DNA of 64,000 bases. It comes from Candidatus Collierbacteria bacterium (GTDB taxonomy: Bacteria; Patescibacteriota; Microgenomatia; UBA1400; JACPES01). The translations under genes and the position numbers were made by a program. This document shows, one piece after another, positions 1-64,000 of the stretch (positions are counted from its first letter, which is position 1; each line of letters begins with the position of its first letter). Under the pieces are notes generated by a model. That model saw only the letters and a program-made list of their open reading frames with translations. It ran no database searches and had not been told where the DNA came from. The stretch spans positions 45,123 to 109,122 of the forward strand of contig JACRNH010000003.1 in NCBI GenBank assembly GCA_016219325.1. Reading direction: 5' to 3'.

Positions 1-923
1 GGGAGCAATCGATTCCGGGCGGATTATATCTTTTTAGATTCCTCGGCTATTTATGGGTGATTGTTAATGCCGAAAAACTATTGGCTCCGGTTAAAAAATT
101 TATAATCCCGGCTTTTTGGATCTTTGTAATTTTGGCTTGGGCCCAGTATTTGCTTTTGCCGGACATCAGATTTTTGCTTAAATTCGGATGGGACGAGCAT
201 TATTACCGGATGATCGGAACGGTTTTGGATCCGAATTATTTGGGGGTGATGCTGGGAATTATGGGAATATATTTAATATACAAATATGCAAATAGACAAA
301 TAGACAAATGGGAGAAAATCCTATTGGCATTGTCTTTTGGCGGATTGGCGCTGACTTATTCTAGGGCGAGTTGGGTGGCTACGGTGGTTGTTAGTTGTTG
401 GTTGTTGGTTGTTAGTAGGGGGCATAGAAATAAATTAGGGAAATTGGGGATATTAGGGATATTAGGGATAATTGGAATAATGGGAATATGGCTGGCGGCG
501 CCAAAGCCCGGTGGGGAAGGAATTAATTTATTGAGAACAAGTTCGATTGAGCAGAGAGTCGAGAGTTGGAGGGAAGGAATAAATGTTTGGCGGGAACATC
601 CGTGGTTGGGAGTGGGGTTTAATAATTACGGGGGAAAAGTACAAGAAAGTACAATAAAGTACAAAAATGTACAAGAAGGAAAAAATCATAGTGAAAACGC
701 TCCGAGCAGCAGTTGGATTTTACTTTTGGCAACGGTGGGGACAATTGGGATAGGGGGATTAGGGGTAATAGGGGGGATAAGGGGGATAGGGGAGATGAAG
801 AAAAATAAATTGTGGATGGGAATTTTGATGATGGTTGGGGTTCACGCGATTTTTAACAACACCATTTTTTATCCGCCGATTTTGGGATTGTTGGCTTTGA
901 TTAAGGCTGCCAGCGAAGAATGA
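1..923 (+). CDS. O-antigen ligase (Wzy_C)-like polytopic membrane protein, 5' partial. The reading frame is open to the window start and the ORF track starts at GTG 57.
   Basis: Hydrophobic polytopic sequence with a YSRASW motif typical of the Wzy_C/O-antigen ligase domain. It also carries in-frame low-complexity inserts (GILGILGIIGIMGI, KVQESTIKYKNVQEGK, GTIGIGGLGVIGGIRGIG). Confidence 0.55.
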   Translation, partial: EQSIPGGLYLFRFLGYLWVIVNAEKLLAPVKKFIIPAFWIFVILAWAQYLLLPDIRFLLKFGWDEHYYRMIGTVLDPNYLGVMLGIMGIYLIYKYANRQIDKWEKILLALSFGGLALTYSRASWVATVVVSCWLLVVSRGHRNKLGKLGILGILGIIGIMGIWLAAPKPGGEGINLLRTSSIEQRVESWREGINVWREHPWLGVGFNNYGGKVQESTIKYKNVQEGKNHSENAPSSSWILLLATVGTIGIGGLGVIGGIRGIGEMKKNKLWMGILMMVGVHAIFNNTIFYPPILGLLALIKAASEE

Positions 924-1623
924 TTTTCTTATCGGTTAGATTCCCGGCTTTATCTTTGGAGATAACTGAAATCTGGTTGTCGCTTTCCTGAAGTCCGAGT
1001 TTATACGAAAATGAACCATCAGATTTGACGGAGACATATCTATTGTTAATTGTTAATGAGGCTTCAGATTCAGTTTTACCTTTAATTTCTATAGTTTTTT
1101 GGTCTTGGCCGTGAAAAACTGTTCCGCCTGATGGAGAATCTATCGTCAGCGTTGGGGATTCGTCATCCCGGGCAATGGTGATTGATTGTGATTCACGGCT
1201 ATCGTTTCCAGCCGTATCGGTATATTTAACCGATATAAAATTATCGCCTTTTTCCAGATTAATTCCGGATTCGAAATATCCTTCAGTATCGGCCGCTGAC
1301 GAATTGCTTGTCTCACCGTTTATTATAAAAATTACTTTGGCCATTGAATTGGCATAGCCGCTAATTTTAATTTGAGCGCTGTTAGTGGCAGTAGGAGTTG
1401 AATTGATAACCGGAGCCGGCAAAAGTAGCTTTTGCGTTTGTTCCGCAGGCTGATTTTTAGGAGACAGAAAAATGGCCATTTTTACCAGTAACTCTAAACC
1501 GAATTTTATGGCTATAAATCCGATGGCTAAAATTATGATTAAGGATAGAAATACTGCCCGCGAAGTTTTTTTTCTTTCAATTTCTGCCAAGCGCGAACGG
1601 GGTTTACGTCTATTAAATCTCAT
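901..1623 (-). CDS. Membrane-anchored hypothetical protein with Ig-like (Big-type) beta-rich repeats
   Basis: Basic N-terminus plus a TM helix (AVFLSLIIILAIGFIAI), followed by Thr/Ser-rich beta-strand segments resembling bacterial Ig-like domains. No catalytic motifs. Confidence 0.45.
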   Translation of the reverse strand: MRFNRRKPRSRLAEIERKKTSRAVFLSLIIILAIGFIAIKFGLELLVKMAIFLSPKNQPAEQTQKLLLPAPVINSTPTATNSAQIKISGYANSMAKVIFIINGETSNSSAADTEGYFESGINLEKGDNFISVKYTDTAGNDSRESQSITIARDDESPTLTIDSPSGGTVFHGQDQKTIEIKGKTESEASLTINNRYVSVKSDGSFSYKLGLQESDNQISVISKDKAGNLTDKKIILRWQP

Positions 1624-1733
1624 ATTAATTAGTATACCAATTTAGAGCCCCCTGTCGGAATCGTCCTGCGGAGCAGAATCTGGTCCAGTCAGAGATGCGC
1701 ACCGGCGTTTATTTGTTGTTTATCGTGGATTTG

Positions 1734-1806
1734 AGCCAAGAGTGGGAATCGGACCCACGACCCCCGCTTTACGAAAGCGGTGCTCTACCAACTGAGCTAT
1801 CTTGGC
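1734..1806 (-). tRNA. tRNA-Thr (anticodon CGU)
   Basis: The reverse complement reads GCCAAGATAGCTCAGTTGGTAGAGCACCGCTTTCGTAAAGCGGGGGTCGTGGGTCCGATTCCCACTCTTGGCT. It has a 7-bp acceptor stem, a TT-CGT-AA anticodon loop and a TCCGATT T-loop. CCA is not encoded. Confidence 0.8.
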
Positions 1807-1830
1807 AATTGTATTATTATAGAGCTCAAT

Positions 1831-3066
1831 ATGGGTTATTCCAACCACCGGAGATTAATTTGCGGATTGTCAGTTGATATTTTTATTTCATTTTTATTCT
1901 TCAACTCTTTGATTTTTAAAATGTTGTTTAATCTGCCCCGGATTTTTGGCGTCTATCGGCCTACCAAAGTTTTGGTTTTACTGCAAAACAACAATGAATT
2001 GCGCCCCACCGGCGGATTTATGGGATCTTATACCACTTTTACTTTTGATAAATTCAGAATCAAAAATTTTCAAACTTACGATATTTATGATGCCGACGGT
2101 CATGTTCCTAACTACGTTACCCCGCCCGAAGCCATCCAAACGGCCTTCCAACTCGGTTCATGGAGGCTAAGAGACGCTAATTGGGATCCGGATTTTCCCC
2201 AGTCGGCCAAAACAATTCTTTGGTTTTTGGAACAAGCCGGCATTGAATCTCAAGATATCTTAGTTGCCGTCAATCTATCGGCTATCCAAACTATTTTTAA
2301 GATGTTGCCGCATGATCTTTATCTTAGTGATTATGATCTTAATATTTCGGCAAATACTTTGTGGGATATTACCCAACAACATTCCCAATTCGGTTTTTTC
2401 CCTGGATCCAAGCAGAAAAAAGAGTTTATTTATGATTTGTCCAAAGAATTGGTTAATGAATTCACTAAATTATCTATAGTCAATAAAGTTAAATTAGTAA
2501 CTACTTTAAGCGGTTTATTTAAAGATAAGGACGTTCAGCTTTATTCCGTTAATTTCGAAATACAGAATATCTTTTCTGATTTGAGATGGGACGGAAGTCT
2601 AAAAAAATCCCTCTGCCCAAGGTTAATACCTTTTTGCACTCCGGCGAGGATTGAAATTGTTGAGGCAAATCTTGCATCTAATAAATCCAACTGTTGTGTT
2701 ATCAGAAAAGTAAAATTGGAAGTGGATAAGGGCGGCCAAGCTATAAATCATAGGTTGAAGGTTACTTTTTTCAATCAGGACAATGACCAAAACAAAAAGT
2801 GGGGCGGGAGATATTTGGCTAATGTCAGGTTATTCATTAATGATGAAGTGATGGAGGAATGGATAAACATTTTCCCCGGCGCTGAACAAACCGCTGATTT
2901 TGAATATCGGTTGACTCCTGCTAACAAATATTTTTCCCCGATTTTTGTTACTTTTCAAAAACAATCAGGCATTCACAGCTTTCCGCTGACAATTGAGGTG
3001 TTAAGCAGGGGCAAAATCGAAACAACGAGCAAAATAATTTTCCGCGACACTTGGTTTTGGTTGTAA
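1831..3066 (+). CDS. DUF4012 domain membrane protein
   Basis: N-terminal TM segment followed by the motif QNNNELRPTGGFMGSY that is diagnostic of DUF4012. The ORF-track start at 1780 overlaps the tRNA, so ATG 1831 (or 1921) is more likely. Confidence 0.65.
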   Translation: MGYSNHRRLICGLSVDIFISFLFFNSLIFKMLFNLPRIFGVYRPTKVLVLLQNNNELRPTGGFMGSYTTFTFDKFRIKNFQTYDIYDADGHVPNYVTPPEAIQTAFQLGSWRLRDANWDPDFPQSAKTILWFLEQAGIESQDILVAVNLSAIQTIFKMLPHDLYLSDYDLNISANTLWDITQQHSQFGFFPGSKQKKEFIYDLSKELVNEFTKLSIVNKVKLVTTLSGLFKDKDVQLYSVNFEIQNIFSDLRWDGSLKKSLCPRLIPFCTPARIEIVEANLASNKSNCCVIRKVKLEVDKGGQAINHRLKVTFFNQDNDQNKKWGGRYLANVRLFINDEVMEEWINIFPGAEQTADFEYRLTPANKYFSPIFVTFQKQSGIHSFPLTIEVLSRGKIETTSKIIFRDTWFWL

Positions 3067-3083
3067 TATAATCTTACAAGCTC

Positions 3084-3154
3084 GCGGGTGTGGTTCAATG
3101 GCAGAATGCGTCCTTCCCAAGGATGAGACGGGAGTCCGATTCTCCTCACCCGCT
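3084..3154 (+). tRNA. tRNA-Gly (anticodon CCC)
   Basis: GCGGGTGTGGTTCAATGGCAGAATGCGTCCTTCCCAAGGATGAGACGGGAGTCCGATTCTCCTCACCCGCT gives a cloverleaf with a TT-CCC-AA anticodon loop. Confidence 0.85.
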
Positions 3155-3215
3155 CATAAAGTGACAGAAATGTGCAGAAAGTTACATTAACTAGCATAAA
3201 AGATATCAAATAACT

Positions 3216-3521
3216 ATGGAAAGATTAGCGCCATTAGCTCGTACAAAAAAAGATTTTATGGGCACACCTCCAGATATGCCCGACAATTTACCTCATATTG
3301 ATATTTTTAGCGACGAAGAGCTAAGTGATTACTTTACGAAACGGCTTTTTGTTCAAGGTGAAATTGGACTAAACGGTGAGAGATTTCCCAGTATAACCCA
3401 AGAAAATCTTAAAGGTATTAGGGACAGAACTATTGCCTCTCTGAGGTTTGATGTTGAATACGCACAGTTAAGAGGAAGACCGGTGCCTATTGATGTTTTG
3501 AGATATTTCGAAAATTCCTAA
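3216..3521 (+). CDS. hypothetical protein
   Basis: A 101-aa ORF with no recognizable motif, lying between tRNA-Gly and the MNT/HEPN pair. Confidence 0.3.
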   Translation: MERLAPLARTKKDFMGTPPDMPDNLPHIDIFSDEELSDYFTKRLFVQGEIGLNGERFPSITQENLKGIRDRTIASLRFDVEYAQLRGRPVPIDVLRYFENS

Positions 3522-3718
3522 AGCTTTCAATACCTAAATATTCTTTTAGCAAGTTTAGCTGTAAAATTAAGTCAGTTGTAACGTAGTAACGAAGACCTAT
3601 TTTTATTTTAGTAATAAGCGACGAATCGGGGTCAAATAGATATTGTTTGATATATTCATCCAGGCTAAAGTGGTTCAAGCCAATTACGGTCAGCAGCTCA
3701 TCGTGATACAATTCAATT

Positions 3719-4009
3719 GTGATCGATTCTAAAACAACATCTATGATTAAAGATATCGTGCGGAAACATTTGCCAAGTACTGAATATAAAGCATTTCTGT
3801 TTGGATCTAGGGTTGCCGGTAATCATCGCAAATTCAGCGATGTAGATTTGGGCATTTTAGGCAATAAACCAATTCCTTCAGATGTTTTTTTCAATCTTCA
3901 ACAAGACTTGGAAGATTCTGATATTCCCTATATCGTGGAACTGCTAGATTTTTCCAGTGTGGCCGAAAGCTTTAAATCTAAAGCATTAACGAATACAATA
4001 CCTTTATGA
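3719..4009 (+). CDS. Minimal nucleotidyltransferase (MNT), antitoxin-type
   Basis: The GS...D.D signature (FGSRVAGNHRKFSDVDLG) of pol-beta-like nucleotidyltransferases. It overlaps the downstream HEPN gene by 4 nt (ATGA). Confidence 0.8.
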   Translation: MIDSKTTSMIKDIVRKHLPSTEYKAFLFGSRVAGNHRKFSDVDLGILGNKPIPSDVFFNLQQDLEDSDIPYIVELLDFSSVAESFKSKALTNTIPL

Positions 4010-4386
4010 CATATACTGACCGGTTAGTAGAATTGAAAACCGCGTTATCCCGTTTGGAAGAGGCGCTGAAAGAAGTAAAGAATCAATTGGATAAAGACGG
4101 CGCCATTCAACGTTTTGAATTTGTATTCGAGTTGACATGGAAAACACTAAAAGATTTTGCCGAAGATAAAGGCAGAATGGAAGCCAATAGCCCAAAAGGA
4201 GCCTTTCGTGTCGCGGCTGATTTAGGAGTAATTGGTGATCCTCAACCCTGGTTTGAATTTCTTAAAAGCCGTAATGACTCATCACATCTGTATAACGAGG
4301 AATCTGCGAATAGAGTATTTTCACAATTGCCCGATTTCGTATCGGCGATGAAAGATTTAATTGTCAGTCTTGATAAAATAAAATAA
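4006..4386 (+). CDS. HEPN-domain (HI0074-like) nucleotidyltransferase-associated toxin component
   Basis: Alpha-helical protein of about 126 aa with the R-x4-H HEPN motif (SRNDSSHLY), translationally coupled to the MNT gene. Confidence 0.75.
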   Translation: MTYTDRLVELKTALSRLEEALKEVKNQLDKDGAIQRFEFVFELTWKTLKDFAEDKGRMEANSPKGAFRVAADLGVIGDPQPWFEFLKSRNDSSHLYNEESANRVFSQLPDFVSAMKDLIVSLDKIK

Positions 4387-4399
4387 CCAAAATCTATAT

Positions 4400-5062
4400 T
4401 TATTTTGGTAACCAGAGTTTGGCGCCGGAAATGAGAAGATTGGGGTTACGGCCTATTTTAGTTTTATTTGCTTGGTAGATTTTAACCCACTGATAGCCGT
4501 CTCCATAGATTGAAACTGCGATTTTCCATAGGGAATCATTAGTTTTAATCTCGTATTCAGACTCGGCCTGAATAATAGAATCGGCTGATTTTATTTCAAT
4601 CTTCATTTCACTTTTAGTTTCCGTTTTAACTGAAATGGTTTGCTTTTTAGAAGATACTTCAGGAATGGTTAATTTTTGACCTTTCTCAATTAAATTGCCA
4701 TTTTTTAACTTATTAGCCGTAGCGATATCCACCCAGTTATAACCGGACTTAAAATATCTTTCGGCAATTGACCATAGGGTTTCACCGGCTTGAACTTCAT
4801 GGACATTGCCTGAAGTTAAAGAAGGTTTCGCGTTTATGTCATCAAAATTTTCTGTCTGTATTTCGGAAATGTCAACGTCATTTTGGGGAAGTTCAGTTTG
4901 TGGTTTACTTTTAAAATAGTTGAATAATAAACTTCCAATGGTGATAACAACGGCTACTCCAAGTAATGTAGAAATAACCGATTCGTTAGATCTAATGCTT
5001 TTTAAAAAAGATTTAATTTGTTGTTCCATAATGAAAGTAGGTACTTTCGCCATCGAAACCAA
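4400..5062 (-). CDS. LysM-repeat membrane protein (2 LysM domains)
   Basis: N-terminal TM helix, then two LysM-like segments (GETLWSIAERYF...KLTIP and NDSLWKIAVSIYGDGYQWVKIYQAN...LWLP). Confidence 0.7.
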   Translation of the reverse strand: MVSMAKVPTFIMEQQIKSFLKSIRSNESVISTLLGVAVVITIGSLLFNYFKSKPQTELPQNDVDISEIQTENFDDINAKPSLTSGNVHEVQAGETLWSIAERYFKSGYNWVDIATANKLKNGNLIEKGQKLTIPEVSSKKQTISVKTETKSEMKIEIKSADSIIQAESEYEIKTNDSLWKIAVSIYGDGYQWVKIYQANKTKIGRNPNLLISGAKLWLPK

Positions 5063-5119
5063 CTACTTTCGGATAGTAAATAATACGAAGGTAAATGTCA
5101 AGAGGGGAAATTTAGGTTG

Positions 5120-5195
5120 CGGACCCGACCGGATTCGAACCGGCGATCTTCTCCGTGACAGGGAGACGTGTTAAACCAGGCTACACTACGGGTCC
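5120..5195 (-). tRNA. tRNA-Asp (anticodon GUC)
   Basis: The reverse complement reads GGACCCGTAGTGTAGCCTGGTTTAACACGTCTCCCTGTCACGGAGAAGATCGCCGGTTCGAATCCGGTCGGGTCCG. It has a perfect 7-bp acceptor stem, a CT-GTC-AC anticodon loop and a TTCGAAT T-loop. Confidence 0.9.
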
Positions 5196-5236
5196 ATTTC
5201 AATTTACTATTTATGATACCATTTTTGTTAGGAAAA

Positions 5237-7036
5237 ATGGTTATGCAGGAGATTTCTAACAATCAAACAATCGCTCAAATGCTATTTGAGGTAGCCGCGG
5301 TTTTAGAAGTAACCGGAGGAGACAGGTTTAGAATCCGGGCATATCAAGAGGCTGCTAAATCCATCGAAAGTTATCCGGCAGAGATCCGCGATTTATGGGA
5401 ACATGGGAATTTGGGAGACGTTTCCAGCGTCGGCAAAGCCATTTCCGGTTATTTGGATGAATTTTTTAAAACAGGCAGAATAAAACATTTTGAGCCGATC
5501 ATAAAAAGAGTTCCTGCAGGAATGTTCCCTTTGCTAAATGTTAGCGGAATCGGTCCCAAGACAGCTTTTGCGCTTTCCAAAGAATTGGGACTGGTAAAGT
5601 CCAAGATGGCAGTTGCAAAACTTAAGAAGGCTGCTTTGGACGGTAAAATAGCCAAAATTGAGGGATTTGGGGAAGACTCGCAGGCCAAGATCTTGTCAGC
5701 AATCAAAGAATCCGAGTCCAGAGAAGACAAAATGCTTTTGCCTGTAGCTCGGGAACTGGCCGATAAAGTAATTGATTATCTAAAGAAGCAACCCGATGTT
5801 GTAAAAATTGAGGTATTAGGCAGCTTAAGAAGACAAATGGCTCTGGTCGGAGATATTGATATAGGAGTTGCCGCTTCAAATCCAAAGGAAATTACAGACT
5901 GGTTTATTAAATTCCCTGAATTCATAAAAATATTGGTGAGCGGGGACAAAGTTTGCCGGGCGGTTCACCGTACCGGAAGGCAAGTTGACTTAAAAATTGA
6001 GCCGGTTGAAAGTTTTGGTTCAATGCTGCAGCATTTTACCGGCAGTAAGGAGCATAATATCGCTTTGAGAGAATTGGCCCTGAAGAAAGGGTTGTCGTTG
6101 TCGGAGCATGGGATAAAGATAATGAGTAATGAGAAGAAAGTAATGAGCAATGATAAACAACTAGTAAATTTCAAAACGGAAGAGGAATTCTATAAAGCTC
6201 TTGGGATGGAGTGGATTCCGCCGGAGCTGCGGGAAAACAGGGGGGAGATTGAGGCTAGTAAAGAAGGTAAGTTGCCAGAACTGATAGGGTTATCAGATAT
6301 TAAAGGTGATTTTCATATCCATTCCGACTTTGACATTGAAACCAGTCATGATCTGGGGGTTTCGGGTTTAATTTATTTGACAAAAGAAGCTGAAAAAATG
6401 GGATACGAATTTATCGCCATATCTGATCACAATCCGTCTACTTCCCGGCATAATAATAAGCAAATAATTGACCTTATAAAGCGAAGAAATGAATATATTG
6501 ATAAATTTTTATCCTCGCGTGTGAACGTTGTGAAAATTAAATTATTTAAATCCCTCGAAATAGATATATCCGGCGATGGATCAATCGCTATTCCGGACGC
6601 GGCATTGGAACTTTTGGATTTTGTCATTGTCTCAATTCACAGTCAGTTTGTTGGTGACGAGAGCAAGCAAACGGCCAGAATTTTAAAAGCGCTTTCCCAT
6701 CCTAAAGTAAAAATTCTGGGCCATCCGACCGGTAGACAGCTGTTAAACCGGAACGGAATCAATTGCGATTGGGATCAGATATTTGATTATTGCGCCAAAA
6801 AGAATATTTGGCTGGAGGTGAATGGTAATCCGCATAGAATGGATTTGCCGGATCAGTTAATTCAGAAAGCTAAAGGTTTCGGAGTGAAATTTACAATTGG
6901 GACGGATAGTCATGCTTTTTCTCAAATGGAATACATGCCATCTGGCGTTTCTTTGGCTAGAAGGGGTTGGCTTGAGAAGAAAGATGTGATAAATTGTTTA
7001 GGATATAATGAAGTGAAGAAAGAATTTAATCCTTAA
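5237..7036 (+). CDS. polX: PolX-family DNA polymerase (Pol beta-like core plus C-terminal PHP domain)
   Basis: N-terminal HhH/pol-beta region and a C-terminal PHP motif (FHIHSDFD). The ORF-track start at 5168 overlaps tRNA-Asp, so ATG 5237 is used. It carries an in-frame AGTAATGAG-family repeat insert at 6120-6160 (KIMSNEKKVMSNDKQ). Confidence 0.8.
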   Translation: MVMQEISNNQTIAQMLFEVAAVLEVTGGDRFRIRAYQEAAKSIESYPAEIRDLWEHGNLGDVSSVGKAISGYLDEFFKTGRIKHFEPIIKRVPAGMFPLLNVSGIGPKTAFALSKELGLVKSKMAVAKLKKAALDGKIAKIEGFGEDSQAKILSAIKESESREDKMLLPVARELADKVIDYLKKQPDVVKIEVLGSLRRQMALVGDIDIGVAASNPKEITDWFIKFPEFIKILVSGDKVCRAVHRTGRQVDLKIEPVESFGSMLQHFTGSKEHNIALRELALKKGLSLSEHGIKIMSNEKKVMSNDKQLVNFKTEEEFYKALGMEWIPPELRENRGEIEASKEGKLPELIGLSDIKGDFHIHSDFDIETSHDLGVSGLIYLTKEAEKMGYEFIAISDHNPSTSRHNNKQIIDLIKRRNEYIDKFLSSRVNVVKIKLFKSLEIDISGDGSIAIPDAALELLDFVIVSIHSQFVGDESKQTARILKALSHPKVKILGHPTGRQLLNRNGINCDWDQIFDYCAKKNIWLEVNGNPHRMDLPDQLIQKAKGFGVKFTIGTDSHAFSQMEYMPSGVSLARRGWLEKKDVINCLGYNEVKKEFNP

Positions 7037-7145
7037 ATGGATGCCCGCCATATTTTGCCATTTGCCTTTTGCAGAACTATTCGTTCACGGCTCATGGCGC
7101 AATTGTTGGCGGGTCGCATATAATGCGAAGAGGCGGTGATAATTT

Positions 7146-7736
7146 ATGAACTTAACTGTAGTTTTAGTAATCATAGCATTAATAGCTTTAGGCTACGTAA
7201 TCTCGACTTACAACGCGTTTCAGACAATCAAAACCAGAATTAAGGCCAGTATTCAGGAGATCGGAAATCAACTGAAGCGCCAGGCAGATTTAATTCCTAA
7301 TTTGGAAGCCAGTGTTAAAGGGTATCTGAAGCACGAAAAGTCAATTTTTGACAAATTGACCGAAGCCCGGAAATCAGTGGTTGACGCAGTTAAAAGCGGA
7401 AGCCTCAATAGCGCCAATACCGCGGCTGGAAAATTAAACCAATTAATACCGGCTTTGCAGGTTGTGGTTGAAAGCAATCCTGAGCTTAAGGCGAATACTA
7501 CCGTTACCGGATTAATGGATGAGTTAAGAGACACCTCCGACAAAGTGATGTATTCCAGAAGGACTCTTATTGATCTGACAGCTGACTATAATCAGATGTT
7601 GGTTACTTTCCCATCAAATATGGTTGGAAATATTTTTGGGATGAAAGAAGAAAAAGGATTGGAGATGCCGGAGAGTGGAGAGTTTCTAAAAGTGTCTGTG
7701 ACAGAGACAAAGACACCGGGAATAAAGTTGGAGTAA
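7146..7736 (+). CDS. lemA: LemA family protein
   Basis: N-terminal TM helix and the conserved LemA core (NAFQTIKTRIKASIQEIGNQLKRQADLIPNLE). Confidence 0.8.
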   Translation: MNLTVVLVIIALIALGYVISTYNAFQTIKTRIKASIQEIGNQLKRQADLIPNLEASVKGYLKHEKSIFDKLTEARKSVVDAVKSGSLNSANTAAGKLNQLIPALQVVVESNPELKANTTVTGLMDELRDTSDKVMYSRRTLIDLTADYNQMLVTFPSNMVGNIFGMKEEKGLEMPESGEFLKVSVTETKTPGIKLE

Positions 7737-7738
7737 TA

Positions 7739-7816
7739 GTCATTCCGAGCGAGTGAAACGAGCGTGGGAATCTAATTTAAGATTGCCACGTCCCGTTTGA
7801 CGGGACTCGCAATGAC
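7739..7816. repeat. MITE/REP-like element copy after lemA (divergent internal stems)
   Basis: GTCATTCCGAGCGAGTGAAACGAGCGTGGGAATCTAATTTAAGATTGCCACGTCCCGTTTGACGGGACTCGCAATGAC. Confidence 0.65.
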
Positions 7817-7822
7817 ATCAAT

Positions 7823-8767
7823 ATGACAAACGTCTACGAGCAAGTTGACGCCAATAAGTGGAAGAGTGGAATAGTGGTAGCAATCTTTGCTGTAGTTGTG
7901 GCTGTGTCCGTTTATTTCATTTCAATGGGAATGGCGGTGTATTTTGGAGGATCGGGAGGAACTGGGGATATCGGGGGGGTTGGGATGATTGGGGCGGCAT
8001 TGATAATTTCAGGATTGATGAGTTTCACCGGATATTGGTTTAGCGACAAAATCGTGCTGGGGATTTCCGGCGCCAGACCGGCCGACAGAAAAAAGGATTT
8101 TCTTTTTTACACTGTGGCTGAAAATATGAGTTTGGCGGCCCAAGTTCCGATGCCGAAACTATATGTGATTGACGATTCGGCTCCAAACGCTTTTGCCACA
8201 GGACGCGATCCTCAACATGCTGTAATTTGCGCCACTACCGGCATTCTGTCAAAGTTAAACAGAACTGAATTGGAAGGGGTTATCGCTCATGAAATGTCGC
8301 ATGTTCAGAATTATGATATTAGATTAATGTCGGTTGTTTCGATCCTGGTAGGAATGGTGGTTTTACTCGGGGATATGTTTATGCGGGCGACTTGGTGGGG
8401 TAGTAGAAGTCGGGGAGACAGAGACGATAAGGGTTCAGGGGCGATTTTTATTGTTTTAGGATTACTATTTGCGATTCTGTCGCCGATTGTAGCCCAGCTG
8501 ATTCAGCTGTCGATTAGCCGGCGGAGAGAATTGTTGGCCGACGCCTCGGCGGTTAAACTAACCCGTCAGCCGGAAGGATTGCTCAACGCCTTGGTCAAGA
8601 TTTCCGGAGACCGCGAACCTCTGGAAGCCGCCAATAAAGCTACGGCGCATCTGTATATTATTAACCCCTTCAAAGGAGTTCATGGGACCCGTGATTGGTT
8701 TGCCGGGATGTTTAATACTCACCCCCCTTTAGCAGAAAGAGTGAAACAACTTCGGGAAATGATGTAA
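7823..8767 (+). CDS. htpX: HtpX-like M48 zinc metalloprotease
   Basis: HEMSHVQNYD (HExxH) within a polytopic membrane protein with HtpX-like architecture. There is a Gly-rich low-complexity segment at 7945-8000. Confidence 0.8.
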   Translation: MTNVYEQVDANKWKSGIVVAIFAVVVAVSVYFISMGMAVYFGGSGGTGDIGGVGMIGAALIISGLMSFTGYWFSDKIVLGISGARPADRKKDFLFYTVAENMSLAAQVPMPKLYVIDDSAPNAFATGRDPQHAVICATTGILSKLNRTELEGVIAHEMSHVQNYDIRLMSVVSILVGMVVLLGDMFMRATWWGSRSRGDRDDKGSGAIFIVLGLLFAILSPIVAQLIQLSISRRRELLADASAVKLTRQPEGLLNALVKISGDREPLEAANKATAHLYIINPFKGVHGTRDWFAGMFNTHPPLAERVKQLREMM

Positions 8768-8779
8768 AATTTTCTTGTT

Positions 8780-10924
8780 ATGCCCAACAACGATTTCAAT
8801 CCACAAGATTTATTTAAGCCTTCCGTTCCCAAAGAGGCTTTGGAAAAATATACGATTAATTTAACCAGAATGGCGCAGGAAGGGAAACTGGACCCGGTCA
8901 TCGGCAGGGATCAGGAAATCAGACGGATTATGCAGGTTTTATCGCGCCGAACCAAAAATAATCCGGTTTTAATCGGCGATCCTGGCGTTGGAAAAACCGC
9001 GTTGGTTGAAGGTTTGGCGTTGCGGATTGCTAACCGCGACGTTCCTGATTCTTTGGCCAACAAACAGCTATTGATTTTAGATTTGGCTTCGGTTTTGGCC
9101 GGAGCAAAATTCAGGGGTGAATTTGAAGAGCGATTAAAGGCAATTCTAAAAGGAGTGGAAGACAGCCGCGGAGAATATATTTTATTTATTGACGAATTGC
9201 ATACGCTGGTCGGAGCCGGCGGAGCAGAAGGAGCGGTTGATGCTTCAAACATTATGAAGCCGGGGCTAGCCAGAGGGTTATTGAGAGTAATTGGAGCAAC
9301 CACGATCAATGAATACCGGAAATATGTTGAAAAAGATGCCGCGTTGGAACGCAGATTTCAGCCGGTTTTGGTTGATGAACCTGTTCCGGAAGATGCGGTG
9401 GCAATTTTACGCGGGATAAAGGAAAAATATGAAGTACATCATGGCATCAGGATTAGCGACGATGCAATTTTGGCCGCGGTTCGGTTATCTACAAGGTATA
9501 TCCCAGACAGATTTTTACCGGATAAAGCGATTGACTTAATTGACGAAGCCGCGTCTGCTTTGAAAATAGAAACAGAATCTATGCCCGTTGCTTTGGATGA
9601 GCTTAAAAGAAAAATTACTCAACTGGAAATTGAGAAACAGGCATTGAAAAGGGAGAAAGACGGAGAAACTAAGGATAAGGTTAATAGGTTAGATGAGCAA
9701 GTCAAAAGATTAAAGAAAGATGCGGACGGGATTCAGGTTAAGTGGGATTTACAGAGGAAATTAATCAACCAAATCAGGAAAAACCGTGAAGAAATAGAAA
9801 AATTAAGAGGTGAATTGGAACGGGCAGAACGGGAAGTCAGCTTGGAAAAAGCGGCGGAAATTAAGTATGGAAAATTGCCCAAACTGGAAAAGGAAGTTAA
9901 AGAATTGGATTCGGAGTGGGGAAAGATTCCGGATAATGATAAAGTTTTGCGGGAGCAAGTGGAGGAAGAAGATGTTGCTCAAATTGTTTCCCGTTGGACT
10001 GGAATTCCGGTCATTAAATTAGTCGGAGGAGAGCAGGGAAAATTGGTTCATTTGGAGGAAGAATTGGGGAAAAAGGTTGTCGGTCAGGATGAGGCATTAA
10101 AAGCTGTCTCAAATGCTGTCAGGAGATCGCGGGCTGGAATTAAAGAGGAAGGCAAGCCGATCGCGGTTTTTTTATTTTTGGGTCCGACCGGAGTCGGAAA
10201 AACCGAAACAGCCAAGGCTTTAGCTGAATCCTTGTTTGCCGATGAAAATTCGCTGATCAGAATTGATATGAGCGAATATTCTGAACAGCATTCGGTGGCC
10301 AGATTGATCGGGGCTCCTCCCGGATATGTTGGATTTGAAGAAGGCGGTCAGTTGACGGAGGCAGTCAGGAGACGGCCGTATTCGGTTTTATTGTTTGACG
10401 AAATAGAAAAAGCTCATCCGCAGATATTCAATATTTTTCTTCAAATTTTTGACGCGGGCAGGTTAACTGACGGGAAAGGCAGAGCGGTTAATTTTAAAAA
10501 CACGGTGATTATTATGACGAGCAATATTCAAGGGAAAAAGGAAGAAGGAAAAGGGAAGAAGGATGTTGATGATATTATAAAGCAGCTGAGACAGACGTTT
10601 AAGCCGGAGTTTTTGAATAGAATTGATCAAATTGTGTTATATGAATCATTGTCCGAGAAACAATTAACGAAAATTGTAGATATAGAGTTATCGAAAGTTC
10701 AAAATAGATTGACGGAAAAGCAGATTAAACTTGAAGTGAGTAATGATACCAAAAAATATCTGGCCAAAACCGGCTACGATCCGGTTTTTGGTGCCAGGCC
10801 TTTGAAACGATTAATTCAGGATGAGATTTTAGATCCTCTGGCATTAATGATGATTGAGGGGAAAACGAAGGAAAAGTCGGTAGTAAATGTTGGTTTTAGC
10901 TCCGGAAAGATAATCTTTGACTAA
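8780..10924 (+). CDS. clpB: ClpB-type AAA+ disaggregase lacking the N-terminal domain
   Basis: Two AAA+ modules (GDPGVGKT Walker A; GPTGVGKT second Walker A) and a long coiled-coil middle domain. At 714 aa it begins directly with AAA1. Confidence 0.85.
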
Positions 10925-10961
10925 AACATTTCTACTTACACTAGCGTGATATTATTACAGA

Positions 10962-12554
10962 ATGGGATTTAAGATTTCTCCGCAAGAAATTCAACACGTG
11001 GCGCAACTCGCCAATCTTCAGATTTCCGATAAAGAATTAAAACTTTATACCAAGCAAATTCAGGATATTTTAGGATATGTTGAGCAACTCGATAAGGTTA
11101 AAGTTGAAGGAGTTGAGCCGACCTACCAGACTTTGGACGGGACAACTAACGTTTGGCGGGAGGACGAAGTCAAGGAAAGCTTGAGTCAGGAAGAAGCAGT
11201 GGGGCAGGCCGAAAAAACAATGGATGGGTATTTTATTACCGACAGCGTGTTTGGCAAAGGCAAAAGTACAATCCGCCAGCTGACGGAGTACAAGAAGGTG
11301 CAAGAAAGTACAAAAAGGGAAATTGATGGGTTGAATGTTGTTCTGACGGAGGTGGATGTAAAGGGAAATATAGGTCTCAAGGATTTATTTTTGACTAAAG
11401 GGATAAGAAGTACGGCAGGATCAAACGTTTTGCGGGAATATACCCCGCAATATTCTTCAAGTGTAATTAAATTGTTAGAAAAGGCCGGATTTGCCACAAA
11501 ATATAAATTGAATTGCGATGCTTGGGCTCATGGCTCAAGCGGTGAAAATTCTGATTTTGGGCCGGTCAAAAACCCTTGGAATCTCGAATTTACTCCGGGA
11601 GGATCATCAAGCGGATCGGCCGCGGCTGTGGCTGCCGGGTTAGTGGATTTTGCTACCGGGACGGATACAGGAGGGTCAATCAGATTGCCGGCGAGTTTTT
11701 GCGGAGTAGTCGGATTAAAGCCGACTTACGGCGCGGTCAGCCGGTACGGGATTGTGGCGATGGCGTCAAGTTTGGATTCTCCCGGGATTATTGGGAGGAC
11801 TGTGGAAGAGGTGGAGAAGGTGTTTGGGGTGATGGTTGGGGAGGATAGACGAGACGCTACATCAAAAAGAGAAGGAAAAAGAGGGATAAGAAGGATCAGA
11901 AGGACAGAGGAGATAAAAATCGGGATACCGGAAGAATTTTTTGCCGAGGGATTAGATTCGTCGGTAAAAAAAGCGGTAAATGGAGCGATAGAAGAATTAT
12001 CAAAAGCCGGACTGGAAATTAAGCGATTATCACTCCCGCACCTTAAATATGCCTTAGCTGTTTATTACTTGATTGCGACTACCGAAACCGCCAGTAACTT
12101 GGGCAGGTATGACGGGATAAGATACGGACAAGACAGATCATTTTTTGGCGCCGAAGCTAAGCGGCGGATTATGCTAGGGACGTTCGCGTCATCGGCCGGA
12201 TATTCAGCCAAGTTTTTTGAAAAAGCGGCTCGGGTAAGGACTTTAATAATTAAAGATTTCAATGATGCGTTTAAAGATGTTGATGTTTTGATCGGGCCGG
12301 TGTCGCCGACCCCGCCCTTTAAATTGGGGGAAAAGGCCAATGATCCATTGCAAATGTATTTATCGGATATTTTGACGGTGCCGGTAAACTTGGCGGGGCT
12401 GCCGGGGCTGGCGCTGCCGTGCGGGTTCACTAAAAATAATCTGCCAATCGGGATGCAGTTGATTGGGCCAAGGTGGTCAGAAAATTTACTTTTTGACATT
12501 GGTGAGAAGTACCAAGGTTTAACTAATTGGCATAAGGAGCGACCAAGAGTCTAA
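10962..12554 (+). CDS. gatCA: Glu/Asp-tRNA amidotransferase GatC-GatA fusion protein
   Basis: The N-terminal ~95 aa matches GatC (ISPQEIQHVAQLANLQISDKEL...VEPTYQ). The rest is the amidase-signature GatA (GGSSSGSAAAVAAG...GTDTGGSIRLPASFCGVVGLKPTYG). The ORF is continuous in this sequence. Confidence 0.8.
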   Translation: MGFKISPQEIQHVAQLANLQISDKELKLYTKQIQDILGYVEQLDKVKVEGVEPTYQTLDGTTNVWREDEVKESLSQEEAVGQAEKTMDGYFITDSVFGKGKSTIRQLTEYKKVQESTKREIDGLNVVLTEVDVKGNIGLKDLFLTKGIRSTAGSNVLREYTPQYSSSVIKLLEKAGFATKYKLNCDAWAHGSSGENSDFGPVKNPWNLEFTPGGSSSGSAAAVAAGLVDFATGTDTGGSIRLPASFCGVVGLKPTYGAVSRYGIVAMASSLDSPGIIGRTVEEVEKVFGVMVGEDRRDATSKREGKRGIRRIRRTEEIKIGIPEEFFAEGLDSSVKKAVNGAIEELSKAGLEIKRLSLPHLKYALAVYYLIATTETASNLGRYDGIRYGQDRSFFGAEAKRRIMLGTFASSAGYSAKFFEKAARVRTLIIKDFNDAFKDVDVLIGPVSPTPPFKLGEKANDPLQMYLSDILTVPVNLAGLPGLALPCGFTKNNLPIGMQLIGPRWSENLLFDIGEKYQGLTNWHKERPRV

Positions 12555-12559
12555 CCTAG

Positions 12560-12650
12560 TGATTTATGAATTAAGATTTATGATTTATGAATAATAACGG
12601 TCTGATTCTTATATATATAGAATTCATAATTCGTAAATCTTAAATCATTG
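12560..12650. repeat. Imperfect hairpin (GATTTATGAAT-family tandem units in inverted orientation) spanning the gatCA-gatB junction
   Basis: Left arm TGATTTATGAATTAAGATTTATGATTTATGAAT and right arm GAATTCATAATTCGTAAATCTTAAATCA are near reverse complements. Confidence 0.7.
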
Positions 12651-12656
12651 CTTAAA

Positions 12657-14024
12657 ATGAAAATCAAATTAATTCCCATAATTGGCCTTGAAGTTCACGT
12701 GGAATTGAAGACGAATTCCAAAATGTTCTGCGGATGTAAAAACGATCCGTTTGGGGCTTCAAAACCGAATATTTACACCTGTCCGGTGTGTTTGGGTTTG
12801 CCGGGAGCCCTGCCGGTGCCGAATAAGAAAGCGATTGAATTAACCGTAAAATTAGGCTTAGGTTTGGGTTGTGAAATAAATCGAGAATCCCGGTTTGACC
12901 GGAAACATTATTTTTATCCGGATCTGCCGAAAGGCTATCAGATCAGCCAATATGAGAAACCGTTCGCGTCTGGCGGTGAGCTGAAATTCAGAATTCAGAA
13001 TTCAGAATTCAGAATTATAAGAGTTAGAAGGGTGCATTTGGAAGAGGATACGGGGAAATTGCTGCACCGGAAAATAGACGGTGAAGAAGTTTCTTTGATT
13101 GATTTTAACCGTTCCGGCGTGCCATTGGCGGAAATTGTGACCGAACCGGATATCAGGTCGGCGCAGGAAGCAAAAGAGACGGCTAAAAAAATTTATCAGA
13201 TTGTTAGGGCCTTGGGCGTGTCTGATGCGGATATGGAGAAGGGAAGCATGAGGTTGGAAGCGAATATCTCTCTCTCCGAGATAAAGGAAAAAGGAAAAAG
13301 GAAAAAGGAAAAAGGGGAACTTCCGGACTATAAGGTGGAGATCAAGAATATTAATTCTTTTAGATTTATGGAAAGGGCGATAAATGCGGAAATTGAGAGA
13401 CAGGAAAAAATTCTTGAGTCCGGTAAAAAAGTGCAACAGCAAACTTTTGGTTGGGATACGGAAAAACAGGAGTTGAAACCGCAAAGGGTGAAAGAAGAAG
13501 CCGCGGATTATCGGTATTTTCCGGAACCGGATATACCGCCAATCGTTTTGTCAGACGATTGGATATTAAAGATCAAAGATCAAATATCAAAATTGCCGGA
13601 AGAAATATATGAAGGATTGATTAGAACTGGAATTGCGGCAGCGGCGGCGAAGGTGATTGTGGGAGATAGGGAGTTAGCGGAGAAAATTAATGGGATAATT
13701 AGGGAAATTAAGGAGATTGGAGATATTAGGGATATTGGAAACTGGGCGTTGCATCATCAGGAGATGATTAAGGAAAAACCGGTGGATGAATTAATTTCTT
13801 TATTTAAGCAAGGGAGAGAAGGGTTAGTTTCAGATTCCGGCCAACTTAAACGATGGGTTAAGGAAGTTGTTGAAGACAATGTTCAAGCGGTGAATGATTA
13901 TAGAAAAGGCAAAGAAGCGGCATTAATGTTTTTGGTTGGACAGGCGCAAAGATTGGCTAAAGGGAAAGCTGATGTTAGTTTGGTTAAAGATATGTTAAGC
14001 TCAAAATTATCAAGTGATTTATGA
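12657..14024 (+). CDS. gatB: Glu/Asp-tRNA amidotransferase subunit B
   Basis: N-terminal IGLEVHVEL...CPVCLGLPGALP GatB signature. ATG 12657 is preferred over the ORF-track TTG at 12648. It has in-frame micro-repeats at 12986-13017 ((CAGAATT)4), 13283-13316 (AAGGAAAAAGG x3) and 13691-13740. Confidence 0.85.
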   Translation: MKIKLIPIIGLEVHVELKTNSKMFCGCKNDPFGASKPNIYTCPVCLGLPGALPVPNKKAIELTVKLGLGLGCEINRESRFDRKHYFYPDLPKGYQISQYEKPFASGGELKFRIQNSEFRIIRVRRVHLEEDTGKLLHRKIDGEEVSLIDFNRSGVPLAEIVTEPDIRSAQEAKETAKKIYQIVRALGVSDADMEKGSMRLEANISLSEIKEKGKRKKEKGELPDYKVEIKNINSFRFMERAINAEIERQEKILESGKKVQQQTFGWDTEKQELKPQRVKEEAADYRYFPEPDIPPIVLSDDWILKIKDQISKLPEEIYEGLIRTGIAAAAAKVIVGDRELAEKINGIIREIKEIGDIRDIGNWALHHQEMIKEKPVDELISLFKQGREGLVSDSGQLKRWVKEVVEDNVQAVNDYRKGKEAALMFLVGQAQRLAKGKADVSLVKDMLSSKLSSDL

Positions 14025-14117
14025 AGTATGATTTATGATTTACGAATAATATTAATTTAGTTTTCATAGATTTTCTGATTCATAATTCATAAATCGTAAT
14101 TCTTAATTCATGAATCA
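14017..14117. repeat. Imperfect hairpin of the same GATTTATGAAT family spanning the gatB stop and the dnaE start
   Basis: GATTTATGAAGTATGATTTATGATTTACGAAT ... GATTCATAATTCATAAATCGTAATTC form an inverted repeat. Confidence 0.7.
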
Positions 14118-17100
14118 ATCTTTCGTTCATTTGCACGTCCATTCAGAGTACTCCCTTTTGGACGGGTTACCGAAAATTGCAAAATTAATAAAACGGGCCA
14201 AAGAGCTGAAAATGCCGGCTTTAGCGATAACCGATCACGGAGCGATGTACGGAGCGGTTAAGTTTTATAATGCCGCGTTGGAGGCAGGGATTAAACCGAT
14301 AATCGGAGTTGAAGCCTATATGGCTCAAAGAAGCCGGTTTGATAAAGAAGTCGGGGTGGATAAAGAATTACGGCATCAGTTGTTGCTAGCCAAGAACGAA
14401 ACCGGCTATAAAAATTTAATGAAGTTAGTGACACAGGCTAATTTAGAAGGATATTATTACAAACCGCGGATCGACAAGGAACTATTAAAAATTTATCACG
14501 AAGGAGTTATCGCAACCTCAAGTTGTTTACAAGGGGAAATCCCGAGGCTTATCGTAAATAACCGTTTGGATGAGGCTAAATCTTTGCTCAAATGGTATCT
14601 TGAGATATTCGGTGAAGATTATTATTTGGAACTCCAAAAGCATATTAATATTCCGGAACTGGAAATGGTTAATGCTCAGTTAATTAAAATGTCCCGGGAG
14701 TTCGGGGTACCGCTGGTAGCCACCAATGACGTTCACTATATCAATGCCGATGACGCCGAGGCCCAAGACGCGTTATTGGCGGTAGGGACCAAGAAATTAT
14801 TGTCCGATAAAGACAGATTAACGATGATTTCTTCGCCTGATTTTTACTTAAAGACGAATGAAGAAATGGGCAAGTTATTCTCCGATATTCCTGAAGCCCT
14901 GGAAAATACGCTTAAAATTGCCGGTAAATGCCAATTATCTTTACAAATCGGTAAATGGATTTTACCTAAATATCCGTTAAATGAAGGTGAAACTCCGGAA
15001 ATGGGTTTAGCTAGATTGACAGAAGAAGGTCTAAAACTGCGGTTTGGGAAAATATCCGATCAAATTAAGCAAAGGGCGGATTATGAGTTAGGGATAATTT
15101 GCCGCAAAGGATTTGCGACTTATTTTTTGATCGTACAGGATTTTGTAAATTGGGCCAAAAAAGAAGGAATCAGGGTCGGCCCTGGCAGGGGCAGTGTTGC
15201 CGGATCAATTGTGGCCTATGGATTAAGAATTACTACAGTCAATCCGCTGGAGCACAATATTCCCTTCGAAAGGTTTATGAATCCGGATCGGCCAACCCCG
15301 CCTGATATTGATATGGATTTTGCCGATGACCGCCGGGATGAGGTTATCCGTTATGTCACCGAAAAATATGGAAAAGGAAAAGTTGCCCAAATTATTACTT
15401 TCGGGACGATGGAAGCCAGGCAAGCGATACGTGATATTGGCAGAGTTATGGATGTCCCTTACTCTACCTGCGATAAACTAGCCAAACTAATCCCTTTAAA
15501 AGTTGGATTGAGGGAGGCCATAAATTCCAGTTTAGAGATGCAAGAAATGGGACGGGAGCCGCAAATTACTAAATTATTCGGGTTGGTGGAAAAGGTGGAA
15601 GGAGTTACCCGACACGCCTCAACTCATGCCGCCGGAGTGGTTATTGCCGATAAAGACATTACAGAATACACTCCGGTTCAAAAAGAAACCGGCAGCGACC
15701 GGATAATGACTCAATATGACATGTATAGTCTGGACCTCAATGTTTCGGATAAAGCCATTGGTTTATTGAAAATGGATTTCTTGGGATTGCGGAATTTAAC
15801 AATTTTAGGAAAAGCGGTTGAGTTCGTAAAAAAATACGAAAATGTTGAAGTTGATTTATCAGAACTGCCGTTGGATGATTCGCAAATTTATGAATTAATA
15901 AGCAGCGGAGAAACTACCGGAATATTTCAATTAGAAAGCCAGGGGATGAGACGGTTGGCCCGGAATTTAAAACCGAATAAATTCAGCGATATTACCGCCA
16001 TGGTGGCTTTATTCCGGCCGGGGCCGATGGAGCTGATCGACGATTTTATTGCCGGGAAACTCCATCCCGATAAAATTCAATATTTACATCCAGCTTTAAA
16101 ACCGATTTTAGCTCCAACTTACGGAGTGGCGGTATACCAGGAACAATGCATGCAAATCGCCAATAAAGTGGCCGGATATTCTATGGCTGAGGCCGATAAT
16201 TTGCGGCGGGCGATTGGAAAGAAAAAACATTCAATCATGGAGATTGAGAAAAAGAAATTTATAGCCGGTGTCGTAAAAAATAGTTATACAAAACCAATTG
16301 CTGAAAAAATCTGGGGATTTATCGAGAAATTCGTCGGATATGGATTTAATATTCCACATTCGGTCAGTTACGCCATGATTGCCTATCAGACAGCTTATAT
16401 GAAAATTAAATTTCCGGTTGAATATATGACGGCTATGCTGACGGCTGAAAGCCGGGCAATTTCCGGACCGGCCCGGGATTTTAAGGTATCTCAGGGAGTT
16501 GACGAATGCCGGAGGTTGGGGATTATGATTTTACCGCCGGACATTAATAAATCATTAGAGGATTTTTCCATAGAGGATTTTTCAGAAAGCCTTAAATCAA
16601 AAGCTGTCAGGTTTGGAATATCTGCTGTAAAAAACGTCGGAACGGCGGCGATCAGTTCAATTTTAAGCGTCAGACAAACAGGTGAATTTACTTCGTTATT
16701 TGATTTTTTGGGCAGAGTTGATTCTCAGAAAGTAAATAAGAAAGTAATTGAAAGTTTAATAAAAGTCGGGGCGATGGACTCGTTCGGCAGGCGGTCTTCT
16801 TTGCTTGCGGTTTTAGACGATTTAAGGTTGCAAACAGCCGCAAAGCAAAAATTGGTTGATTCAGGGCAGGGAAGTTTATTTGAGGATTTTGGAACCGGAG
16901 CGAAAGATGATAACCAGGTAGAAATACCGGATTTGCCGGAATTTTCGGCTGAAGACATGGCAAATTTTCAGAAAGAGCTGCTGGGAATTTATTTAAGCGA
17001 TAATCCGATGGTTAAATTATTGGATCCGGTTAGAAACATGGTCTCTGCCAGAGTGATGGATTTAACTGAAGAATCAGCCGGAAAAGTGGTAGTTATGGCA

Positions 17101-17589
17101 GGAGCGGTGACCAGATCGCGGACGATTCAAACCAAAAGGTCTAACCAGTCAATGTGTTTTTCAAATATTGAAGATGAAACCGGAAGCATTGAGGCGGTGG
17201 TTTTTCCATCGATTTTTGAAAAAGACGGCCAATGCTTTGTAAAAGACAGCGTGGTATTAGTATCAGGAAAAGTTGATTTTAAGGATGATAAATTGCATTT
17301 AATAGTTGATAAGGCAATTGATCTCCGCAGCAATCCAAACCAGGACCAATTAGCCGTTTTTGGAAAAGGGATAAGTTATGCTTCCGACAAAACCATTTCT
17401 ATTCCTAGGGGAACTCCGAAATCGGTTTTGTCCGAATTGGCCATATTGTTAAAAGCGCATCCGGGATCAGCCAGGATTAAAGTTCTTTTGCCGAATAATG
17501 AGGGAACATCAATCAAAACATTGAATCTTCCTTATGGAGTGAATTGGCCGGAAGTTGAAAGAGGGGTTGCGTCTCTGATAAAATCCTAA
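14110..17589 (+). CDS. dnaE: DNA polymerase III alpha subunit
   Basis: N-terminal PHP domain (HLHVHSEYSLLDG). Its length and conserved polymerase core are DnaE-like. A small in-frame tandem duplication lies at 16558-16585 (EDFSIEDFSE). Confidence 0.9.
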   Translation: MNQSFVHLHVHSEYSLLDGLPKIAKLIKRAKELKMPALAITDHGAMYGAVKFYNAALEAGIKPIIGVEAYMAQRSRFDKEVGVDKELRHQLLLAKNETGYKNLMKLVTQANLEGYYYKPRIDKELLKIYHEGVIATSSCLQGEIPRLIVNNRLDEAKSLLKWYLEIFGEDYYLELQKHINIPELEMVNAQLIKMSREFGVPLVATNDVHYINADDAEAQDALLAVGTKKLLSDKDRLTMISSPDFYLKTNEEMGKLFSDIPEALENTLKIAGKCQLSLQIGKWILPKYPLNEGETPEMGLARLTEEGLKLRFGKISDQIKQRADYELGIICRKGFATYFLIVQDFVNWAKKEGIRVGPGRGSVAGSIVAYGLRITTVNPLEHNIPFERFMNPDRPTPPDIDMDFADDRRDEVIRYVTEKYGKGKVAQIITFGTMEARQAIRDIGRVMDVPYSTCDKLAKLIPLKVGLREAINSSLEMQEMGREPQITKLFGLVEKVEGVTRHASTHAAGVVIADKDITEYTPVQKETGSDRIMTQYDMYSLDLNVSDKAIGLLKMDFLGLRNLTILGKAVEFVKKYENVEVDLSELPLDDSQIYELISSGETTGIFQLESQGMRRLARNLKPNKFSDITAMVALFRPGPMELIDDFIAGKLHPDKIQYLHPALKPILAPTYGVAVYQEQCMQIANKVAGYSMAEADNLRRAIGKKKHSIMEIEKKKFIAGVVKNSYTKPIAEKIWGFIEKFVGYGFNIPHSVSYAMIAYQTAYMKIKFPVEYMTAMLTAESRAISGPARDFKVSQGVDECRRLGIMILPPDINKSLEDFSIEDFSESLKSKAVRFGISAVKNVGTAAISSILSVRQTGEFTSLFDFLGRVDSQKVNKKVIESLIKVGAMDSFGRRSSLLAVLDDLRLQTAAKQKLVDSGQGSLFEDFGTGAKDDNQVEIPDLPEFSAEDMANFQKELLGIYLSDNPMVKLLDPVRNMVSARVMDLTEESAGKVVVMAGAVTRSRTIQTKRSNQSMCFSNIEDETGSIEAVVFPSIFEKDGQCFVKDSVVLVSGKVDFKDDKLHLIVDKAIDLRSNPNQDQLAVFGKGISYASDKTISIPRGTPKSVLSELAILLKAHPGSARIKVLLPNNEGTSIKTLNLPYGVNWPEVERGVASLIKS

Positions 17590-17590
17590 A

Positions 17591-19276
17591 GTGCGTCAAG
17601 TAAAATATATTTTTATTTCGGGCGGAGTCCTTTCCGGTTTAGGCAAAGGCATTACTTCAGCCTCAATTGGTTTTTTGCTTAAGGCCCACGGTTATAAAGT
17701 TACTCCGGTTAAATGCGAGAACTATTTAAATATTGATTCCGGTTTAATTAATCCCATAGAACACGGCGACCCATTTTTGTGCGAAGACGGAACAGAATCT
17801 GATATGGATTTGGGAACTTATGAAAGGTTTTTAAACCAGAATATGGGGATCGAGAATTTTGTCACTATGGGGCAGATTTACCGCCAAGTGATTGAAAATG
17901 AACGGAATTATAAATATAAAGGCGAAGATGTTGAGGCAATTCCTCACGTGGTGAATGAAATAATTAGGCGGATTAAATCAGCCGGAGAAAAGTCGGAGGC
18001 GGATATAATTTTGGTGGAATTAGGCGGAACTACAGGAGAATATCAGAATGTTTTGTACTACGAAGCTGCCAGGGAAATGAAGCTTGAGGCATTGCGGAAT
18101 GACGATGTTCATAGGGTTGTCCATATTCACGTCAGTTACTTGCCAATTCCAAAACATTTAGGCGAACCGAAGACCAAGCCGACACAGCTTTCAATCCGGA
18201 CTTTGATGGGAATGGGAATTCAGCCGGATTTTTTGGTTGCCCGTTGTGAGAAAGAAATTGATGCCAGAAGGAAATACTTATTGTCATTAACCTGTAATTT
18301 GAGAGACGAAAATATTGTTTCAGGTCCGGATATGGATTCGATTTATCAGGTGCCGTTGGTTTATAAAAAACAGGATTTTGACACCAGAATTCTTAAGGCG
18401 TTGGGCCTTAAGCCCGGAAAAGCAGATTTAAACGATTGGAATAAGCTGGCAAAGTCAATTTCTGAACCTAAAAAATATCAACTGGAGATCGCCATAGTCG
18501 GAAAATATTTCCGGACAGGCAAAGAATTTATGCTGGCCGATTCATATGCTGCTCTGTTTGAGGCCTTAAAACATGCAGCATGGAAACAAGGTTTTGAGCT
18601 AAAACTTAAATGGGTTAGCGCGGAGGAGGTTGAAGAAAACGGGGTTAATGGATTGCTCTCCGGGGTTGACGGGATTGTGGTTCCTATTGGATGGGGAAAG
18701 CGAGGGGCGGAAGGAAAAATATCAGCCATAAATTATGCCAGAATAAATAAAATTCCGTTTTTGGGTTTGTGTTATGGGATGCAATTGGCTTGCATTGAAT
18801 TTGCCCGGAATGTGGCAGGGCTTAAGGAAGCCAATACCACCGAAAACGATCCGGAGACTTCTAATCCTATAATTCATGACATTCCGGAAAAAGCGGAATT
18901 AATGACAATTAAGAGCCGGGGAGTTGCGATGCGGTTGGGAGGATGGGATTTTAAGGTTAAGGAAAAAACTCTTTTGGATAATATTTATAAAAAATATAAT
19001 CTTTATAAAGATTATAAAAATAGGGTCGGATCCGTCAGACATCGTCATCGATTTGAGTTTAATAATCAGTATATTGATCTTCTGAAAAGTAAAGGTTTAA
19101 CGTTATCGGCAATGTCAGTTAAGGGAAATTTTGTGGATTGGATTGAGCTTCCAATAACAGTTCATCCATTTTTTATCGGAACCCAAGGCCATCCGGAATA
19201 TTCTTCCCGGCCTTTAAAACCGCATCCGGTATTTTTAGAATTCCTTAAAGCCTGCTATAATAATCGGGAACATTAG
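17591..19276 (+). CDS. pyrG: CTP synthase
   Basis: N-terminal synthetase motif (YIFISGGVLSGLGKGITSASIG) and a C-terminal class-I glutamine amidotransferase with the catalytic Cys (GLCYGMQ). Confidence 0.9.
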   Translation: MRQVKYIFISGGVLSGLGKGITSASIGFLLKAHGYKVTPVKCENYLNIDSGLINPIEHGDPFLCEDGTESDMDLGTYERFLNQNMGIENFVTMGQIYRQVIENERNYKYKGEDVEAIPHVVNEIIRRIKSAGEKSEADIILVELGGTTGEYQNVLYYEAAREMKLEALRNDDVHRVVHIHVSYLPIPKHLGEPKTKPTQLSIRTLMGMGIQPDFLVARCEKEIDARRKYLLSLTCNLRDENIVSGPDMDSIYQVPLVYKKQDFDTRILKALGLKPGKADLNDWNKLAKSISEPKKYQLEIAIVGKYFRTGKEFMLADSYAALFEALKHAAWKQGFELKLKWVSAEEVEENGVNGLLSGVDGIVVPIGWGKRGAEGKISAINYARINKIPFLGLCYGMQLACIEFARNVAGLKEANTTENDPETSNPIIHDIPEKAELMTIKSRGVAMRLGGWDFKVKEKTLLDNIYKKYNLYKDYKNRVGSVRHRHRFEFNNQYIDLLKSKGLTLSAMSVKGNFVDWIELPITVHPFFIGTQGHPEYSSRPLKPHPVFLEFLKACYNNREH

Positions 19277-19290
19277 AGCATTTTGAATAT

Positions 19291-19767
19291 ATGTCATTAC
19301 AAACGACAGTTTGCAACACCATCGTAAGTATCGGAGATAACGTTACGGTTGGCCAAAAAATTAAAGAAGGCGAAAAAGACAGAGTTCAGAATTTTTCCGG
19401 AATTGTAATTGCTATAAAAGGCAATCAGGGAGAAAAGACTTTTACGGTCCGTAGGATCGCGGCGGGGGCGATTGGCGTTGAAAAGATTTTTCCGGTTGAC
19501 ATGCCCAGTTTGGTTTCGGTTAAAATTGTTAGACAAGCCGCCGTCAGAAGAAGCAAGTTGTACTTTTTGAGGGAAAGAATCGGTAAGGGGGCCGGGCAAT
19601 TACCGGAAAGGAAAGCTAAACAAAAACCCGCGCTAAAAACGAAGCAGCCGCCCGAAGAAAAAAAAGCGAAGACTGTAAAAAAGGTAGATGAAAACAAACA
19701 AAAACCAGTTAAAAGTTCTGGGAAGCCTCGGGGAAGAGGACGCCAGAAAGTATCTTCAAAAAAATAA
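19291..19767 (+). CDS. rplS: 50S ribosomal protein L19 with a Lys-rich C-terminal extension
   Basis: The L19 core (VQNFSGIVIAIKG...TFTVRRIAAGAIGVEKIFPVDMP...KLYFLRERIGK) is followed by a basic low-complexity tail. Confidence 0.85.
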   Translation: MSLQTTVCNTIVSIGDNVTVGQKIKEGEKDRVQNFSGIVIAIKGNQGEKTFTVRRIAAGAIGVEKIFPVDMPSLVSVKIVRQAAVRRSKLYFLRERIGKGAGQLPERKAKQKPALKTKQPPEEKKAKTVKKVDENKQKPVKSSGKPRGRGRQKVSSKK

Positions 19768-20080
19768 AGGGTTTAGATTTATAGGCCGGAATTTCCGGAC
19801 TAAATGGGGAGAATTGGATTTAATTATGCGGGAAGGCAAAACCGTGGTGTTCGTGGAGGTTAAGGCTAGAGCAACTCCATCAATGGGGTCGCCTTTGGAA
19901 TATATTGATCCTGGTAAAATCCGCCATTTGAAAAAAGCGATTGATTTTTATTTAATTTCTAAAGGCTGGGAAGACAAATTATGCCGTTTGGATGCGGTCG
20001 GGATTGAGTACGAAATTATCGCCGAGGACGAATATATCTTAGGAAATATAGAATACGTTCAGGATTTAACGGGATGGTAA
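19688..20080 (+). CDS. yraN: YraN-family (UPF0102) endonuclease
   Basis: Motifs GELDLIMREGKTVVFVEVKAR and CRLDAVGIE fit the YraN/UPF0102 PD-(D/E)xK fold. The annotated start overlaps the rplS tail by 80 nt, so the true start is uncertain. Confidence 0.6.
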   Translation: MKTNKNQLKVLGSLGEEDARKYLQKNKGFRFIGRNFRTKWGELDLIMREGKTVVFVEVKARATPSMGSPLEYIDPGKIRHLKKAIDFYLISKGWEDKLCRLDAVGIEYEIIAEDEYILGNIEYVQDLTGW

Positions 20081-20081
20081 A

Positions 20082-20651
20082 TTAGTTATTAGTTGTTGGT
20101 GATTGGTTATTAGTGGGGGGAATAGAAATTTGACTGCTAAGGTCAATTTTTAATTTTGAAACCGTGCCGGCGGGGAGTTCTAAAACGTAGTTAACGGAAG
20201 AGGGGGAATTGTATAAAGGCAATTTGTCGTCGGTGGCGTTAGTAGGAGGGATAGGCACATTTTTATCAATTCCCGTTATTTTATTGCCGGAAATCCAGAT
20301 GATATCCAAAGGGAACATCATATCTTTCATCCAAAAAGCGGTTTGACGGGGAGGATTAATCTCAAATAACATTCCGTCTGAACCGATTTCATTTCTGTCA
20401 GAAAGCCCCTTTTGGGCTTTTTCGGGAGTTGAGGCAATTTCAACGTTTAATTCAGTATTGCCGACTTTGATTAAGCCGAATTCTGGTTGAAAAGCTGTTT
20501 CGGTTGGAGTAGGGGAAATCGTAACAGGAAAAGCGATGGCTGCAGGAGAAGAATTTAGCGTTTGCTTTTGAATATTTTGTATGGCTTTGGTTGCAAATAA
20601 ACCAGCGATAATCAGAATTAGTGAGAATAGAACCAAGCGCGTTTTATGCAT
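20082..20651 (-). CDS. DUF192 (COG1430) domain protein with an N-terminal signal/TM
   Basis: Signal-like N-terminus plus the conserved DUF192 core (GLSDRNEIGSDGMLFEF...FWMKDMMFPLDIIWI). Confidence 0.65.
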   Translation of the reverse strand: MHKTRLVLFSLILIIAGLFATKAIQNIQKQTLNSSPAAIAFPVTISPTPTETAFQPEFGLIKVGNTELNVEIASTPEKAQKGLSDRNEIGSDGMLFEINPPRQTAFWMKDMMFPLDIIWISGNKITGIDKNVPIPPTNATDDKLPLYNSPSSVNYVLELPAGTVSKLKIDLSSQISIPPTNNQSPTTNN

Positions 20652-20666
20652 AATTTATTCTACAAC

Positions 20667-21281
20667 TTATTTGAGCAACATTTTTATCAGCGTTTTGACA
20701 CTTGAAGCCGGATTTGTTTTGGAAAATTTAAAAATATTCCATTTCAGATATGCAGCTATCGCTAAATTGTCGTCTCTGTCATCAACAAACAGAATTTGTT
20801 GAGGTTGAAGTTTTGTGGTTTCCAAAACCTGCTCATATGCTTCTAAATCCGGTTTTTGCAAACCTGTGTCGCAGGAAATAAACAAAAAATCATATGCTAT
20901 GTCAGGAATTAATTTCCGTTTCTTTAGAACCGGAATCATATTTTTATAAATATTTGAGAGTAAGCCGATTTGATAGCCAGACTTTAATTTATTTATCAGA
21001 TCAAATGTTGGTTTGAAACTTGAATAATCTCTGATCCAGCTGTCTGTAAAATCGTAATTTGGATCAGCATTGATGTTGTTATCTTTCAAGCATTTTAGAT
21101 ATAGTTCTTGAGGGGCAATCTTGCCTGACGTGATTTCTTTGTCGTACTTATCAAAAGTGTTGCCAATCAATTCATACGGGATATTTTGTTCGATTGACGC
21201 GTTTCTGAAAGCCCGCTCGTAATCAATCAGCCCCCCGCCGATGTCAAAAAGAATAAGCTTGACAGTTGGATTTTGCACCAT
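20667..21281 (-). CDS. HAD-superfamily hydrolase
   Basis: N-terminal motif I (ILFDIGGGL), motif III Lys and motif IV (VDDRDDN) fit the haloacid dehalogenase fold. Confidence 0.65.
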   Translation of the reverse strand: MVQNPTVKLILFDIGGGLIDYERAFRNASIEQNIPYELIGNTFDKYDKEITSGKIAPQELYLKCLKDNNINADPNYDFTDSWIRDYSSFKPTFDLINKLKSGYQIGLLSNIYKNMIPVLKKRKLIPDIAYDFLFISCDTGLQKPDLEAYEQVLETTKLQPQQILFVDDRDDNLAIAAYLKWNIFKFSKTNPASSVKTLIKMLLK

Positions 21282-21353
21282 ATAAGCATTTTACAATAAC
21301 ATATAAGAGCCAAAAAGATTTTTTGCGGGAAACTTGGTAAAATATATTGTTTC

Positions 21354-21425
21354 GGGTCCATAGCTCAGCGGCAGAGCAGTAGCCTTTTAAGCTATGTGTC
21401 GTGGGTTCGATCCCCACTGGACCCA
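21354..21425 (+). tRNA. tRNA-Lys (anticodon UUU)
   Basis: GGGTCCATAGCTCAGCGGCAGAGCAGTAGCCTTTTAAGCTATGTGTCGTGGGTTCGATCCCCACTGGACCCA has a CT-TTT-AA anticodon loop and a TTCGATC T-loop. Confidence 0.85.
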
Positions 21426-21432
21426 CTAAAAT

Positions 21433-21507
21433 GGCCCTATCATCTAACGGTTAGGATATCAGGTTTTCATCCTGAAAATCGGGGTTCGATTCCCCGTGGG
21501 GTCACCA
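21433..21507 (+). tRNA. tRNA-Glu (anticodon UUC), CCA encoded
   Basis: GGCCCTATCATCTAACGGTTAGGATATCAGGTTTTCATCCTGAAAATCGGGGTTCGATTCCCCGTGGGGTCACCA has a TT-TTC-AT anticodon loop. Confidence 0.8.
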
Positions 21508-21543
21508 TTTTTGTTTGCCAAAATATGACAAACTATAAATATT

Positions 21544-23298
21544 ATGTTTTTAAGAATTCTTGCTCTTGCCAAGCCATACCAGGGCCAATTGGCGGCCATA
21601 TCAACTTTAATTTTGTTGATATCAGCCTTCAATCAGGTCGAACCGCAGATAACCAAGCGGATTACCGACTTGGCGGTTGGCGGTGGTCTTAATTCCCAAC
21701 TCCGTATAGTTTATATCCTCTTAGGAATTTTATTAGGAGTTAAATTTTTGCTGACTATCTTTAATAGGGCGTCATGGTATATGGCCAATCTTTTCAGCGA
21801 AAGATTTAAAGCTTATTTAAGGCAAAAGGGATTTGAGAATTTGCTTTCGCTTTCAATAGAATATTTCGATAAGCAGGTTTCCGGTAAATTGATGAGCCAG
21901 CTGGACCGGGGAGTCGCCAGAATTACCAGCATTATTAATAATTCGGGAATGGTTTTTTTCCCAAGTTTGTTAACAGCCGTAATATCTATTGTAATCGTCA
22001 TGAAGGTTAGCCCGATGCTGGGAATTGCCGCGGTGGCTTCATTTATTCCCTGTTCATTGGTTAATTATTGGAGATTCCGTAAAAACGAAAATCTGGAAAA
22101 ATCAGAATATGAGTTGAACGATAACCAATATGGGCATTTTTGGGAAACTATCAGCGCCATTCAGCTCATAAAATCATTTATTTCCGAGCAGTTTGAATTC
22201 CGGCGCTTAAAACAGTTTGACCGTCAGATCTATTCATTGCGCCGTCAAATGGAAAGAAATACCAATATCGCATTGGTCGGGGATTTATTCAACGAATTTT
22301 GGGGTTGGGGAATGTACGCTTATATAATTTGGATTGCTTTTACCGGTTCGATCACTATCGGAACCATGATTTTGCTGATTCAATATCTGCAAATGATCCG
22401 TCAGCCTCTATGGAATCTTAACTGGTTGTTTTGGGAAGCAAAAAGGGCTCAAATCGGTTCAAAAGAATTTTTGGAAATTTTAGAAGAAAAACCGGAGATA
22501 ATTGATTCGCCTAAGGTAGTTGATCCGGAGCAGATAAGGGGCAGAATTACTTTTGAAAAAGTTTCCTTTACTTACGATTCGGGGGCGAAAGTTTTTGATA
22601 ATTTAAGTTTCATAATTAAACCCGGAACCTCTCTGGCGGTAGTCGGCCCGTCCGGAGCCGGTAAATTGACTTTGGCATCGTTGATTCTTAGATTCTATGA
22701 TCCGCAAAAAGGCAGGATTATGGTTGACGGAATTGACATCAGGAATTTACCGCAAAGACGATTAAGAAAAGAAATCGGTTTCGTGATGCAGGATTCATTT
22801 TTATTTGCCGATACCGTCGAAGAAAATTTACGGTATGGGAAAGCCGACGCTTCTTTAAAGGAAATGGAGCAGGCTTGCCGGATTGCCAACGCCCATGATT
22901 TTATTATTAAGTTAAAGCAGGGTTATAAGACCGTGATAGGGGAACGCGGGGTCTTACTTTCAGGCGGACAAAAGCAGCGGTTATCTTTAGCCCGGACGAT
23001 TCTTAAAAATCCACCGATAATTATATTAGATGAAGCGACCAGTTCCCTGGATTCACAATCCGAACTGTATATCCAGCAGGCTTTGGAGCATTTTCTAAAA
23101 GGCCGGACGTCGCTGGTTATTGCCCACCGTCTGTCTACAGTCCAACATGCCGACTATATAATTGTGATTAAAGACAGAATGATTTTAGAGCAGGGATCTC
23201 ATTTTGAATTGCTAAAAGCTAAAGGTTTATATGCCAGCCTGTTTAAAATCCAGGCCGGAGACGTCGACAAGCTCAGGGAATGGGATTTGGTGGGGTAA
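21544..23298 (+). CDS. ABC transporter, fused permease/ATP-binding protein (MsbA-like exporter)
   Basis: Six-TM N-terminal domain, then an NBD with Walker A (GPSGAGKLT), the ABC signature (LSGGQKQR) and Walker B (ILDEATS). Confidence 0.85.
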   Translation: MFLRILALAKPYQGQLAAISTLILLISAFNQVEPQITKRITDLAVGGGLNSQLRIVYILLGILLGVKFLLTIFNRASWYMANLFSERFKAYLRQKGFENLLSLSIEYFDKQVSGKLMSQLDRGVARITSIINNSGMVFFPSLLTAVISIVIVMKVSPMLGIAAVASFIPCSLVNYWRFRKNENLEKSEYELNDNQYGHFWETISAIQLIKSFISEQFEFRRLKQFDRQIYSLRRQMERNTNIALVGDLFNEFWGWGMYAYIIWIAFTGSITIGTMILLIQYLQMIRQPLWNLNWLFWEAKRAQIGSKEFLEILEEKPEIIDSPKVVDPEQIRGRITFEKVSFTYDSGAKVFDNLSFIIKPGTSLAVVGPSGAGKLTLASLILRFYDPQKGRIMVDGIDIRNLPQRRLRKEIGFVMQDSFLFADTVEENLRYGKADASLKEMEQACRIANAHDFIIKLKQGYKTVIGERGVLLSGGQKQRLSLARTILKNPPIIILDEATSSLDSQSELYIQQALEHFLKGRTSLVIAHRLSTVQHADYIIVIKDRMILEQGSHFELLKAKGLYASLFKIQAGDVDKLREWDLVG

Positions 23299-23299
23299 A

Positions 23300-23653
23300 C
23301 TACTCCACCACCAGCGTTCCCTTCATGTACGGATGCGGGGAACAATGGAAACCATAGCTTCCCGGTTTAGACGGCGCTGTGATTGTTCCCGATTGATCTT
23401 TTCCCAATAAGCCGCTTTCAAAAGATGTTCCGTCGTCAGCAGTCATTGTATGGCCGACTGAATCGCGGTTTACGACTTTAATTGTTTGGCCGGATTTGAC
23501 GGTTAGAGTTGCCGGGGAAAATTTAAATCCGGAAATCTCAACTTCTGCCGATTCCGAAATTTTATCGCCGGCTTTGACTGGTTTAGCTGATTCCTGCGGT
23601 TGAACCGGAGTTATCACCGTAGGTTTCGGATTGTGATAACAAGCCGATAACAA
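23300..23653 (-). CDS. Cupredoxin (plastocyanin/amicyanin-like blue copper protein), probably a lipoprotein
   Basis: Type-1 copper ligand pattern H...C..H....M (VGHTMTA ... FHCSPHPYMKG). The upstream in-frame sequence encodes a lipobox-like LLLSAC, so the start is uncertain. Confidence 0.7.
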   Translation of the reverse strand: MLSACYHNPKPTVITPVQPQESAKPVKAGDKISESAEVEISGFKFSPATLTVKSGQTIKVVNRDSVGHTMTADDGTSFESGLLGKDQSGTITAPSKPGSYGFHCSPHPYMKGTLVVE

Positions 23654-23689
23654 TAATCCCGATGCTAAGATAAATAATAGTTTTTTTAT

Positions 23690-24397
23690 TTAATTCACCC
23701 CCTCTCCGCTAATTAATTCGATGGTTTTTATTGAAACAGGATTAATCGGTCTTGAGACTTCTCCTCCCGGAACAGTCGGAGCTTCCGCAATTTTATCTAC
23801 GGTTTCCATCCCGGCCACAACTTTCCCAAAAATCACATAGTTTTTCGGCAAAGGATTGTCTTGATGCATTATAAAAAATTGGCTGCCATTGGTGTTTGGG
23901 CCGGCGTTGGCCATAGCTACTATTCCGCGAGTATATTCCCCTTCAAACGGCTCATCGGCGAAACTATATCCCGGTCCTCCCGTGCCATCGCCCTTGGGAT
24001 CTCCGCCTTGGATCATAAAACTTTTGATCACCCGGTGAAAAATCGTCCCGTTATAAAAATTATTTTGGGCTAGTTTGATAAAGTTAGAAATGGTATTCGG
24101 AGTAGTGCCGGTATTAAATTTAATAGTTATGTCTCCTTCGGTGGTATGCAAGATTGCTGCGGTTGATTGGGATGAAAGCGAAATGGTCGGAACAGCCGTC
24201 GTTGGAATAGGGCTTATTTCCGGTTCAGGACCCGTAGTGGTTGATTGGCCTAAAGTCGTTCCCAGGATATTAGGAGAGGTGAGCTTATCTGTCGGTTGGT
24301 CGGTCATAGTCGCAATTTTTTCTTCCGGGTTACTAAACTTCATAAAGACTGTAACTGTTATGGCGAACAAAATCAAGAAGAAAATTAGCTTATTCAT
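23690..24397 (-). CDS. ppiB: Cyclophilin-type peptidyl-prolyl cis-trans isomerase, membrane-anchored
   Basis: N-terminal TM and a Thr/Pro-rich linker, then the cyclophilin core ([15 protein letters not shown]...[19 protein letters not shown]). Confidence 0.85.
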
Positions 24398-25037
24398 GAT
24401 TATTATTTTTTTGTTTCTCTTGGACGAAATGAATTATTGCCGGCAAAACAGATAAAAGAATTATGATTCCGATGATCGGCAAAAGATATTTATCAACGTC
24501 GGGAATAACCGTTCCTAAGTAATATCCCAAAAGTGTCATTCCGAACGACCACAAAAGCCCGCCGAAGACGTTGTATGTGATAAAAGATCCATAATGCATA
24601 TCCGCCATTCCTGCGATAATTGGAGCAAAAGTCCTTATCGCCGGAATAAATCTGGCTAGAATCAGGGTTTTTCCGCCGTGTTTATCATAAAATCGTTTGG
24701 CTGATTCCATGTGTTTTTTTTGGAAAAAAAATGACTCTTTTTGTTTCATTAACCAGTCCCCGAATTTTTTTCCGGTCCAGAATCCGACGCTATCTCCGCC
24801 GATTGCCCCAAGCGTTATCAAGGGAAGTAAAACCCAAATGTTAAAAATCTTTTGTGACGCCAATAGGCCGGCTGTAAACAATAAACTGTCTCCGGGAAGA
24901 AAGAATCCGAAAAATAAGCCGGATTCGGCAAATGTCATTCCAAAAATTCCCAAGTAACCAATTGATTCAATCAGACTCTGTAAGTCGCCTCCGAGAACCA
25001 TAGGGGAAATCATAACTGTCAATCCAAAGTTTGGCAA
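24390..25037 (-). CDS. DedA-family membrane protein
   Basis: [35 protein letters not shown] matches the DedA/SNARE-associated core. Confidence 0.8.
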
Positions 25038-25073
25038 TCACCAGTTTTATGATGTATAATATGAGTTGTAATT

Positions 25074-25460
25074 ATGCCAAGTAATCCCAAAACCTTGGTG
25101 GCGACGACTTCAGATCCGCGCTGCCAGGAGCTTTTTTTTGATTGGCTGTCAAAGCAAAAACTCTTATCGAGTCACGTCCGGATTGCGGTGTCAGGATGCG
25201 TTAAAGACCGGGAAGCAATCATGAAAAGTATCCGCCAGGCCAAGAAAAGTTATGGAATTCAACAGGTAATTTTAATTAATGCTTTAGGGGATAAGGCTTA
25301 TTCGGAACGTAAATTTGCTAATCAGGACCTAGAAAAAGATGCTCACCGGAATGATTTGAAAAATACGGCTGCTGCCATCAAGGCCGAATCTCCCAATATC
25401 CAGGTTGAATTATTTCTGATTGATAAAAAGCATAAATTTGAAGCAATACCTCTTCAATAA
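25074..25460 (+). CDS. hypothetical soluble protein upstream of the atp operon
   Basis: A 128-aa ORF immediately 5' of atpB with no TM segments and no recognizable motif. Confidence 0.4.
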   Translation: MPSNPKTLVATTSDPRCQELFFDWLSKQKLLSSHVRIAVSGCVKDREAIMKSIRQAKKSYGIQQVILINALGDKAYSERKFANQDLEKDAHRNDLKNTAAAIKAESPNIQVELFLIDKKHKFEAIPLQ

Positions 25461-25461
25461 T

Positions 25462-26202
25462 ATGTCTTCTGCCTTACACATATCAATTGCCGCCGAACCG
25501 TTATTTAATCTTGGCCCTTTGGCGGCAACTAATTCCCTGCTTACAAGTTGGTTAGTGGTTTTAAGTTTAAGCTTATTGGCAATTTACGTTGGTAAGAATT
25601 TAAGAAAGATTCCCTCTTATCTTCAGATATTAATAGAAATTCCGGTTTCGGGAATTTATGATTTGGCCAATAATATAACCGGAACCAGAGCTAAAGTCTT
25701 TTTTCCGTTCGTCTTCACCGCGTTTATTTATATTATTTTTTCTAATTGGGCAGGTTTAATTCCCGGAGTCGGGACAATATTCCTAAAAATCGGCGAACAT
25801 GGGGTGGAAAAAGCCCCGCTTTTACGGGCTCCGACCGCCGACATCAACACTACTTTGGCTTTAGCTCTTTTGAGCGTTGGCTTGGTCCAATATTACGGTT
25901 TAAAAACCCTTAAAATGGAATACGTTAAAAAGTTTTTTAATTTTAAAAATCCGATTCTGACATTTGTCGGGATTCTGGAACTGGTCAGCGAGATCTCTAA
26001 AATAATCAGTTTTGCTTTCCGGCTTTTCGGCAACATATTTGCCGGAGAAGTATTGCTGGTGGTAACATCATTTTTAGTCCCATTTTTGGTACCCGCGCCT
26101 TTTTACGGATTGGAACTGTTTGTCGGATTTATTCAAGCCCTAGTGTTTAGTATGTTAACATTAGTATTCTTGAACTTAGCAACAACTCATGCGGAACATT
26201 AA
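25462..26202 (+). CDS. atpB: F0F1 ATP synthase subunit a
   Basis: Polytopic protein with the conserved LRLFGNIFAGE motif that includes the essential Arg. ATG 25462 is preferred over the ORF-track start at 25420. Confidence 0.85.
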   Translation: MSSALHISIAAEPLFNLGPLAATNSLLTSWLVVLSLSLLAIYVGKNLRKIPSYLQILIEIPVSGIYDLANNITGTRAKVFFPFVFTAFIYIIFSNWAGLIPGVGTIFLKIGEHGVEKAPLLRAPTADINTTLALALLSVGLVQYYGLKTLKMEYVKKFFNFKNPILTFVGILELVSEISKIISFAFRLFGNIFAGEVLLVVTSFLVPFLVPAPFYGLELFVGFIQALVFSMLTLVFLNLATTHAEH

Positions 26203-26442
<240 letters not shown>

Positions 26443-26448
26443 TAAATT

Positions 26449-26952
26449 ATGGAAAAATTGGGTATTAACGCATTCCAGCTTTTAGCCCAGGGGGTAAACT
26501 TTTTAATTTTGATGTTTGTCCTGAAAAAATTTCTCTTAAAGCCGCTATTGGCTTTATTGGAGAAGAGGAAGGCATCGATTAGTGAGCAAATTAAAGCGGA
26601 GGAGGATTTGTCCAAGAGAATTAAAGATACAGAGCGTAAAGATCAAGCGGTGCTGAAACAGGCTAAGCTTAAAGCCGATGAGATTATTAAACAGGCTCAA
26701 GTTTTAGCCAGAAAAGAAGCTGTGGAAATTTTAGCCGCAACTCGGCAGGAATCAAAAAAGATCTTAGCCCGTGCGGATATGGACGCTAAATTGGAATTTA
26801 GGAAAAGCCAAGCGCGTTTACAAACCATGGTAATTAAAGAAGCAGCGGTATTAGCAAATCGAGCTCTGGCAGAGGTGTTATCTAAAGAAGATCAGAAGAA
26901 AATTACTGAAGTCCAAATAGCCAAATTGGTTAAAGGCGAAGAATATGTCTGA
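26449..26952 (+). CDS. atpF: F0F1 ATP synthase subunit b
   Basis: N-terminal TM helix followed by a long charged alpha-helical stalk. Confidence 0.75.
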
Positions 26953-28576
26953 CGCATTGATCCGCTCTAGGATAAAGATTAATCCTAAAGAGCTTTCTGA
27001 AATTAAGAAACATCTGGGGGTGAAGTCTATTAAAAACCGGATTGATGGTTCAATTCCTGGTGGTTTTTTGGCCGAAGTAGGGGATAAGATTTACGATTTT
27101 ACTGTACATATAGATCAATCCGTCAACCCCCAGAAAGCATATAGTGTCGGTAAAATTGTTTTGATCGGCGACGGAGTGGCCGAAGCAGATGGCTTATCGG
27201 AGGCAATGCTTGGCGAAATCGTCGAGATTGAGAATAAAGGCCGAGGATTGGTGCTTAATTTGTCTCCCAAGAGTTTGGGGATCGTGATTTTAGGTGATTA
27301 TTCTCAAATCAAACCTGGAGACTCGGTTAAAACTACCGGCAGAATTTTGTCGGTGCCGGTCGGTAAAGAAGTTTTAAGCAGGGTGATTGATCCTTTGGGC
27401 CAGCCTCTTGACGGCAAAGAAGATTTCAGGCCCGAAAAATATAATCCATTAGAAATAATTGCTCCGGGAGTTATGGCCAGACAGTCGGTATCGGTTCCTT
27501 TGCAAACAGGCATAAAAGCTATTGACGGGATGATCCCGATCGGCAGGGGTCAAAGAGAACTGATTATCGGTGATCGCCAGACCGGGAAAAGTTCAATCGC
27601 TTTATCCACGATTATAAATCAGAAACATGAGAACATGATTTGCGTCTATGTGGCCATAGGTCAAAAACGCTCCAACATCGCCCAATTTATTGCTATTTTG
27701 GAAAAATTTGGAGCGATGTCTCATACCGTAGTCGTGGCAGCTTCGGCTTCCGATTCTCCGGCAATGCAATATTTGGCCCCATATGCCGGCTGCGCCATCG
27801 GCGAATATTTTTTGCAAAAAGGCAAAGACGCTTTAGTGATTTATGATGATTTAAGCAAGCATTCATGGGCATACCGTCAAATTAGCTTGTTGCTTAGGCG
27901 GCCCTCCGGTCGGGAAGCTTACCCGGGAGATATTTTTTACGCTCATTCCCGGCTTTTGGAGAGATCCTGCCGCTTAAATCAAAAATCCGGAGGCGGATCA
28001 TTAACTGCTTTGCCGATTATTGAGACCCAGGCCGGCGATTTATCAGCATATATTCCGACCAACGTTATCAGTATTACCGACGGCCAAATTTATCTGGAAT
28101 CGGATTTGTTTAACTCGGGCCAAAAACCGGCCATAAACGTCGGCAACTCCGTCAGCCGGGTCGGCGGATCCGCCCAAATTAAGGCGATTAAACAGGTGGC
28201 CGGCAGATTAAGATTGGATTTAGCTCAGTATCGCGAGTTGCAGGCATTCGCCCAATTCGCTTCTGATTTAGACGACCGGACTAAAAAAGACTTGAACAGG
28301 GGGTCTAAATTGACCGAGTTGTTAAAGCAGGGGTGGGATGAACCGATGCCGGTGGAAAGACAAGTGGTCTCTATTTGGGCCGGAACAAACGGAATTTTGG
28401 ACGATATTGATTTATTAAAAATTAAAAATTTTGAGAATCATTTATTGGATTATGTTGACCGCCACAATCCGGAAATATTCAAGAAAATCGTATCAGATAA
28501 AGTTCTATCGCCGGAAACCGCCGAAAAATTAGCCAAAGCCGTCAGAGACGCCAAACAAGTATTCAATCCTAAATAA
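26945..28576 (+). CDS. atpA: F0F1 ATP synthase subunit alpha (with a ~40-aa N-terminal extension)
   Basis: Walker A (GDRQTGKS) and the alpha-type conserved core. There is no separate delta (OSCP) gene between atpF and atpA. Confidence 0.9.
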
Positions 28577-28577
28577 T

Positions 28578-29450
28578 ATGTCAAGCACTAGAGATCTAAA
28601 ACGCAGGATAAAAACAGCCGGAAATATCAGTAAAATTACCAAAGCCATGGAATCCGTAGCGGCCAGTAAAATGAAAAAGGCTCAAGACGCGGCTTTGTCG
28701 GGAGTCTCTTATGAGAATTTAATGAAAAAAATGGTGGCGAACATAATTAGATTTTCCAGCATTATTGATCATCCGCTAATTTCCGTGAAAGACGACCGCG
28801 GTTTTCTGCCGGATTTAACCATTTTAATTTCTCCGGACCGGGGATTATGCGGATCTCTGCCGGCCATGACATTCAGATTAGCCGAAAAAGAGATTGCTGG
28901 TAATTCCAACCAAGATAAAGTGATTGTGGTTGGGAAAAAGGCCGTGGTTTACGCCAAAAGAACCAATTGGAATGTCTTGGCCAGCTTCGATTCATTAGGA
29001 GATAGGCCAACAATGTCAGATGCTTCCGCGATAAGCAGTATCGCCATAGAGGAATACGAGAAAAAACAAATCGGTAGAATCAGATTGCTGTATCCCAAAT
29101 TTATTTCAACCCTGAATCAGGAGGCGGTTATTGAAGACGTTTTGCCGGTCAAGCCGGTTTCCGAGACTTCGGATATTCGCATACTCCAACCTAAGTATAT
29201 TTTCGAACCAACGCCTCAAGATTTATTGTCGGAATTGTTGCCGGCGTATGTCAGAATTTCGATTTATCAGTCGGTGTTGTCAAGCAAAGCGGCAGAACAG
29301 TCTGCCCGGATGATCGCCATGAAAAATGCTTCGGATAATGCCCGGGAAGTTAAGGGATTGCTGCAATTGTCATATAATCAAACCCGTCAAAAAGCAATTA
29401 CGGCTGAAATAGCGGATATTGTGACGGCAAGTATGGCTGTTGTAAATTAG
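28578..29450 (+). CDS. atpG: F0F1 ATP synthase subunit gamma
   Basis: Conserved N-terminal (RDLKRRIKTAGNISKITKAMESVAASKM) and C-terminal helices of the gamma subunit. Confidence 0.85.
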   Translation: MSSTRDLKRRIKTAGNISKITKAMESVAASKMKKAQDAALSGVSYENLMKKMVANIIRFSSIIDHPLISVKDDRGFLPDLTILISPDRGLCGSLPAMTFRLAEKEIAGNSNQDKVIVVGKKAVVYAKRTNWNVLASFDSLGDRPTMSDASAISSIAIEEYEKKQIGRIRLLYPKFISTLNQEAVIEDVLPVKPVSETSDIRILQPKYIFEPTPQDLLSELLPAYVRISIYQSVLSSKAAEQSARMIAMKNASDNAREVKGLLQLSYNQTRQKAITAEIADIVTASMAVVN

Positions 29451-29454
29451 TTAA

Positions 29455-30838
<1,384 letters not shown>

Positions 30839-30852
30839 TCTGATTATTAATT

Positions 30853-31260
30853 ATGTTACTCCATCTCTCTCTTGCTACTCCTCTTAAGAAAGTTTTAGAG
30901 ATTGACGAAGTTGAAATCGTTAATGCTCCGGCGGAAATGGGTGACGTTGGAATTTTGCCGAATCATGCTCCGTTTATGTCCAGACTTAAAGACGGGGTGA
31001 TAAATTACCGGATCGGGGGAAATAATTTTTATGTCGGAGTTAACGGAGCCTTTATGGATGTAGCCGAAAATCAGGTGACTATAATTTCTGAAGCCGCAAT
31101 TTTGCCGGAGGACGCTGATTTAAAAAGAGCTCAAGAAGCAAGGGATAGGGCGAAGGCTGAATTGGAAAAAAGACTGGAAGGAACAGATTTTAAGATGGTG
31201 GAAGCGGAGTTGAGAAAAGCGCTTTTAGAGATGAAATTATTGGAGCACGTTAAAAAATGA
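30853..31260 (+). CDS. atpC: F0F1 ATP synthase subunit epsilon
   Basis: Size, position and a beta-sandwich plus helical-hairpin pattern consistent with the epsilon subunit. Confidence 0.75.
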   Translation: MLLHLSLATPLKKVLEIDEVEIVNAPAEMGDVGILPNHAPFMSRLKDGVINYRIGGNNFYVGVNGAFMDVAENQVTIISEAAILPEDADLKRAQEARDRAKAELEKRLEGTDFKMVEAELRKALLEMKLLEHVKK

Positions 31261-31337
31261 GTAATGAGTAGAAAGTAATGAGTAATGAATAAAATAACAT
31301 TATTTTCTACTTTCTATTTTCTACTCATTATTTTTTT
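31259..31337. terminator. AGTAATGAG/TAGAAAGTA-family inverted-repeat hairpin followed by a T7 tract (a likely intrinsic terminator after atpC)
   Basis: GAGTAATGAGTAGAAAGTAATGAGTAATGAAT ... ATTATTTTCTACTTTCTATTTTCTACTCATTA then TTTTTTT immediately before the ruvC ATG. Confidence 0.6.
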
Positions 31338-31826
31338 ATGATTATCTTAGGCATTGACCCCGGATTTGCCAGAATGGGATGGGGAGTAATCAGCAAAAAC
31401 GGCGCAAAATTTTCACTGGTAGCTTACGGATGTCTGGAGACTTCTGCCGATGTCGGTTTGCCAGACAGGTTGGAAATGATATTTGACGGGATTCTCAAAG
31501 TAATAAAGAAGTACAAGCCGGATTTGGTCGGCATAGAAACTCTTTTTTTTAACACTAACGCCAAAACCGCGGTCAAGGTAGGGGAGGCGAGGGGAGCGAT
31601 ATTGGTGGCGCTGAAAAAAGCCGGAATTAAATCAGCGGATCTGACTCCTCTTCAAGTGAAACAAGCTGTAGCTGGTTACGGCCGGGCGGAAAAATCTCAA
31701 GTCCAAAAAATGGTTAAGACCTTGTTAAATCTAAAAGAAATCCCCCATCCTGACGACGCCGCCGACGCTTTAGCCATCGCCCTCGCTGCTGGATCAATTG
31801 TAAAGTATCAGATACTTTACAACTAA
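31338..31826 (+). CDS. ruvC: Holliday junction resolvase RuvC. Its last 8 codons are supplied by a palindromic repeat.
   Basis: N-terminal ILGIDPGFARMGWGVI with the catalytic Asp, and C-terminal DDAADALAIAL. The terminal IVKYQILYN is encoded by the 25-bp palindrome at 31798-31822. Confidence 0.85.
   Translation: MIILGIDPGFARMGWGVISKNGAKFSLVAYGCLETSADVGLPDRLEMIFDGILKVIKKYKPDLVGIETLFFNTNAKTAVKVGEARGAILVALKKAGIKSADLTPLQVKQAVAGYGRAEKSQVQKMVKTLLNLKEIPHPDDAADALAIALAAGSIVKYQILYN
31798..31822. repeat. Palindrome copy 1 (TTGTAAAGTATC A GATACTTTACAA), forming the 3' codons of ruvC
   Basis: Perfect 12-bp arms with a 1-nt spacer. Confidence 0.9.
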
Positions 31827-31846
31827 TATTTGCAAATATAGTTCGT

Positions 31847-32575
31847 TTAATCTTCAGCATCAATCGCAACTGGACGAAGAAGCGTTGAATCTGAATTAGA
31901 AAATTGAGCCTCAACAAATTCGCGGTATTCAGTAGGTCTGTTTCTGAATAATCCAATAACAAACTTTGGCTTTGAAATAGAGAAAGGGGTTTTAGTCGGG
32001 AAGAGATAGTAGTCGTTAATATTGCTCCATTGCCAATTTTCCGGTTTGTTAACCAGTCCGGCCATGGTAGGGTTAATATGGATATATCTGGATACATGCA
32101 TGACTCGTTCGTCCGTATCTAGTTCTTTGATCTTAAACCTTCCCTGAAATAGCGGCCCAACTCGTTGATTATCGTGATTAAATTTATGAGCGTATGTTAT
32201 TCCAATCCGTTTCATGAATTCCGAGATTGGAGACTGTAAAGTATCTGATACTTTACAGATGCGAATAAGGAAATGGAAATGGTTTGGCATTAAACAATAA
32301 GCCAGAAGTTCGATAATGTTTTTGAACATACCGTTGCCTTTAGGATCAGCTGTAAACGAAACAGGCTTATTTTTCATTCTCCAGCGCATCGAAAATGGCG
32401 ATTGATGCTGTAAGGTATCAGATACTTTACAGTCAGGGAAGCCAATTAAAAAATAACGCAGAATTTCGCGGAAGTCAAAGTAGTCAGACTCCCTTTTGAA
32501 TATTTTCCGCCTATTTACCCCGCGGTTATAGACATGATAAATTCCGTTTTCGTGATAATCAGGCCTAATATACAT
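31847..32575 (-). CDS. tnpA: IS200/IS605-family Y1 (HUH) transposase / REP-associated tyrosine transposase-like protein
   Basis: YHVYNRGVNRRKIF N-terminal motif, HUH motif (MPNHFHFLI) and the catalytic Tyr region (RYIHINP). The ORF-track start at 32836 is a stop-free upstream extension, so ATG 32575 is used. Confidence 0.75.
   Translation of the reverse strand: MYIRPDYHENGIYHVYNRGVNRRKIFKRESDYFDFREILRYFLIGFPDCKVSDTLQHQSPFSMRWRMKNKPVSFTADPKGNGMFKNIIELLAYCLMPNHFHFLIRICKVSDTLQSPISEFMKRIGITYAHKFNHDNQRVGPLFQGRFKIKELDTDERVMHVSRYIHINPTMAGLVNKPENWQWSNINDYYLFPTKTPFSISKPKFVIGLFRNRPTEYREFVEAQFSNSDSTLLRPVAIDAED
32234..32258. repeat. Palindrome copy 2 (CTGTAAAGTATC T GATACTTTACAG), in-frame inside tnpA and encoding CKVSDTLQ
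   Basis: Perfect 12-bp arms. Confidence 0.9.
32408..32432. repeat. Palindrome copy 3 (CTGTAAGGTATC A GATACTTTACAG), in-frame inside tnpA and encoding CKVSDTLQ
   Basis: 12-bp arms with 1 mismatch. Confidence 0.9.
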
Positions 32576-32586
32576 ATGTGGATAAG

Positions 32587-32609
32587 TGTAAAGTATCAGA
32601 TACTTTACA
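32587..32609. repeat. Palindrome copy 4 (TGTAAAGTATC A GATACTTTACA), 12 nt upstream of the tnpA ATG
   Basis: Perfect 11-bp arms. Confidence 0.9.
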
Positions 32610-32696
32610 AGAAGACAAGATGCGAGAACGTCTATCGGTTGGATAGAACTATCGGGTGAGTAGAATAAAGCGACCAGAATAATAATTTTACGAAAT

Positions 32697-33113
32697 GTGG
32701 TATATTTGCTACATATGTCAGTAGACGAGTTACGGATAAGTTTAGCCGATGTCCTTGGGTCTAAGAAATGTAGCCAGGACCAGTGGATGATCGCACCGCA
32801 TCTTACAAAGTCCGGAAAAGACCTTAGAATTGCCACGTCTGTAAAAAATCATTTTGATAAGCTGCACCGAGAACAGCCTTTTAGAAGTTCGACATCAGCC
32901 CTTCGCGATGACCTTCGGCAATTAACGCTTACTGAAACAAACGTAATTTTAGATTCATTTGAATCTCTTAAGCCTGAAGAGTCTCAGAATCAATTATTAT
33001 ATCCAGCTTTCAGAGAAGTCATAATCGCCGCTCATGAGGCAGACGTAGTTGATAAACATCGACTATTGGGAAAATTTGCCGTTTCGCTTCTTCGATTGGT
33101 AGATAGCGAATAA
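32697..33113 (+). CDS. hypothetical protein between the IS element and ruvA
   Basis: A 138-aa ORF with no recognizable motifs. Confidence 0.3.
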   Translation: MVYLLHMSVDELRISLADVLGSKKCSQDQWMIAPHLTKSGKDLRIATSVKNHFDKLHREQPFRSSTSALRDDLRQLTLTETNVILDSFESLKPEESQNQLLYPAFREVIIAAHEADVVDKHRLLGKFAVSLLRLVDSE

Positions 33114-33149
33114 GCAGTAATTTCAGTTGGATTTTGTTATACTTGAATC

Positions 33150-33719
33150 GTGATAGGGTTCCTTTCGGGAAAACTGCTTGAGTCTGATTTAAACACTATA
33201 ATTATTGATGTTTCGGGAGTGGGATATTTGGTTCATCCCTCAGCTTCTGTTTTCGGAAAAAATTTATCTGTTGGGGATAAAATTAATTTACCGGTTTATA
33301 CCCATGTCCGTGAAGATCAAATTACTTTATTCGGATTTTCATCAAAAGCAGAGTTAGACTTATTTAAGCAATTGCTGACAGTTTCCGGAGTCGGTCCGAA
33401 ATCGGCACTGACAATTATCGGCAGCGGCACAGCTCCTGAAATTAAATCAGCCGTTTCTAACGCCGATGTGGATTTTTTCCAATCAATTTCCGGAATCGGC
33501 AAAAAAACTGCCCAGAGGATAATTATTGATCTGAAAAGTAAAATCGGTGAAACCAAAGAATTGGATTTGTCATCAACTGACATCAAACATCGGAAAGATT
33601 TGTTGTCTGCCCTAAAAACAATGGGAATTACTGCCGATGAGGTCAAAGACGTGATCAAAAATATTGACGCTAATTTGCCGATTCAGGAGCAGATCAGACT
33701 GGCGCTAAAAAGAATATGA
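33150..33719 (+). CDS. ruvA: Holliday junction branch migration protein RuvA
   Basis: N-terminal MIGFLSGKL...GVGY OB-fold start and HhH motifs ([18 protein letters not shown]). Confidence 0.85.
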
Positions 33720-34741
33720 AAGATCAGAAAACAGAGAGCAGAGAACAAAAAGCAGAAGAAATTTTTGATTCATCTCTCCGTCCGAGCAAATTTGACGAAT
33801 TTACCGGTCAGTCACGGGTAATTGAGAATTTAAAGGTTACAATTGAGGCGGCTAAAAACCGCAAAGAGCCTTTGGATCATTTGCTTTTATACGGACCTCC
33901 GGGGTTGGGAAAAACTACTCTTGCCCATATTATCGCGGCTGAAATGGGAGTGAATATCCGAATAACTTCAGGTCCGGCCATTGAAAGATCAGGCGATTTA
34001 GCCAGTATTTTAACCAATTTACAAGAGGGAGACATTTTATTTATTGATGAAGTCCACCGCTTGCATAAAGTTGTTGAGGAAATGCTTTATCCGGCAATGG
34101 AGGATTTCGCCTTGGATATTATTTTAGGAAAAGGTCCGTCTGCCCGGACCGTCAGGCTGGATCTGCCGAAGTTTACTTTAATCGGAGCCACCACCAGAGT
34201 CGGTTTGATCGGATCGCCGATGAGGGACAGATTTGGGATTATCCACCGCCTGAATTTTTATGAAGATGAGGAATTGTGCCATATTGTTAAGCGTTCATCT
34301 AGGCTATTGAAAATGGAAGTAGATCAAGAATCTGCTCTGGAAGTTGCCAAAAGAAGCAGGGGTACTCCCAGAATTGCCAATAGGCTTTTAAAACGTTCGC
34401 GTGATTTCAGCCAAGTCAGATTTAAGGGGCTGCTAAACAGAAATGTGGTTGACAAGGCTTTGCAATTAATGGGGGTGGATTTATTGGGATTGGATGAATC
34501 CGACAGAAGGATTTTATCGGCCATCATCAATAAACATGGCGGCGGACCGGTAGGAGTAGAAACGATTGCAGCCACAGCCCATGAAGACATCGGAACGATC
34601 GAAGATGTGTTTGAGCCGTTCCTGATGCAAATTGGATTTTTAAAACGGACTCCGCGGGGCAGGGTGGCGACAAAAAAAGCTTACCAACATCTTGGTTTAT
34701 CTTATCCTCAATCTGGCACAGGGCAGGAATCGTTGCTTTAA
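33716..34741 (+). CDS. ruvB: Holliday junction branch migration helicase RuvB
   Basis: [11 protein letters not shown] start, Walker A ([11 protein letters not shown]), Walker B (FIDEVHRL) and RuvB-C winged helix. It overlaps ruvA by 4 nt. Confidence 0.9.
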
Positions 34742-34742
34742 T

Positions 34743-34818
34743 GTCATTCCCGCGAAAGCGGGAATCTATATAAATAATTATCTTATCTACATAGATTCCG
34801 TGTCGAGCACGGAATGAC
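34743..34818. repeat. MITE/REP-like element (GTCATTCC-hairpin-GGAATCTAT ... ATAGATTCC-hairpin-GGAATGAC), full copy after ruvB
   Basis: GTCATTCCCGCGAAAGCGGGAATCTATATAAATAATTATCTTATCTACATAGATTCCGTGTCGAGCACGGAATGAC. Confidence 0.75.
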
Positions 34819-34827
34819 AATGACAAT

Positions 34828-35783
34828 ATGAAGTTATTTATTAAGCTATTAGTCACTATTTGTATTTTAGGAGCGCTTAAGCCAGAACCAATATTTGCAG
34901 CCGCGGAAAATAAACTTGGGATTCATATTCTGGAGACGGAAGAATTAGGCGAAGTGTCCAAGCTTTTCCCGGATGGCGGCTATATAACCGTTCCGGTAAG
35001 ATTGGACCAGCTGGAGGCATCAAAGTGGCAAAAATTTTTTGACGAGTCGGATAAATTTCGGTTTATTCCGATAATTAGATTTGCGACCAGCCACAACGGA
35101 AAATATTGGGAACGGCCGACAAAACGCGATATCGTAAATTTTGCCGATTTCTTCTCCAAGCTTGATTGGCACAGGCAGGAGTTAATTGTGATCGCCTTTA
35201 ATGAACCAAATCACGCTCCGGAATGGGGCGGAAAAGTTGACCCGGATAATTACGGCCAAAGCCTGACTTTTCTGGTTAATTGGTTTGCGACAGAACCGAA
35301 AAAATATTTAGTTCTTCCGGCGGCCCTTGACGCTGCTGCTTCCAATACTGACACGACTATGAGTTCAAATTTATTTCTTGACAAGTTGCTATCTAAATTC
35401 CCCGCAACAATTAATAGCCTTTCCGGCTGGAACAGTCATGCTTATCCCAATCCCGGATTTACCGGCCGGCCGGTTGATTATCATAAAATGAGCGTTAGGT
35501 CTTATCAATTCGAACTGGAAACTATTAAGAAAAGAATTGGAAAGGACTTGTCTGTTTATATCACTGAAACAGGCTGGGATAATACCAAAAAGAATGACAG
35601 TTTGATCGCCGGATATTTTAAGTTTGCTTACGAAAATATCTGGTACCCTGACAGAAAAGTGGCGGCGGTAACCCCATTTTTATTCAACGCCCAAACGATG
35701 CCTTTTTCCGCCTTTTCTCTTCTGGATGATAACGAAAAACCGACAATGGTTTATGAGATGATACAGAAATTAGGAAAGGAATT

Positions 35784-35787
<4 letters not shown>
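34828..35787 (+). CDS. Secreted glycoside hydrolase, clan GH-A-like
   Basis: Signal peptide, then the catalytic-pair motifs typical of (beta/alpha)8 clan GH-A enzymes: NEP (AFNEPNH) and ITETGW. Confidence 0.55.
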
Positions 35788-36202
<415 letters not shown>

Positions 36203-36916
36203 ATGATATACATTTTGCATGGTGACAATATTGACGCCAGCCGGAAATCGTTTATTGAGACGATTGCTGAATTAAAAGCCGGCGGAATTGAAGAAGTCGT
36301 TAGATTAAACGGAGCAGAAATTGTCCAGTCCGATTTAATCCAGGCCTTAGAATCGCAAAGTCTTTTTGGCGGCGATAGAATTGTAGCTATAGAAGGCATA
36401 TTTTCCCGCCGCGTTTCCAAAGAGAAAGAAGCATTGTTAATATATATTTCTTCGCAACTCGCAACTGGCAATTCGCAATTAGCCCTTTTATTGTGGGAAG
36501 GAAAAAAGATTTTAGCAACCGGATTAAAAAAATTTACAGGTAAGCCTGGTGTGGAGATTAAAGAATTTAAATTGCCGCGGCTTTTATATACTTTTTTGGA
36601 CCGGATTTATCCCAAAAACGGGAAATCGGCTTCCGTCATATTTAATCAACTGATAGCCGAAGAGCCGGTTGAATTAGTTTTTTATTGGATGGTAAAACGG
36701 ATAACGGAATTGATTCTGGAAAATTCGCCATCAGGATCCGGCGGCGGTTATGACGATTGGAGAAGGCAAAAATTAATGGATCAGGCGTCAAGGTGGACCG
36801 AAAAAAGTTTAATTAATTTTCATAAAAAATTAACAGAAATTGATGAAGCCGTTAAAACCGGCTCCACCCCATCGGATTTATCATCCCACCTTGACATTGC
36901 CTTGTTAAGTTTGTAG
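36203..36916 (+). CDS. holA: DNA polymerase III delta subunit-like (HolA-like) protein
   Basis: N-terminal IYILHGDN...SLFGGDRIVAI pattern resembling clamp-loader delta. At 237 aa it is short. Confidence 0.45.
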   Translation: MIYILHGDNIDASRKSFIETIAELKAGGIEEVVRLNGAEIVQSDLIQALESQSLFGGDRIVAIEGIFSRRVSKEKEALLIYISSQLATGNSQLALLLWEGKKILATGLKKFTGKPGVEIKEFKLPRLLYTFLDRIYPKNGKSASVIFNQLIAEEPVELVFYWMVKRITELILENSPSGSGGGYDDWRRQKLMDQASRWTEKSLINFHKKLTEIDEAVKTGSTPSDLSSHLDIALLSL

Positions 36917-36929
36917 TATTTAGGTCTTC

Positions 36930-38270
36930 ATGAAAATTGATCCTTCGATTTTCAAGGCATACGATATCAGAGGAGTTTACCCCACTCAGTTGGACGAGAA
37001 GATTGCATATTTAGTCGGGCGGAGCTTTGCTGTTTTCCTGAAGCCTAAAAAAGTCATTGTCGGACGGGATATGAGATTGTCCGGTCCTGTCCTGAAAAAG
37101 AATTTAATTGCCGGTTTAATTGATCAGGGAGTTGATGTAATTGACGTTGGAATGGTATCCACAGACGCTTACTATTTTACATGCACAAAATTGGGAATTC
37201 CCGGGATTATGGTGACTGCTTCCCATAATCCGAAAGAGTTTAATGGATTTAAAATGGTCAGAAAGATGCCGTATTTGTTGAGCGGCGATGAAGGGATTCA
37301 GGACATCAGAAAATTGGTTGAAAATGGTAAATTTTCCAAAGTAATCAAAAAAGGGGAAGTTGAAAAACGCGATTATACAGATCAATTTATCAACAAGGTT
37401 TTATCATTTATTAATCCCTCCGAAATTAAACCCTTAAAAATTATTGCCGATACAGCCAATGGAATGGTGGGTCCGTTTTTAACTAAACTTTATAAAAATC
37501 TGCCGGTTAAACTAAAAATAATTTACGGAAAACCCGACGGAAATCTTCCCAACCACGGTTTGGATCCTTTGATGCCGGAAAATAGGGTAAAAATTGAAAA
37601 ACTGATTGTATCGGAAAAAGCCGATTTGGGGTTTATGTTTGACGGAGACGGAGACCGTTTTTTTGTCATTGACGACAGGGGAAAATTCGTTTCAGGAGAT
37701 TTTTTAACCGCGCTTTTGGGTAAATATTTATTGGAGAAATATCCTAGGTCTAAAATTATTTATGATATCAGGGCATCCTGGGCGGTGCCGGATTTAATCG
37801 CCGAAAATGGCGGAAAGTCCATGTTTGAAAGAGTCGGCCACGCGTTTATAAAACGGAGAATGGCCGATGAAAATGGTTTATTCGCCGGCGAAATTACAGG
37901 GCATTATTATTTCCGGGATTTTAATTATTCGGATTCAGGATTGATTCCGTCTTTGCTGGTTTTGGAAATGTTGTCCCGAAAAAAAGTTAAAATGTCGGAT
38001 TTGCTAAAACCTTTGGAAGAAAAATATTTTATATCCGGAGAAATAAATTCCAAAGTTGCCGACCCGCTGTCTAAGATTAAACAATTAACTCAAAAATATA
38101 AAGACGGGCAGCAGAATATGCTGGACGGAATAACTGTTTTCTATAAAGATTGGCATTTTAACGTCAGAATTTCAAATACAGAATCTTTATTGCGGCTTAA
38201 TTTAGACGCTAAATCAAAGTCTTTAATGGAAGAAAAGCGCGATGAAATTTTAGCCCTCATCCGTTCTTAA
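36930..38270 (+). CDS. Phosphoglucomutase/phosphomannomutase
   Basis: Active-site TASHNP motif, metal-binding FDGDGDR motif and the alpha-D-phosphohexomutase domain order. Confidence 0.85.
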   Translation: MKIDPSIFKAYDIRGVYPTQLDEKIAYLVGRSFAVFLKPKKVIVGRDMRLSGPVLKKNLIAGLIDQGVDVIDVGMVSTDAYYFTCTKLGIPGIMVTASHNPKEFNGFKMVRKMPYLLSGDEGIQDIRKLVENGKFSKVIKKGEVEKRDYTDQFINKVLSFINPSEIKPLKIIADTANGMVGPFLTKLYKNLPVKLKIIYGKPDGNLPNHGLDPLMPENRVKIEKLIVSEKADLGFMFDGDGDRFFVIDDRGKFVSGDFLTALLGKYLLEKYPRSKIIYDIRASWAVPDLIAENGGKSMFERVGHAFIKRRMADENGLFAGEITGHYYFRDFNYSDSGLIPSLLVLEMLSRKKVKMSDLLKPLEEKYFISGEINSKVADPLSKIKQLTQKYKDGQQNMLDGITVFYKDWHFNVRISNTESLLRLNLDAKSKSLMEEKRDEILALIRS

Positions 38271-38375
38271 AAGAAAAATTAATTTTTTCTTTCCGATAAT
38301 TATTTTGACTAAATAATTATCTGGGCTAATAGCCAATTATCTGATAACTCAAAAATTAATTTCAAAATAGTAATT

Positions 38376-38402
38376 TATAAAATGTTGTACTACATTTTAT
38401 AT
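38376..38402. repeat. 27-bp palindrome TATAAAATGTTGTACTACATTTTATAT abutting the stop codon of the trpR-like gene
   Basis: Arms ATAAAATGT/ACATTTTAT around a GTAC core. A second copy lies at 38854-38880. Confidence 0.85.
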
Positions 38403-38852
38403 TTAGAAGGGTACCTCGGTTTTTTCTACTTTTTCCCATTGTCTTCTTCGCTGACTTTTCCAATTAGTCGGTCCAAACCATAAAGCAGAGCTTTCGGTAT
38501 CCTGAAGCGCCGATAGATGGGCAACCTCTTTGGCGGCATCTTCTTGAATTATAGATTCAAGTAAAGACCGATACCCGCTTCCTTTTACTTCTAACCAGGT
38601 TTTAACCCTGTAGATAGTTGGAAATGACACTTTTAATTTATCTGAAATTTCGCGGGCACCAACGTGTTTTAAAAGCATTAAAGCAACACCGATTCATTTT
38701 GAAATCATAATTTTTTCCGTACCAGTTAATAAATCATCAACAAAGTCAGCGGCTAAAGATGCTTGAGCGCACCTATTAATACAGTCAACAAGAAGAGACT
38801 GTAATTTTTCTTTTACTTCAGGTTTAATATATTGGACAGAAACTTGAGCCAT
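38403..38852 (-). pseudogene. TrpR/YerC-YecD-like HTH regulator gene interrupted by an in-frame TGA
   Basis: ATG 38852 to TGA 38696-38694 gives 52 aa. The same frame continues through ATG 38678 to 38403 with FVDDLLTGTEKIMISK*IGVALMLLKHVGAREISDKLKVSFPTIYRVKTWL, which matches the YerC/TrpR-like consensus FxDDLxT..E...R..VAxML..G...R.I......S..TI.RVK. The stop aligns to a conserved Arg (CGA to TGA). Confidence 0.6.
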
Positions 38853-38853
38853 A

Positions 38854-38880
38854 TATAAAATGTCGTACTACATTTTATAT
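38854..38880. repeat. 27-bp palindrome TATAAAATGTCGTACTACATTTTATAT, 1 nt upstream of the trpR-like start codon (candidate operator/promoter)
   Basis: Near-identical to the copy at 38376-38402 (one central T/C difference). It contains TATAAAAT, which resembles a -10 element. Confidence 0.85.
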
Positions 38881-39019
38881 TAGTTGTAAAGTGGAGCGCT
38901 GTCTGTTCTTGCGTTGAAATTACAAAGATTGCAGAGATTGCAAAGTTGGCAGATGCTGATATGATAGAAAAACCAAGATATATTTTTCATAAATCCTATT
39001 CATTTTCATTAAACATAAT

Positions 39020-40096
39020 ATGAGTTTTAACATTTTAGATTCCCGGGAAGAGATTGCCAAAGTTGATTTGGGAAACGTGCTGGGGTCGGTTGAGGCTTTA
39101 CCGCAACAATGTCTGGACGCTTGGGAAATGTCTCAAAATATTTCTATTCCCGATTCCTACAAACAAATTGAGAATATGGTGATGTGCGGAATGGGAGGGT
39201 CCGGACTTGGGGCGAGAGTAATAGAGTCTGTTTATTCTGCAAAACTAAAAATTCCGTTAATCCGCGTCAACGGGTACGATCTGCCGGCGTTTGCCAATGA
39301 AAGAAGTTTAATTTCCTGTTCCAGTTACTCCGGATCAACCGAAGAAACGATTCAAAACGCCAATCAGGCGATAGCTAAAAATCTCAAATGGATGGGTATA
39401 GGCACCGGCGGAAAATTATTAGAATTAGCGGAGAAACATAATGTTCCATTTTATAAAATAGTTCCGAAATTTAATCCTTCCAACCAGCCGCGGATGGCAA
39501 TCGGCTATTCCGTGATCGGCCAATTGGCGCTGGCGGCTCATGCCGGAATTGTCTCAATTGATAAAAAAGAAATTAAGGAAATAGCGGATGTGATGTCAGA
39601 AGCAATTGATAAAACAAAAGTCGAGGTTCCTGAAAATTCAAACTCCTCCAAGAAATTGGCTTTAGCCATGAAAGGTAAAATTATTGTTTATGTTGCCGGA
39701 GAACACCTAACCGGTCCGGTACATGTGGCAAATAATCAATTAAACGAGAATGCCAAAAATGTATCTTTTGATTTTCAGATTCCGGAACTCAATCATCATT
39801 TAATGGAAGGGCTTAAGCATCCGGAAACCAATCCCAAAGACATTTTATTTGTTTTTGCTTTTTCCAAACTTTATTCTGAAAGAGTTCAAAAAAGATTTGA
39901 GTTGACTAAACAGGTGGTGGAGAAAAACGGCATCGGCACATTTTCAATTGAACTTAATTCTTCTTCGAAATTATCACAGGCATTTGAGCTGATTCAGCTC
40001 GGAGCTTACGCCAATTTTTATCTTTCAGTTCTCTATGGCCAAAATGCTGCCCCCATCCCTTGGGTTGACTGGTTTAAAGACCAGATGGCGAAGTAA
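39020..40096 (+). CDS. Bifunctional phosphoglucose/phosphomannose isomerase (SIS domain)
   Basis: SIS-domain pattern (MCGMGGSGLGARV ... SCSSYSGSTEET) typical of archaeal-type PGI/PMI, adjacent to pgm/pmm. Confidence 0.75.
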   Translation: MSFNILDSREEIAKVDLGNVLGSVEALPQQCLDAWEMSQNISIPDSYKQIENMVMCGMGGSGLGARVIESVYSAKLKIPLIRVNGYDLPAFANERSLISCSSYSGSTEETIQNANQAIAKNLKWMGIGTGGKLLELAEKHNVPFYKIVPKFNPSNQPRMAIGYSVIGQLALAAHAGIVSIDKKEIKEIADVMSEAIDKTKVEVPENSNSSKKLALAMKGKIIVYVAGEHLTGPVHVANNQLNENAKNVSFDFQIPELNHHLMEGLKHPETNPKDILFVFAFSKLYSERVQKRFELTKQVVEKNGIGTFSIELNSSSKLSQAFELIQLGAYANFYLSVLYGQNAAPIPWVDWFKDQMAK

Positions 40097-41069
40097 ATTT
40101 CCTGAATAATTTAAGGTCGGTTTTAACCACTGAATTCCAACCGGGGGTTAAGTTGTGGTCGGCTCCGGGATATTGATAGAGTACGGCATCTTTCTTCAGC
40201 GACTGTAAATTGCTGATTAGATCCATAGACCATTTCCACGGGACCGCTTCGTCGCCGGTGCCCTGATGAACAATCAGCGGAGTTTCTATCCGGTCAAGAT
40301 AATTGGTCGGGGAAAACAGTTCCGGATCATAAATTGACTCAAAATCGGCAATAACTTTCCGCAGGTATTTTCCGTGGTCGTCTGAATCATCCGTATAGTA
40401 AAGAATTGAATAAGGAAAAGGTTTGGAGACCGGGGCCCAAAAAGTAGCCGCCTTAAATTTATTGGTGACAGCCAGAACGGAAAGCCCGATCTGCCCGCCA
40501 TTGGAATGCCCCCATAAAAATATATTTCCCGTATCCGCCACTTGCAGATTGGAAATTGATGCTAATAATTGGAGAACGGTTGCCGGTTTGATCAGGCGGG
40601 ACTCAATTTCGTTTTCCGGTTCCGGATCCGAACTGCCGAACCCCAAAAAATCCGGAGCTAAAGTTATAAATCCGTTGCCGGCGAAAAACTCAGCCGCTCT
40701 TTGGGTTCCGATTCCGGGCTTATAGATTTCTTTGTCGACATATCCCCGCAGCATAATTATCACCGGACATTTTTGTTTAGAAGAAGAACCGTAGCCAACC
40801 GGAATGTTGGCAGTTCCGCTGACCAAGCCTTCTTGGGTATCAAATGTAAATTGGCCGTCTGTCAGAGAGATAGCCTTGGGGGTAAAAACGGATTGTTTCA
40901 AACCGTCAAATGAATATTTAAGCAAAGGCCGTGGGATTGTGGTTGGAGCTGAGGATAAGGGGGACAGGGACAGTCCTCCGATCAGCATCCCAATGACAAA
41001 TAAACAAAACAAGAGAAAGTATTGTTTCATTTTTTTCTTAAGCATTAAGTATACAGCTTTCATTGTCAT
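40074..41069 (-). CDS. Alpha/beta-hydrolase (dienelactone hydrolase / prolyl oligopeptidase-like), membrane-anchored
   Basis: N-terminal TM, nucleophile elbow GHSNGG (GxSxG), and downstream Asp/His (GTGDEAVP...ADHNL). Confidence 0.7.
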   Translation of the reverse strand: MTMKAVYLMLKKKMKQYFLLFCLFVIGMLIGGLSLSPLSSAPTTIPRPLLKYSFDGLKQSVFTPKAISLTDGQFTFDTQEGLVSGTANIPVGYGSSSKQKCPVIIMLRGYVDKEIYKPGIGTQRAAEFFAGNGFITLAPDFLGFGSSDPEPENEIESRLIKPATVLQLLASISNLQVADTGNIFLWGHSNGGQIGLSVLAVTNKFKAATFWAPVSKPFPYSILYYTDDSDDHGKYLRKVIADFESIYDPELFSPTNYLDRIETPLIVHQGTGDEAVPWKWSMDLISNLQSLKKDAVLYQYPGADHNLTPGWNSVVKTDLKLFRKFTSPSGL

Positions 41070-41123
41070 TCCTGCGAAAGCAGGAATCTATTTAAATAGA
41101 TTCCGGATCAAGTCCGGAATGAC
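41065..41123. repeat. MITE/REP-like element copy (GTCATTCCTGCGAAAGCAGGAATCTATTTAAATAGATTCCGGATCAAGTCCGGAATGAC)
   Basis: Same termini and centre as the 34743 copy, with compensatory substitutions in both internal stems. Confidence 0.8.
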
Positions 41124-41169
41124 AAAATCGAGATTGAACTTTGGAATCTAATAAGGTATTCTAAATACA

Positions 41170-50399: not shown

Positions 50400-52169
50400 A
50401 TGAAATCTGAAATATCCATTAAAGTCGGCGGGCCGGCCGGGGCGGGGGTTAAATCAGTCGGGCAGATATTGGCTAAAACTTTACAAAGATCTGGTTTTCA
50501 GGTATTTGAGTATCCGGAATATCCGAGTTTAATCCGCGGCGGGCATAATACTGAATTGGTGCAGGCTTCACTCGGAGAAAAATATTCCCTCACAAAACCG
50601 GTGGATTTACTGATCGCTCTTGACGATAAAACCCTGAAATTAGATTTGCCGGAAGTTGTTTCCGGCGGAATGGTAATTTTCGATTCCAAAATTGAATTTA
50701 AGCCAAGTCCCTCCAAAATTATCTATTTATCTATTCCGCTGTCTGATATCGCTCAAAAATTAGGAAATCCGTTGATGGCCAATGTAGTGGCGGTTGGCGC
50801 GGGATTGAAAGTCATGGGATTAAGTACTTTAATGACATCCAAATTGCTGACTGATCAGTTTTTTAAAAAAGGCCCTGATGTTGTCGCGGCAAATATTAAA
50901 GCCCTCGAAGCCGGTTGGAACTTTGTTAAAGAAAAAGGCTTCAAACCTATTTTGGATTCTGTGGATGTGAAGCCTTCAAATAATTTAATGATGACTGGAA
51001 ACGAAGCATTATCTTTAGGAGCAATCTCTGCCGGATTGGGTCTGTACGCCGCGTATCCGATGACTCCGTCAACCCCGATTCTGCATTATTTATCTGCTCA
51101 TCAGCAGGAATTTGGGTACGTTGTCCGGCAGGCGGAAGACGAAATATCCGCCGTCAATATGATAATAGGCGCGATGCACATGGGCGTGAGGGCGATGTGC
51201 GGAACTTCCGGCGGGGGATTTGCTTTAATGAACGAATCTTTGGCTTTAGCGGGGATGACGGAAACGCCGTTGGTAGTTGTCCTTGTTCAACGTCCGGGTC
51301 CGGCGACCGGCTTGCCAACCTGGACTGAACAGGGAGAACTGCAATACGCGATTCATGCCGCTCATGGGGAATTTTTAAAATTTGTTTTAGCCCCCGGGGA
51401 TAACAGGGAAATATTCCAAATGGCTTTTGAAGCTTTTAATTTAGCGGAAAGATATCAGACGCCGGCGATTATTATGCTGGATAAATTTCTATCGGAATCT
51501 TCCATGACCTGCGGAAACTTATTTCCCGACAAATTTACCATTGACAGAGGTAAAATTTCTGATCCGCTTAAATTAAAAAGGACACAAAATTATCAGCGTT
51601 ATCAGTTAACGGACGACGGTATTTCCGAAAGAAGTTTGCCGGGAATGGAAGGTGGAGTATTTTGCGCTAACTCCGACGAGCATGAGTACCATGGACTGGT
51701 TGACGAATCTTCTTCAATGAGAATTTGGCAAGTTGATAAGAGATTAAAGAAAATGGATGCGGCAGCAAAAATGATGCCGGGACCTAAATTTATTGGACCA
51801 AAGAACGCTAAAATTACCATTGTGGCTTGGGGATCGGGAAAATTGGCAGGGATAGAAACGATGGAGATGATAAACAATGAGCAGAAAACAAAGAACAATG
51901 AACAAAGAGTCAAAAACAGAGTAAACGTTTTACACTTTAGCTACCTCTGGCCGATGAATGTCAAGGCGGTAAGCGAAGCTCTGAAAAATTGCGCTCCTTC
52001 AACGTTATTGATTGAGCAAAATGCAACCGGACAATTTCAGGCATTATTAAAAGAGCAAATTGGTTGGGAACCAACGGCCCATTTAAGGAAGTACGATGGC
52101 AGGCCTTTTTACGCGGAAGAAATTATTGGAAAGATTGATAAATTAGTTAATGGATTAATGGATTCATGA
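50400..52169 (+). CDS. 2-oxoacid:ferredoxin oxidoreductase, fused gamma-alpha subunit
   Basis: N-terminal gamma domain (IKVGGPAGAGVKSVGQIL) and alpha domains I-II. There is an in-frame repeat insert at 51874-51930 (NEQKTKNNEQRVKNRV). Confidence 0.8.
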   Translation: MKSEISIKVGGPAGAGVKSVGQILAKTLQRSGFQVFEYPEYPSLIRGGHNTELVQASLGEKYSLTKPVDLLIALDDKTLKLDLPEVVSGGMVIFDSKIEFKPSPSKIIYLSIPLSDIAQKLGNPLMANVVAVGAGLKVMGLSTLMTSKLLTDQFFKKGPDVVAANIKALEAGWNFVKEKGFKPILDSVDVKPSNNLMMTGNEALSLGAISAGLGLYAAYPMTPSTPILHYLSAHQQEFGYVVRQAEDEISAVNMIIGAMHMGVRAMCGTSGGGFALMNESLALAGMTETPLVVVLVQRPGPATGLPTWTEQGELQYAIHAAHGEFLKFVLAPGDNREIFQMAFEAFNLAERYQTPAIIMLDKFLSESSMTCGNLFPDKFTIDRGKISDPLKLKRTQNYQRYQLTDDGISERSLPGMEGGVFCANSDEHEYHGLVDESSSMRIWQVDKRLKKMDAAAKMMPGPKFIGPKNAKITIVAWGSGKLAGIETMEMINNEQKTKNNEQRVKNRVNVLHFSYLWPMNVKAVSEALKNCAPSTLLIEQNATGQFQALLKEQIGWEPTAHLRKYDGRPFYAEEIIGKIDKLVNGLMDS

Positions 52170-52194
52170 ATTCATTAACGCATTAACGCATTAT
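52149..52194. repeat. Imperfect inverted repeat of TAATGGAT/TAACGCAT units spanning the oxidoreductase alpha stop and beta start
   Basis: TAATGGATTAATGGATTCATGAA | TTCATTAACGCATTAACGCATTA. Confidence 0.6.
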
Positions 52195-53041
52195 GCCATC
52201 TTTAAATTCATTTAATACTTCCATCTTTCCCACCTGGTGTCCGGGGTGCGGGGATTTTGGAATTTGGGGAGCGTTAAAACAAGCCCTGGAATCATTAAAA
52301 ATAAATCCGGATCAAGCGGCATTTTTTTTCGGAGTCGGTTGTTCTGGAAACATTTCCAGTTTTATCAGAGGTTATGGTTTTCATTCACTTCACGGCCGGA
52401 GTATTGCCAATGCCGCCGGGGCTAAACTGGCTAATTATAAACTTCCTGTTATCGTAATCGCCGGTGACGGTGATATGTTGGGAGAAGGCTTAAGCCATTT
52501 TATTCACGCTGCCCGGGCCAATCATGACATTACAATAATTTTACATAATAATGGGGTATTTGGATTAACAACCGGCCAATCCTCGCCTACTGCCGAAATC
52601 GGATTTAAATCAAAACCGATGCCTTGGGAAACTACGGATGAACCGATAAACCCTTGCGCTCTGGCAATTATGCAGCAGGCCGGATTTGTATCACGGGGCT
52701 TTGCCGGGGATCAGGAAGGCTTATCCAATTTGATCAATCAGGCGATCAATCATTCGGGCTTTTCATTGGTTGATGTTCTTCAGCCCTGTGTTACATTTAA
52801 TCCGGATAAATCATACATTTGGTACAGGCAGAGAATAAAGTCTGTTGAGTCTGTTACAAGCGATGTTTTGACCGGGATTAAAAATTCATTATGGATTGAC
52901 GAGCGAATATCAACCGGAATTATTTATCAAAACTCAAGGCCCGCGTTCCATTCTAACTATCCACAATTGGTTAAAGATAATCTATTGGATACGACCGGGA
53001 AAAAGAGAGATATAAGTAAATTGCTGAATGGATTTAAATAG
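52193..53041 (+). CDS. 2-oxoacid:ferredoxin oxidoreductase beta subunit (TPP-binding)
   Basis: N-terminal Cys cluster (CPGCGDFG) and a TPP-binding GDG-(X)n-N motif (GDGDMLGEG...LHNNGVFGLTTGQ). Confidence 0.8.
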   Translation: MPSLNSFNTSIFPTWCPGCGDFGIWGALKQALESLKINPDQAAFFFGVGCSGNISSFIRGYGFHSLHGRSIANAAGAKLANYKLPVIVIAGDGDMLGEGLSHFIHAARANHDITIILHNNGVFGLTTGQSSPTAEIGFKSKPMPWETTDEPINPCALAIMQQAGFVSRGFAGDQEGLSNLINQAINHSGFSLVDVLQPCVTFNPDKSYIWYRQRIKSVESVTSDVLTGIKNSLWIDERISTGIIYQNSRPAFHSNYPQLVKDNLLDTTGKKRDISKLLNGFK

Positions 53042-53064
53042 ATTCCCGCTTTCGCGGGAATGAC
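53038..53064. repeat. MITE/REP-like half element (ATAGATTCCCGCTTTCGCGGGAATGAC) after the oxidoreductase beta gene
   Basis: Matches the right half of the 34743 element, with the stem in the complementary orientation. Confidence 0.7.
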
Positions 53065-53066
53065 AG

Positions 53067-53696
53067 TTAATTAACCACAGGGTGGAATTTGCGGATAACG
53101 CCCACAACTTTTCCCTGAACTCTGACGCGGGTGGCGAAAATCGGCTGCATCTGGGAGTTTGCCGGTTCCAGCCTGATTCTGGTGGCTTCGCGGAAAAATC
53201 TTTTTAAGGTGGCCAATCCATTGTCTAAAAGGGCAACGACTATGTCTCCGTTATGAACCTCATCCTGTTCTTCAACGACTACATAATCTCCGTCAAGAAT
53301 TCCATCGTCAATCATTGATTGGCCTTTGACTTTTAAAACGTAAGCCCGGCGTTTTCCGGATAACATGTCAGGCGAAATGGATAGCGTAGTATGAGGATCT
53401 GCAAACGGGACAATCGGCGATCCGGCAGCGATAAATCCCATTACAGGCAATTCTACTCCGGTTGAAGTTTTGGAAATCTTGCGGTCGATTAATTCGATTC
53501 CGCGGACGGTGCCTTCATACTTTTTAATAATTCCTTTTCTGATTAAAGCTTCTAAATGTTCGTGGACTGTGGCTAAAGAAGTGACTCCCAATGCTATGGC
53601 AATTTCCTGTAAAGTAGGGGAATATCCGTGCTGCTGGATATATTGTGATAAAAATTCTACAATTTGTCTTTGGCGTCTGTAAAGTGTTACTGGCAT
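53067..53696 (-). CDS. lexA: LexA repressor
   Basis: N-terminal winged HTH and a C-terminal S24 peptidase (GDYVVVEEQDEVHNGDIVVALLDN, with catalytic Ser/Lys). It is divergent from uvrB. Confidence 0.85.
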   Translation of the reverse strand: MPVTLYRRQRQIVEFLSQYIQQHGYSPTLQEIAIALGVTSLATVHEHLEALIRKGIIKKYEGTVRGIELIDRKISKTSTGVELPVMGFIAAGSPIVPFADPHTTLSISPDMLSGKRRAYVLKVKGQSMIDDGILDGDYVVVEEQDEVHNGDIVVALLDNGLATLKRFFREATRIRLEPANSQMQPIFATRVRVQGKVVGVIRKFHPVVN

Positions 53697-53776
53697 TTGG
53701 GTTATATTATTTTAACGTTTGTGTCATCTTAGCCCAAGCTTAGGCGAACTGTCAAGAGGCAAAAACGCTATCAAAC

Positions 53777-56005
53777 ATGTTTAAACTACATTCACCATAT
53801 CAACCGACGGGGACACAACCGCAGGCAATTGCCAAACTTTCTGAATTGATTTCCGGAGGAAACCGGCATCAAACCCTGCTCGGGGTGACCGGTTCCGGCA
53901 AAACATTTGTGACGGCAAATGTTATCGCTAAACTTAATAAACCGACTTTGGTTATCGCCCACAATAAAACTTTAGCCGCTCAATTGTATCAGGAGTATAG
54001 GGATTTTTTCCCGGAAAACGCGGTTTCCTATTTTGTCAGCTATTACGACTATTATCAGCCGGAGGCCTATATTCCCCAGACCGACACTTATATCGAAAAG
54101 GAAACAGATATAAATGAAATGATTGATAAATTGAGGTTAAAAGCCACCGCCAATCTGGTTTCCCGCCGAGATGTGATAGTTGTTGCTTCCGTTTCTTGCA
54201 TTTATAACTTGGGAGAACCGCAGGAATATTTAAAGAGAGTTTTGAAATTGAGTCTGGGCCAGAAAATCACTTTGAGAGAGCTATCCGAAAAACTAGTTGA
54301 TTTAATGTACGTAAGATCGCAGATGGAATTATCAAGGTCAAACTTTAGAATCAGAGGAGACTGTTTGGATATCTGGCCGGCATACGAGGATTCGGTATTG
54401 AGAATTGAGATTGTGTCAGACAAAATAAAATCGATTTGTTGGCTCGACCCTATTTCTCTATTTCCTGATCCAAAACTAATAACTAATAACCAACAACCAA
54501 CAACTGTTGCTATTTACCCCGCCAAACACTACATTGCCGATTCTAAAGATATGCTGCCGGTATTTGCCCGGATTAGAAATGACCTGCGTTTAAGGGCAAA
54601 ACAATTAGAGGCAGGCGGCCGTGATCTGGAGGCAAAAAGATTGGTTCAAAAAGTGGAATATGATTTAGCGATGATTCAGGAATTGGGATACGTCAACGGG
54701 ATTGAAAATTATTCCCGTTACTTTGACCACCGTAATCCCGGCGATCCGCCATTTACTTTATTGGACTATTTTAAACAGTGCGATCCGAATTTTTTAACGG
54801 TTATTGACGAATCCCACATCACTCTTCCGCAGATAAAAGGAATGTTTAAAGGCGACCAGTCACGGAAACAAACATTGATTGATTTTGGTTTTAGATTGCC
54901 GGCTGCAATGGATAACCGGCCATTGCAATTTGATGAATTTTTGGGAAGAGTTAATCAGACGATTTATACGTCGGCAACGCCGGGAGATTGGGAGTTGGCA
55001 AAAAGCAATGAGCAGAAAACAAAGAGCAATGAGCAAAGAACAAATAGCAACAGAGTTGTGGAATTGTTGGTTAGACCGACGGGATTGATTGACCCGGAAA
55101 TTGAGGTTAGAAACGCCCAAAATCAGGTTCCGGATTTGGTGATGGAAATTTTAAAGCGCAAAGCCAAGAATGAGCGGGTTCTGGTGACGACTTTGACAAA
55201 AAAAACCGCTGAAGCCCTGGCTGAATATTTATCGGATGAAAATAAATTAAAAACTGTTATCGGTTCTCGGTCATCGGATTTCGGTTACCAGTCTTCCGGT
55301 TATCAGTTTGCCGGTCTTAAGACCGATAGACTGAAAACAGATAAACCTGAGACTGAAAACAGAAAACTGAAAACCGATAACAAATCTATATCTGATTTGC
55401 CCAAAGTGGCTTATCTCCACTCCGATATCAAAACCCTCGACCGTCAGGATACTTTGGATAAGTTGAGAAGGGGAGAAGTGGACGTGATTGTCGGGATCAA
55501 CCTATTGCGGGAAGGTTTGGATCTACCGGAAGTATCACTGGTTGCGATATTAGACGCCGATCAGGAAGGATTTTTAAGAAGCAAGACGAGCTTAATCCAA
55601 ACTATGGGGAGAGCCGCTCGTCATATTGACGGAAAAGTTATTCTTTATGCCTATAAAATCACCGATTCAATGAGCGAAGCGATTGATGAATCTGAAAGAA
55701 GACGGAAGGTTCAGATTGAATATAACTTGAAGCATAATATTTTCCCAAAGGGGATAAATAAGCCGGTGAGGGAGAAGTTAGTTGATAGAAGTCAGGAATT
55801 GGTGGCTGAAATTGATTTGCCGAAAGGAATCTCCAATAGATACGGGGTTAAAAAATTGGATGATTTAGATTTGAATTCTTTGTCTCCGCAGGATAAACAG
55901 TCAATGATCAAACATTTAAGAAAACAAATGCTGTCTGCCGCCGATAAACTAAACTTCGAAAAGGCGGCTGAAATTAGAGATAAAATCACAGAAATGAAAA
56001 GTTAA
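53777..56005 (+). CDS. uvrB: Excinuclease ABC subunit B with two in-frame repeat inserts
   Basis: Walker A (GVTGSGKTFV), helicase motifs and a C-terminal UvrB/UvrC interaction motif (EKAAEIRDKI). The inserts are at 55003-55060 and 55255-55385. Confidence 0.9.
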   Translation: MFKLHSPYQPTGTQPQAIAKLSELISGGNRHQTLLGVTGSGKTFVTANVIAKLNKPTLVIAHNKTLAAQLYQEYRDFFPENAVSYFVSYYDYYQPEAYIPQTDTYIEKETDINEMIDKLRLKATANLVSRRDVIVVASVSCIYNLGEPQEYLKRVLKLSLGQKITLRELSEKLVDLMYVRSQMELSRSNFRIRGDCLDIWPAYEDSVLRIEIVSDKIKSICWLDPISLFPDPKLITNNQQPTTVAIYPAKHYIADSKDMLPVFARIRNDLRLRAKQLEAGGRDLEAKRLVQKVEYDLAMIQELGYVNGIENYSRYFDHRNPGDPPFTLLDYFKQCDPNFLTVIDESHITLPQIKGMFKGDQSRKQTLIDFGFRLPAAMDNRPLQFDEFLGRVNQTIYTSATPGDWELAKSNEQKTKSNEQRTNSNRVVELLVRPTGLIDPEIEVRNAQNQVPDLVMEILKRKAKNERVLVTTLTKKTAEALAEYLSDENKLKTVIGSRSSDFGYQSSGYQFAGLKTDRLKTDKPETENRKLKTDNKSISDLPKVAYLHSDIKTLDRQDTLDKLRRGEVDVIVGINLLREGLDLPEVSLVAILDADQEGFLRSKTSLIQTMGRAARHIDGKVILYAYKITDSMSEAIDESERRRKVQIEYNLKHNIFPKGINKPVREKLVDRSQELVAEIDLPKGISNRYGVKKLDDLDLNSLSPQDKQSMIKHLRKQMLSAADKLNFEKAAEIRDKITEMKS

Positions 56006-56026
56006 ATGTTATCTTTGTCATTCCGT

Positions 56027-56083
56027 GCTTGACACGGAATCTATACAGATTTCATCTCAAGGCTGGAATGGCATAAATATCCT
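56027..56083. repeat. MITE/REP-like element copy after uvrB (left half intact, right half degenerate)
   Basis: GTCATTCCGTGCTTGACACGGAATCTATACAGATTTCATCTCAAGGCTGGAATGGCA. Confidence 0.7.
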
Positions 56084-56109
56084 CGGGTATAATTAGATCT
56101 CAAAAATTT

Positions 56110-58800
56110 ATGGAAAACTATATTGAGGTTATTGGGGCCAAACAACATAATCTTAAGAATATCAGTGTTAAAATTCCCAAGAATAAACTGACGGTGATTA
56201 CGGGTGTATCGGGGAGCGGGAAGTCATCACTGGCGTTTGATACCATTTTTGCCGAAGGTCAAAGGCGGTATGTTGAGTCTTTATCTTCATATGCCAGGCA
56301 ATTTTTAGGGGTAATGAACAAACCGGACGTGGATAAGATTATCGGCTTGTCTCCGGCGATTGCCATTAACCAAAAAGCGGTTTCCAGCAATCCCAGAAGC
56401 ACTGTCGGAACTGTGACAGAAATCTATGATTATTTAAGAGTGTTATATTCCCGCGCCGGCCATCCTCATTGCGAAAAATGCGGCCGGGAAGTTAAACGCC
56501 AGTCCGTTGATCAAATTTCCGATTCAATTTTGGATCAGGCTAAATTATCGGCAGTTGGCCAAAAACCTTGCCTAATCGAAATATTTTCACCAATTATTGT
56601 TGATAAAAAGGGTGAATTTACCCAACTGTTTGAATCGTTGCGCCGGGATGGTTTTAAAGATGTTACCGTTGACGGCCAGAAGTTCAATCTTAATCATAAT
56701 TTTGTTTTAATCAAAACCAACCGCCACACCATAGAATTATCCGTTGATAAAATTTCAGTCACTAAAAAAGATTTTAAAAATCCTGACGGGCTTAAACTTA
56801 TTTCATCAAGGCTCTCTGAAACTGTTGAAATAGCTTCAAAAAAGTCAGGCGGGACGCTGCTGATCCAATTTGACGGTAAAGACAAAACTCTATTTTCCCA
56901 AAGCTTCGCCTGCCCAGTTTGCAATATCTCCCTGCCTGACATTGAGCCGCGGAGTTTTTCGTTTAACACCCCTTACGGGGCTTGTCCCGAATGCGATGGA
57001 TTAGGGACAATTCTTTCGGCCGATCCTGAAGCAGAAGAAAAAATTCCTAATTTGTTAAACCGTTATCTGGAAACCGACAATGAGGCAGTCAGAAAACGCT
57101 TAATCCCGTTTATCATAACCTCCGTTTGCCCCAGTTGTAATGGACAAAAGCTTAACAAAATTTCCAGAAATGTTACTGTGGCCGGAAAAAATATTGCCGA
57201 GATATCAAATTTAGCTGTTAAAGACTGTTTAAGCTTTATTGAGAAGCTTAATAAATCAGATGCCTTTTCGCCTCAAGAATCAGCGGTTTCAACTCCGATT
57301 GTCCGGGAACTTTCGATCAGATTAAAATTTTTAATTGACGTTGGTCTGGAATATTTAACTTTAGGCAGGACAGCCTCTTCTCTTTCATCCGGAGAAGCTC
57401 AAAGAATCAGGCTGGCTTCGCAAATCGGGACAGGTTTAACAGGGGTTTTATATGTTTTGGACGAGCCGACGATTGGCTTGCATCAACGGGATAATTCAAA
57501 ATTAATTCAGATTTTAAAATCATTAAGAGACTTGGGAAATACAGTCTTGGTAGTTGAACATGATCAGGAAACCATAGAAAACGCGGATTGGATGATTGAA
57601 ATCGGTCCAAAGGCCGGGAAAAATGGCGGGGAAATCATCGCGGAAGGAACAGTTGAAGATATTAAAAATAATAAAAAATCGTTGACTGGGGATTATTTGG
57701 CAGGAAGGAAGAAAGTAGAAATACAAAAGGTTAAAAGGTTAGAAGGTTACAAGGCTAATAAAATAGATTTTTCAACCTGCCAACCTGCCAACCTGCCAAC
57801 CTTAGAGTCCATTAAGCTCTCCGGCGCCTCCCAGCATAATTTAAAATCAGTTGACGTTGAATTCCCAATGGGCAAATTCATTTGCGTCACAGGCGTGTCA
57901 GGATCAGGAAAATCAACTTTGGTTCATGACACCCTTTATCATGCTCTTGCCCGAAGATTAAACCGCTATCATCACACCACTCCGGGAAAATTTGAAAGTT
58001 TTTCATTGCCGAATACCGTTAGCCAGGTCAGTTTGATTGATCAAAGCCCGATTGGGCGAACGCCGAGATCTAATCCGGCTACATACAGCGGAGTATTTGA
58101 CTATATCCGCCAAATTTTCAGCCAAACAAAAGAATCTAGAATCAGAGGATGGAAATCAGGCCGTTTCAGTTTTAACATCCCGGGAGGCAGATGCGAAACC
58201 TGTGAAGGCCAAGGACAAATAAAAGTTGAAATGCAGTTTATGCCGGATGTCTATGTTATCTGTGACGACTGTAAGGGAACAAGGTTTGGGCGTGAGACAT
58301 TAGAAGTCGTTTATTCCGGTAAAAATATTGCCGAAATTTTAAATTTAACCATAAATGAGGCCTGCGAAATGTTTGCCGGCTTTCCGGCCCTAAAATCAAG
58401 GTTGTTAATGTTAAGATCCGTAGGTTTAGGTTATTTAAGCTTAGGCCAGCCGGCGACAATTTTATCCGGCGGAGAAGCCCAAAGGATGAAATTATCCCGG
58501 GAGTTGGGGAAAATCAGGTCAGCCCATACTATATATTTACTGGATGAACCAACCACCGGGCTTCATTTTGACGATTTGCAGAAACTGATCGAAGTTTTAT
58601 TGAAACTTGTAAATCAAAATAATACCGTAATTGTGGTTGAGCACAATCTGGACGTTATCAGAAACGCCGAATGGATAATTGATCTTGGGCCCGAAGGCGG
58701 GGATGAGGGAGGAGAGATCGTTGCTGTCGGAACGCCGGAGCAAATAGCAAATAATCCTAAAAGTTATACTGGAAGATATCTCAAAAAACTAATAAACTAA
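56110..58800 (+). CDS. uvrA: Excinuclease ABC subunit A with an in-frame hairpin-forming insert in the inter-module linker
   Basis: Two ABC ATPase modules (GVSGSGKSSLAFDT; GVSGSGKSTLVHDT), zinc fingers (CPVCNISL, CETCEGQG) and ABC signatures. The insert is at 57726-57812. Confidence 0.9.
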   Translation: MENYIEVIGAKQHNLKNISVKIPKNKLTVITGVSGSGKSSLAFDTIFAEGQRRYVESLSSYARQFLGVMNKPDVDKIIGLSPAIAINQKAVSSNPRSTVGTVTEIYDYLRVLYSRAGHPHCEKCGREVKRQSVDQISDSILDQAKLSAVGQKPCLIEIFSPIIVDKKGEFTQLFESLRRDGFKDVTVDGQKFNLNHNFVLIKTNRHTIELSVDKISVTKKDFKNPDGLKLISSRLSETVEIASKKSGGTLLIQFDGKDKTLFSQSFACPVCNISLPDIEPRSFSFNTPYGACPECDGLGTILSADPEAEEKIPNLLNRYLETDNEAVRKRLIPFIITSVCPSCNGQKLNKISRNVTVAGKNIAEISNLAVKDCLSFIEKLNKSDAFSPQESAVSTPIVRELSIRLKFLIDVGLEYLTLGRTASSLSSGEAQRIRLASQIGTGLTGVLYVLDEPTIGLHQRDNSKLIQILKSLRDLGNTVLVVEHDQETIENADWMIEIGPKAGKNGGEIIAEGTVEDIKNNKKSLTGDYLAGRKKVEIQKVKRLEGYKANKIDFSTCQPANLPTLESIKLSGASQHNLKSVDVEFPMGKFICVTGVSGSGKSTLVHDTLYHALARRLNRYHHTTPGKFESFSLPNTVSQVSLIDQSPIGRTPRSNPATYSGVFDYIRQIFSQTKESRIRGWKSGRFSFNIPGGRCETCEGQGQIKVEMQFMPDVYVICDDCKGTRFGRETLEVVYSGKNIAEILNLTINEACEMFAGFPALKSRLLMLRSVGLGYLSLGQPATILSGGEAQRMKLSRELGKIRSAHTIYLLDEPTTGLHFDDLQKLIEVLLKLVNQNNTVIVVEHNLDVIRNAEWIIDLGPEGGDEGGEIVAVGTPEQIANNPKSYTGRYLKKLIN

Positions 58801-58807
58801 TAACCGA

Positions 58808-64000: not shown

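What the first reader, a model, noticed from the sequence alone, without database searches (positions are those of the whole stretch)
38376..38880. TrpR/YerC-like regulator gene with an in-frame TGA at a conserved Arg codon, bracketed exactly by two 27-bp palindromes
Reading the minus strand from ATG 38852, 52 codons are followed by TGA (38696-38694). The same frame then continues into a TrpR-like HTH. Spliced conceptually, the product matches the YerC/YecD consensus across the stop (FVDDLLTGTEKIMISK*IGVALML... versus FFDDLCT..E...AQR..VARML...). The stop aligns with a conserved Arg, which is a CGA-to-TGA change. The rest of the window uses TGA as a stop. The gene is therefore a recent nonsense pseudogene, a sequencing error, or a readthrough or recoding site. 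The palindrome TATAAAATGT(T/C)GTACTACATTTTATAT abuts the start codon (38854-38880) and the stop codon (38376-38402). That pattern fits an operator for this repressor, or the ends of a small cassette.
Basis: partly seen in the sequence, partly recalled or inferred. Interest (0 to 1): 0.6.

Follow-up and report, generated by a model that had tools for sequence, protein, structure and literature searches.

The report
Broken TrpR-like regulator between its palindromes
A small DNA-binding regulator gene in an uncultivated groundwater bacterium (Candidatus Collierbacteria) was recently knocked out by a single C-to-T change, and the two 28-bp palindromes that bracket it belong to a small dispersed family that is most likely the protein's own binding site.

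Summary
On the minus strand, 38852-38403 encodes a 149-codon TrpR/YerC-fold protein with an in-frame TGA (38696-38694) at codon 53. All 31 close homologs are 149 aa with Arg there, encoded by CGA, CGT, CGG, CGC or AGA. Arg53 is one of five invariant residues in 50 diverse family members. Two other sequencing runs carry the identical allele, and TGA is an ordinary stop here. So this is a real, recent nonsense mutation, not an error or recoding.

The palindromes are 28-bp 11-6-11 elements (38853-38880 and 38375-38402), in direct orientation 478 bp apart.

- They are conserved around the gene in orthologs.
- More distant orthologs carry different palindromes or repeats at the same place.
- One related 588-kb contig has five exact copies, two of them flanking this gene.
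- Other copies lie near dinB, recG and DUF1653-aspS, and in frame inside murI and a membrane-protein gene.
- A sister lineage has precisely lost the gene plus one repeat.

Best reading (about 0.55): these are cognate binding sites of an autoregulated TrpR-family protein. That protein is now inactivated in this strain. Binding was not tested. Interest is moderate.

The parts
38403..38852 (-). Disrupted gene for a 149-codon TrpR/YerC-fold HTH protein (ATG 38852-38850, natural stop TAA 38405-38403).
   Evidence: Translation. Pfam PF01371 at 42.4 bits across the stop. 90% identical over all 149 positions to the intact ortholog P0001.
38694..38696 (-). In-frame TGA at codon 53, replacing the family-invariant Arg (CGA>TGA).
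   Evidence: The identical allele is present in L001 (SRR12113407) and L002 (SRR12113395).
38694..38852 (-). N-terminal 52-codon fragment ORF. It covers the part that aligns with the N-terminal helices of the TrpR fold.
   Evidence: It was called as a separate 52-aa gene in L002.
38403..38678 (-). 91-aa downstream ORF starting at the internal Met59. It contains the HTH and the C-terminal extension. It is the only piece annotated in the public record (HZB78_01125).
   Evidence: P0022 is 100% identical. Alone it is below the Pfam threshold (20.4 bits).
38853..38880 (.). Start-proximal 28-bp palindrome (gene strand ATATAAAATGT-AGTACG-ACATTTTATAT). It ends directly at the ATG. Proposed autoregulatory binding site.
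   Evidence: It sits in the same position in orthologs L003, L011, L133, L013 and L148.
38375..38402 (.). Stop-proximal 28-bp palindrome (gene strand ATATAAAATGT-AGTACA-ACATTTTATAA). It begins directly after the TAA, between the convergent yerC-like and pgm genes. Proposed auxiliary binding site. It is also one end of the deletion-prone direct repeat.
   Evidence: Orthologs carry a copy 6-90 nt after the stop. It is the recombination junction in the empty-site genomes L118 and L132.
39015..39038 (+). Weak third match (3 mismatches) overlapping the pgi start codon. Probably chance, and not counted as part of the system.
   Evidence: 0.15 such matches expected per window. I did not examine the corresponding DNA in orthologs; their called PGI N-termini differ slightly (MSFNILD in the window, MSFNVLD, MSLSILD, MNNSILE elsewhere).

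Best explanation
The locus is the gene for a 149-aa DNA-binding protein of the TrpR/HisR(YerC) fold, together with two copies of its cognate 28-bp palindromic binding site. The protein belongs to a large, uncharacterised subfamily that carries an extra C-terminal helical extension of about 45 aa.

Proposed mechanism (inferred, not shown):
- The protein binds the 11-6-11 palindrome as a symmetric dimer, possibly as a pair of dimers.
- The copy that abuts the ATG overlaps the promoter or 5' end of its own gene and gives negative autoregulation.
- The second copy, 478 bp away at the 3' end, is an auxiliary site. It could act through cooperative binding or looping, or as a roadblock against the convergent pgm transcript.
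- About ten further copies elsewhere in related genomes are additional binding sites of the same protein.

In the strain in this window the protein has just been inactivated by a CGA-to-TGA nonsense mutation at invariant Arg53. By my own reading of the alignment and from memory of the TrpR structure, this corresponds to TrpR Arg54. Because the two sites are direct repeats, the gene is also easy to lose. A sister lineage has deleted exactly the gene plus one repeat.

Shown: the stop codon, its reality and its recency; the fold; the conservation, dispersal and lineage-specific variation of the palindromes; the precise deletion.

Inferred: that the protein binds the palindrome, and what that binding does.
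For: Nonsense mutation, real and recent.
- TGA falls at a column where all 31 close homologs have Arg.
- Arg53 is one of five invariant positions in 50 members that share only 24-51% identity.
- Ortholog codons are CGA, CGT, CGG, CGC or AGA.
- L001 and L002, from two other runs, are 100% identical to the window over 4929 and 1356 nt, including the TGA.
- Codons differing between the window and L003 are 30 synonymous and 15 non-synonymous. The intact pair L011/L003 gives 44 and 19.
- TGA is the natural stop of this gene in L003 and L011.

Fold and family.
- Pfam PF01371 scores above threshold.
- The AlphaFold model of ortholog P0001 has pLDDT 79.
- Its best PDB matches are E. coli TrpR (6fal, 1tro) and HisR-like proteins (3g1c, 3kor, 3frw), with target-normalised TM 0.72-0.80.
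- The family profile hits 3g1c and 3frw at 5e-9.
- Published work shows that B. subtilis YerC is HisR, a TrpR-family repressor. It binds lineage-specific 20-bp palindromes with a 6-bp variable centre, and a site sits in front of its own gene in about half of genomes (PMC9413887).

Link between the protein and the palindrome.
- In one 588-kb Collierbacteria contig there are 5 exact copies, and 2 of them flank this 450-bp gene. The same scan of 185,579 species gave almost only singletons elsewhere.
- The start-proximal copy is retained 0-2 nt from the ATG in orthologs down to 58% identity.
- More distant orthologs have different repeats at the same place, and their recognition helix differs too:
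  - SFPTIYRVK with ATAAAATGT-N6-ACATTTTAT, or its symmetric variant TAAAATAT-N6-ATATTTTA.
  - SGQTVWTVR with ATCTAATSATTCGAATSATTAGAT, three copies.
  - SSATVWRVK with ATTTAATGTTTTAAAACATTAAAT.
  - SLGTVYTVK with GTATCAATCTTTCGAAAGATCGATAC.
  - SDQTIWGIK with a 22-nt direct repeat.
- Within each of these loci the repeats occur only around this gene.
- The arm sequence itself is conserved, not just the pairing. The yerC loci retrieved through the protein (L003, L011, L013) keep 18/18 arm positions at the downstream site, while the flanks are 47-74% identical.

Precise loss.
- L118 and L132 are syntenic with the window and have a single palindrome and no gene.
- They are nested among gene-carrying genomes. 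PGI identity to the window is 89% for L118, against 90% for L011, 77% for L003 and 61% for L013.
Against: - No binding was tested.
- Several copies are not in promoter positions. The stop-proximal copy lies between convergent genes in every lineage. Two conserved copies are in frame inside coding sequences: murI, and a 537-aa membrane-protein gene.
- The lineage that deleted the gene still has at least 9 perfect copies in the same two metagenomes. No gene copy flanked by canonical palindromes was found in those samples. So the palindromes may be maintained independently of this protein.
- Symmetric double changes occur (A..T to G..C in L119, C..G to G..C in L014), and the centre switches repeatedly among AGTACA, TGTACT and TATATA at orthologous sites. 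This fits hairpin or gene-conversion dynamics at least as well as protein reading.
- 22 conserved positions are more than one HTH dimer normally reads.
- No acceptable sigma-70-type promoter for the gene was found overlapping the palindrome on the gene strand. The palindrome leaves no room for a Shine-Dalgarno sequence.
- The arm conservation at sites retrieved by the pattern scans is partly an ascertainment effect.
Confidence: 0.55

Rival explanations
1. The palindromes are a REP-like family of short dispersed hairpin elements: selfish, structural, or gene-boundary signals such as terminators, promoters or RNA-processing sites. They spread and are homogenised by recombination. The regulator does not bind them, and their position around the gene is incidental or reflects insertion preferences.
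For: - The family is dispersed, sits at gene ends and abuts stop codons.
- Copies occur in frame inside murI and a membrane-protein gene, always in the one open frame ATA AAA TGT ... ACA TTT TAT.
- There is a precise 27-nt presence/absence in murI. P0046/L153 lacks it although it is nested in the carrying clade.
- The centre switches among discrete states at orthologous sites, as expected from copy-to-copy conversion.
- Copies persist in the lineage that lost the gene.
- The same window holds a genuine Y1 (IS200/RAYT-type) transposase gene invaded and flanked by its own, different palindrome. So such elements are active in this genome.
- The element folds into a hairpin of -7 to -9 kcal/mol.
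Against: - Two of five copies in 588 kb flank one 450-bp gene.
- Six lineages with different repeat sequences all place them at this gene, one copy next to the ATG.
- The arm sequence, not only the pairing, is conserved.
- Copy number is about 5-12 per genome, far below REP families.
- There are no conserved flanks beyond 28 bp.
- There is no G+C-rich stem or T-run, so it is not a canonical terminator.
- The gene encodes no nuclease domain.
Confidence: 0.22
2. The two palindromes are site-specific recombination sites with a dif/pdif-like 11-6-11 architecture. The gene plus one site is a small cassette that is excised and inserted by a tyrosine recombinase.
For: - The 11-6-11 layout resembles Xer sites.
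- The copies flanking the gene are in direct orientation wherever the centre is asymmetric: window, L011, L133, L013.
- An exact empty site with one copy exists in L118 and L132.
- Gene content next to palindromes differs between strains: an SDR gene in L124 and L148, and non-orthologous pgm genes.
Against: - Synteny (pgi, this gene, pgm) is stable across genomes from 61 to 90% PGI identity. The empty-site genome is nested among carriers. So the event is a loss, which ordinary recombination or slippage between 28-31-bp direct repeats explains.
- No recombinase gene lies within several kb.
- Both arms are identical, and the centre flips orientation at orthologous sites. That is not expected for a directional core.
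- Ten dif-like sites in one chromosome would be hazardous.
- There are no relatives in viral contigs.
Confidence: 0.07
3. The TGA is decoded (readthrough, suppressor tRNA, selenocysteine or an alternative code). Full-length protein is still made, so the gene is functional.
For: - UGA is generally the leakiest bacterial stop codon (general knowledge).
- The frame stays open and is otherwise undamaged.
- Some CPR lineages reassign UGA (general knowledge).
- An in-frame ATG five codons downstream could allow reinitiation of a 91-aa fragment.
Against: - TGA ends 8 of the 50 long ORFs here. It is the natural stop of this very gene in L003 and L011.
- No ortholog has TGA at codon 53.
- Any readthrough would insert something other than the invariant Arg.
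- No tRNA with a UCA anticodon is in the window.
- The 91-aa fragment lacks the N-terminal third of the Trp_repressor domain and falls below the Pfam threshold. In TrpR that part forms the dimer core (from memory).
Confidence: 0.05
4. The T at 38696 is a sequencing or assembly error and the gene is intact.
For: It is a single-base difference from CGA, in a metagenome-assembled genome.
Against: Contigs assembled independently from two different runs (SRR12113407 and SRR12113395) are 100% identical to the window over 4.9 and 1.4 kb, including the TGA. No database protein matches the window allele with Arg at that position; the best intact hit is 91% identical.
Confidence: 0.03

Closest known systems
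TrpR / HisR (YerC) repressor-operator systems (Pfam PF01371)
   Same: - Same fold and the same conserved Arg in helix C. By my own reading of the alignment, this is TrpR Arg54.
- Palindromic target with a 6-bp less-conserved centre.
- Lineage-specific operator sequences.
- A site in front of the regulator's own gene (PMC9413887).
   Different: - 149 aa rather than under 110 aa, with a conserved C-terminal extension of about 45 aa.
- Below the NCBIfam yecD_yerC and TrpR cut-offs.
- The element is 28 bp with 22 conserved positions.
- A second copy lies at the 3' end of the gene.
- Copies occur inside coding sequences.
- No trp or his genes lie at any site found.
REP elements with their RAYT transposase (REPtrons / REPIN-RAYT; PMC3116915, PMC3337134)
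   Same: - A single-copy small gene flanked by copies of a palindrome that is also dispersed in the genome.
- The palindrome sequence differs between lineages along with the gene.
- Inheritance appears to be vertical.
   Different: - The protein is an HTH of the TrpR fold with no HUH/Y1 nuclease domain.
- Copy number is about 5-12 per genome, not tens to hundreds.
- A genuine Y1 transposase with its own, different palindrome lies 6 kb away in the same window.
Repressors with auxiliary operators and DNA looping (LacI O1/O2, GalR OE/OI, DeoR); from general knowledge
   Same: Two identical sites a few hundred bp apart, one at the promoter or start and one within or beyond the regulated gene.
   Different: - Looping and tetramerisation are not known for the TrpR family.
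- The spacing is not phase-conserved between orthologs (478, 482, 493, 504 and about 565 bp).
- The second site lies beyond the stop codon.
Rickettsia palindromic elements and other MITE-like repeats that insert in frame into genes (reviewed in PMC10969869)
   Same: Palindromic repeat copies are tolerated in frame inside conserved protein-coding genes, with presence/absence between relatives.
   Different: - The element is only 27-28 bp, against 100-150 bp.
- Very few copies.
- It is tightly associated with one regulator gene.
Xer/dif and pdif modules of Acinetobacter plasmids (general knowledge)
   Same: 28-bp 11-6-11 sites bracketing a small gene module, with an empty-site variant.
   Different: - The arms are identical.
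- The centre orientation is not fixed.
- No recombinase is nearby.
- Chromosomal synteny is stable, and the polymorphism is a loss.

Membership tests
TrpR family (Pfam PF01371 Trp_repressor) | Sequence match to the family profile above the curated threshold | tested here: met
   The joined product scores 42.4 bits against a cut-off of 27 and spans the stop. Orthologs carry precomputed PF01371.
TrpR family (Pfam PF01371 Trp_repressor) | TrpR-like all-helical fold with the HTH in helices D/E | tested here: met
   AlphaFold model of ortholog P0001 (pLDDT 79). Top Foldseek hits are TrpR and HisR-like structures, target-normalised TM 0.72-0.80.
TrpR family (Pfam PF01371 Trp_repressor) | Intact reading frame, including the conserved helix-C arginine (TrpR Arg54 equivalent) | tested here: not met
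   The window allele has TGA at that codon. Orthologs have Arg. The window copy is therefore a pseudogene or null allele of a family member.
TrpR family (Pfam PF01371 Trp_repressor) | Sequence-specific binding of a dimer to a palindromic operator of about 20 bp | not testable with these tools
   Only indirect evidence: palindromes conserved at the gene and varying with the recognition helix between lineages.
YerC/YecD = HisR equivalog (NCBIfam TIGR02531) | Score above the equivalog cut-off | tested here: not met
   26.7 bits against 42.2. TrpR TIGR01321 scores 20.4 against 67.25. This is a distinct subfamily.
YerC/YecD = HisR equivalog (NCBIfam TIGR02531) | Sites in front of histidine biosynthesis or uptake genes | tested here: not met
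   Neighbours of the sites are pgi, pgm, dinB, recG, recJ, nth, DUF1653-aspS, an SDR gene, murI and a membrane-protein gene. No his or trp genes appear.
REP-RAYT (REPtron) | Gene flanked by its cognate palindromes, which are also dispersed in the genome | tested here: met
REP-RAYT (REPtron) | Gene encodes an HUH/Y1 tyrosine transposase | tested here: not met
   The only significant Pfam hit is Trp_repressor; the others are weak generic HTH matches, with no Y1_Tnp. The fold is TrpR.
REP-RAYT (REPtron) | Tens to hundreds of repeat copies per genome | tested here: not met
   5 exact copies in a 588-kb contig. About 10 contigs with copies in one metagenome.
Xer/dif-type recombination module | Two recombinase-binding arms around a 6-8-bp asymmetric core with fixed orientation | tested here: inconclusive
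   The 11-6-11 layout is present. But the arms are identical, and the centre is symmetric (TATATA) or flips orientation at orthologous sites.
Xer/dif-type recombination module | Associated tyrosine recombinase, and the module found in different contexts | tested here: not met
   No recombinase appears among the called neighbours. The locus is syntenic in Collierbacteria. The polymorphism is a nested loss.
Programmed UGA recoding (selenocysteine, readthrough, reassigned code) | UGA conserved at the site in orthologs, or UGA not used as a stop in the genome | tested here: not met
   Orthologs have Arg codons. TGA terminates 8 of 50 long ORFs, and terminates this gene in L003 and L011. No tRNA-Sec or suppressor tRNA is in the window.

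The most novel reading that the evidence does not exclude
The 149-aa TrpR-fold proteins may not be ordinary metabolic repressors. This is a large family (799 clusters at 50% identity) whose close relatives here come from Collierbacteria and groundwater metagenomes. They could be the protein half of a vertically inherited 'binding protein plus dispersed palindrome' system, formally analogous to REP-RAYT but without a nuclease. Each lineage would have its own 24-28-bp palindrome. That palindrome would bracket the gene and mark a handful of conserved chromosomal positions, many next to DNA-repair genes and some in frame inside essential genes. It would be kept uniform by copy-to-copy conversion. 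The protein would then act as a genome-architectural or palindrome-managing factor (for example a roadblock, boundary or hairpin-control protein), or as the repressor of a non-LexA DNA-repair regulon.
Probability: 0.15. Interest if true: 0.7.

Novelty: new variant of a known kind. Interest (0 to 1): 0.4.

Why it matters
The premature stop on its own is an ordinary strain-level loss of function. What is worth keeping is the context.

- It points to a large, unstudied subfamily of TrpR-fold proteins, seen here in Collierbacteria and in groundwater metagenomes, and supplies a concrete candidate DNA target (a 28-bp 11-6-11 palindrome). Regulation in these organisms is almost entirely unknown.
- Nature has provided three states of the system in close relatives: intact, nonsense and precisely deleted. 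Comparing metatranscriptomes across these could reveal what the protein controls without cultivation.
- Regulator-flanking direct repeats make a gene prone to clean deletion.
- Short palindromes can sit in frame inside essential genes such as murI.

If the protein does not bind the palindrome, the locus is still a clear example of a low-copy REP-like family in a reduced genome.

Tried and rejected
- **Alternative genetic code or selenocysteine.** Rejected. TGA stops 8 of 50 long ORFs. TGA is the stop of this gene in orthologs. Orthologs have Arg codons at position 53. No suppressor tRNA is in the window.
- **Sequencing error.** Rejected, because the allele is identical in two other runs.
- **Downstream 91-aa ORF as the real full-length gene.** Rejected. 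Homologs are 149 aa and the Pfam domain spans the stop.
- **Second intact paralog in the window.** None found.
- **Known RNA family or riboswitch at the palindromes.** No Rfam match at E<=1.
- **Intrinsic terminator.** None by the consensus scan; the stems contain only two G-C pairs.
- **Clear sigma-70 promoter for the gene inside the palindrome.** None on the gene strand. One candidate on the opposite strand uses the palindrome arm as its -10 and points toward pgi. Promoter assignment is left open.
- **Third palindrome at 39015-39038.** Probably chance.
- **Phage or mobile-element origin.** No relatives of the protein in IMG/VR, and only singleton pattern hits.
- **His or trp regulon.** No such genes at any site.
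- **Orthologous junctions of the other palindrome sites inside the window (to look for empty sites).** None of those genes is in the window.
- **DNA of the window genome's own murI (P0038).** Not on record.
- **Organism names for distant family members.** None held.
Full report
**1. The observation**

Reading the minus strand from ATG 38852 gives 52 codons, then TGA at 38696-38694, then 96 further codons in the same frame to TAA 38405-38403. The conceptually joined product matches Pfam Trp_repressor (PF01371) across the stop: residues 20-100 against profile positions 5-86 of 88, 42.4 bits against a threshold of 27. The 91-aa downstream ORF alone scores 20.4 bits and the 52-aa piece scores nothing.

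A 27-nt palindrome occurs exactly twice in the 64-kb window, at 38376-38402 and 38854-38880. No further match appears with up to three mismatches, and none is expected by chance. The two copies form a 31-nt direct repeat that is 94% identical and spaced 478 bp apart. One copy ends at the ATG and the other begins after the TAA.

A weak third match at 39015-39038 (3 mismatches, overlapping the pgi start) is probably chance.

**2. The organism and the gene**

The 91-aa ORF is identical to a protein annotated as hypothetical (HZB78_01125) in a Candidatus Collierbacteria genome. That places the window in the Candidate Phyla Radiation.

Thirty-one homologs were found. Nearly all are 149 aa and start MAQVS. 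The closest intact one (P0001) is about 90-91% identical over the full length. Every homolog has Arg at the position of the stop. In orthologous loci the codon is CGA, CGT, CGG, CGC or AGA, so the window's TGA is a single C>T transition from CGA.

An exhaustive profile search shows a large family: 799 clusters at 50% identity with E<=1e-10, mostly 145-150 aa and matched end to end. In 50 diverse members (24-51% identical to P0001) only M1, S5, K52, R53 and T79 are invariant.

An AlphaFold model of P0001 (pLDDT 79) has seven helices. Its first ~100 residues superpose on E. coli TrpR (6fal, 1tro) and on the HisR-like structures 3g1c, 3kor and 3frw, with target-normalised TM 0.72-0.80. The family profile hits 3g1c and 3frw at 5e-9. 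In that alignment Arg53 pairs with the conserved Arg of helix C. By my own reading of the alignment, and from memory of the TrpR structure, this is TrpR Arg54, a corepressor-pocket residue.

The last ~45 residues are a subfamily-specific helical extension with conserved W125, F126, G127, T129, W131, Q138, W139 and a terminal PF. The protein scores below the NCBIfam cut-offs for both YerC/YecD and TrpR. It is therefore a separate subfamily, not a HisR or TrpR ortholog.

**3. Is the stop codon real?**

- Two contigs assembled independently from other sequencing runs are 100% identical to the window and contain the TGA. These are SRR12113407 (4929 nt) and SRR12113395 (1356 nt). In the second, the 52-aa and 91-aa pieces were called as separate genes.
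- TGA terminates 8 of the 50 long ORFs in the window.
- TGA is the natural stop of this same gene in orthologs L003 and L011, where the window has TAA.
- No suppressor or Sec tRNA is in the window, and there is no paralog.
- Codons differing between the window gene and L003 are 30 synonymous and 15 non-synonymous. The intact pair L011/L003 gives 44 and 19. The gene therefore shows no long period of relaxed selection.

I conclude that this is a genuine and recent nonsense allele. Low-level readthrough or reinitiation at Met59 cannot be excluded. Neither would restore the invariant Arg or the N-terminal third of the domain.

**4. The palindromes around orthologs**

In the 91%-identical ortholog (L003, from a 588-kb contig of GCA_016183365.1) the start-proximal copy is identical apart from the centre. 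A second copy lies 17 nt after the stop, with centre TATATA instead of AGTACA. L011, L133 and L013 (66% identity) also have both copies.

More distant orthologs carry different repeats at the same positions:

| Locus | Protein identity | Repeat and position |
|---|---|---|
| L148 | 58% | TAAAATAT-TGTACT-ATATTTTA flush with the ATG. This is a symmetric G..C to A..T change of the arms. Related copies lie 87 nt upstream and 34 nt downstream. |
| L150 | 55% | ATTTAATGTTTTAAAACATTAAAT flush with the ATG and again 182 nt upstream. |
| L014 / L152 | 57% / 55% | ATCTAATSATTCGAATSATTAGAT 8 nt upstream, plus two copies downstream. |
| L151 | 47% | GTATCAATCTTTCGAAAGATCGATAC flush with the ATG. |
| L015 | 43% | A 22-nt direct repeat 15 nt upstream and 8 nt downstream. 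|

Within each locus these repeats occur only next to this gene. The recognition-helix sequence is the same (SFPTIYRVK) in the two lineages with near-identical palindromes, and differs in the others (SGQTVWTVR, SSATVWRVK, SLGTVYTVK, SDQTIWGIK). This is the pattern expected for a protein and its cognate site.

It also matches what is published for the family. B. subtilis YerC is HisR, a TrpR-family repressor that binds lineage-specific 20-bp palindromes with a 6-bp variable centre. A site lies in front of its own gene in about half of genomes (PMC9413887).

**5. The palindrome is a small dispersed family**

A scan of one genome per species (185,579 species) for ATAAAATGT-N6-ACATTTTAT returned 101 stretches. 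Almost all were singletons in unrelated taxa. One Collierbacteria contig, however, has five exact copies: the two around this gene and three elsewhere.

A metagenome scan returned 31 more stretches, many from the same groundwater samples. Aligning 35 unique sites gives a compact 28-bp consensus, AT-ATAAAATGT-(AGTACA or TATATA)-ACATTTTAT-AT, with no conservation beyond it.

Recurrent, orthologous positions:

- Overlapping the stop of an 87-aa ORF and 81-87 nt upstream of dinB.
- 10-13 nt upstream of a DUF1653 gene, followed by aspS in L091, and just after recJ.
- Between divergent aspS and SDR genes.
- 125 nt upstream of recG.
- At the stop of nth and 50 nt upstream of a 122-aa gene.
- In frame inside murI.
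- In frame inside a 537-aa membrane-protein gene.

The two in-gene copies use the same frame, ATA AAA TGT nnn nnn ACA TTT TAT = IKCxxTFY. Nearly all Collierbacteria MurI orthologs (63-78% identity) carry IKC[S/Y/C/G][T/I/A]TFY. More distant ones lack it. One nested ortholog (P0046/L153) lacks exactly 27 nt.

A MurI (P0038) on a Collierbacteria contig of the same length as the one carrying HZB78_01125 contains NIKCYITFY. I infer from this that the window's own genome has at least one more copy outside the window. The DNA was not retrievable.

At orthologous sites the 18 arm positions are identical while the flanks are 47-93% identical. The centre switches among AGTACA, TGTACT and TATATA. Sites found by pattern are biased toward intact arms. 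The yerC loci found through the protein (L003, L011, L013) are not, and they show the same arm conservation at the downstream site.

**6. A precise loss**

L118 and L132 come from two different metagenomes and are identical to each other at the PGI and PGM protein level. They are syntenic with the window on both sides at 78-85% nucleotide identity. Between pgi and pgm they have a single palindrome and no gene. Their left flank matches the window's upstream flank, and their right flank matches the window's downstream flank.

PGI identity to the window is 89% for L118. It is 90% for L011, 77% for L003 and 61% for L013, and those three all carry the gene. The empty site is therefore a nested loss, produced by recombination or slippage between the two direct repeats.

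The same two metagenomes contain at least nine further perfect palindromes. No copy of the gene flanked by canonical palindromes was found in them.

**7. How it most likely works**

Best-supported reading, confidence about 0.55. The protein is a symmetric DNA binder whose cognate site is the 28-bp palindrome. The site flush with the ATG gives negative autoregulation. The second site is auxiliary, and the other copies are further targets. In this strain the system has just lost its protein.

Binding itself is not shown, and neither are its consequences. Two further points are only suggested: that the C-terminal extension mediates higher-order assembly, and that the mRNA is leaderless. The palindrome leaves no room for a Shine-Dalgarno sequence. 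The consensus scan found no acceptable promoter for the gene overlapping the palindrome.

Evidence that sits badly with a simple operator model:

- Copies between convergent genes and inside coding sequences.
- Persistence in the deletion lineage.
- Symmetric double substitutions and centre switching, which also fit hairpin or gene-conversion dynamics.

The main rival (about 0.22) is therefore a REP-like hairpin family that the protein does not bind. This is made more plausible by a genuine Y1 (IS200/RAYT-type) transposase gene at 31847-32836. That gene is flanked and invaded in frame by its own different palindrome, TGTAAAGTATC-W-GATACTTTACA.

A recombination-cassette model (about 0.07), functional recoding (about 0.05) and sequencing error (about 0.03) are minor.

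**8. Comparison with known systems**

The locus works most like an autoregulated TrpR/HisR-type repressor with its operator. The protein belongs to the Pfam family by sequence and by fold. It is not a HisR or TrpR ortholog: it scores below the equivalog cut-offs, it has an extra domain, and no his or trp genes lie at its sites.

The architecture resembles a REP-RAYT module in form: a gene bracketed by its own dispersed palindrome, with the sequence varying by lineage. It fails the defining test of an HUH transposase.

The 11-6-11 layout resembles Xer sites, but orientation, symmetry, synteny and the lack of a recombinase argue against that.

**9. Verdict**

The 'operator' idea is the best available reading but is unproven and incomplete.

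The pseudogene itself is ordinary. The associated low-copy palindrome family and the uncharacterised protein subfamily are a modestly novel variant of a known kind. Interest 0.4.

Noticed in passing
window 31799-32836: A 329-aa ORF (31847-32836, minus strand) matches Pfam Y1_Tnp, the IS200/RAYT-type HUH transposase family. It is associated with four copies of its own 23-27-bp palindrome, TGTAAAGTATC-W-GATACTTTACA. One copy (31799-31821) forms the in-frame 3' end of ruvC and encodes IVKYQILY. Three copies (32235-32257, 32409-32431, 32587-32609) lie inside the long transposase-frame ORF; two of them are read as CKVSDTLQ in its translation. This looks like a REP/RAYT-type module whose gene has been invaded by its own repeats.
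   Followed up: partly
window 34732-34842, 41059-41142, 53026-53075, 55993-56050: There is a second, G+C-rich hairpin repeat family, GTCATTCC(C/T)GCGAAAGC(G/A)GGAATCTAT, in intergenic regions. A 33-47-nt stretch of the 41063-41109 copy recurs (96-97% identical) at two places in L118. The peptide it would encode (IPAKAGI..NRFRIKSGMT) also appears inside the endonuclease III gene of L128.
   Followed up: no
window 36930-38270 and loci L003, L011, L013, L148: The phosphogluco/phosphomannomutase gene convergent with the regulator is not orthologous between close relatives. It is 33-47% identical, with lengths of 446, 454-456, 494 or 704 aa, while the PGI gene on the other side is 61-90% identical. 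So the gene next to the stop-proximal palindrome has been replaced several times.
   Followed up: partly
L124 5380-6900 versus L091 1780-2130: In one strain a palindrome plus an SDR gene lies between aspS and the DUF1653 gene, next to a remnant of the DUF1653 3' end. In another lineage (L148) an SDR gene sits between the regulator's downstream palindrome and pgm; I did not compare the two SDR genes. Gene content next to the palindromes is variable.
   Followed up: partly
L086 7652-7675; L153 1501-2160; proteins P0033-P0050: The 27-nt palindrome inside murI encodes IKCxxTFY. Its central two codons switch among S-T, Y-I, C-T and G-A across the MurI tree. One nested ortholog has lost exactly the 27 nt.
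   Followed up: yes
L076, L129, L143, L146 (dinB locus); L135 (recG); L091, L124 (recJ); L128 (nth): Several palindrome sites neighbour DNA-repair genes (dinB with a small upstream DUF6504-like ORF, recG, recJ, nth). This hints at a repair-related regulon. The sample is too small to test.
   Followed up: no
window 424-495, 13688-13750, 6114-6156, 31249-31336, 36143-36209, 44710-44804: Several A+T-rich short tandem or dispersed repeats lie in intergenic regions, with units such as GGGATATTA or AGTAATGAGTAGAAAGTA. Their function is unknown.
   Followed up: no

What the first reader, a model, noticed from the sequence alone, without database searches (positions are those of the whole stretch)
51874..51930. 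Same ~50-nt sequence inserted in frame in two unrelated conserved genes (oxidoreductase alpha here, and uvrB at 55003-55060)
In the oxidoreductase alpha gene the segment CAATGAGCAGAAAACAAAGAACAATGAACAAAGAGTCAAAAACAGAGT encodes NEQKTKNNEQRVKNRV. In uvrB the segment CAATGAGCAGAAAACAAAGAGCAATGAGCAAAGAACAAATAGCAACAGAGT at 55003-55060 encodes NEQKTKSNEQRTNSNRV. The two differ only by a few substitutions and a 3-nt indel, so reading frame is kept. Neither UvrB nor OFOR alpha proteins normally carry such a low-complexity segment at these positions. This points to a small mobile or templated element that inserts into coding sequence and survives only where the frame is preserved. The Rickettsia palindromic elements behave similarly.
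Basis: seen in the sequence. Interest (0 to 1): 0.85.

Follow-up and report, generated by a model that had tools for sequence, protein, structure and literature searches.

The report
Heptamer repeat arrays invading conserved genes
Two unrelated housekeeping genes of a small groundwater bacterium (Candidatus Collierbacteria) carry almost the same 50-base in-frame insert, which belongs to a family of short 7-base repeat arrays that fill this lineage's genomes, form hairpins between genes, and are repeatedly copied into tolerant loops of essential proteins.

Summary
Window 51875-51922 (2-oxoacid:ferredoxin oxidoreductase alpha) and 55006-55056 (uvrB) share an exact 20-mer and about 90% identity. 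Both are in frame, and both are absent from solved structures and from the sister genome L044.

It is not a discrete 50-nt element. Both segments are arrays of A-rich 7-nt units (AATGAGC/AGAAAAC/AAAGARC). The 64-kb window holds 61 short tandem arrays against about 12 in shuffles, and period 7 dominates.

The same family occurs:
- in frame in PolX and at the RuvB N-terminus in the window;
- paired with its own complement as terminator-like intergenic hairpins;
- in metagenomes, in frame in deformylase, GyrA, YchF, TrmD, glycosyltransferases and others;
- antisense, as hydrophobic segments, in membrane proteins.

Both sites are hot spots. Orthologs are empty or hold other arrays or hairpins. In a second genome (L013) the two sites again match each other, with a genome-specific variant. 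The same two array types recur at the oxidoreductase site in clades only 62% identical.

Best reading: a dispersed heptamer-array family spread and homogenised by templated copying between sites, then filtered by selection. The copying step is inferred, not shown. It resembles the Rickettsia elements in behaviour but is not one. I found no description of this in these bacteria.

The parts
51875..51922 (+). A-rich heptamer array (AATGAGC AGAAAAC AAAGAAC AATGAAC AAAGAGT CAAAAAC AGAGT) in frame in the oxidoreductase alpha gene; encodes NEQKTKNNEQRVKNRV. The site is 36 nt longer than the empty site of L044.
55006..55056 (+). Near-identical heptamer array in frame in uvrB ('site 1', between helicase motif III SATP and RPTGL); encodes NEQKTKSNEQRTNSNRV. 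The site is 36 nt longer than the empty sites of L010, L043 and L044.
50250..52169 (+). Host gene 1: 2-oxoacid:ferredoxin oxidoreductase alpha (gamma-alpha fusion).
53777..56005 (+). Host gene 2: uvrB. It carries four repeat-derived stretches at three insertion sites.
6114..6156 (+). Related array (TAATGAG TAATGAG AAGAAAG TAATGAG CAATGAT) in frame in the PolX thumb; encodes MSNEKKVMSND, about 10 aa extra versus PDB 3au2_A.
33719..33757 (+). Related array (AAAGAGC AGAAAAC ...) forming the N-terminus of RuvB; encodes [13 protein letters not shown].
31249..31337 (.). Intergenic hairpin (atpC-ruvC spacer). An AATGAGT/AGAAAGT array pairs with its own complement and is followed by a T run. Folding energy -29.2 kcal/mol, z -7.0.
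44710..44804 (.). Intergenic hairpin of the same unit family (enolase-iPGM spacer). Folding energy -32.6 kcal/mol, z -7.2.
36146..36199 (+). Single-arm AGAAAGT x7.7 array filling the spacer upstream of gene 36203-36916.
54474..54505 (+). uvrB 'site 0': AACTAAC/AACCAAC array encoding ITNNQQPTT. It is the reverse complement of the arrays at 387-416 and 20085-20114, and the same family that fills the oxidoreductase site in L010 and L050.
   Evidence: (I22)
55255..55382 (+). uvrB 'site 2': 64+64-nt abutting inverted repeat built from short arrays, read in frame as part of a 55-aa insert between EYLSD and KVAYLHSD. Folding energy -51.4 kcal/mol, z -7.2. This is the closest analogue of a Rickettsia palindromic element in the window.
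   Evidence: (I2)

Best explanation
The two segments are copies of one dispersed family of short arrays (about 30-50 nt) of A-rich 7-nt units, in a Collierbacteria genome crowded with such arrays. Shown: the arrays sit between genes, often paired with their complement as hairpins, and inside many conserved genes at a few tolerant sites. Inferred: copies are created and kept alike by templated copying from one array-bearing or A-rich site to another, by ectopic gene conversion or replication template switching primed by microhomology. Array length then changes by slippage. Also inferred: selection keeps only copies that leave the frame open, which means multiples of 3 nt, often 21 nt (3 units). 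It favours the A-rich strand as sense in soluble proteins, giving hydrophilic N/E/Q/K/T loops, and the T-rich strand in membrane proteins. The uvrB copy in this genome most likely derives from, or was overwritten by, the oxidoreductase array 3.1 kb upstream or a close family member.
For: - **Repeat-rich genome:** 61 arrays in 64 kb against 12.4 +/- 3.9 in triplet shuffles. 26 have period 7, against none in 50 kb of E. coli.
- **Copying rather than convergence:** the exact 20-mer spans three different unit variants in the same order. The alignment scores 64 against a shuffle maximum of 36.
- **Same array in many places:** it occurs at 25 or so distinct loci in genomes and metagenomes.
  - It is in frame in Pfam-verified Wzy_C, deformylase, GyrA, YfhO, YchF, GT1 and TrmD.
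  - It is antisense (FVFCSLL) in membrane proteins.
  - It forms intergenic hairpins with its own complement (L003, L018, L024).
- **Concerted evolution:**
  - In L013, and independently assembled L014, the oxidoreductase and uvrB sites share AACAAGAARCAAGAAACAGGA, a variant absent from the window.
  - Within-genome identity between the two sites is 0.90 and 0.85. Between-genome identity at the same site is 0.80 and 0.61-0.76.
- **Hot spots with turnover:**
  - L044 has both sites empty. L010 has a different array in the oxidoreductase and an empty uvrB site. L042 has other arrays and hairpins.
  - Deformylase genes of two near-identical strains carry different arrays at one site.
- **Recurrent rewriting:** both array types occur at the oxidoreductase site in two clades that are only 62% nt-identical.
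- **Array conservation:** the array is 91% identical between window and L012, against 77.5% for the rest of the gene (top 1.8% of windows).
- **Length steps:** orthologous arrays differ by 21 nt.
- **Strand bias:** the sense strand is A-rich in 31 of 36 in-gene arrays. The T-rich exceptions include two in membrane or N-terminal hydrophobic contexts.
- **Structure:** the insert sites overlap low-confidence stretches of the UvrB model (pLDDT below 50 at 235-238, 414-424, 500-539).
- **Microhomology:** the empty uvrB site AAAGACAATGG resembles the array units AAAGAACAATGA.
Against: - No copying event was observed, and the donor cannot be named. Only 64 kb of the genome and fragments of relatives were available.
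- The window and L012 uvrB arrays differ by 21%, which is no more than the gene background. A clustered conversion is therefore suggested but not proven.
- Three features are not predicted by conversion plus selection alone, and could point to function or to a dedicated mechanism:
  - nucleotide conservation of the family across genes 62% identical;
  - a modal array length of about 33 nt;
  - a 10:1 bias for one of the two open frames.
- Many copies end sharply at ...AATGA, as a discrete element would.
- Hot spots could reflect insertion preference rather than only tolerance.
Confidence: 0.6

Rival explanations
1. A discrete non-autonomous mobile element (MITE-, REP- or RPE-like) is cut or copied and inserted by a transposase, for example the REP-associated tyrosine transposase encoded in the window.
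For: - Many metagenomic copies share the same 28-35-nt unit order and end sharply at ...AATGA.
- Genome-specific variants appear at many unrelated loci.
- A RAYT-like gene lies at 31847-32574 (Pfam Y1_Tnp E 2.7e-7; NCBIfam REP_Tyr_transpos E 4.5e-17). Its own palindrome is inserted in frame twice within it.
- Hairpin elements with defined ends exist, such as 12558-12646 and 14013-14117.
Against: - There are no terminal inverted repeats and no target duplications at filled versus empty sites.
- Unit number and order vary between copies.
- The two arrays are unstructured (z +1.1 and +0.5), whereas Y1/RAYT substrates are hairpins.
- The palindrome flanking the RAYT-like gene is an unrelated sequence confined to that locus (D6).
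- No other transposase, integrase or reverse transcriptase was found among the ORFs of 70 aa or more scanned in the window.
Confidence: 0.15
2. A dedicated templated-synthesis activity (a polymerase, primase or reverse-transcriptase-like enzyme using a short template) writes arrays of about 33 nt made of 7-nt units into DNA at breaks or gaps. The family consensus would then be set by the template rather than by descent.
For: - The modal array length is 31-37 nt whatever the unit.
- The same array core is conserved across genes only 62% identical and across several CPR lineages.
- Whole arrays are replaced between near-identical strains.
Against: - There is no candidate enzyme or template in the window.
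- Many different unit families coexist, which would need many templates.
- There is no precedent in bacteria.
Confidence: 0.1
3. Each array arose independently in place, by replication slippage from an A-rich native seed. The resemblance would then be convergence of low-complexity sequence.
For: - The empty sites are A-rich and resemble units (AAAGAC AATGGG; AATAAGAAAGAT).
- Arrays change length in 21-nt steps.
- Heptamer repeats are known to be slippage-prone (PMC4679880, citing Mrazek 2007).
Against: - Three distinct unit variants occur in the same order over an exact 20-mer, with chance expectation 0.01.
- The alignment score is far beyond composition-matched shuffles.
- The same array occurs in more than 10 unrelated genes.
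- A second genome shows a matching pair with its own variant.
Confidence: 0.05
4. The insert is a selected peptide module (an NEQKT-type linear motif or linker) acquired for a function in the proteins.
For: - Frame bias: 8 Pfam- or PDB-verified genes plus 2 long ORFs read N-E-Q-K-T, against 1 (TrmD) that reads M-S-R-K-Q.
- The array is more conserved than its host gene.
Against: - The same DNA is intergenic, is antisense in membrane proteins and forms hairpins.
- Sister genomes lack it or carry unrelated arrays at the same site.
- Parts of each insert are modelled with low confidence.
- Identity extends to synonymous positions.
Confidence: 0.05
5. It is an assembly or binning artefact, or a diversity-generating retroelement target.
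For: The sequence is a metagenome-assembled genome, and the arrays are adenine-rich.
Against: - Independent assemblies reproduce the arrays: L012 and L020, L013 and L014, L010 and L011.
- The ORFs stay intact.
- No reverse transcriptase was found among the ORFs scanned in the window.
- Differences between copies are not confined to adenines.
Confidence: 0.02

Closest known systems
Rickettsia palindromic elements (RPE; 'selfish DNA in protein-coding genes')
   Same: Both are dispersed repeats found in intergenic DNA and, in frame, inside conserved housekeeping genes. Both show lineage-specific proliferation (PMC1779305). The 128-nt in-frame palindrome at uvrB 55255-55382 behaves the same way.
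   Different: RPEs are 100-150 bp palindromic elements with defined families. The two segments of the finding are 48-51 nt, non-palindromic and unstructured, and are built of 7-nt units of variable number. They also occur in a different phylum.
Dispersed heptanucleotide tandem repeats: cyanobacterial STRR, TAACTGA repeats of Beggiatoaceae/Cyanobacteria/Bacteroidetes, GGGAATC repeats of Xanthomonas/Nostoc; long simple sequence repeats of Mrazek 2007
   Same: All have 7-nt units in short arrays of 2-6 or so units. The same unit recurs at many loci, mostly close to gene ends. Occasional copies lie inside ORFs, and no spreading mechanism is known (PMC4679880, PMC4692102). TAACTGA-type arrays (read as SVISS and ITDN) also occur in CPR UvrB orthologs.
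   Different: In those organisms the repeats are under-represented in coding sequence or sit at protein termini. Here 45 of 61 arrays lie within ORFs, many in the interior of essential enzymes. The units are A-rich and imperfect. Arrays pair into long hairpins, and copies at different loci share the order of unit variants.
Borg tandem repeats that create disordered regions in proteins
   Same: Both are A-rich, rapidly evolving repeats that add low-complexity, probably disordered, segments to proteins (PMC9879509).
   Different: In-ORF Borg repeats have unit lengths divisible by three, are perfect and arise independently in place. Here the units are 7 nt, the frame is kept only by total length (21-nt steps), and the same array is shared among loci.
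REP elements with REP-associated tyrosine transposases (RAYT)
   Same: Both are short dispersed repeats near gene ends. A RAYT-like gene flanked by its own palindromes is present in the window, with two in-frame copies inside it.
   Different: REPs are 20-40-nt hairpins with a conserved tetranucleotide tag. The arrays of the finding form no hairpin on their own and do not resemble the RAYT-linked palindrome.

Membership tests
Rickettsia palindromic element (RPE)-type element | Length about 100-150 bp | tested here: not met
   The segments are 48 and 51 nt, and the sites are 36 nt longer than empty sites.
Rickettsia palindromic element (RPE)-type element | Palindromic, hairpin-forming sequence | tested here: not met
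   Folding energies are -0.5 and -3.7 kcal/mol, z +1.1 and +0.5. By contrast uvrB 55250-55390 folds at -51.4 kcal/mol, z -7.2.
Rickettsia palindromic element (RPE)-type element | Dispersed copies in both intergenic and coding DNA, with coding copies in frame | tested here: met
Rickettsia palindromic element (RPE)-type element | Sequence similarity to RPE family models | not testable with these tools
   No RPE models were available. The organism is a Collierbacteria.
Dispersed heptanucleotide repeat arrays (STRR / long simple sequence repeat / TAACTGA-like) | Tandem unit of 7 nt, several units per array | tested here: met
   Tandem Repeats Finder gives period 7 x3.1 and period 14 x3.4 at 51872-51918, and period 7 x8.1 and period 21 x2.5 at 54998-55055.
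Dispersed heptanucleotide repeat arrays (STRR / long simple sequence repeat / TAACTGA-like) | Many arrays of the same unit family spread over the genome, in excess of chance | tested here: met
   61 arrays against 12.4 in shuffles, 26 with period 7. Family D2/D5/D7 occurs at 6114, 31249, 36146, 44711, 51862 and 54993.
Dispersed heptanucleotide repeat arrays (STRR / long simple sequence repeat / TAACTGA-like) | Predominantly intergenic, rare inside ORFs | tested here: not met
   45 of 61 arrays are more than 90% inside ORFs. The remaining 16 arrays (intergenic or overlapping gene ends) compare with about 8% non-coding sequence, roughly 3-fold enriched.
MITE | Terminal inverted repeats and target-site duplication | tested here: not met
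   The arrays have no inverted termini. Filled versus empty alignments show no duplication.
REP/RAYT system | 20-40-nt hairpin repeat clustered around and recognised by a RAYT | tested here: not met
   The RAYT-like gene is flanked by TGTAAAGTATCWGATACTTTACA, which is unrelated to the arrays. Recognition itself is not testable here.
In-place amino-acid tandem repeats (Borg-type) | Unit length divisible by three; independent origin at each locus | tested here: not met
   The unit is 7 nt, and the same array is shared among loci.
Diversity-generating retroelement target | Template/variable repeat pair with adenine-specific differences and a nearby reverse transcriptase | tested here: not met
   No reverse transcriptase was found among the ORFs of the window. 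Substitutions include G>A and T>C. The rest of the genome was not examined.

The most novel reading that the evidence does not exclude
CPR bacteria of the Collierbacteria group possess an active, sequence-specific process that writes arrays of about 33 nt, made of 7-nt units, into chromosomal DNA. The process could be a dedicated enzyme or a template-directed repair pathway. It would repeatedly re-target the same sites, so that terminator hairpins and new disordered loops in essential proteins are generated by one mechanism and kept to a family consensus across species.
Probability: 0.12. Interest if true: 0.9.

Novelty: new variant of a known kind. Interest (0 to 1): 0.6.

Why it matters
CPR/Patescibacteria genomes are taken as models of extreme streamlining. 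Yet this one tolerates, at about one per kilobase, short repeat arrays inside genes such as uvrB, uvrA, gatB, dnaE, polX and ruvB. In relatives the same applies to gyrA, def, trmD and ychF.

If the pattern holds genome-wide, it has four consequences:
- It extends the 'selfish DNA in protein-coding genes' phenomenon, classically tied to Rickettsia, to a free-standing bacterial radiation and to a different kind of repeat.
- It provides a natural record of which loops of universal enzymes tolerate insertions.
- It offers a tractable case of concerted evolution of very short sequences.
- It explains part of the length inflation and low-complexity inserts seen in CPR proteins, which matters for annotation, structure prediction and phylogenetic alignment of these lineages.

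Tried and rejected
- **Rfam:** the gathering-threshold scan of the whole window found only five tRNAs and nothing at the arrays.
- **Viral contigs:** the array pattern has no match there, so there is no evidence for phage carriage.
- **Representative genomes:** the source genome is not in the collection. The scan gave 9 hits, of which L005 (H+-pyrophosphatase) and L009 (RtcB) are native or chance matches. A true genome-wide count was therefore not possible.
- **Extending the window:** one look-up gave only 5.7 kb on the right (L046) with no further copy. The look-up for the left side found nothing on record.
- **PARCEL repeats (PMC2996958):** considered and rejected. They are 25-residue amphipathic protein repeats in surface proteins, not 7-nt units.
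- **LexA binding:** lexA lies between the two genes, so I considered whether the arrays could be LexA boxes. I judged by eye, without a scan, that the arrays contain no palindromic SOS-box-like motif, and dropped the idea.
- **Direction of copying (oxidoreductase to uvrB):**
  - For: the unique NRVV in this UvrB where every other aligned ortholog has G at that position (NGVV/NGIV and variants), the AACAGAGT junction shared with the oxidoreductase array, and L012-like units in the uvrB copy.
  - Against: the uvrB copy is closer to the family consensus (AGC endings). A third donor cannot be excluded.
- **Literature:** five full-text searches found no description of such arrays in CPR/Patescibacteria. 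Absence from this library is not proof of novelty.
Full report
**1. The observation**

The two segments exist as quoted. CAATGAGCAG...ACAGAGT lies at 51875-51922 inside ORF 50250-52169 and reads NEQKTKNNEQRVKNRV. Its counterpart lies at 55006-55056 inside ORF 53777-56005 and reads NEQKTKSNEQRTNSNRV.

- They share an exact 20-mer found nowhere else in the window. Chance expectation is 0.01 matches.
- Their local alignment scores 64, against a maximum of 36 in 2000 composition-matched shuffles. Identity is 45/50.
- The host genes are uvrB (PDB 9gy7_E, E 4.8e-209) and a 2-oxoacid:ferredoxin oxidoreductase alpha/gamma fusion (6n2n_A, E 4.9e-79).
- In both PDB alignments the segment falls opposite a gap.
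- The genome is a Candidatus Collierbacteria, from the candidate phyla radiation (CPR, also called Patescibacteria). The identical UvrB and oxidoreductase proteins are on a 123,865-nt NCBI contig.

**2. What the segments are made of**

Tandem Repeats Finder reports both segments as imperfect arrays of period 7/14/21. The units are AATGAGC, AGAAAAC, AAAGARC and AAATAGC.

The window as a whole is crowded with such arrays:
- There are 61 merged arrays in 64 kb (0.95 per kb), against 12.4 +/- 3.9 in triplet-shuffled controls and 0.28 per kb in 50 kb of E. coli.
- 26 arrays have period 7 (none in the E. coli sample), and most others have period 8-10.
- Median array length is 33 nt.
- Syntenic loci of sister genomes show the same density.
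- 45 of the 61 arrays lie within ORFs. The hosts are Wzy_C, PolX, an M48 peptidase, ClpB, GatCA, GatB, DnaE, CTP synthase, AtpA, RuvB, PPDK, UvrA, UvrB, the oxidoreductase and a transglutaminase-like protein.
- The remaining 16 arrays (intergenic or overlapping gene ends) compare with the 8% of the window that is non-coding.

**3. The family of the finding**

The repeat search groups the two segments with arrays at 6114-6156, 31249-31291, 36146-36199 and 44711-44753 (families D2/D5/D7).

- The copy at 6114 is in frame in the PolX thumb (MSNEKKVMSND). It adds about 10 residues relative to 3au2_A.
- A related array forms the RuvB N-terminus.
- The copies at 31249 and 44711 are intergenic. Each is followed by its own reverse complement and a T run, giving long AT-rich hairpins (-29 and -33 kcal/mol, z about -7).
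- 8 of 26 intergenic spacers fold this strongly.
- The intergenic units start with T (TAATGAG, TAGAAAG) and so carry stop codons. The in-gene units have C or A at that position.
- The two arrays of the finding have no structure of their own (z +1.1 and +0.5).

**4. Are they insertions, and where?**

An alignment of 25 UvrB orthologs and codon-level comparison of syntenic loci give the following picture.

- The site after SATPxxWE is empty in L010, L043 and L044 (81 nt between anchors).
- The same site is 15 nt longer in L012, 21 nt longer in L013, 36 nt longer in the window and 174 nt longer in L042. The L042 insert is a nested hairpin.
- The oxidoreductase site is empty in L044 and in distant CPR orthologs. 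It is 36 nt longer in the window and L012, 57 nt longer in L049, and 21 nt longer in L013.
- In L010 and L050 that site is filled by an unrelated AACTAAC-type array, and in L042 by a GGCTAAG array.

uvrB has two further hot spots. Site 0 (54474-54505) holds an AACTAAC array. Site 2 holds a 64+64-nt abutting inverted repeat read in frame (55255-55382; -51.4 kcal/mol, z -7.2). In sister genomes site 2 holds other hairpins. One of these, in L013, is an in-frame copy of the GTCATTCCCGYGAAAGYGGGAATCTATATAAAT element that sits at gene ends in the window.

An AlphaFold2 model of UvrB (mean pLDDT 68.5) has pLDDT below 50 at residues 235-238, 414-424 and 500-539. These stretches fall within the three insert sites, and the start of the site-1 insert is modelled as part of helix 404-415.

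**5. Dispersal beyond this genome**

The pattern AATGAGCAGAAAACANNNRRCAAWRA was scanned against two collections.

- It hit 9 stretches in representative genomes. These came from Collierbacteria, Chisholmbacteria, Saganbacteria and some array-rich genomes labelled Pseudomonadales, plus two native or chance matches.
- It hit 27 metagenomic stretches.

After removing duplicates:
- The array is in frame, reading N-E-Q-K-T, in Pfam-verified Wzy_C, peptide deformylase, the GyrA C-terminal domain, YfhO, YchF and a GT1 glycosyltransferase, and in two further long ORFs.
- It reads M-S-R-K-Q in TrmD.
- It never uses the third sense frame, which contains TGA.
- It is antisense (FVFCSLL) inside two membrane proteins.
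- Elsewhere it is intergenic, often as a hairpin with its complement.
- Copies from one metagenome share the same order of units, about 28-35 nt, ending sharply at ...AATGA.

In the window, 31 of 36 in-gene arrays have the A-rich strand as sense. The T-rich exceptions include a Wzy_C membrane segment, an N-terminal hydrophobic segment and the first arm of the in-frame palindrome. This pattern suggests that selection filters insertions according to what the peptide would be.

**6. Evidence that copies do not evolve independently**

(a) In L013 the oxidoreductase and uvrB sites again match each other (AACAAGAARCAAGAAACAGGA, 21 nt). This variant is absent from the window and is reproduced in an independent assembly, L014. 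Within-genome identity between the two sites (0.90 and 0.85) exceeds between-genome identity at the same site (0.80 and 0.61-0.76).

(b) The oxidoreductase array is 91% identical between window and L012 (49/54), against 77.5% for the rest of the gene. Only 1.8% of 54-nt windows are as similar.

(c) L048, whose gene is 62% nt-identical to the window's, carries AATGAGCAATGAGCAGAAAACAGGAAACAATGAGCAAAAAACA at the same site. The AACTAAC-type array is likewise shared by L010 and L050 across the same split. Two array types each present in both clades cannot come from one insertion followed by vertical descent.

(d) Two near-identical deformylase genes (L017 and L041) carry different arrays at one site, with identical flanks.

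(e) Orthologous arrays differ in length by 21 nt, which is three units.

(f) Relative to L012, the window's uvrB array differs by 6-7 clustered substitutions, five of them toward the oxidoreductase sequence. This UvrB alone has NRVV where every other aligned ortholog has G at that position, matching the oxidoreductase junction AACAGAGT. This looks like conversion, but the divergence is no higher than the gene background, so I treat it as suggestive.

**7. Mechanism**

Shown:
- a dispersed family of heptamer arrays;
- recurrent occupation and replacement at a few sites;
- non-independent evolution of copies;
- retention patterns that depend on frame and strand.

Inferred:
- Copies are made and homogenised by templated copying between sites, through ectopic gene conversion or replication template switching.
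- Microhomology would help. The empty uvrB site AAAGACAATGG resembles the array units AAAGAACAATGA.
- Slippage in 21-nt steps then changes array length.
- Selection does the filtering.

A transposase-driven element is the main rival. The window does encode a RAYT-like Y1 transposase. However, its flanking palindrome is a different sequence. The arrays also lack hairpins, inverted termini and target duplications. No reverse transcriptase, integrase or other transposase was detected among the ORFs scanned in the window.

Three features remain unexplained by conversion plus selection and keep a more novel reading open:
- the modal length of about 33 nt;
- the 10:1 bias between the two open frames;
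- conservation of the family consensus across deep splits.

**8. Comparison with known systems**

- **Rickettsia palindromic elements:** these are the closest in behaviour, being dispersed repeats in frame in housekeeping genes (PMC1779305). The two segments fail the length and palindrome criteria. Only the uvrB site-2 insert resembles an RPE in form.
- **Dispersed heptanucleotide repeats:** these are the closest in structure. They include cyanobacterial STRR, TAACTGA repeats and GGGAATC repeats (PMC4679880, PMC4692102). Those are mainly intergenic or at protein termini.

I found no description of this phenomenon in CPR bacteria in five full-text searches.

**9. Verdict**

The feature is real and far beyond chance. 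It is wrong in form, because this is a heptamer-array family rather than a discrete palindromic element, and the oxidoreductase insert is shared with related lineages. I rate it a new variant of a known kind, with interest 0.6.

Noticed in passing
window 31796-32610 (gene 31847-32574, minus strand): A REP-associated tyrosine transposase-like gene (HUH motif NHFHFLI, Tyr motif YIHINP; Pfam Y1_Tnp E 2.7e-7; NCBIfam REP_Tyr_transpos E 4.5e-17, below the curated cutoff). It is flanked by the palindrome TGTAAAGTATCWGATACTTTACA. Two more copies of that palindrome are inserted in frame inside the gene itself, reading PDCKVSDTLQH and ICKVSDTLQS.
   Followed up: partly
window 34732-34775, 34785-34842, 41059-41142, 53026-53075, 55993-56074; L013 11438-11602: A GC-stem hairpin family (GTCATTCCCGCGAAAGCGGGAATCTATWTAAAT) sits at gene ends and looks like terminators. 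In sister genome L013 one copy is read in frame inside uvrB at hot spot 2, encoding SIVIPVKVGIYINSS.
   Followed up: partly
window 12985-13016 and 13283-13315 (gatB): Two perfect heptamer arrays (AATTCAG x4.6, AAAGGAA x4.7) lie inside the essential gatB gene. The second adds 8-9 residues relative to PDB 3al0_B. Perfect 7-nt arrays in an ORF should be prone to frameshifts.
   Followed up: partly
L017 297-975 versus L041 516-1209: The peptide deformylase genes of two near-identical strains differ by wholesale replacement of one in-frame array (a GGGCTAA-type array against AAAAGTT plus ATCAACGC arrays), with identical flanks. A small cluster of SNPs upstream suggests recombination.
   Followed up: partly
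window 58833-58874, 636-677, 11288-11318: A 10-nt unit array (TTTTTGTACC x4) encodes the hydrophobic N-terminus of the transglutaminase-like protein. It is the reverse complement of the AAAGTACAAG arrays inside Wzy_C and GatCA.
   Followed up: no
window 12558-12646 and 14013-14117: Two copies of one hairpin element of about 90-100 nt (81% identical over both arms, TGATTTA/ATTCATA units) bracket gatB.
   Followed up: partly
window 57659-57802 (uvrA): Three adjacent short arrays (ATAATAAAA, AAAAGGTT, CAACCTGC) lie within uvrA and probably form another repeat-built insert. The AAAAGGTT array recurs at 29460-29502.
   Followed up: no
window 275-796 (Wzy_C-like gene 3-923): Five different arrays (periods 7-10) lie within 520 nt of one membrane-protein gene. 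The arrays at 387-431 and 424-495 recur at 20085-20129 and 13688-13750.
   Followed up: no
window 10962-12554: A single ORF combines a GatC domain (residues 21-91) and the GatA amidase domain (137-510), making a gatC-gatA fusion.
   Followed up: no
whole window: GC skew is positive in all but one (48001-50000) of the 2-kb windows and cumulative skew rises almost throughout. Most genes (46 of 61 called ORFs) are on the + strand, so the window lies on one replichore. Array lengths cluster at 31-37 nt whatever the unit sequence.
   Followed up: partly

What the first reader, a model, noticed from the sequence alone, without database searches (positions are those of the whole stretch)
57726..57812. 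Hairpin-forming insert in frame in the uvrA inter-module linker, built from AAGGTT(N)AAGGTT units shared with the atpG-atpD spacer repeat
The left arm AAGGTTAAAAGGTTAGAAGGTTACAAGGCT and the right arm AACCTGCCAACCTGCCAACCTGCCAACCTT are imperfect reverse complements separated by about 17 nt. Together they encode ...KVKRLEGYKANKIDFSTCQPANLPTL.... Related AAAAGGTTAAAAGG units lie between atpG and atpD (29455-29510). uvrB carries a second, ~110-nt imperfect-palindromic insert at 55255-55385 that encodes SSDFGYQSSGYQFAGLKTDRLKTDKPETENRKLKTDNKSISD.
Basis: seen in the sequence. Interest (0 to 1): 0.65.

Follow-up and report, generated by a model that had tools for sequence, protein, structure and literature searches.

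The report
Repeat-built hairpin insert in uvrA linker
A short fold-back stretch of repeated DNA sits in frame in the floppy linker of the repair protein UvrA of a Collierbacteria (candidate phyla radiation) bacterium, and it is one of dozens of such elements in this small genome, many of them inside essential genes.

Summary
At 57725-57803 four AAGGTTNN units face four CAACCTGC units across a 17-nt spacer, in frame in uvrA (56110-58800). The segment is missing from solved UvrA structures and from relatives that are 89% identical. It maps to a linker that AlphaFold models as disordered (residues 540-564, pLDDT below 50).

It is not an isolated oddity. The window holds 35 tandem arrays of 7-10-nt units, against about 1 in shuffled sequence, and 24 of them lie in ORFs. 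Seven form hairpins whose two arms are inverted arrays, including the uvrB insert at 55254-55384. Several arrays form dispersed families. In five of six related lineages the UvrA linker carries such a hairpin, each built from a different unit.

My best reading (confidence 0.58) is a DNA-level repeat element. I infer that replication or repair slippage and strand switching make and remodel it, and that it survives because it only lengthens a disordered linker.

The rivals are an RPE/MITE-like mobile element and a functional nucleic-acid element. The second gets some support from the uvrB insert, which is conserved at the nucleotide level well above synonymous sites, although no base pair shows a compensatory change.

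I rate it a new variant of known kinds (heptamer-type simple repeats, in-frame palindromic elements), in a streamlined genome.

The parts
56110..58800 (+). uvrA gene (896 aa), host of the insert. The protein belongs to Candidatus Collierbacteria.
   Evidence: ORF and translation. E = 1e-295 to solved UvrA structures. A 100%-identical protein is named UvrA of Candidatus Collierbacteria by NCBI. Pfam finds UvrA_inter.
57725..57758 (+). Left arm: tandem array of the 8-nt unit AAAAGGTT, 4.2 copies. Encodes QKVKRLEGYKAN.
   Evidence: TRF and the repeat finder family D2. A homologous 8-mer array is also present in the short alleles L001/L002.
57759..57772 (+). Spacer (loop) between the arms. Encodes part of NKIDFS.
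   Evidence: Sequence. Unpaired in the MFE structure.
57773..57803 (+). Right arm: tandem array CAACCTGC x3.8 with 100% identical copies, the imperfect reverse complement of the left arm. Encodes STCQPANLPTL.
   Evidence: TRF, the repeat finder D1 and I4. The orthologue L003 has less uniform units that pair better (TCAACCTT/TCAACCTG), MFE -24.1 against -20.0. Absent from L001/L002.
55254..55384 (+). uvrB hairpin insert: inverted arrays of 7-nt units (TCGGTTN-type / NAACYGA-type), in frame in helicase domain 3. The variable segment between conserved anchors is 55238-55393.
   Evidence: Fold -52.1 kcal/mol, z = -7.2. Missing from all solved UvrB structures, where query residues 488-542 are unaligned. 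pLDDT below 50 for residues 500-538. A collinear orthologue in L206 is 77% identical at the nucleotide level.
54998..55055 (+). uvrB variable site 2: 7/21-nt periodic array encoding KSNEQKTKSNEQRTNSN.
   Evidence: TRF. Absent from L002/L003. 94% identical over 34 nt to the array at 51872-51918 in the pyruvate:ferredoxin oxidoreductase gene.
54474..54505 (+). uvrB variable site 1: AACTAAC heptamer array, same family as 387-416 and 20081-20114.
   Evidence: TRF, blastn-short. Relatives carry other arrays at the same site.
29462..29496 (+). AAAAGGTT/AAAAGGCT/AAAAAGGT array at the atpG-atpD junction. This is the only other AAGGYT-unit array in the window.
   Evidence: TRF and the shared 17-mer. 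It occupies the place of the spacer plus the first ~30 codons of atpD, as seen by comparison with L208 and L209.

Best explanation
The segment is a DNA-level repeat element, not a protein feature. It consists of two inverted tandem arrays of an 8-nt unit around a short spacer, so that either single strand, or the mRNA, can fold back on itself.

It belongs to a dense population of short-unit (7-10 nt) tandem arrays and 'array hairpins' in this Collierbacteria genome. These lie in intergenic spacers and, in frame, in variable loops and linkers of housekeeping proteins.

The most likely history has three steps:
1. Slipped-strand synthesis during replication or repair expanded a local or imported 8-nt seed into an array. 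This step is inferred.
2. A strand-switch (fold-back) copy made the inverted arm, or the short alleles lost that arm. This step is also inferred, and the direction is unresolved.
3. Slippage or conversion within the arrays keeps remodelling them. This is partly shown: the window's right arm has become perfectly uniform without any change in length.

The element persists in uvrA because its length is a multiple of three, it has no stop codon, and it only lengthens an already disordered linker between the two ATPase halves. It therefore costs little. These last points are shown.
For: Census
- 35 arrays of period 6-12 in the window, against about 1 in shuffles.
- 5.5 arrays per 10 kb, against 1.0 per 10 kb in 945 kb of loci from other bacteria.
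- The commonest periods are 7 and 8 nt, not multiples of three. 24 of 35 arrays lie inside ORFs, among them GatB, GatCA, ClpB-like, CTP synthase, RuvB, PPDK, PolX and UvrB.
- Seven array hairpins fold with z = -3.1 to -8.0.

Permissive site
- The insert falls in the inter-module linker. Residues 540-564 have pLDDT below 50 and no secondary structure.
- The baseline linker is 16-21 aa. Longer linkers appear in at least 6 separate lineages.
- Relatives 89% identical in protein lack the right arm.

No protein-level constraint
- Window against L003: 9 codons differ and 8 of the changes are non-synonymous. Amino-acid identity is 0.71 in the insert against 0.91 in the rest of the protein.

Turnover at one site
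- The UvrA linker carries hairpins built from different units in the window, L004, L206 and L207 (MFE -20 to -54 kcal/mol, z = -2.7 to -6.7) and none in L001.
- The same pattern holds at uvrB site 3, at the atpG-atpD spacer and at the POR alpha/beta spacer.

Slippage-type remodelling
- The right arm is 100% periodic in the window but mixed in L003, at the same length.
- Arrays at uvrB site 2 contain the local seed CAGAAAACAA.

No structural selection
- uvrB hairpin against L206: of 48 pairs, 34 are unchanged, 4 kept by a one-sided change, 0 compensatory and 10 broken.

No known family or signal
- No Rfam family matches. There is no promoter-like or terminator-like site at the insert.
Against: - Several array families are 90-100% identical over 22-35 nt at non-orthologous places, both within the window and between genomes whose synonymous sites are about 40% diverged. 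Purely local slippage does not explain that. It points to copying between sites.
- The uvrB insert is far better conserved at third codon positions (0.77) than its flanks (0.23-0.58). A neutral passenger as old as the gene should not be.
- Hairpins recur at the same linker in five of six lineages. This could reflect selection for a hairpin rather than a shortage of permissive sites.
- The slippage and strand-switch steps are inferred from sequence patterns. None was observed.
- The polarity (gain or loss of the right arm) is unresolved.
Confidence: 0.58

Rival explanations
1. The insert is a copy of a small non-autonomous mobile element (MITE- or RPE-like). It landed in frame in uvrA, and the different hairpins seen at the same linker in other lineages are independent insertions or replacements by other families.
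For: - Dispersed families exist. F4 (AATGAGT/AGAAAGT) is present at 6120, 31250-31340, 36146 and 44712-44805. F6 is present at 12555-12650 and 14005-14115.
- F6 is 100% identical over 29 nt to L004 4826-4854, which lies in a different spacer. F1 is 97% identical over 30 nt to an array inside the POR gene of L207.
- A second, clearly dispersed family (GTCATT...AATGAC composite hairpins) occupies intergenic sites in the window. The same family sits in frame in uvrC (61314-61405), at uvrB site 3 in L002/L004 and in the atp spacer of L209.
- In-frame palindromic insertions of this kind are documented for Rickettsia RPEs (PMC10969869).
Against: - The uvrA hairpin has no second full copy in the window or in about 170 kb from relatives. 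There is only a 17-nt match to the atp array.
- No target-site duplication is visible against the short allele.
- The left arm is homologous to an array already present in the short alleles, so the element did not arrive as one piece relative to them.
- No transposase was identified. Only 14 of the 56 ORFs were scanned against Pfam.
- Almost nothing was found in viral contigs.
Confidence: 0.2
2. The element is a functional nucleic-acid signal kept by selection. Possibilities are an mRNA hairpin that pauses translation between the two homologous ATPase halves, an RNA processing or stability site, or an array of binding sites for a sequence-specific protein, as was proposed for TAACTGA heptamer repeats.
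For: - A hairpin recurs at the same linker in five of six lineages despite unrelated unit sequences.
- The uvrB insert shows nucleotide-level conservation that is independent of codon position: 0.85/0.71/0.75 at positions 1/2/3, against 0.68/0.82/0.39 in the rest of the gene. The peak is sharply confined to the insert.
- Array families are conserved between genomes.
- AAGGTT-octamer arrays occur in at least 120 metagenomic contigs of 28-72% GC. Of 76 with enough flanking sequence, 14 have an inverted partner within 160 nt, against 3.2 expected from permuted flanks.
- A regulatory role was proposed for heptamer repeats in Beggiatoaceae (PMC4679880).
Against: - There are no compensatory changes in the uvrB hairpin and 10 of 48 pairs are broken.
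- Homogenisation of the window's uvrA right arm lowered its complementarity (-20.0 against -24.1 in L003).
- Many close relatives lack any hairpin in the linker (seven 882-883-aa homologues).
- In uvrA the insert's raised third-position identity (0.82) is not exceptional, since other windows of the gene reach 0.96.
- No Rfam match, no terminator.
Confidence: 0.13
3. The encoded peptide is an adaptive extension of the UvrA linker, giving extra reach or flexibility between the two ATPase modules.
For: The linker length varies widely in this clade, from 16 to 50 aa, and the insert is retained in two lineages (window and L003).
Against: - The peptide evolves faster than the rest of the protein and mostly by non-synonymous change.
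- The peptides at this site are unrelated between lineages.
- The 8-nt periodicity and the inverted symmetry are properties of the DNA and have no meaning at the protein level.
- The peptide is predicted to be disordered.
Confidence: 0.04

Closest known systems
Long simple sequence repeats with 5-11-nt units in prokaryotes, including cyanobacterial STRR heptamers (Mrazek et al. 2007, as summarised in PMC4679880; Rehm et al. 2015, PMC4692102)
   Same: Both are tandem head-to-tail copies of 7-10-nt units, 3-8 copies long, and many are dispersed in one genome. Heptamers are the commonest class. Polymerase slippage has been proposed as the source. Orthologous sites often differ between close relatives.
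   Different: Here a large share lies in frame inside conserved housekeeping genes: 24 of 35 arrays, although the density per kb is still five times higher in non-coding DNA. Many arrays are paired with an inverted array to form a hairpin. The host is a small candidate-phyla-radiation genome. In Xanthomonas only 7-11% of such repeats are intragenic.
TAACTGA heptamer direct repeats of Beggiatoaceae, Cyanobacteria and Bacteroidetes (MacGregor 2015, PMC4679880)
   Same: The right arm of the uvrB insert is made of NAACYGA units (AGACTGA, AAACAGA, AAACTGA, AAACCGA). Relatives carry SVISS.../...ITDN peptides at uvrB site 2, the LSVISYQ-type translation described in that paper. The repeats are scattered across phyla with no known means of transfer.
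   Different: The Beggiatoa repeats are mostly direct, intergenic and just upstream of start codons, and only one indirect repeat was reported. Here the arrays are inverted pairs inside ORFs, and the uvrA unit (AAGGTTNN) is unrelated.
Rickettsia palindromic elements (RPE)
   Same: Both are hairpin-forming repeats inserted in frame in unrelated essential genes, translated, and tolerated at sites compatible with the protein fold (PMC10969869).
   Different: RPEs are about 150 bp and belong to ten families, each with a conserved consensus and a conserved encoded peptide. The uvrA element is about 80 nt, is built of 8-nt tandem units, has no second full copy in the sequence held, and encodes no conserved peptide. 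The GTCATT...AATGAC elements of the same genome (in uvrC, and in uvrB of relatives) resemble RPEs more closely.
REP / REPIN elements (Bertels and Rainey 2011, PMC3116915)
   Same: A REPIN is two inverted short repeats that form a hairpin. REPINs are dispersed and evolve within the genome.
   Different: REPINs are extragenic and are mobilised by RAYT transposases, and their arms are single palindromic units, not tandem arrays. No RAYT was looked for or found here.
'Compensatory slippage' in eukaryotic rRNA expansion segments, and the small dispersed repeats embedded in tandem heptamers of Nostoc (Hancock and Dover 1990; Elhai et al. 2008).
   Same: These are hairpins whose two arms are complementary simple-sequence motifs that expand and turn over by slippage. 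The Nostoc case is very small repeats nested in heptamer arrays.
   Different: Those cases concern non-coding RNA or intergenic DNA. Here the hairpin is translated as part of a repair enzyme.

Membership tests
Long simple sequence repeat (5-11-nt unit tandem array) | Head-to-tail copies of a 5-11-nt unit, longer than chance allows in that genome | tested here: met
   TRF finds 8-nt units at 4.2 and 3.8 copies. The window has 35 such arrays against 0-2 per dinucleotide shuffle.
Long simple sequence repeat (5-11-nt unit tandem array) | Many such arrays dispersed through the genome | tested here: met
   5.5 arrays per 10 kb in the window and 1.5-4.6 in related Collierbacteria loci, against 1.0 in 945 kb from other bacteria.
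Rickettsia palindromic element (RPE)-type in-frame palindromic element | In-frame insertion in an ORF that stays intact, at a structurally tolerant site | tested here: met
   The ORF is intact. The segment is extra relative to solved structures. The linker has pLDDT below 50.
Rickettsia palindromic element (RPE)-type in-frame palindromic element | Multiple dispersed copies sharing a family consensus and a conserved encoded peptide | tested here: not met
   Only a 17-nt match to one other array in 64 kb. No copy in about 170 kb from relatives apart from the orthologue. The peptides differ between lineages. Only a small part of the genome was available.
MITE | Terminal inverted repeats | tested here: inconclusive
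   The whole element is an imperfect inverted repeat, but it has no distinct conserved termini.
MITE | Target-site duplication flanking the element when compared with an empty site | tested here: not met
   Comparison with the short allele in L001/L002 shows no duplicated flank. The left arm is shared with the 'empty' allele.
MITE | A related autonomous IS or transposase in the genome | not tested
   Only 14 of the 56 ORFs in the window were scanned against Pfam, and none is a transposase. The whole genome was not available.
REP / REPIN | Extragenic location and association with a RAYT transposase | tested here: not met
   The element is intragenic. A RAYT was not searched for genome-wide.
Phase-variable contingency locus | A repeat tract in an ORF whose unit length is not a multiple of three | tested here: met
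   The unit is 8 nt, with 3.8 perfect copies in the right arm.
Phase-variable contingency locus | Copy-number differences between strains that switch the reading frame on and off | tested here: not met
   The window and L003 have equal arm lengths. All 30 aligned homologues are full length. Population read data were not available.
Intrinsic terminator / known structured RNA | G+C-rich stem followed by a U run, or a match to an Rfam family | tested here: not met
   No terminator-like site at 57700-57820. Rfam gathering thresholds return only five tRNAs in the window.

The most novel reading that the evidence does not exclude
Collierbacteria and their relatives, and perhaps many other bacteria, may have an active process that writes, copies and maintains short-unit tandem arrays and fold-back array hairpins. 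The targets would include loops and linkers of core genes.

Two forms of this reading are open. One is a reiterative, strand-switching repair or gap-filling synthesis; a family-X DNA polymerase gene lies in the window at 5168-7036. The other is a trans-acting factor that recognises particular 7-8-nt units.

Under this reading the arrays are not decaying junk. They are kept at the nucleotide level and exchanged between loci and genomes, and the hairpins in uvrA, uvrB and uvrC are its footprints or its cis-acting sites.
Probability: 0.17. Interest if true: 0.8.

Novelty: new variant of a known kind. Interest (0 to 1): 0.52.

Why it matters
Candidate-phyla-radiation genomes are usually described as small and streamlined. 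This one carries about one short-unit repeat array every 1.8 kb, two thirds of them translated inside housekeeping enzymes. All three subunits of the UvrABC excinuclease have in-frame hairpin inserts.

If the pattern holds for whole genomes, it bears on three things:
- how new linker and loop sequence arises in proteins;
- what the replication and repair machinery of these organisms can and cannot suppress;
- how to annotate and align their proteins, because the insert positions mark permissive sites.

The nucleotide-level conservation of some inserts, and the sharing of array families between genomes at non-orthologous sites, also reopen an old question. Nobody has explained how heptamer-type repeat families spread, or whether they have a function.

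Tried and rejected
- **Genome-contig scan with UvrA.** It gave no Collierbacteria loci. I used those 80 loci only as a background for array density.
- **Rfam at gathering thresholds.** Only tRNAs.
- **Promoter and terminator scan, 52-62 kb.** Nothing at the insert.
- **Covariation test on the uvrB hairpin.** No compensatory pairs.
- **First control for inverted partners in metagenomic hits.** The decoy was the complement without reversal. It was invalid because it overlaps the real motif in periodic sequence, so I replaced it with permuted flanks.
- **Concerted evolution of the POR and uvrB site-2 arrays.** This is strong for the pair within the window (longest common substring 20 nt; 94% over 34 nt). 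It is weaker than it first looked for L004 (13 nt), and the orthologous arrays are also somewhat alike. I treat it as suggestive only.
- **Nucleotide-level constraint on the uvrA insert.** Third-position identity of 0.82 is above the gene mean of 0.61, but other windows of the gene reach 0.96. That is not conclusive for uvrA. It is conclusive only for uvrB against L206.
- **Viral contig scans.** The F6 20-mer gave no hits. The AAGGTT hairpin pattern gave one.
- **Literature searches.** I found no paper in the library describing these elements in Patescibacteria.
- **Rejected readings.** An assembly artefact is ruled out because the same or related inserts appear in independent NCBI, JGI, ENA and Logan assemblies. 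An intein or intron is unlikely because the insert is in frame, free of stop codons and only 80 nt long. A DGR variable region and a TIGR/CRISPR-like array do not fit because the unit size is wrong.
Full report
**What is at the site**

The window comes from a Candidatus Collierbacteria genome (Patescibacteria, candidate phyla radiation). Its UvrA and UvrB are 100% identical to proteins that NCBI names in this way. uvrA occupies 56110-58800 (896 aa), uvrB 53777-56005 and uvrC about 60510-61871. lexA lies divergently upstream of uvrB.

At 57725-57758 TRF finds 4.2 copies of AAAAGGTT. At 57773-57802 it finds 3.8 perfect copies of CAACCTGC. The repeat finder pairs the two as an inverted repeat (arms of 14 nt, 86% complementary). 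The arms are separated by 17 nt and read ...QKVKRLEGYKANKIDFSTCQPANLPTLES... in frame.

As RNA the segment folds to -20.2 kcal/mol. That is only moderately unusual: z = -1.8 with dinucleotide shuffles and -2.7 to -3.5 with mononucleotide shuffles. The tandem periodicity is what lies far beyond chance, together with the adjacency of the only AACCT-unit array in 64 kb to one of only two AAGGYT-unit arrays. The uvrB segment at 55254-55384 folds to -52 kcal/mol, z = -7.2.

**It is an insert in a disordered linker**

Against solved UvrA structures (3pih, 9gxk) the query has about 19 extra residues. They fall exactly between the end of ATPase module I (...YLSGRKKI.V.K.RR) and the first strand of module II.

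In an alignment of 30 homologues the baseline linker is 16-21 aa across Microgenomates. Linkers of 28-50 aa appear in at least six separate lineages. An AlphaFold2 model (mean pLDDT 80) gives pLDDT below 50 and no secondary structure for residues 540-564, flanked by confident domains.

The same holds for uvrB. Query residues 488-542 are unaligned to every solved UvrB, and residues 500-538 and 415-423 are modelled as disordered.

**Comparison with close relatives, at the DNA level**

- L003 (UvrA 91% identical) has the same hairpin. Its right arm is TCAACCTT/TCAACCTG and pairs better (-24.1 kcal/mol). The window's right arm has become perfectly periodic at the same length, and that lowered its complementarity.
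- L001 and L002 (89% identical, 882 aa) keep a homologous left 8-mer array (CAACAGGC CAAAAGGC TAGAAGGT CAACAGGT) but lack the spacer and right arm, a difference of 42 nt. Six more homologues of 882-883 aa share that short form.
- L004, L206 and L207 carry other hairpins at the same place, built of TCRGA-type, CAGATAA/GTAGACAA-type and GATAGAA-type units. Their MFEs are -39 to -54 kcal/mol and z = -5.0 to -6.7.

Between the window and L003, 9 codons of the insert differ and 8 of the changes are non-synonymous. Amino-acid identity is 0.71 in the insert against 0.91 elsewhere. The peptide is therefore not conserved. What recurs is the DNA architecture.

**The element is one of a genome-wide class**

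TRF finds 35 arrays of period 6-12 with at least 2.8 copies in the window, against 0-2 in each of 20 dinucleotide shuffles. The periods are mostly 7 nt (18 arrays), then 8, 9 and 10. The density is 5.5 per 10 kb, against 1.0 per 10 kb in 945 kb of loci from other bacteria.

Twenty-four arrays lie inside ORFs, although the density per kb is five times higher in non-coding DNA. The host genes are ordinary housekeeping genes: GatB (four arrays), GatC-GatA, a ClpB-like ATPase, CTP synthase, RuvB, pyruvate phosphate dikinase, a family-X DNA polymerase, pyruvate:ferredoxin oxidoreductase and UvrB. In GatB the arrays coincide with variable loops of the solved structure, some adding residues and some not.

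Seven loci are array hairpins: 12555-12650, 14005-14115, 31250-31340, 44712-44805, 52128-52196, 55254-55384 and 57724-57806 (z = -3.1 to -8.0).

**Families and copying**

The arrays are not all unique. blastn-short groups them into families within the window:
- GTTGTTA at 387, 20081 and 54474;
- GGGATATTA at 432 and 13692;
- AAAGTACAAG at 636, 11288 and 58833;
- AATGAGT/AGAAAGT at 6120, 31256, 36146 and 44718;
- TGATTTA at 12560 and 14007;
- 51872 against 54998, 94% identical over 34 nt.

Variant units often occur in the same order in different copies, which argues for copying rather than independent slippage. Some families recur in other genomes at non-orthologous sites. Window 12564-12592 is 100% identical over 29 nt to the POR spacer of L004. 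Window 387-416 is 97% identical over 30 nt to an array inside the POR gene of L207.

For the uvrA unit the only partner is the atpG-atpD array, through a shared 17-mer with 0.00 expected by shuffling. No second copy of the full hairpin exists in the window or in about 170 kb from relatives. A scan of metagenomes shows that AAGGTTNN arrays occur in at least 120 contigs of 28-72% GC. Of 76 with enough flank, 14 have an inverted partner within 160 nt, against 3.2 with permuted flanks. Array hairpins of this unit are therefore widespread and not specific to this clade.

**A second class of element**

The window also holds composite hairpins with GTCATT...AATGAC ends. They are intergenic at about 7739-7818, 34743-34830, 41064-41123 and 53030-53066, and in frame in uvrC at 61314-61405, where they encode SDVIARSPGQIGTTRQSIKDRFPRSLSFARNDKG.

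The same family occupies uvrB site 3 in L002 and L004 and the atpG-atpD spacer in L209. The copy at window 41060-41125 is 95% identical over 62 nt to L209 and 87% over 61 nt to L002. These behave like a true dispersed, RPE-like family.

Different elements thus replace one another at the same permissive sites: uvrB site 3, the uvrA linker, the atp spacer and the POR spacer.

**How it most likely works**

- *Shown.* The element is in frame, free of stop codons, in a disordered linker, dispensable in close relatives, evolving without protein-level constraint, and part of a dense population of arrays.
- *Inferred.* Slipped-strand synthesis makes and remodels the arrays. A strand-switch copy makes the inverted arm, or the short alleles lost it. 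An NJ tree places the window nearer to short-linker proteins than to P0002, which would favour loss, but the tree is unresolved. Selection then acts only as a filter, leaving arrays at permissive sites, and that filter explains why they recur at the same sites.

I give this reading 0.58.

**What does not fit**

The uvrB insert is shared, collinear and gapless, with L206, whose UvrB is only 64% identical in protein. Inside the insert nucleotide identity is 0.77 and is flat across codon positions (0.85/0.71/0.75). The rest of the gene shows 0.68/0.82/0.39, and the flanking 26-codon windows have third-position identity of 0.23-0.58. Yet none of the 48 base pairs shows a compensatory change and 10 are broken.

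Primary sequence is thus conserved without any structural covariation. Combined with the cross-genome identity of some families, this leaves room for either a mobile or laterally spreading element (0.20) or a functional or actively maintained nucleic-acid element (0.13). For uvrA itself the raised third-position identity (0.82) is not exceptional within the gene.

**Comparison with what is known**

Heptamer-rich simple repeats, and slippage as their proposed source, are known from Mrazek et al. 2007, as summarised in PMC4679880, and from Rehm et al. 2015. TAACTGA repeats and their LSVISYQ translation are known. In-frame palindromic RPEs are known.

Three things appear not to have been described; my searches of the library found nothing for Patescibacteria:
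- hairpins built from inverted short-unit arrays and translated inside core enzymes;
- the density of these arrays in a streamlined genome;
- their replacement by different units at the same linker in sister lineages.

I therefore rate it a new variant of known kinds, with interest 0.52.

Noticed in passing
window 61314-61405 (in uvrC, 60510-61871); also 7739-7818, 34743-34830, 41064-41123 and about 53030-53066: A second repeat class: composite hairpins of about 60-95 nt with GTCATT...AATGAC ends. Four copies are intergenic. One is in frame in uvrC, between the UVR motif and the endonuclease domain, and encodes SDVIARSPGQIGTTRQSIKDRFPRSLSFARNDKG. The same family sits in uvrB site 3 of L002 and L004 and in the atpG-atpD spacer of L209. 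UvrA, UvrB and UvrC therefore all carry in-frame hairpin inserts.
   Followed up: partly
window 29451-29540: Orthologues 91-95% identical in protein (L208, L209) have a full atpD N-terminus. The window's atpD lacks its first ~30 codons (MNMKAKSINSELQGVIVRISGPVVDVKFEN) and has no canonical start before GTG at 29540. The AAAAGGTT array, with an in-frame TAA at 29483-29485, sits in their place. This could be a repair scar, a pseudogene, a non-canonical start or an assembly fault.
   Followed up: partly
window 12555-12650, 12648-14024 and 14005-14115: gatB carries four in-frame arrays: AATTCAG x4.6 and AAAGGAA x4.7, both 100% perfect, plus AAAGATC and GGGATATTA. The gene is flanked on both sides by copies of the same array-hairpin family (TGATTTA/TGAATTA units).
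   Followed up: partly
window 31250-31340 and 44712-44805 (also 6120-6153 and 36146-36199): Two intergenic hairpins of the AATGAGT/AGAAAGT family share their first 22 nt exactly and are followed by T-rich runs, so they look like AT-rich terminators. Single-arm copies of the same family lie in the PolX gene and at the end of ORF 35784-36161.
   Followed up: partly
window 51872-51918 (POR gene) and 54998-55055 (uvrB); L004 4571-4601 and 7932-7955: Within each genome, the array in the pyruvate:ferredoxin oxidoreductase gene and the array at uvrB site 2 resemble each other: NNEQKTKNNEQR / KSNEQKTKSNEQR in the window, and NKKQETG in both genes of L004. They resemble each other more than they resemble their orthologues. 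This hints at copying between unlinked arrays.
   Followed up: partly
window 56110-58800 (UvrA residues about 308-313): UvrA of this clade lacks the roughly 88-residue insertion (DNA-binding) domain, Pfam PF17755. Query residues 308-313 span chain residues 312-401 of 9gxk. PF17755 is absent from the Collierbacteria-like homologues but present in more distant ones.
   Followed up: partly
window 5168-7036: A family-X (pol beta-like) DNA polymerase gene, itself carrying a TAATGAG array in the thumb region. It is a candidate for slippage-prone gap filling. This is speculation only.
   Followed up: no
L086-L165 (metagenome hits): AAGGTTNN octamer arrays occur in at least 120 metagenomic contigs of 28-72% GC. 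About 18% have an inverted AACCTT array within 160 nt (for example L086, L098, L135, L142, L144, L147, L151). Array hairpins of this unit are therefore widespread outside Patescibacteria.
   Followed up: partly
L008 (labelled Ruminococcus bromii isolate bin), L007 (Dialister MAG), L009: These uvrA-bearing contigs (48% identity to the query) are extremely rich in heptamer arrays, with 12 arrays in 8.9 kb in L008 (units such as GTAGTCG, AGTGATC, ACCGACT). The taxonomic labels may be binning errors.
   Followed up: no
window 57-923: An O-antigen-ligase-like (Wzy_C) membrane protein ORF contains five different arrays: AATATACA, GTTGTTA, AAATTAGGG, AAAGTACAAG and GGGATAGG. The G-rich ones resemble the GGGGATT-type heptamers reported in Nostoc.
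   Followed up: no
window 58833-58874; L001 3065-3110, L002 6517-6562, L003 5975-6006, L207 about 15512-15553: The decamer array (TTTTTGTACC / CTTTCTTGTA) in the N-terminal hydrophobic segment of the transglutaminase-like protein is kept at the orthologous position in four relatives. Some coding arrays are therefore old.
   Followed up: partly
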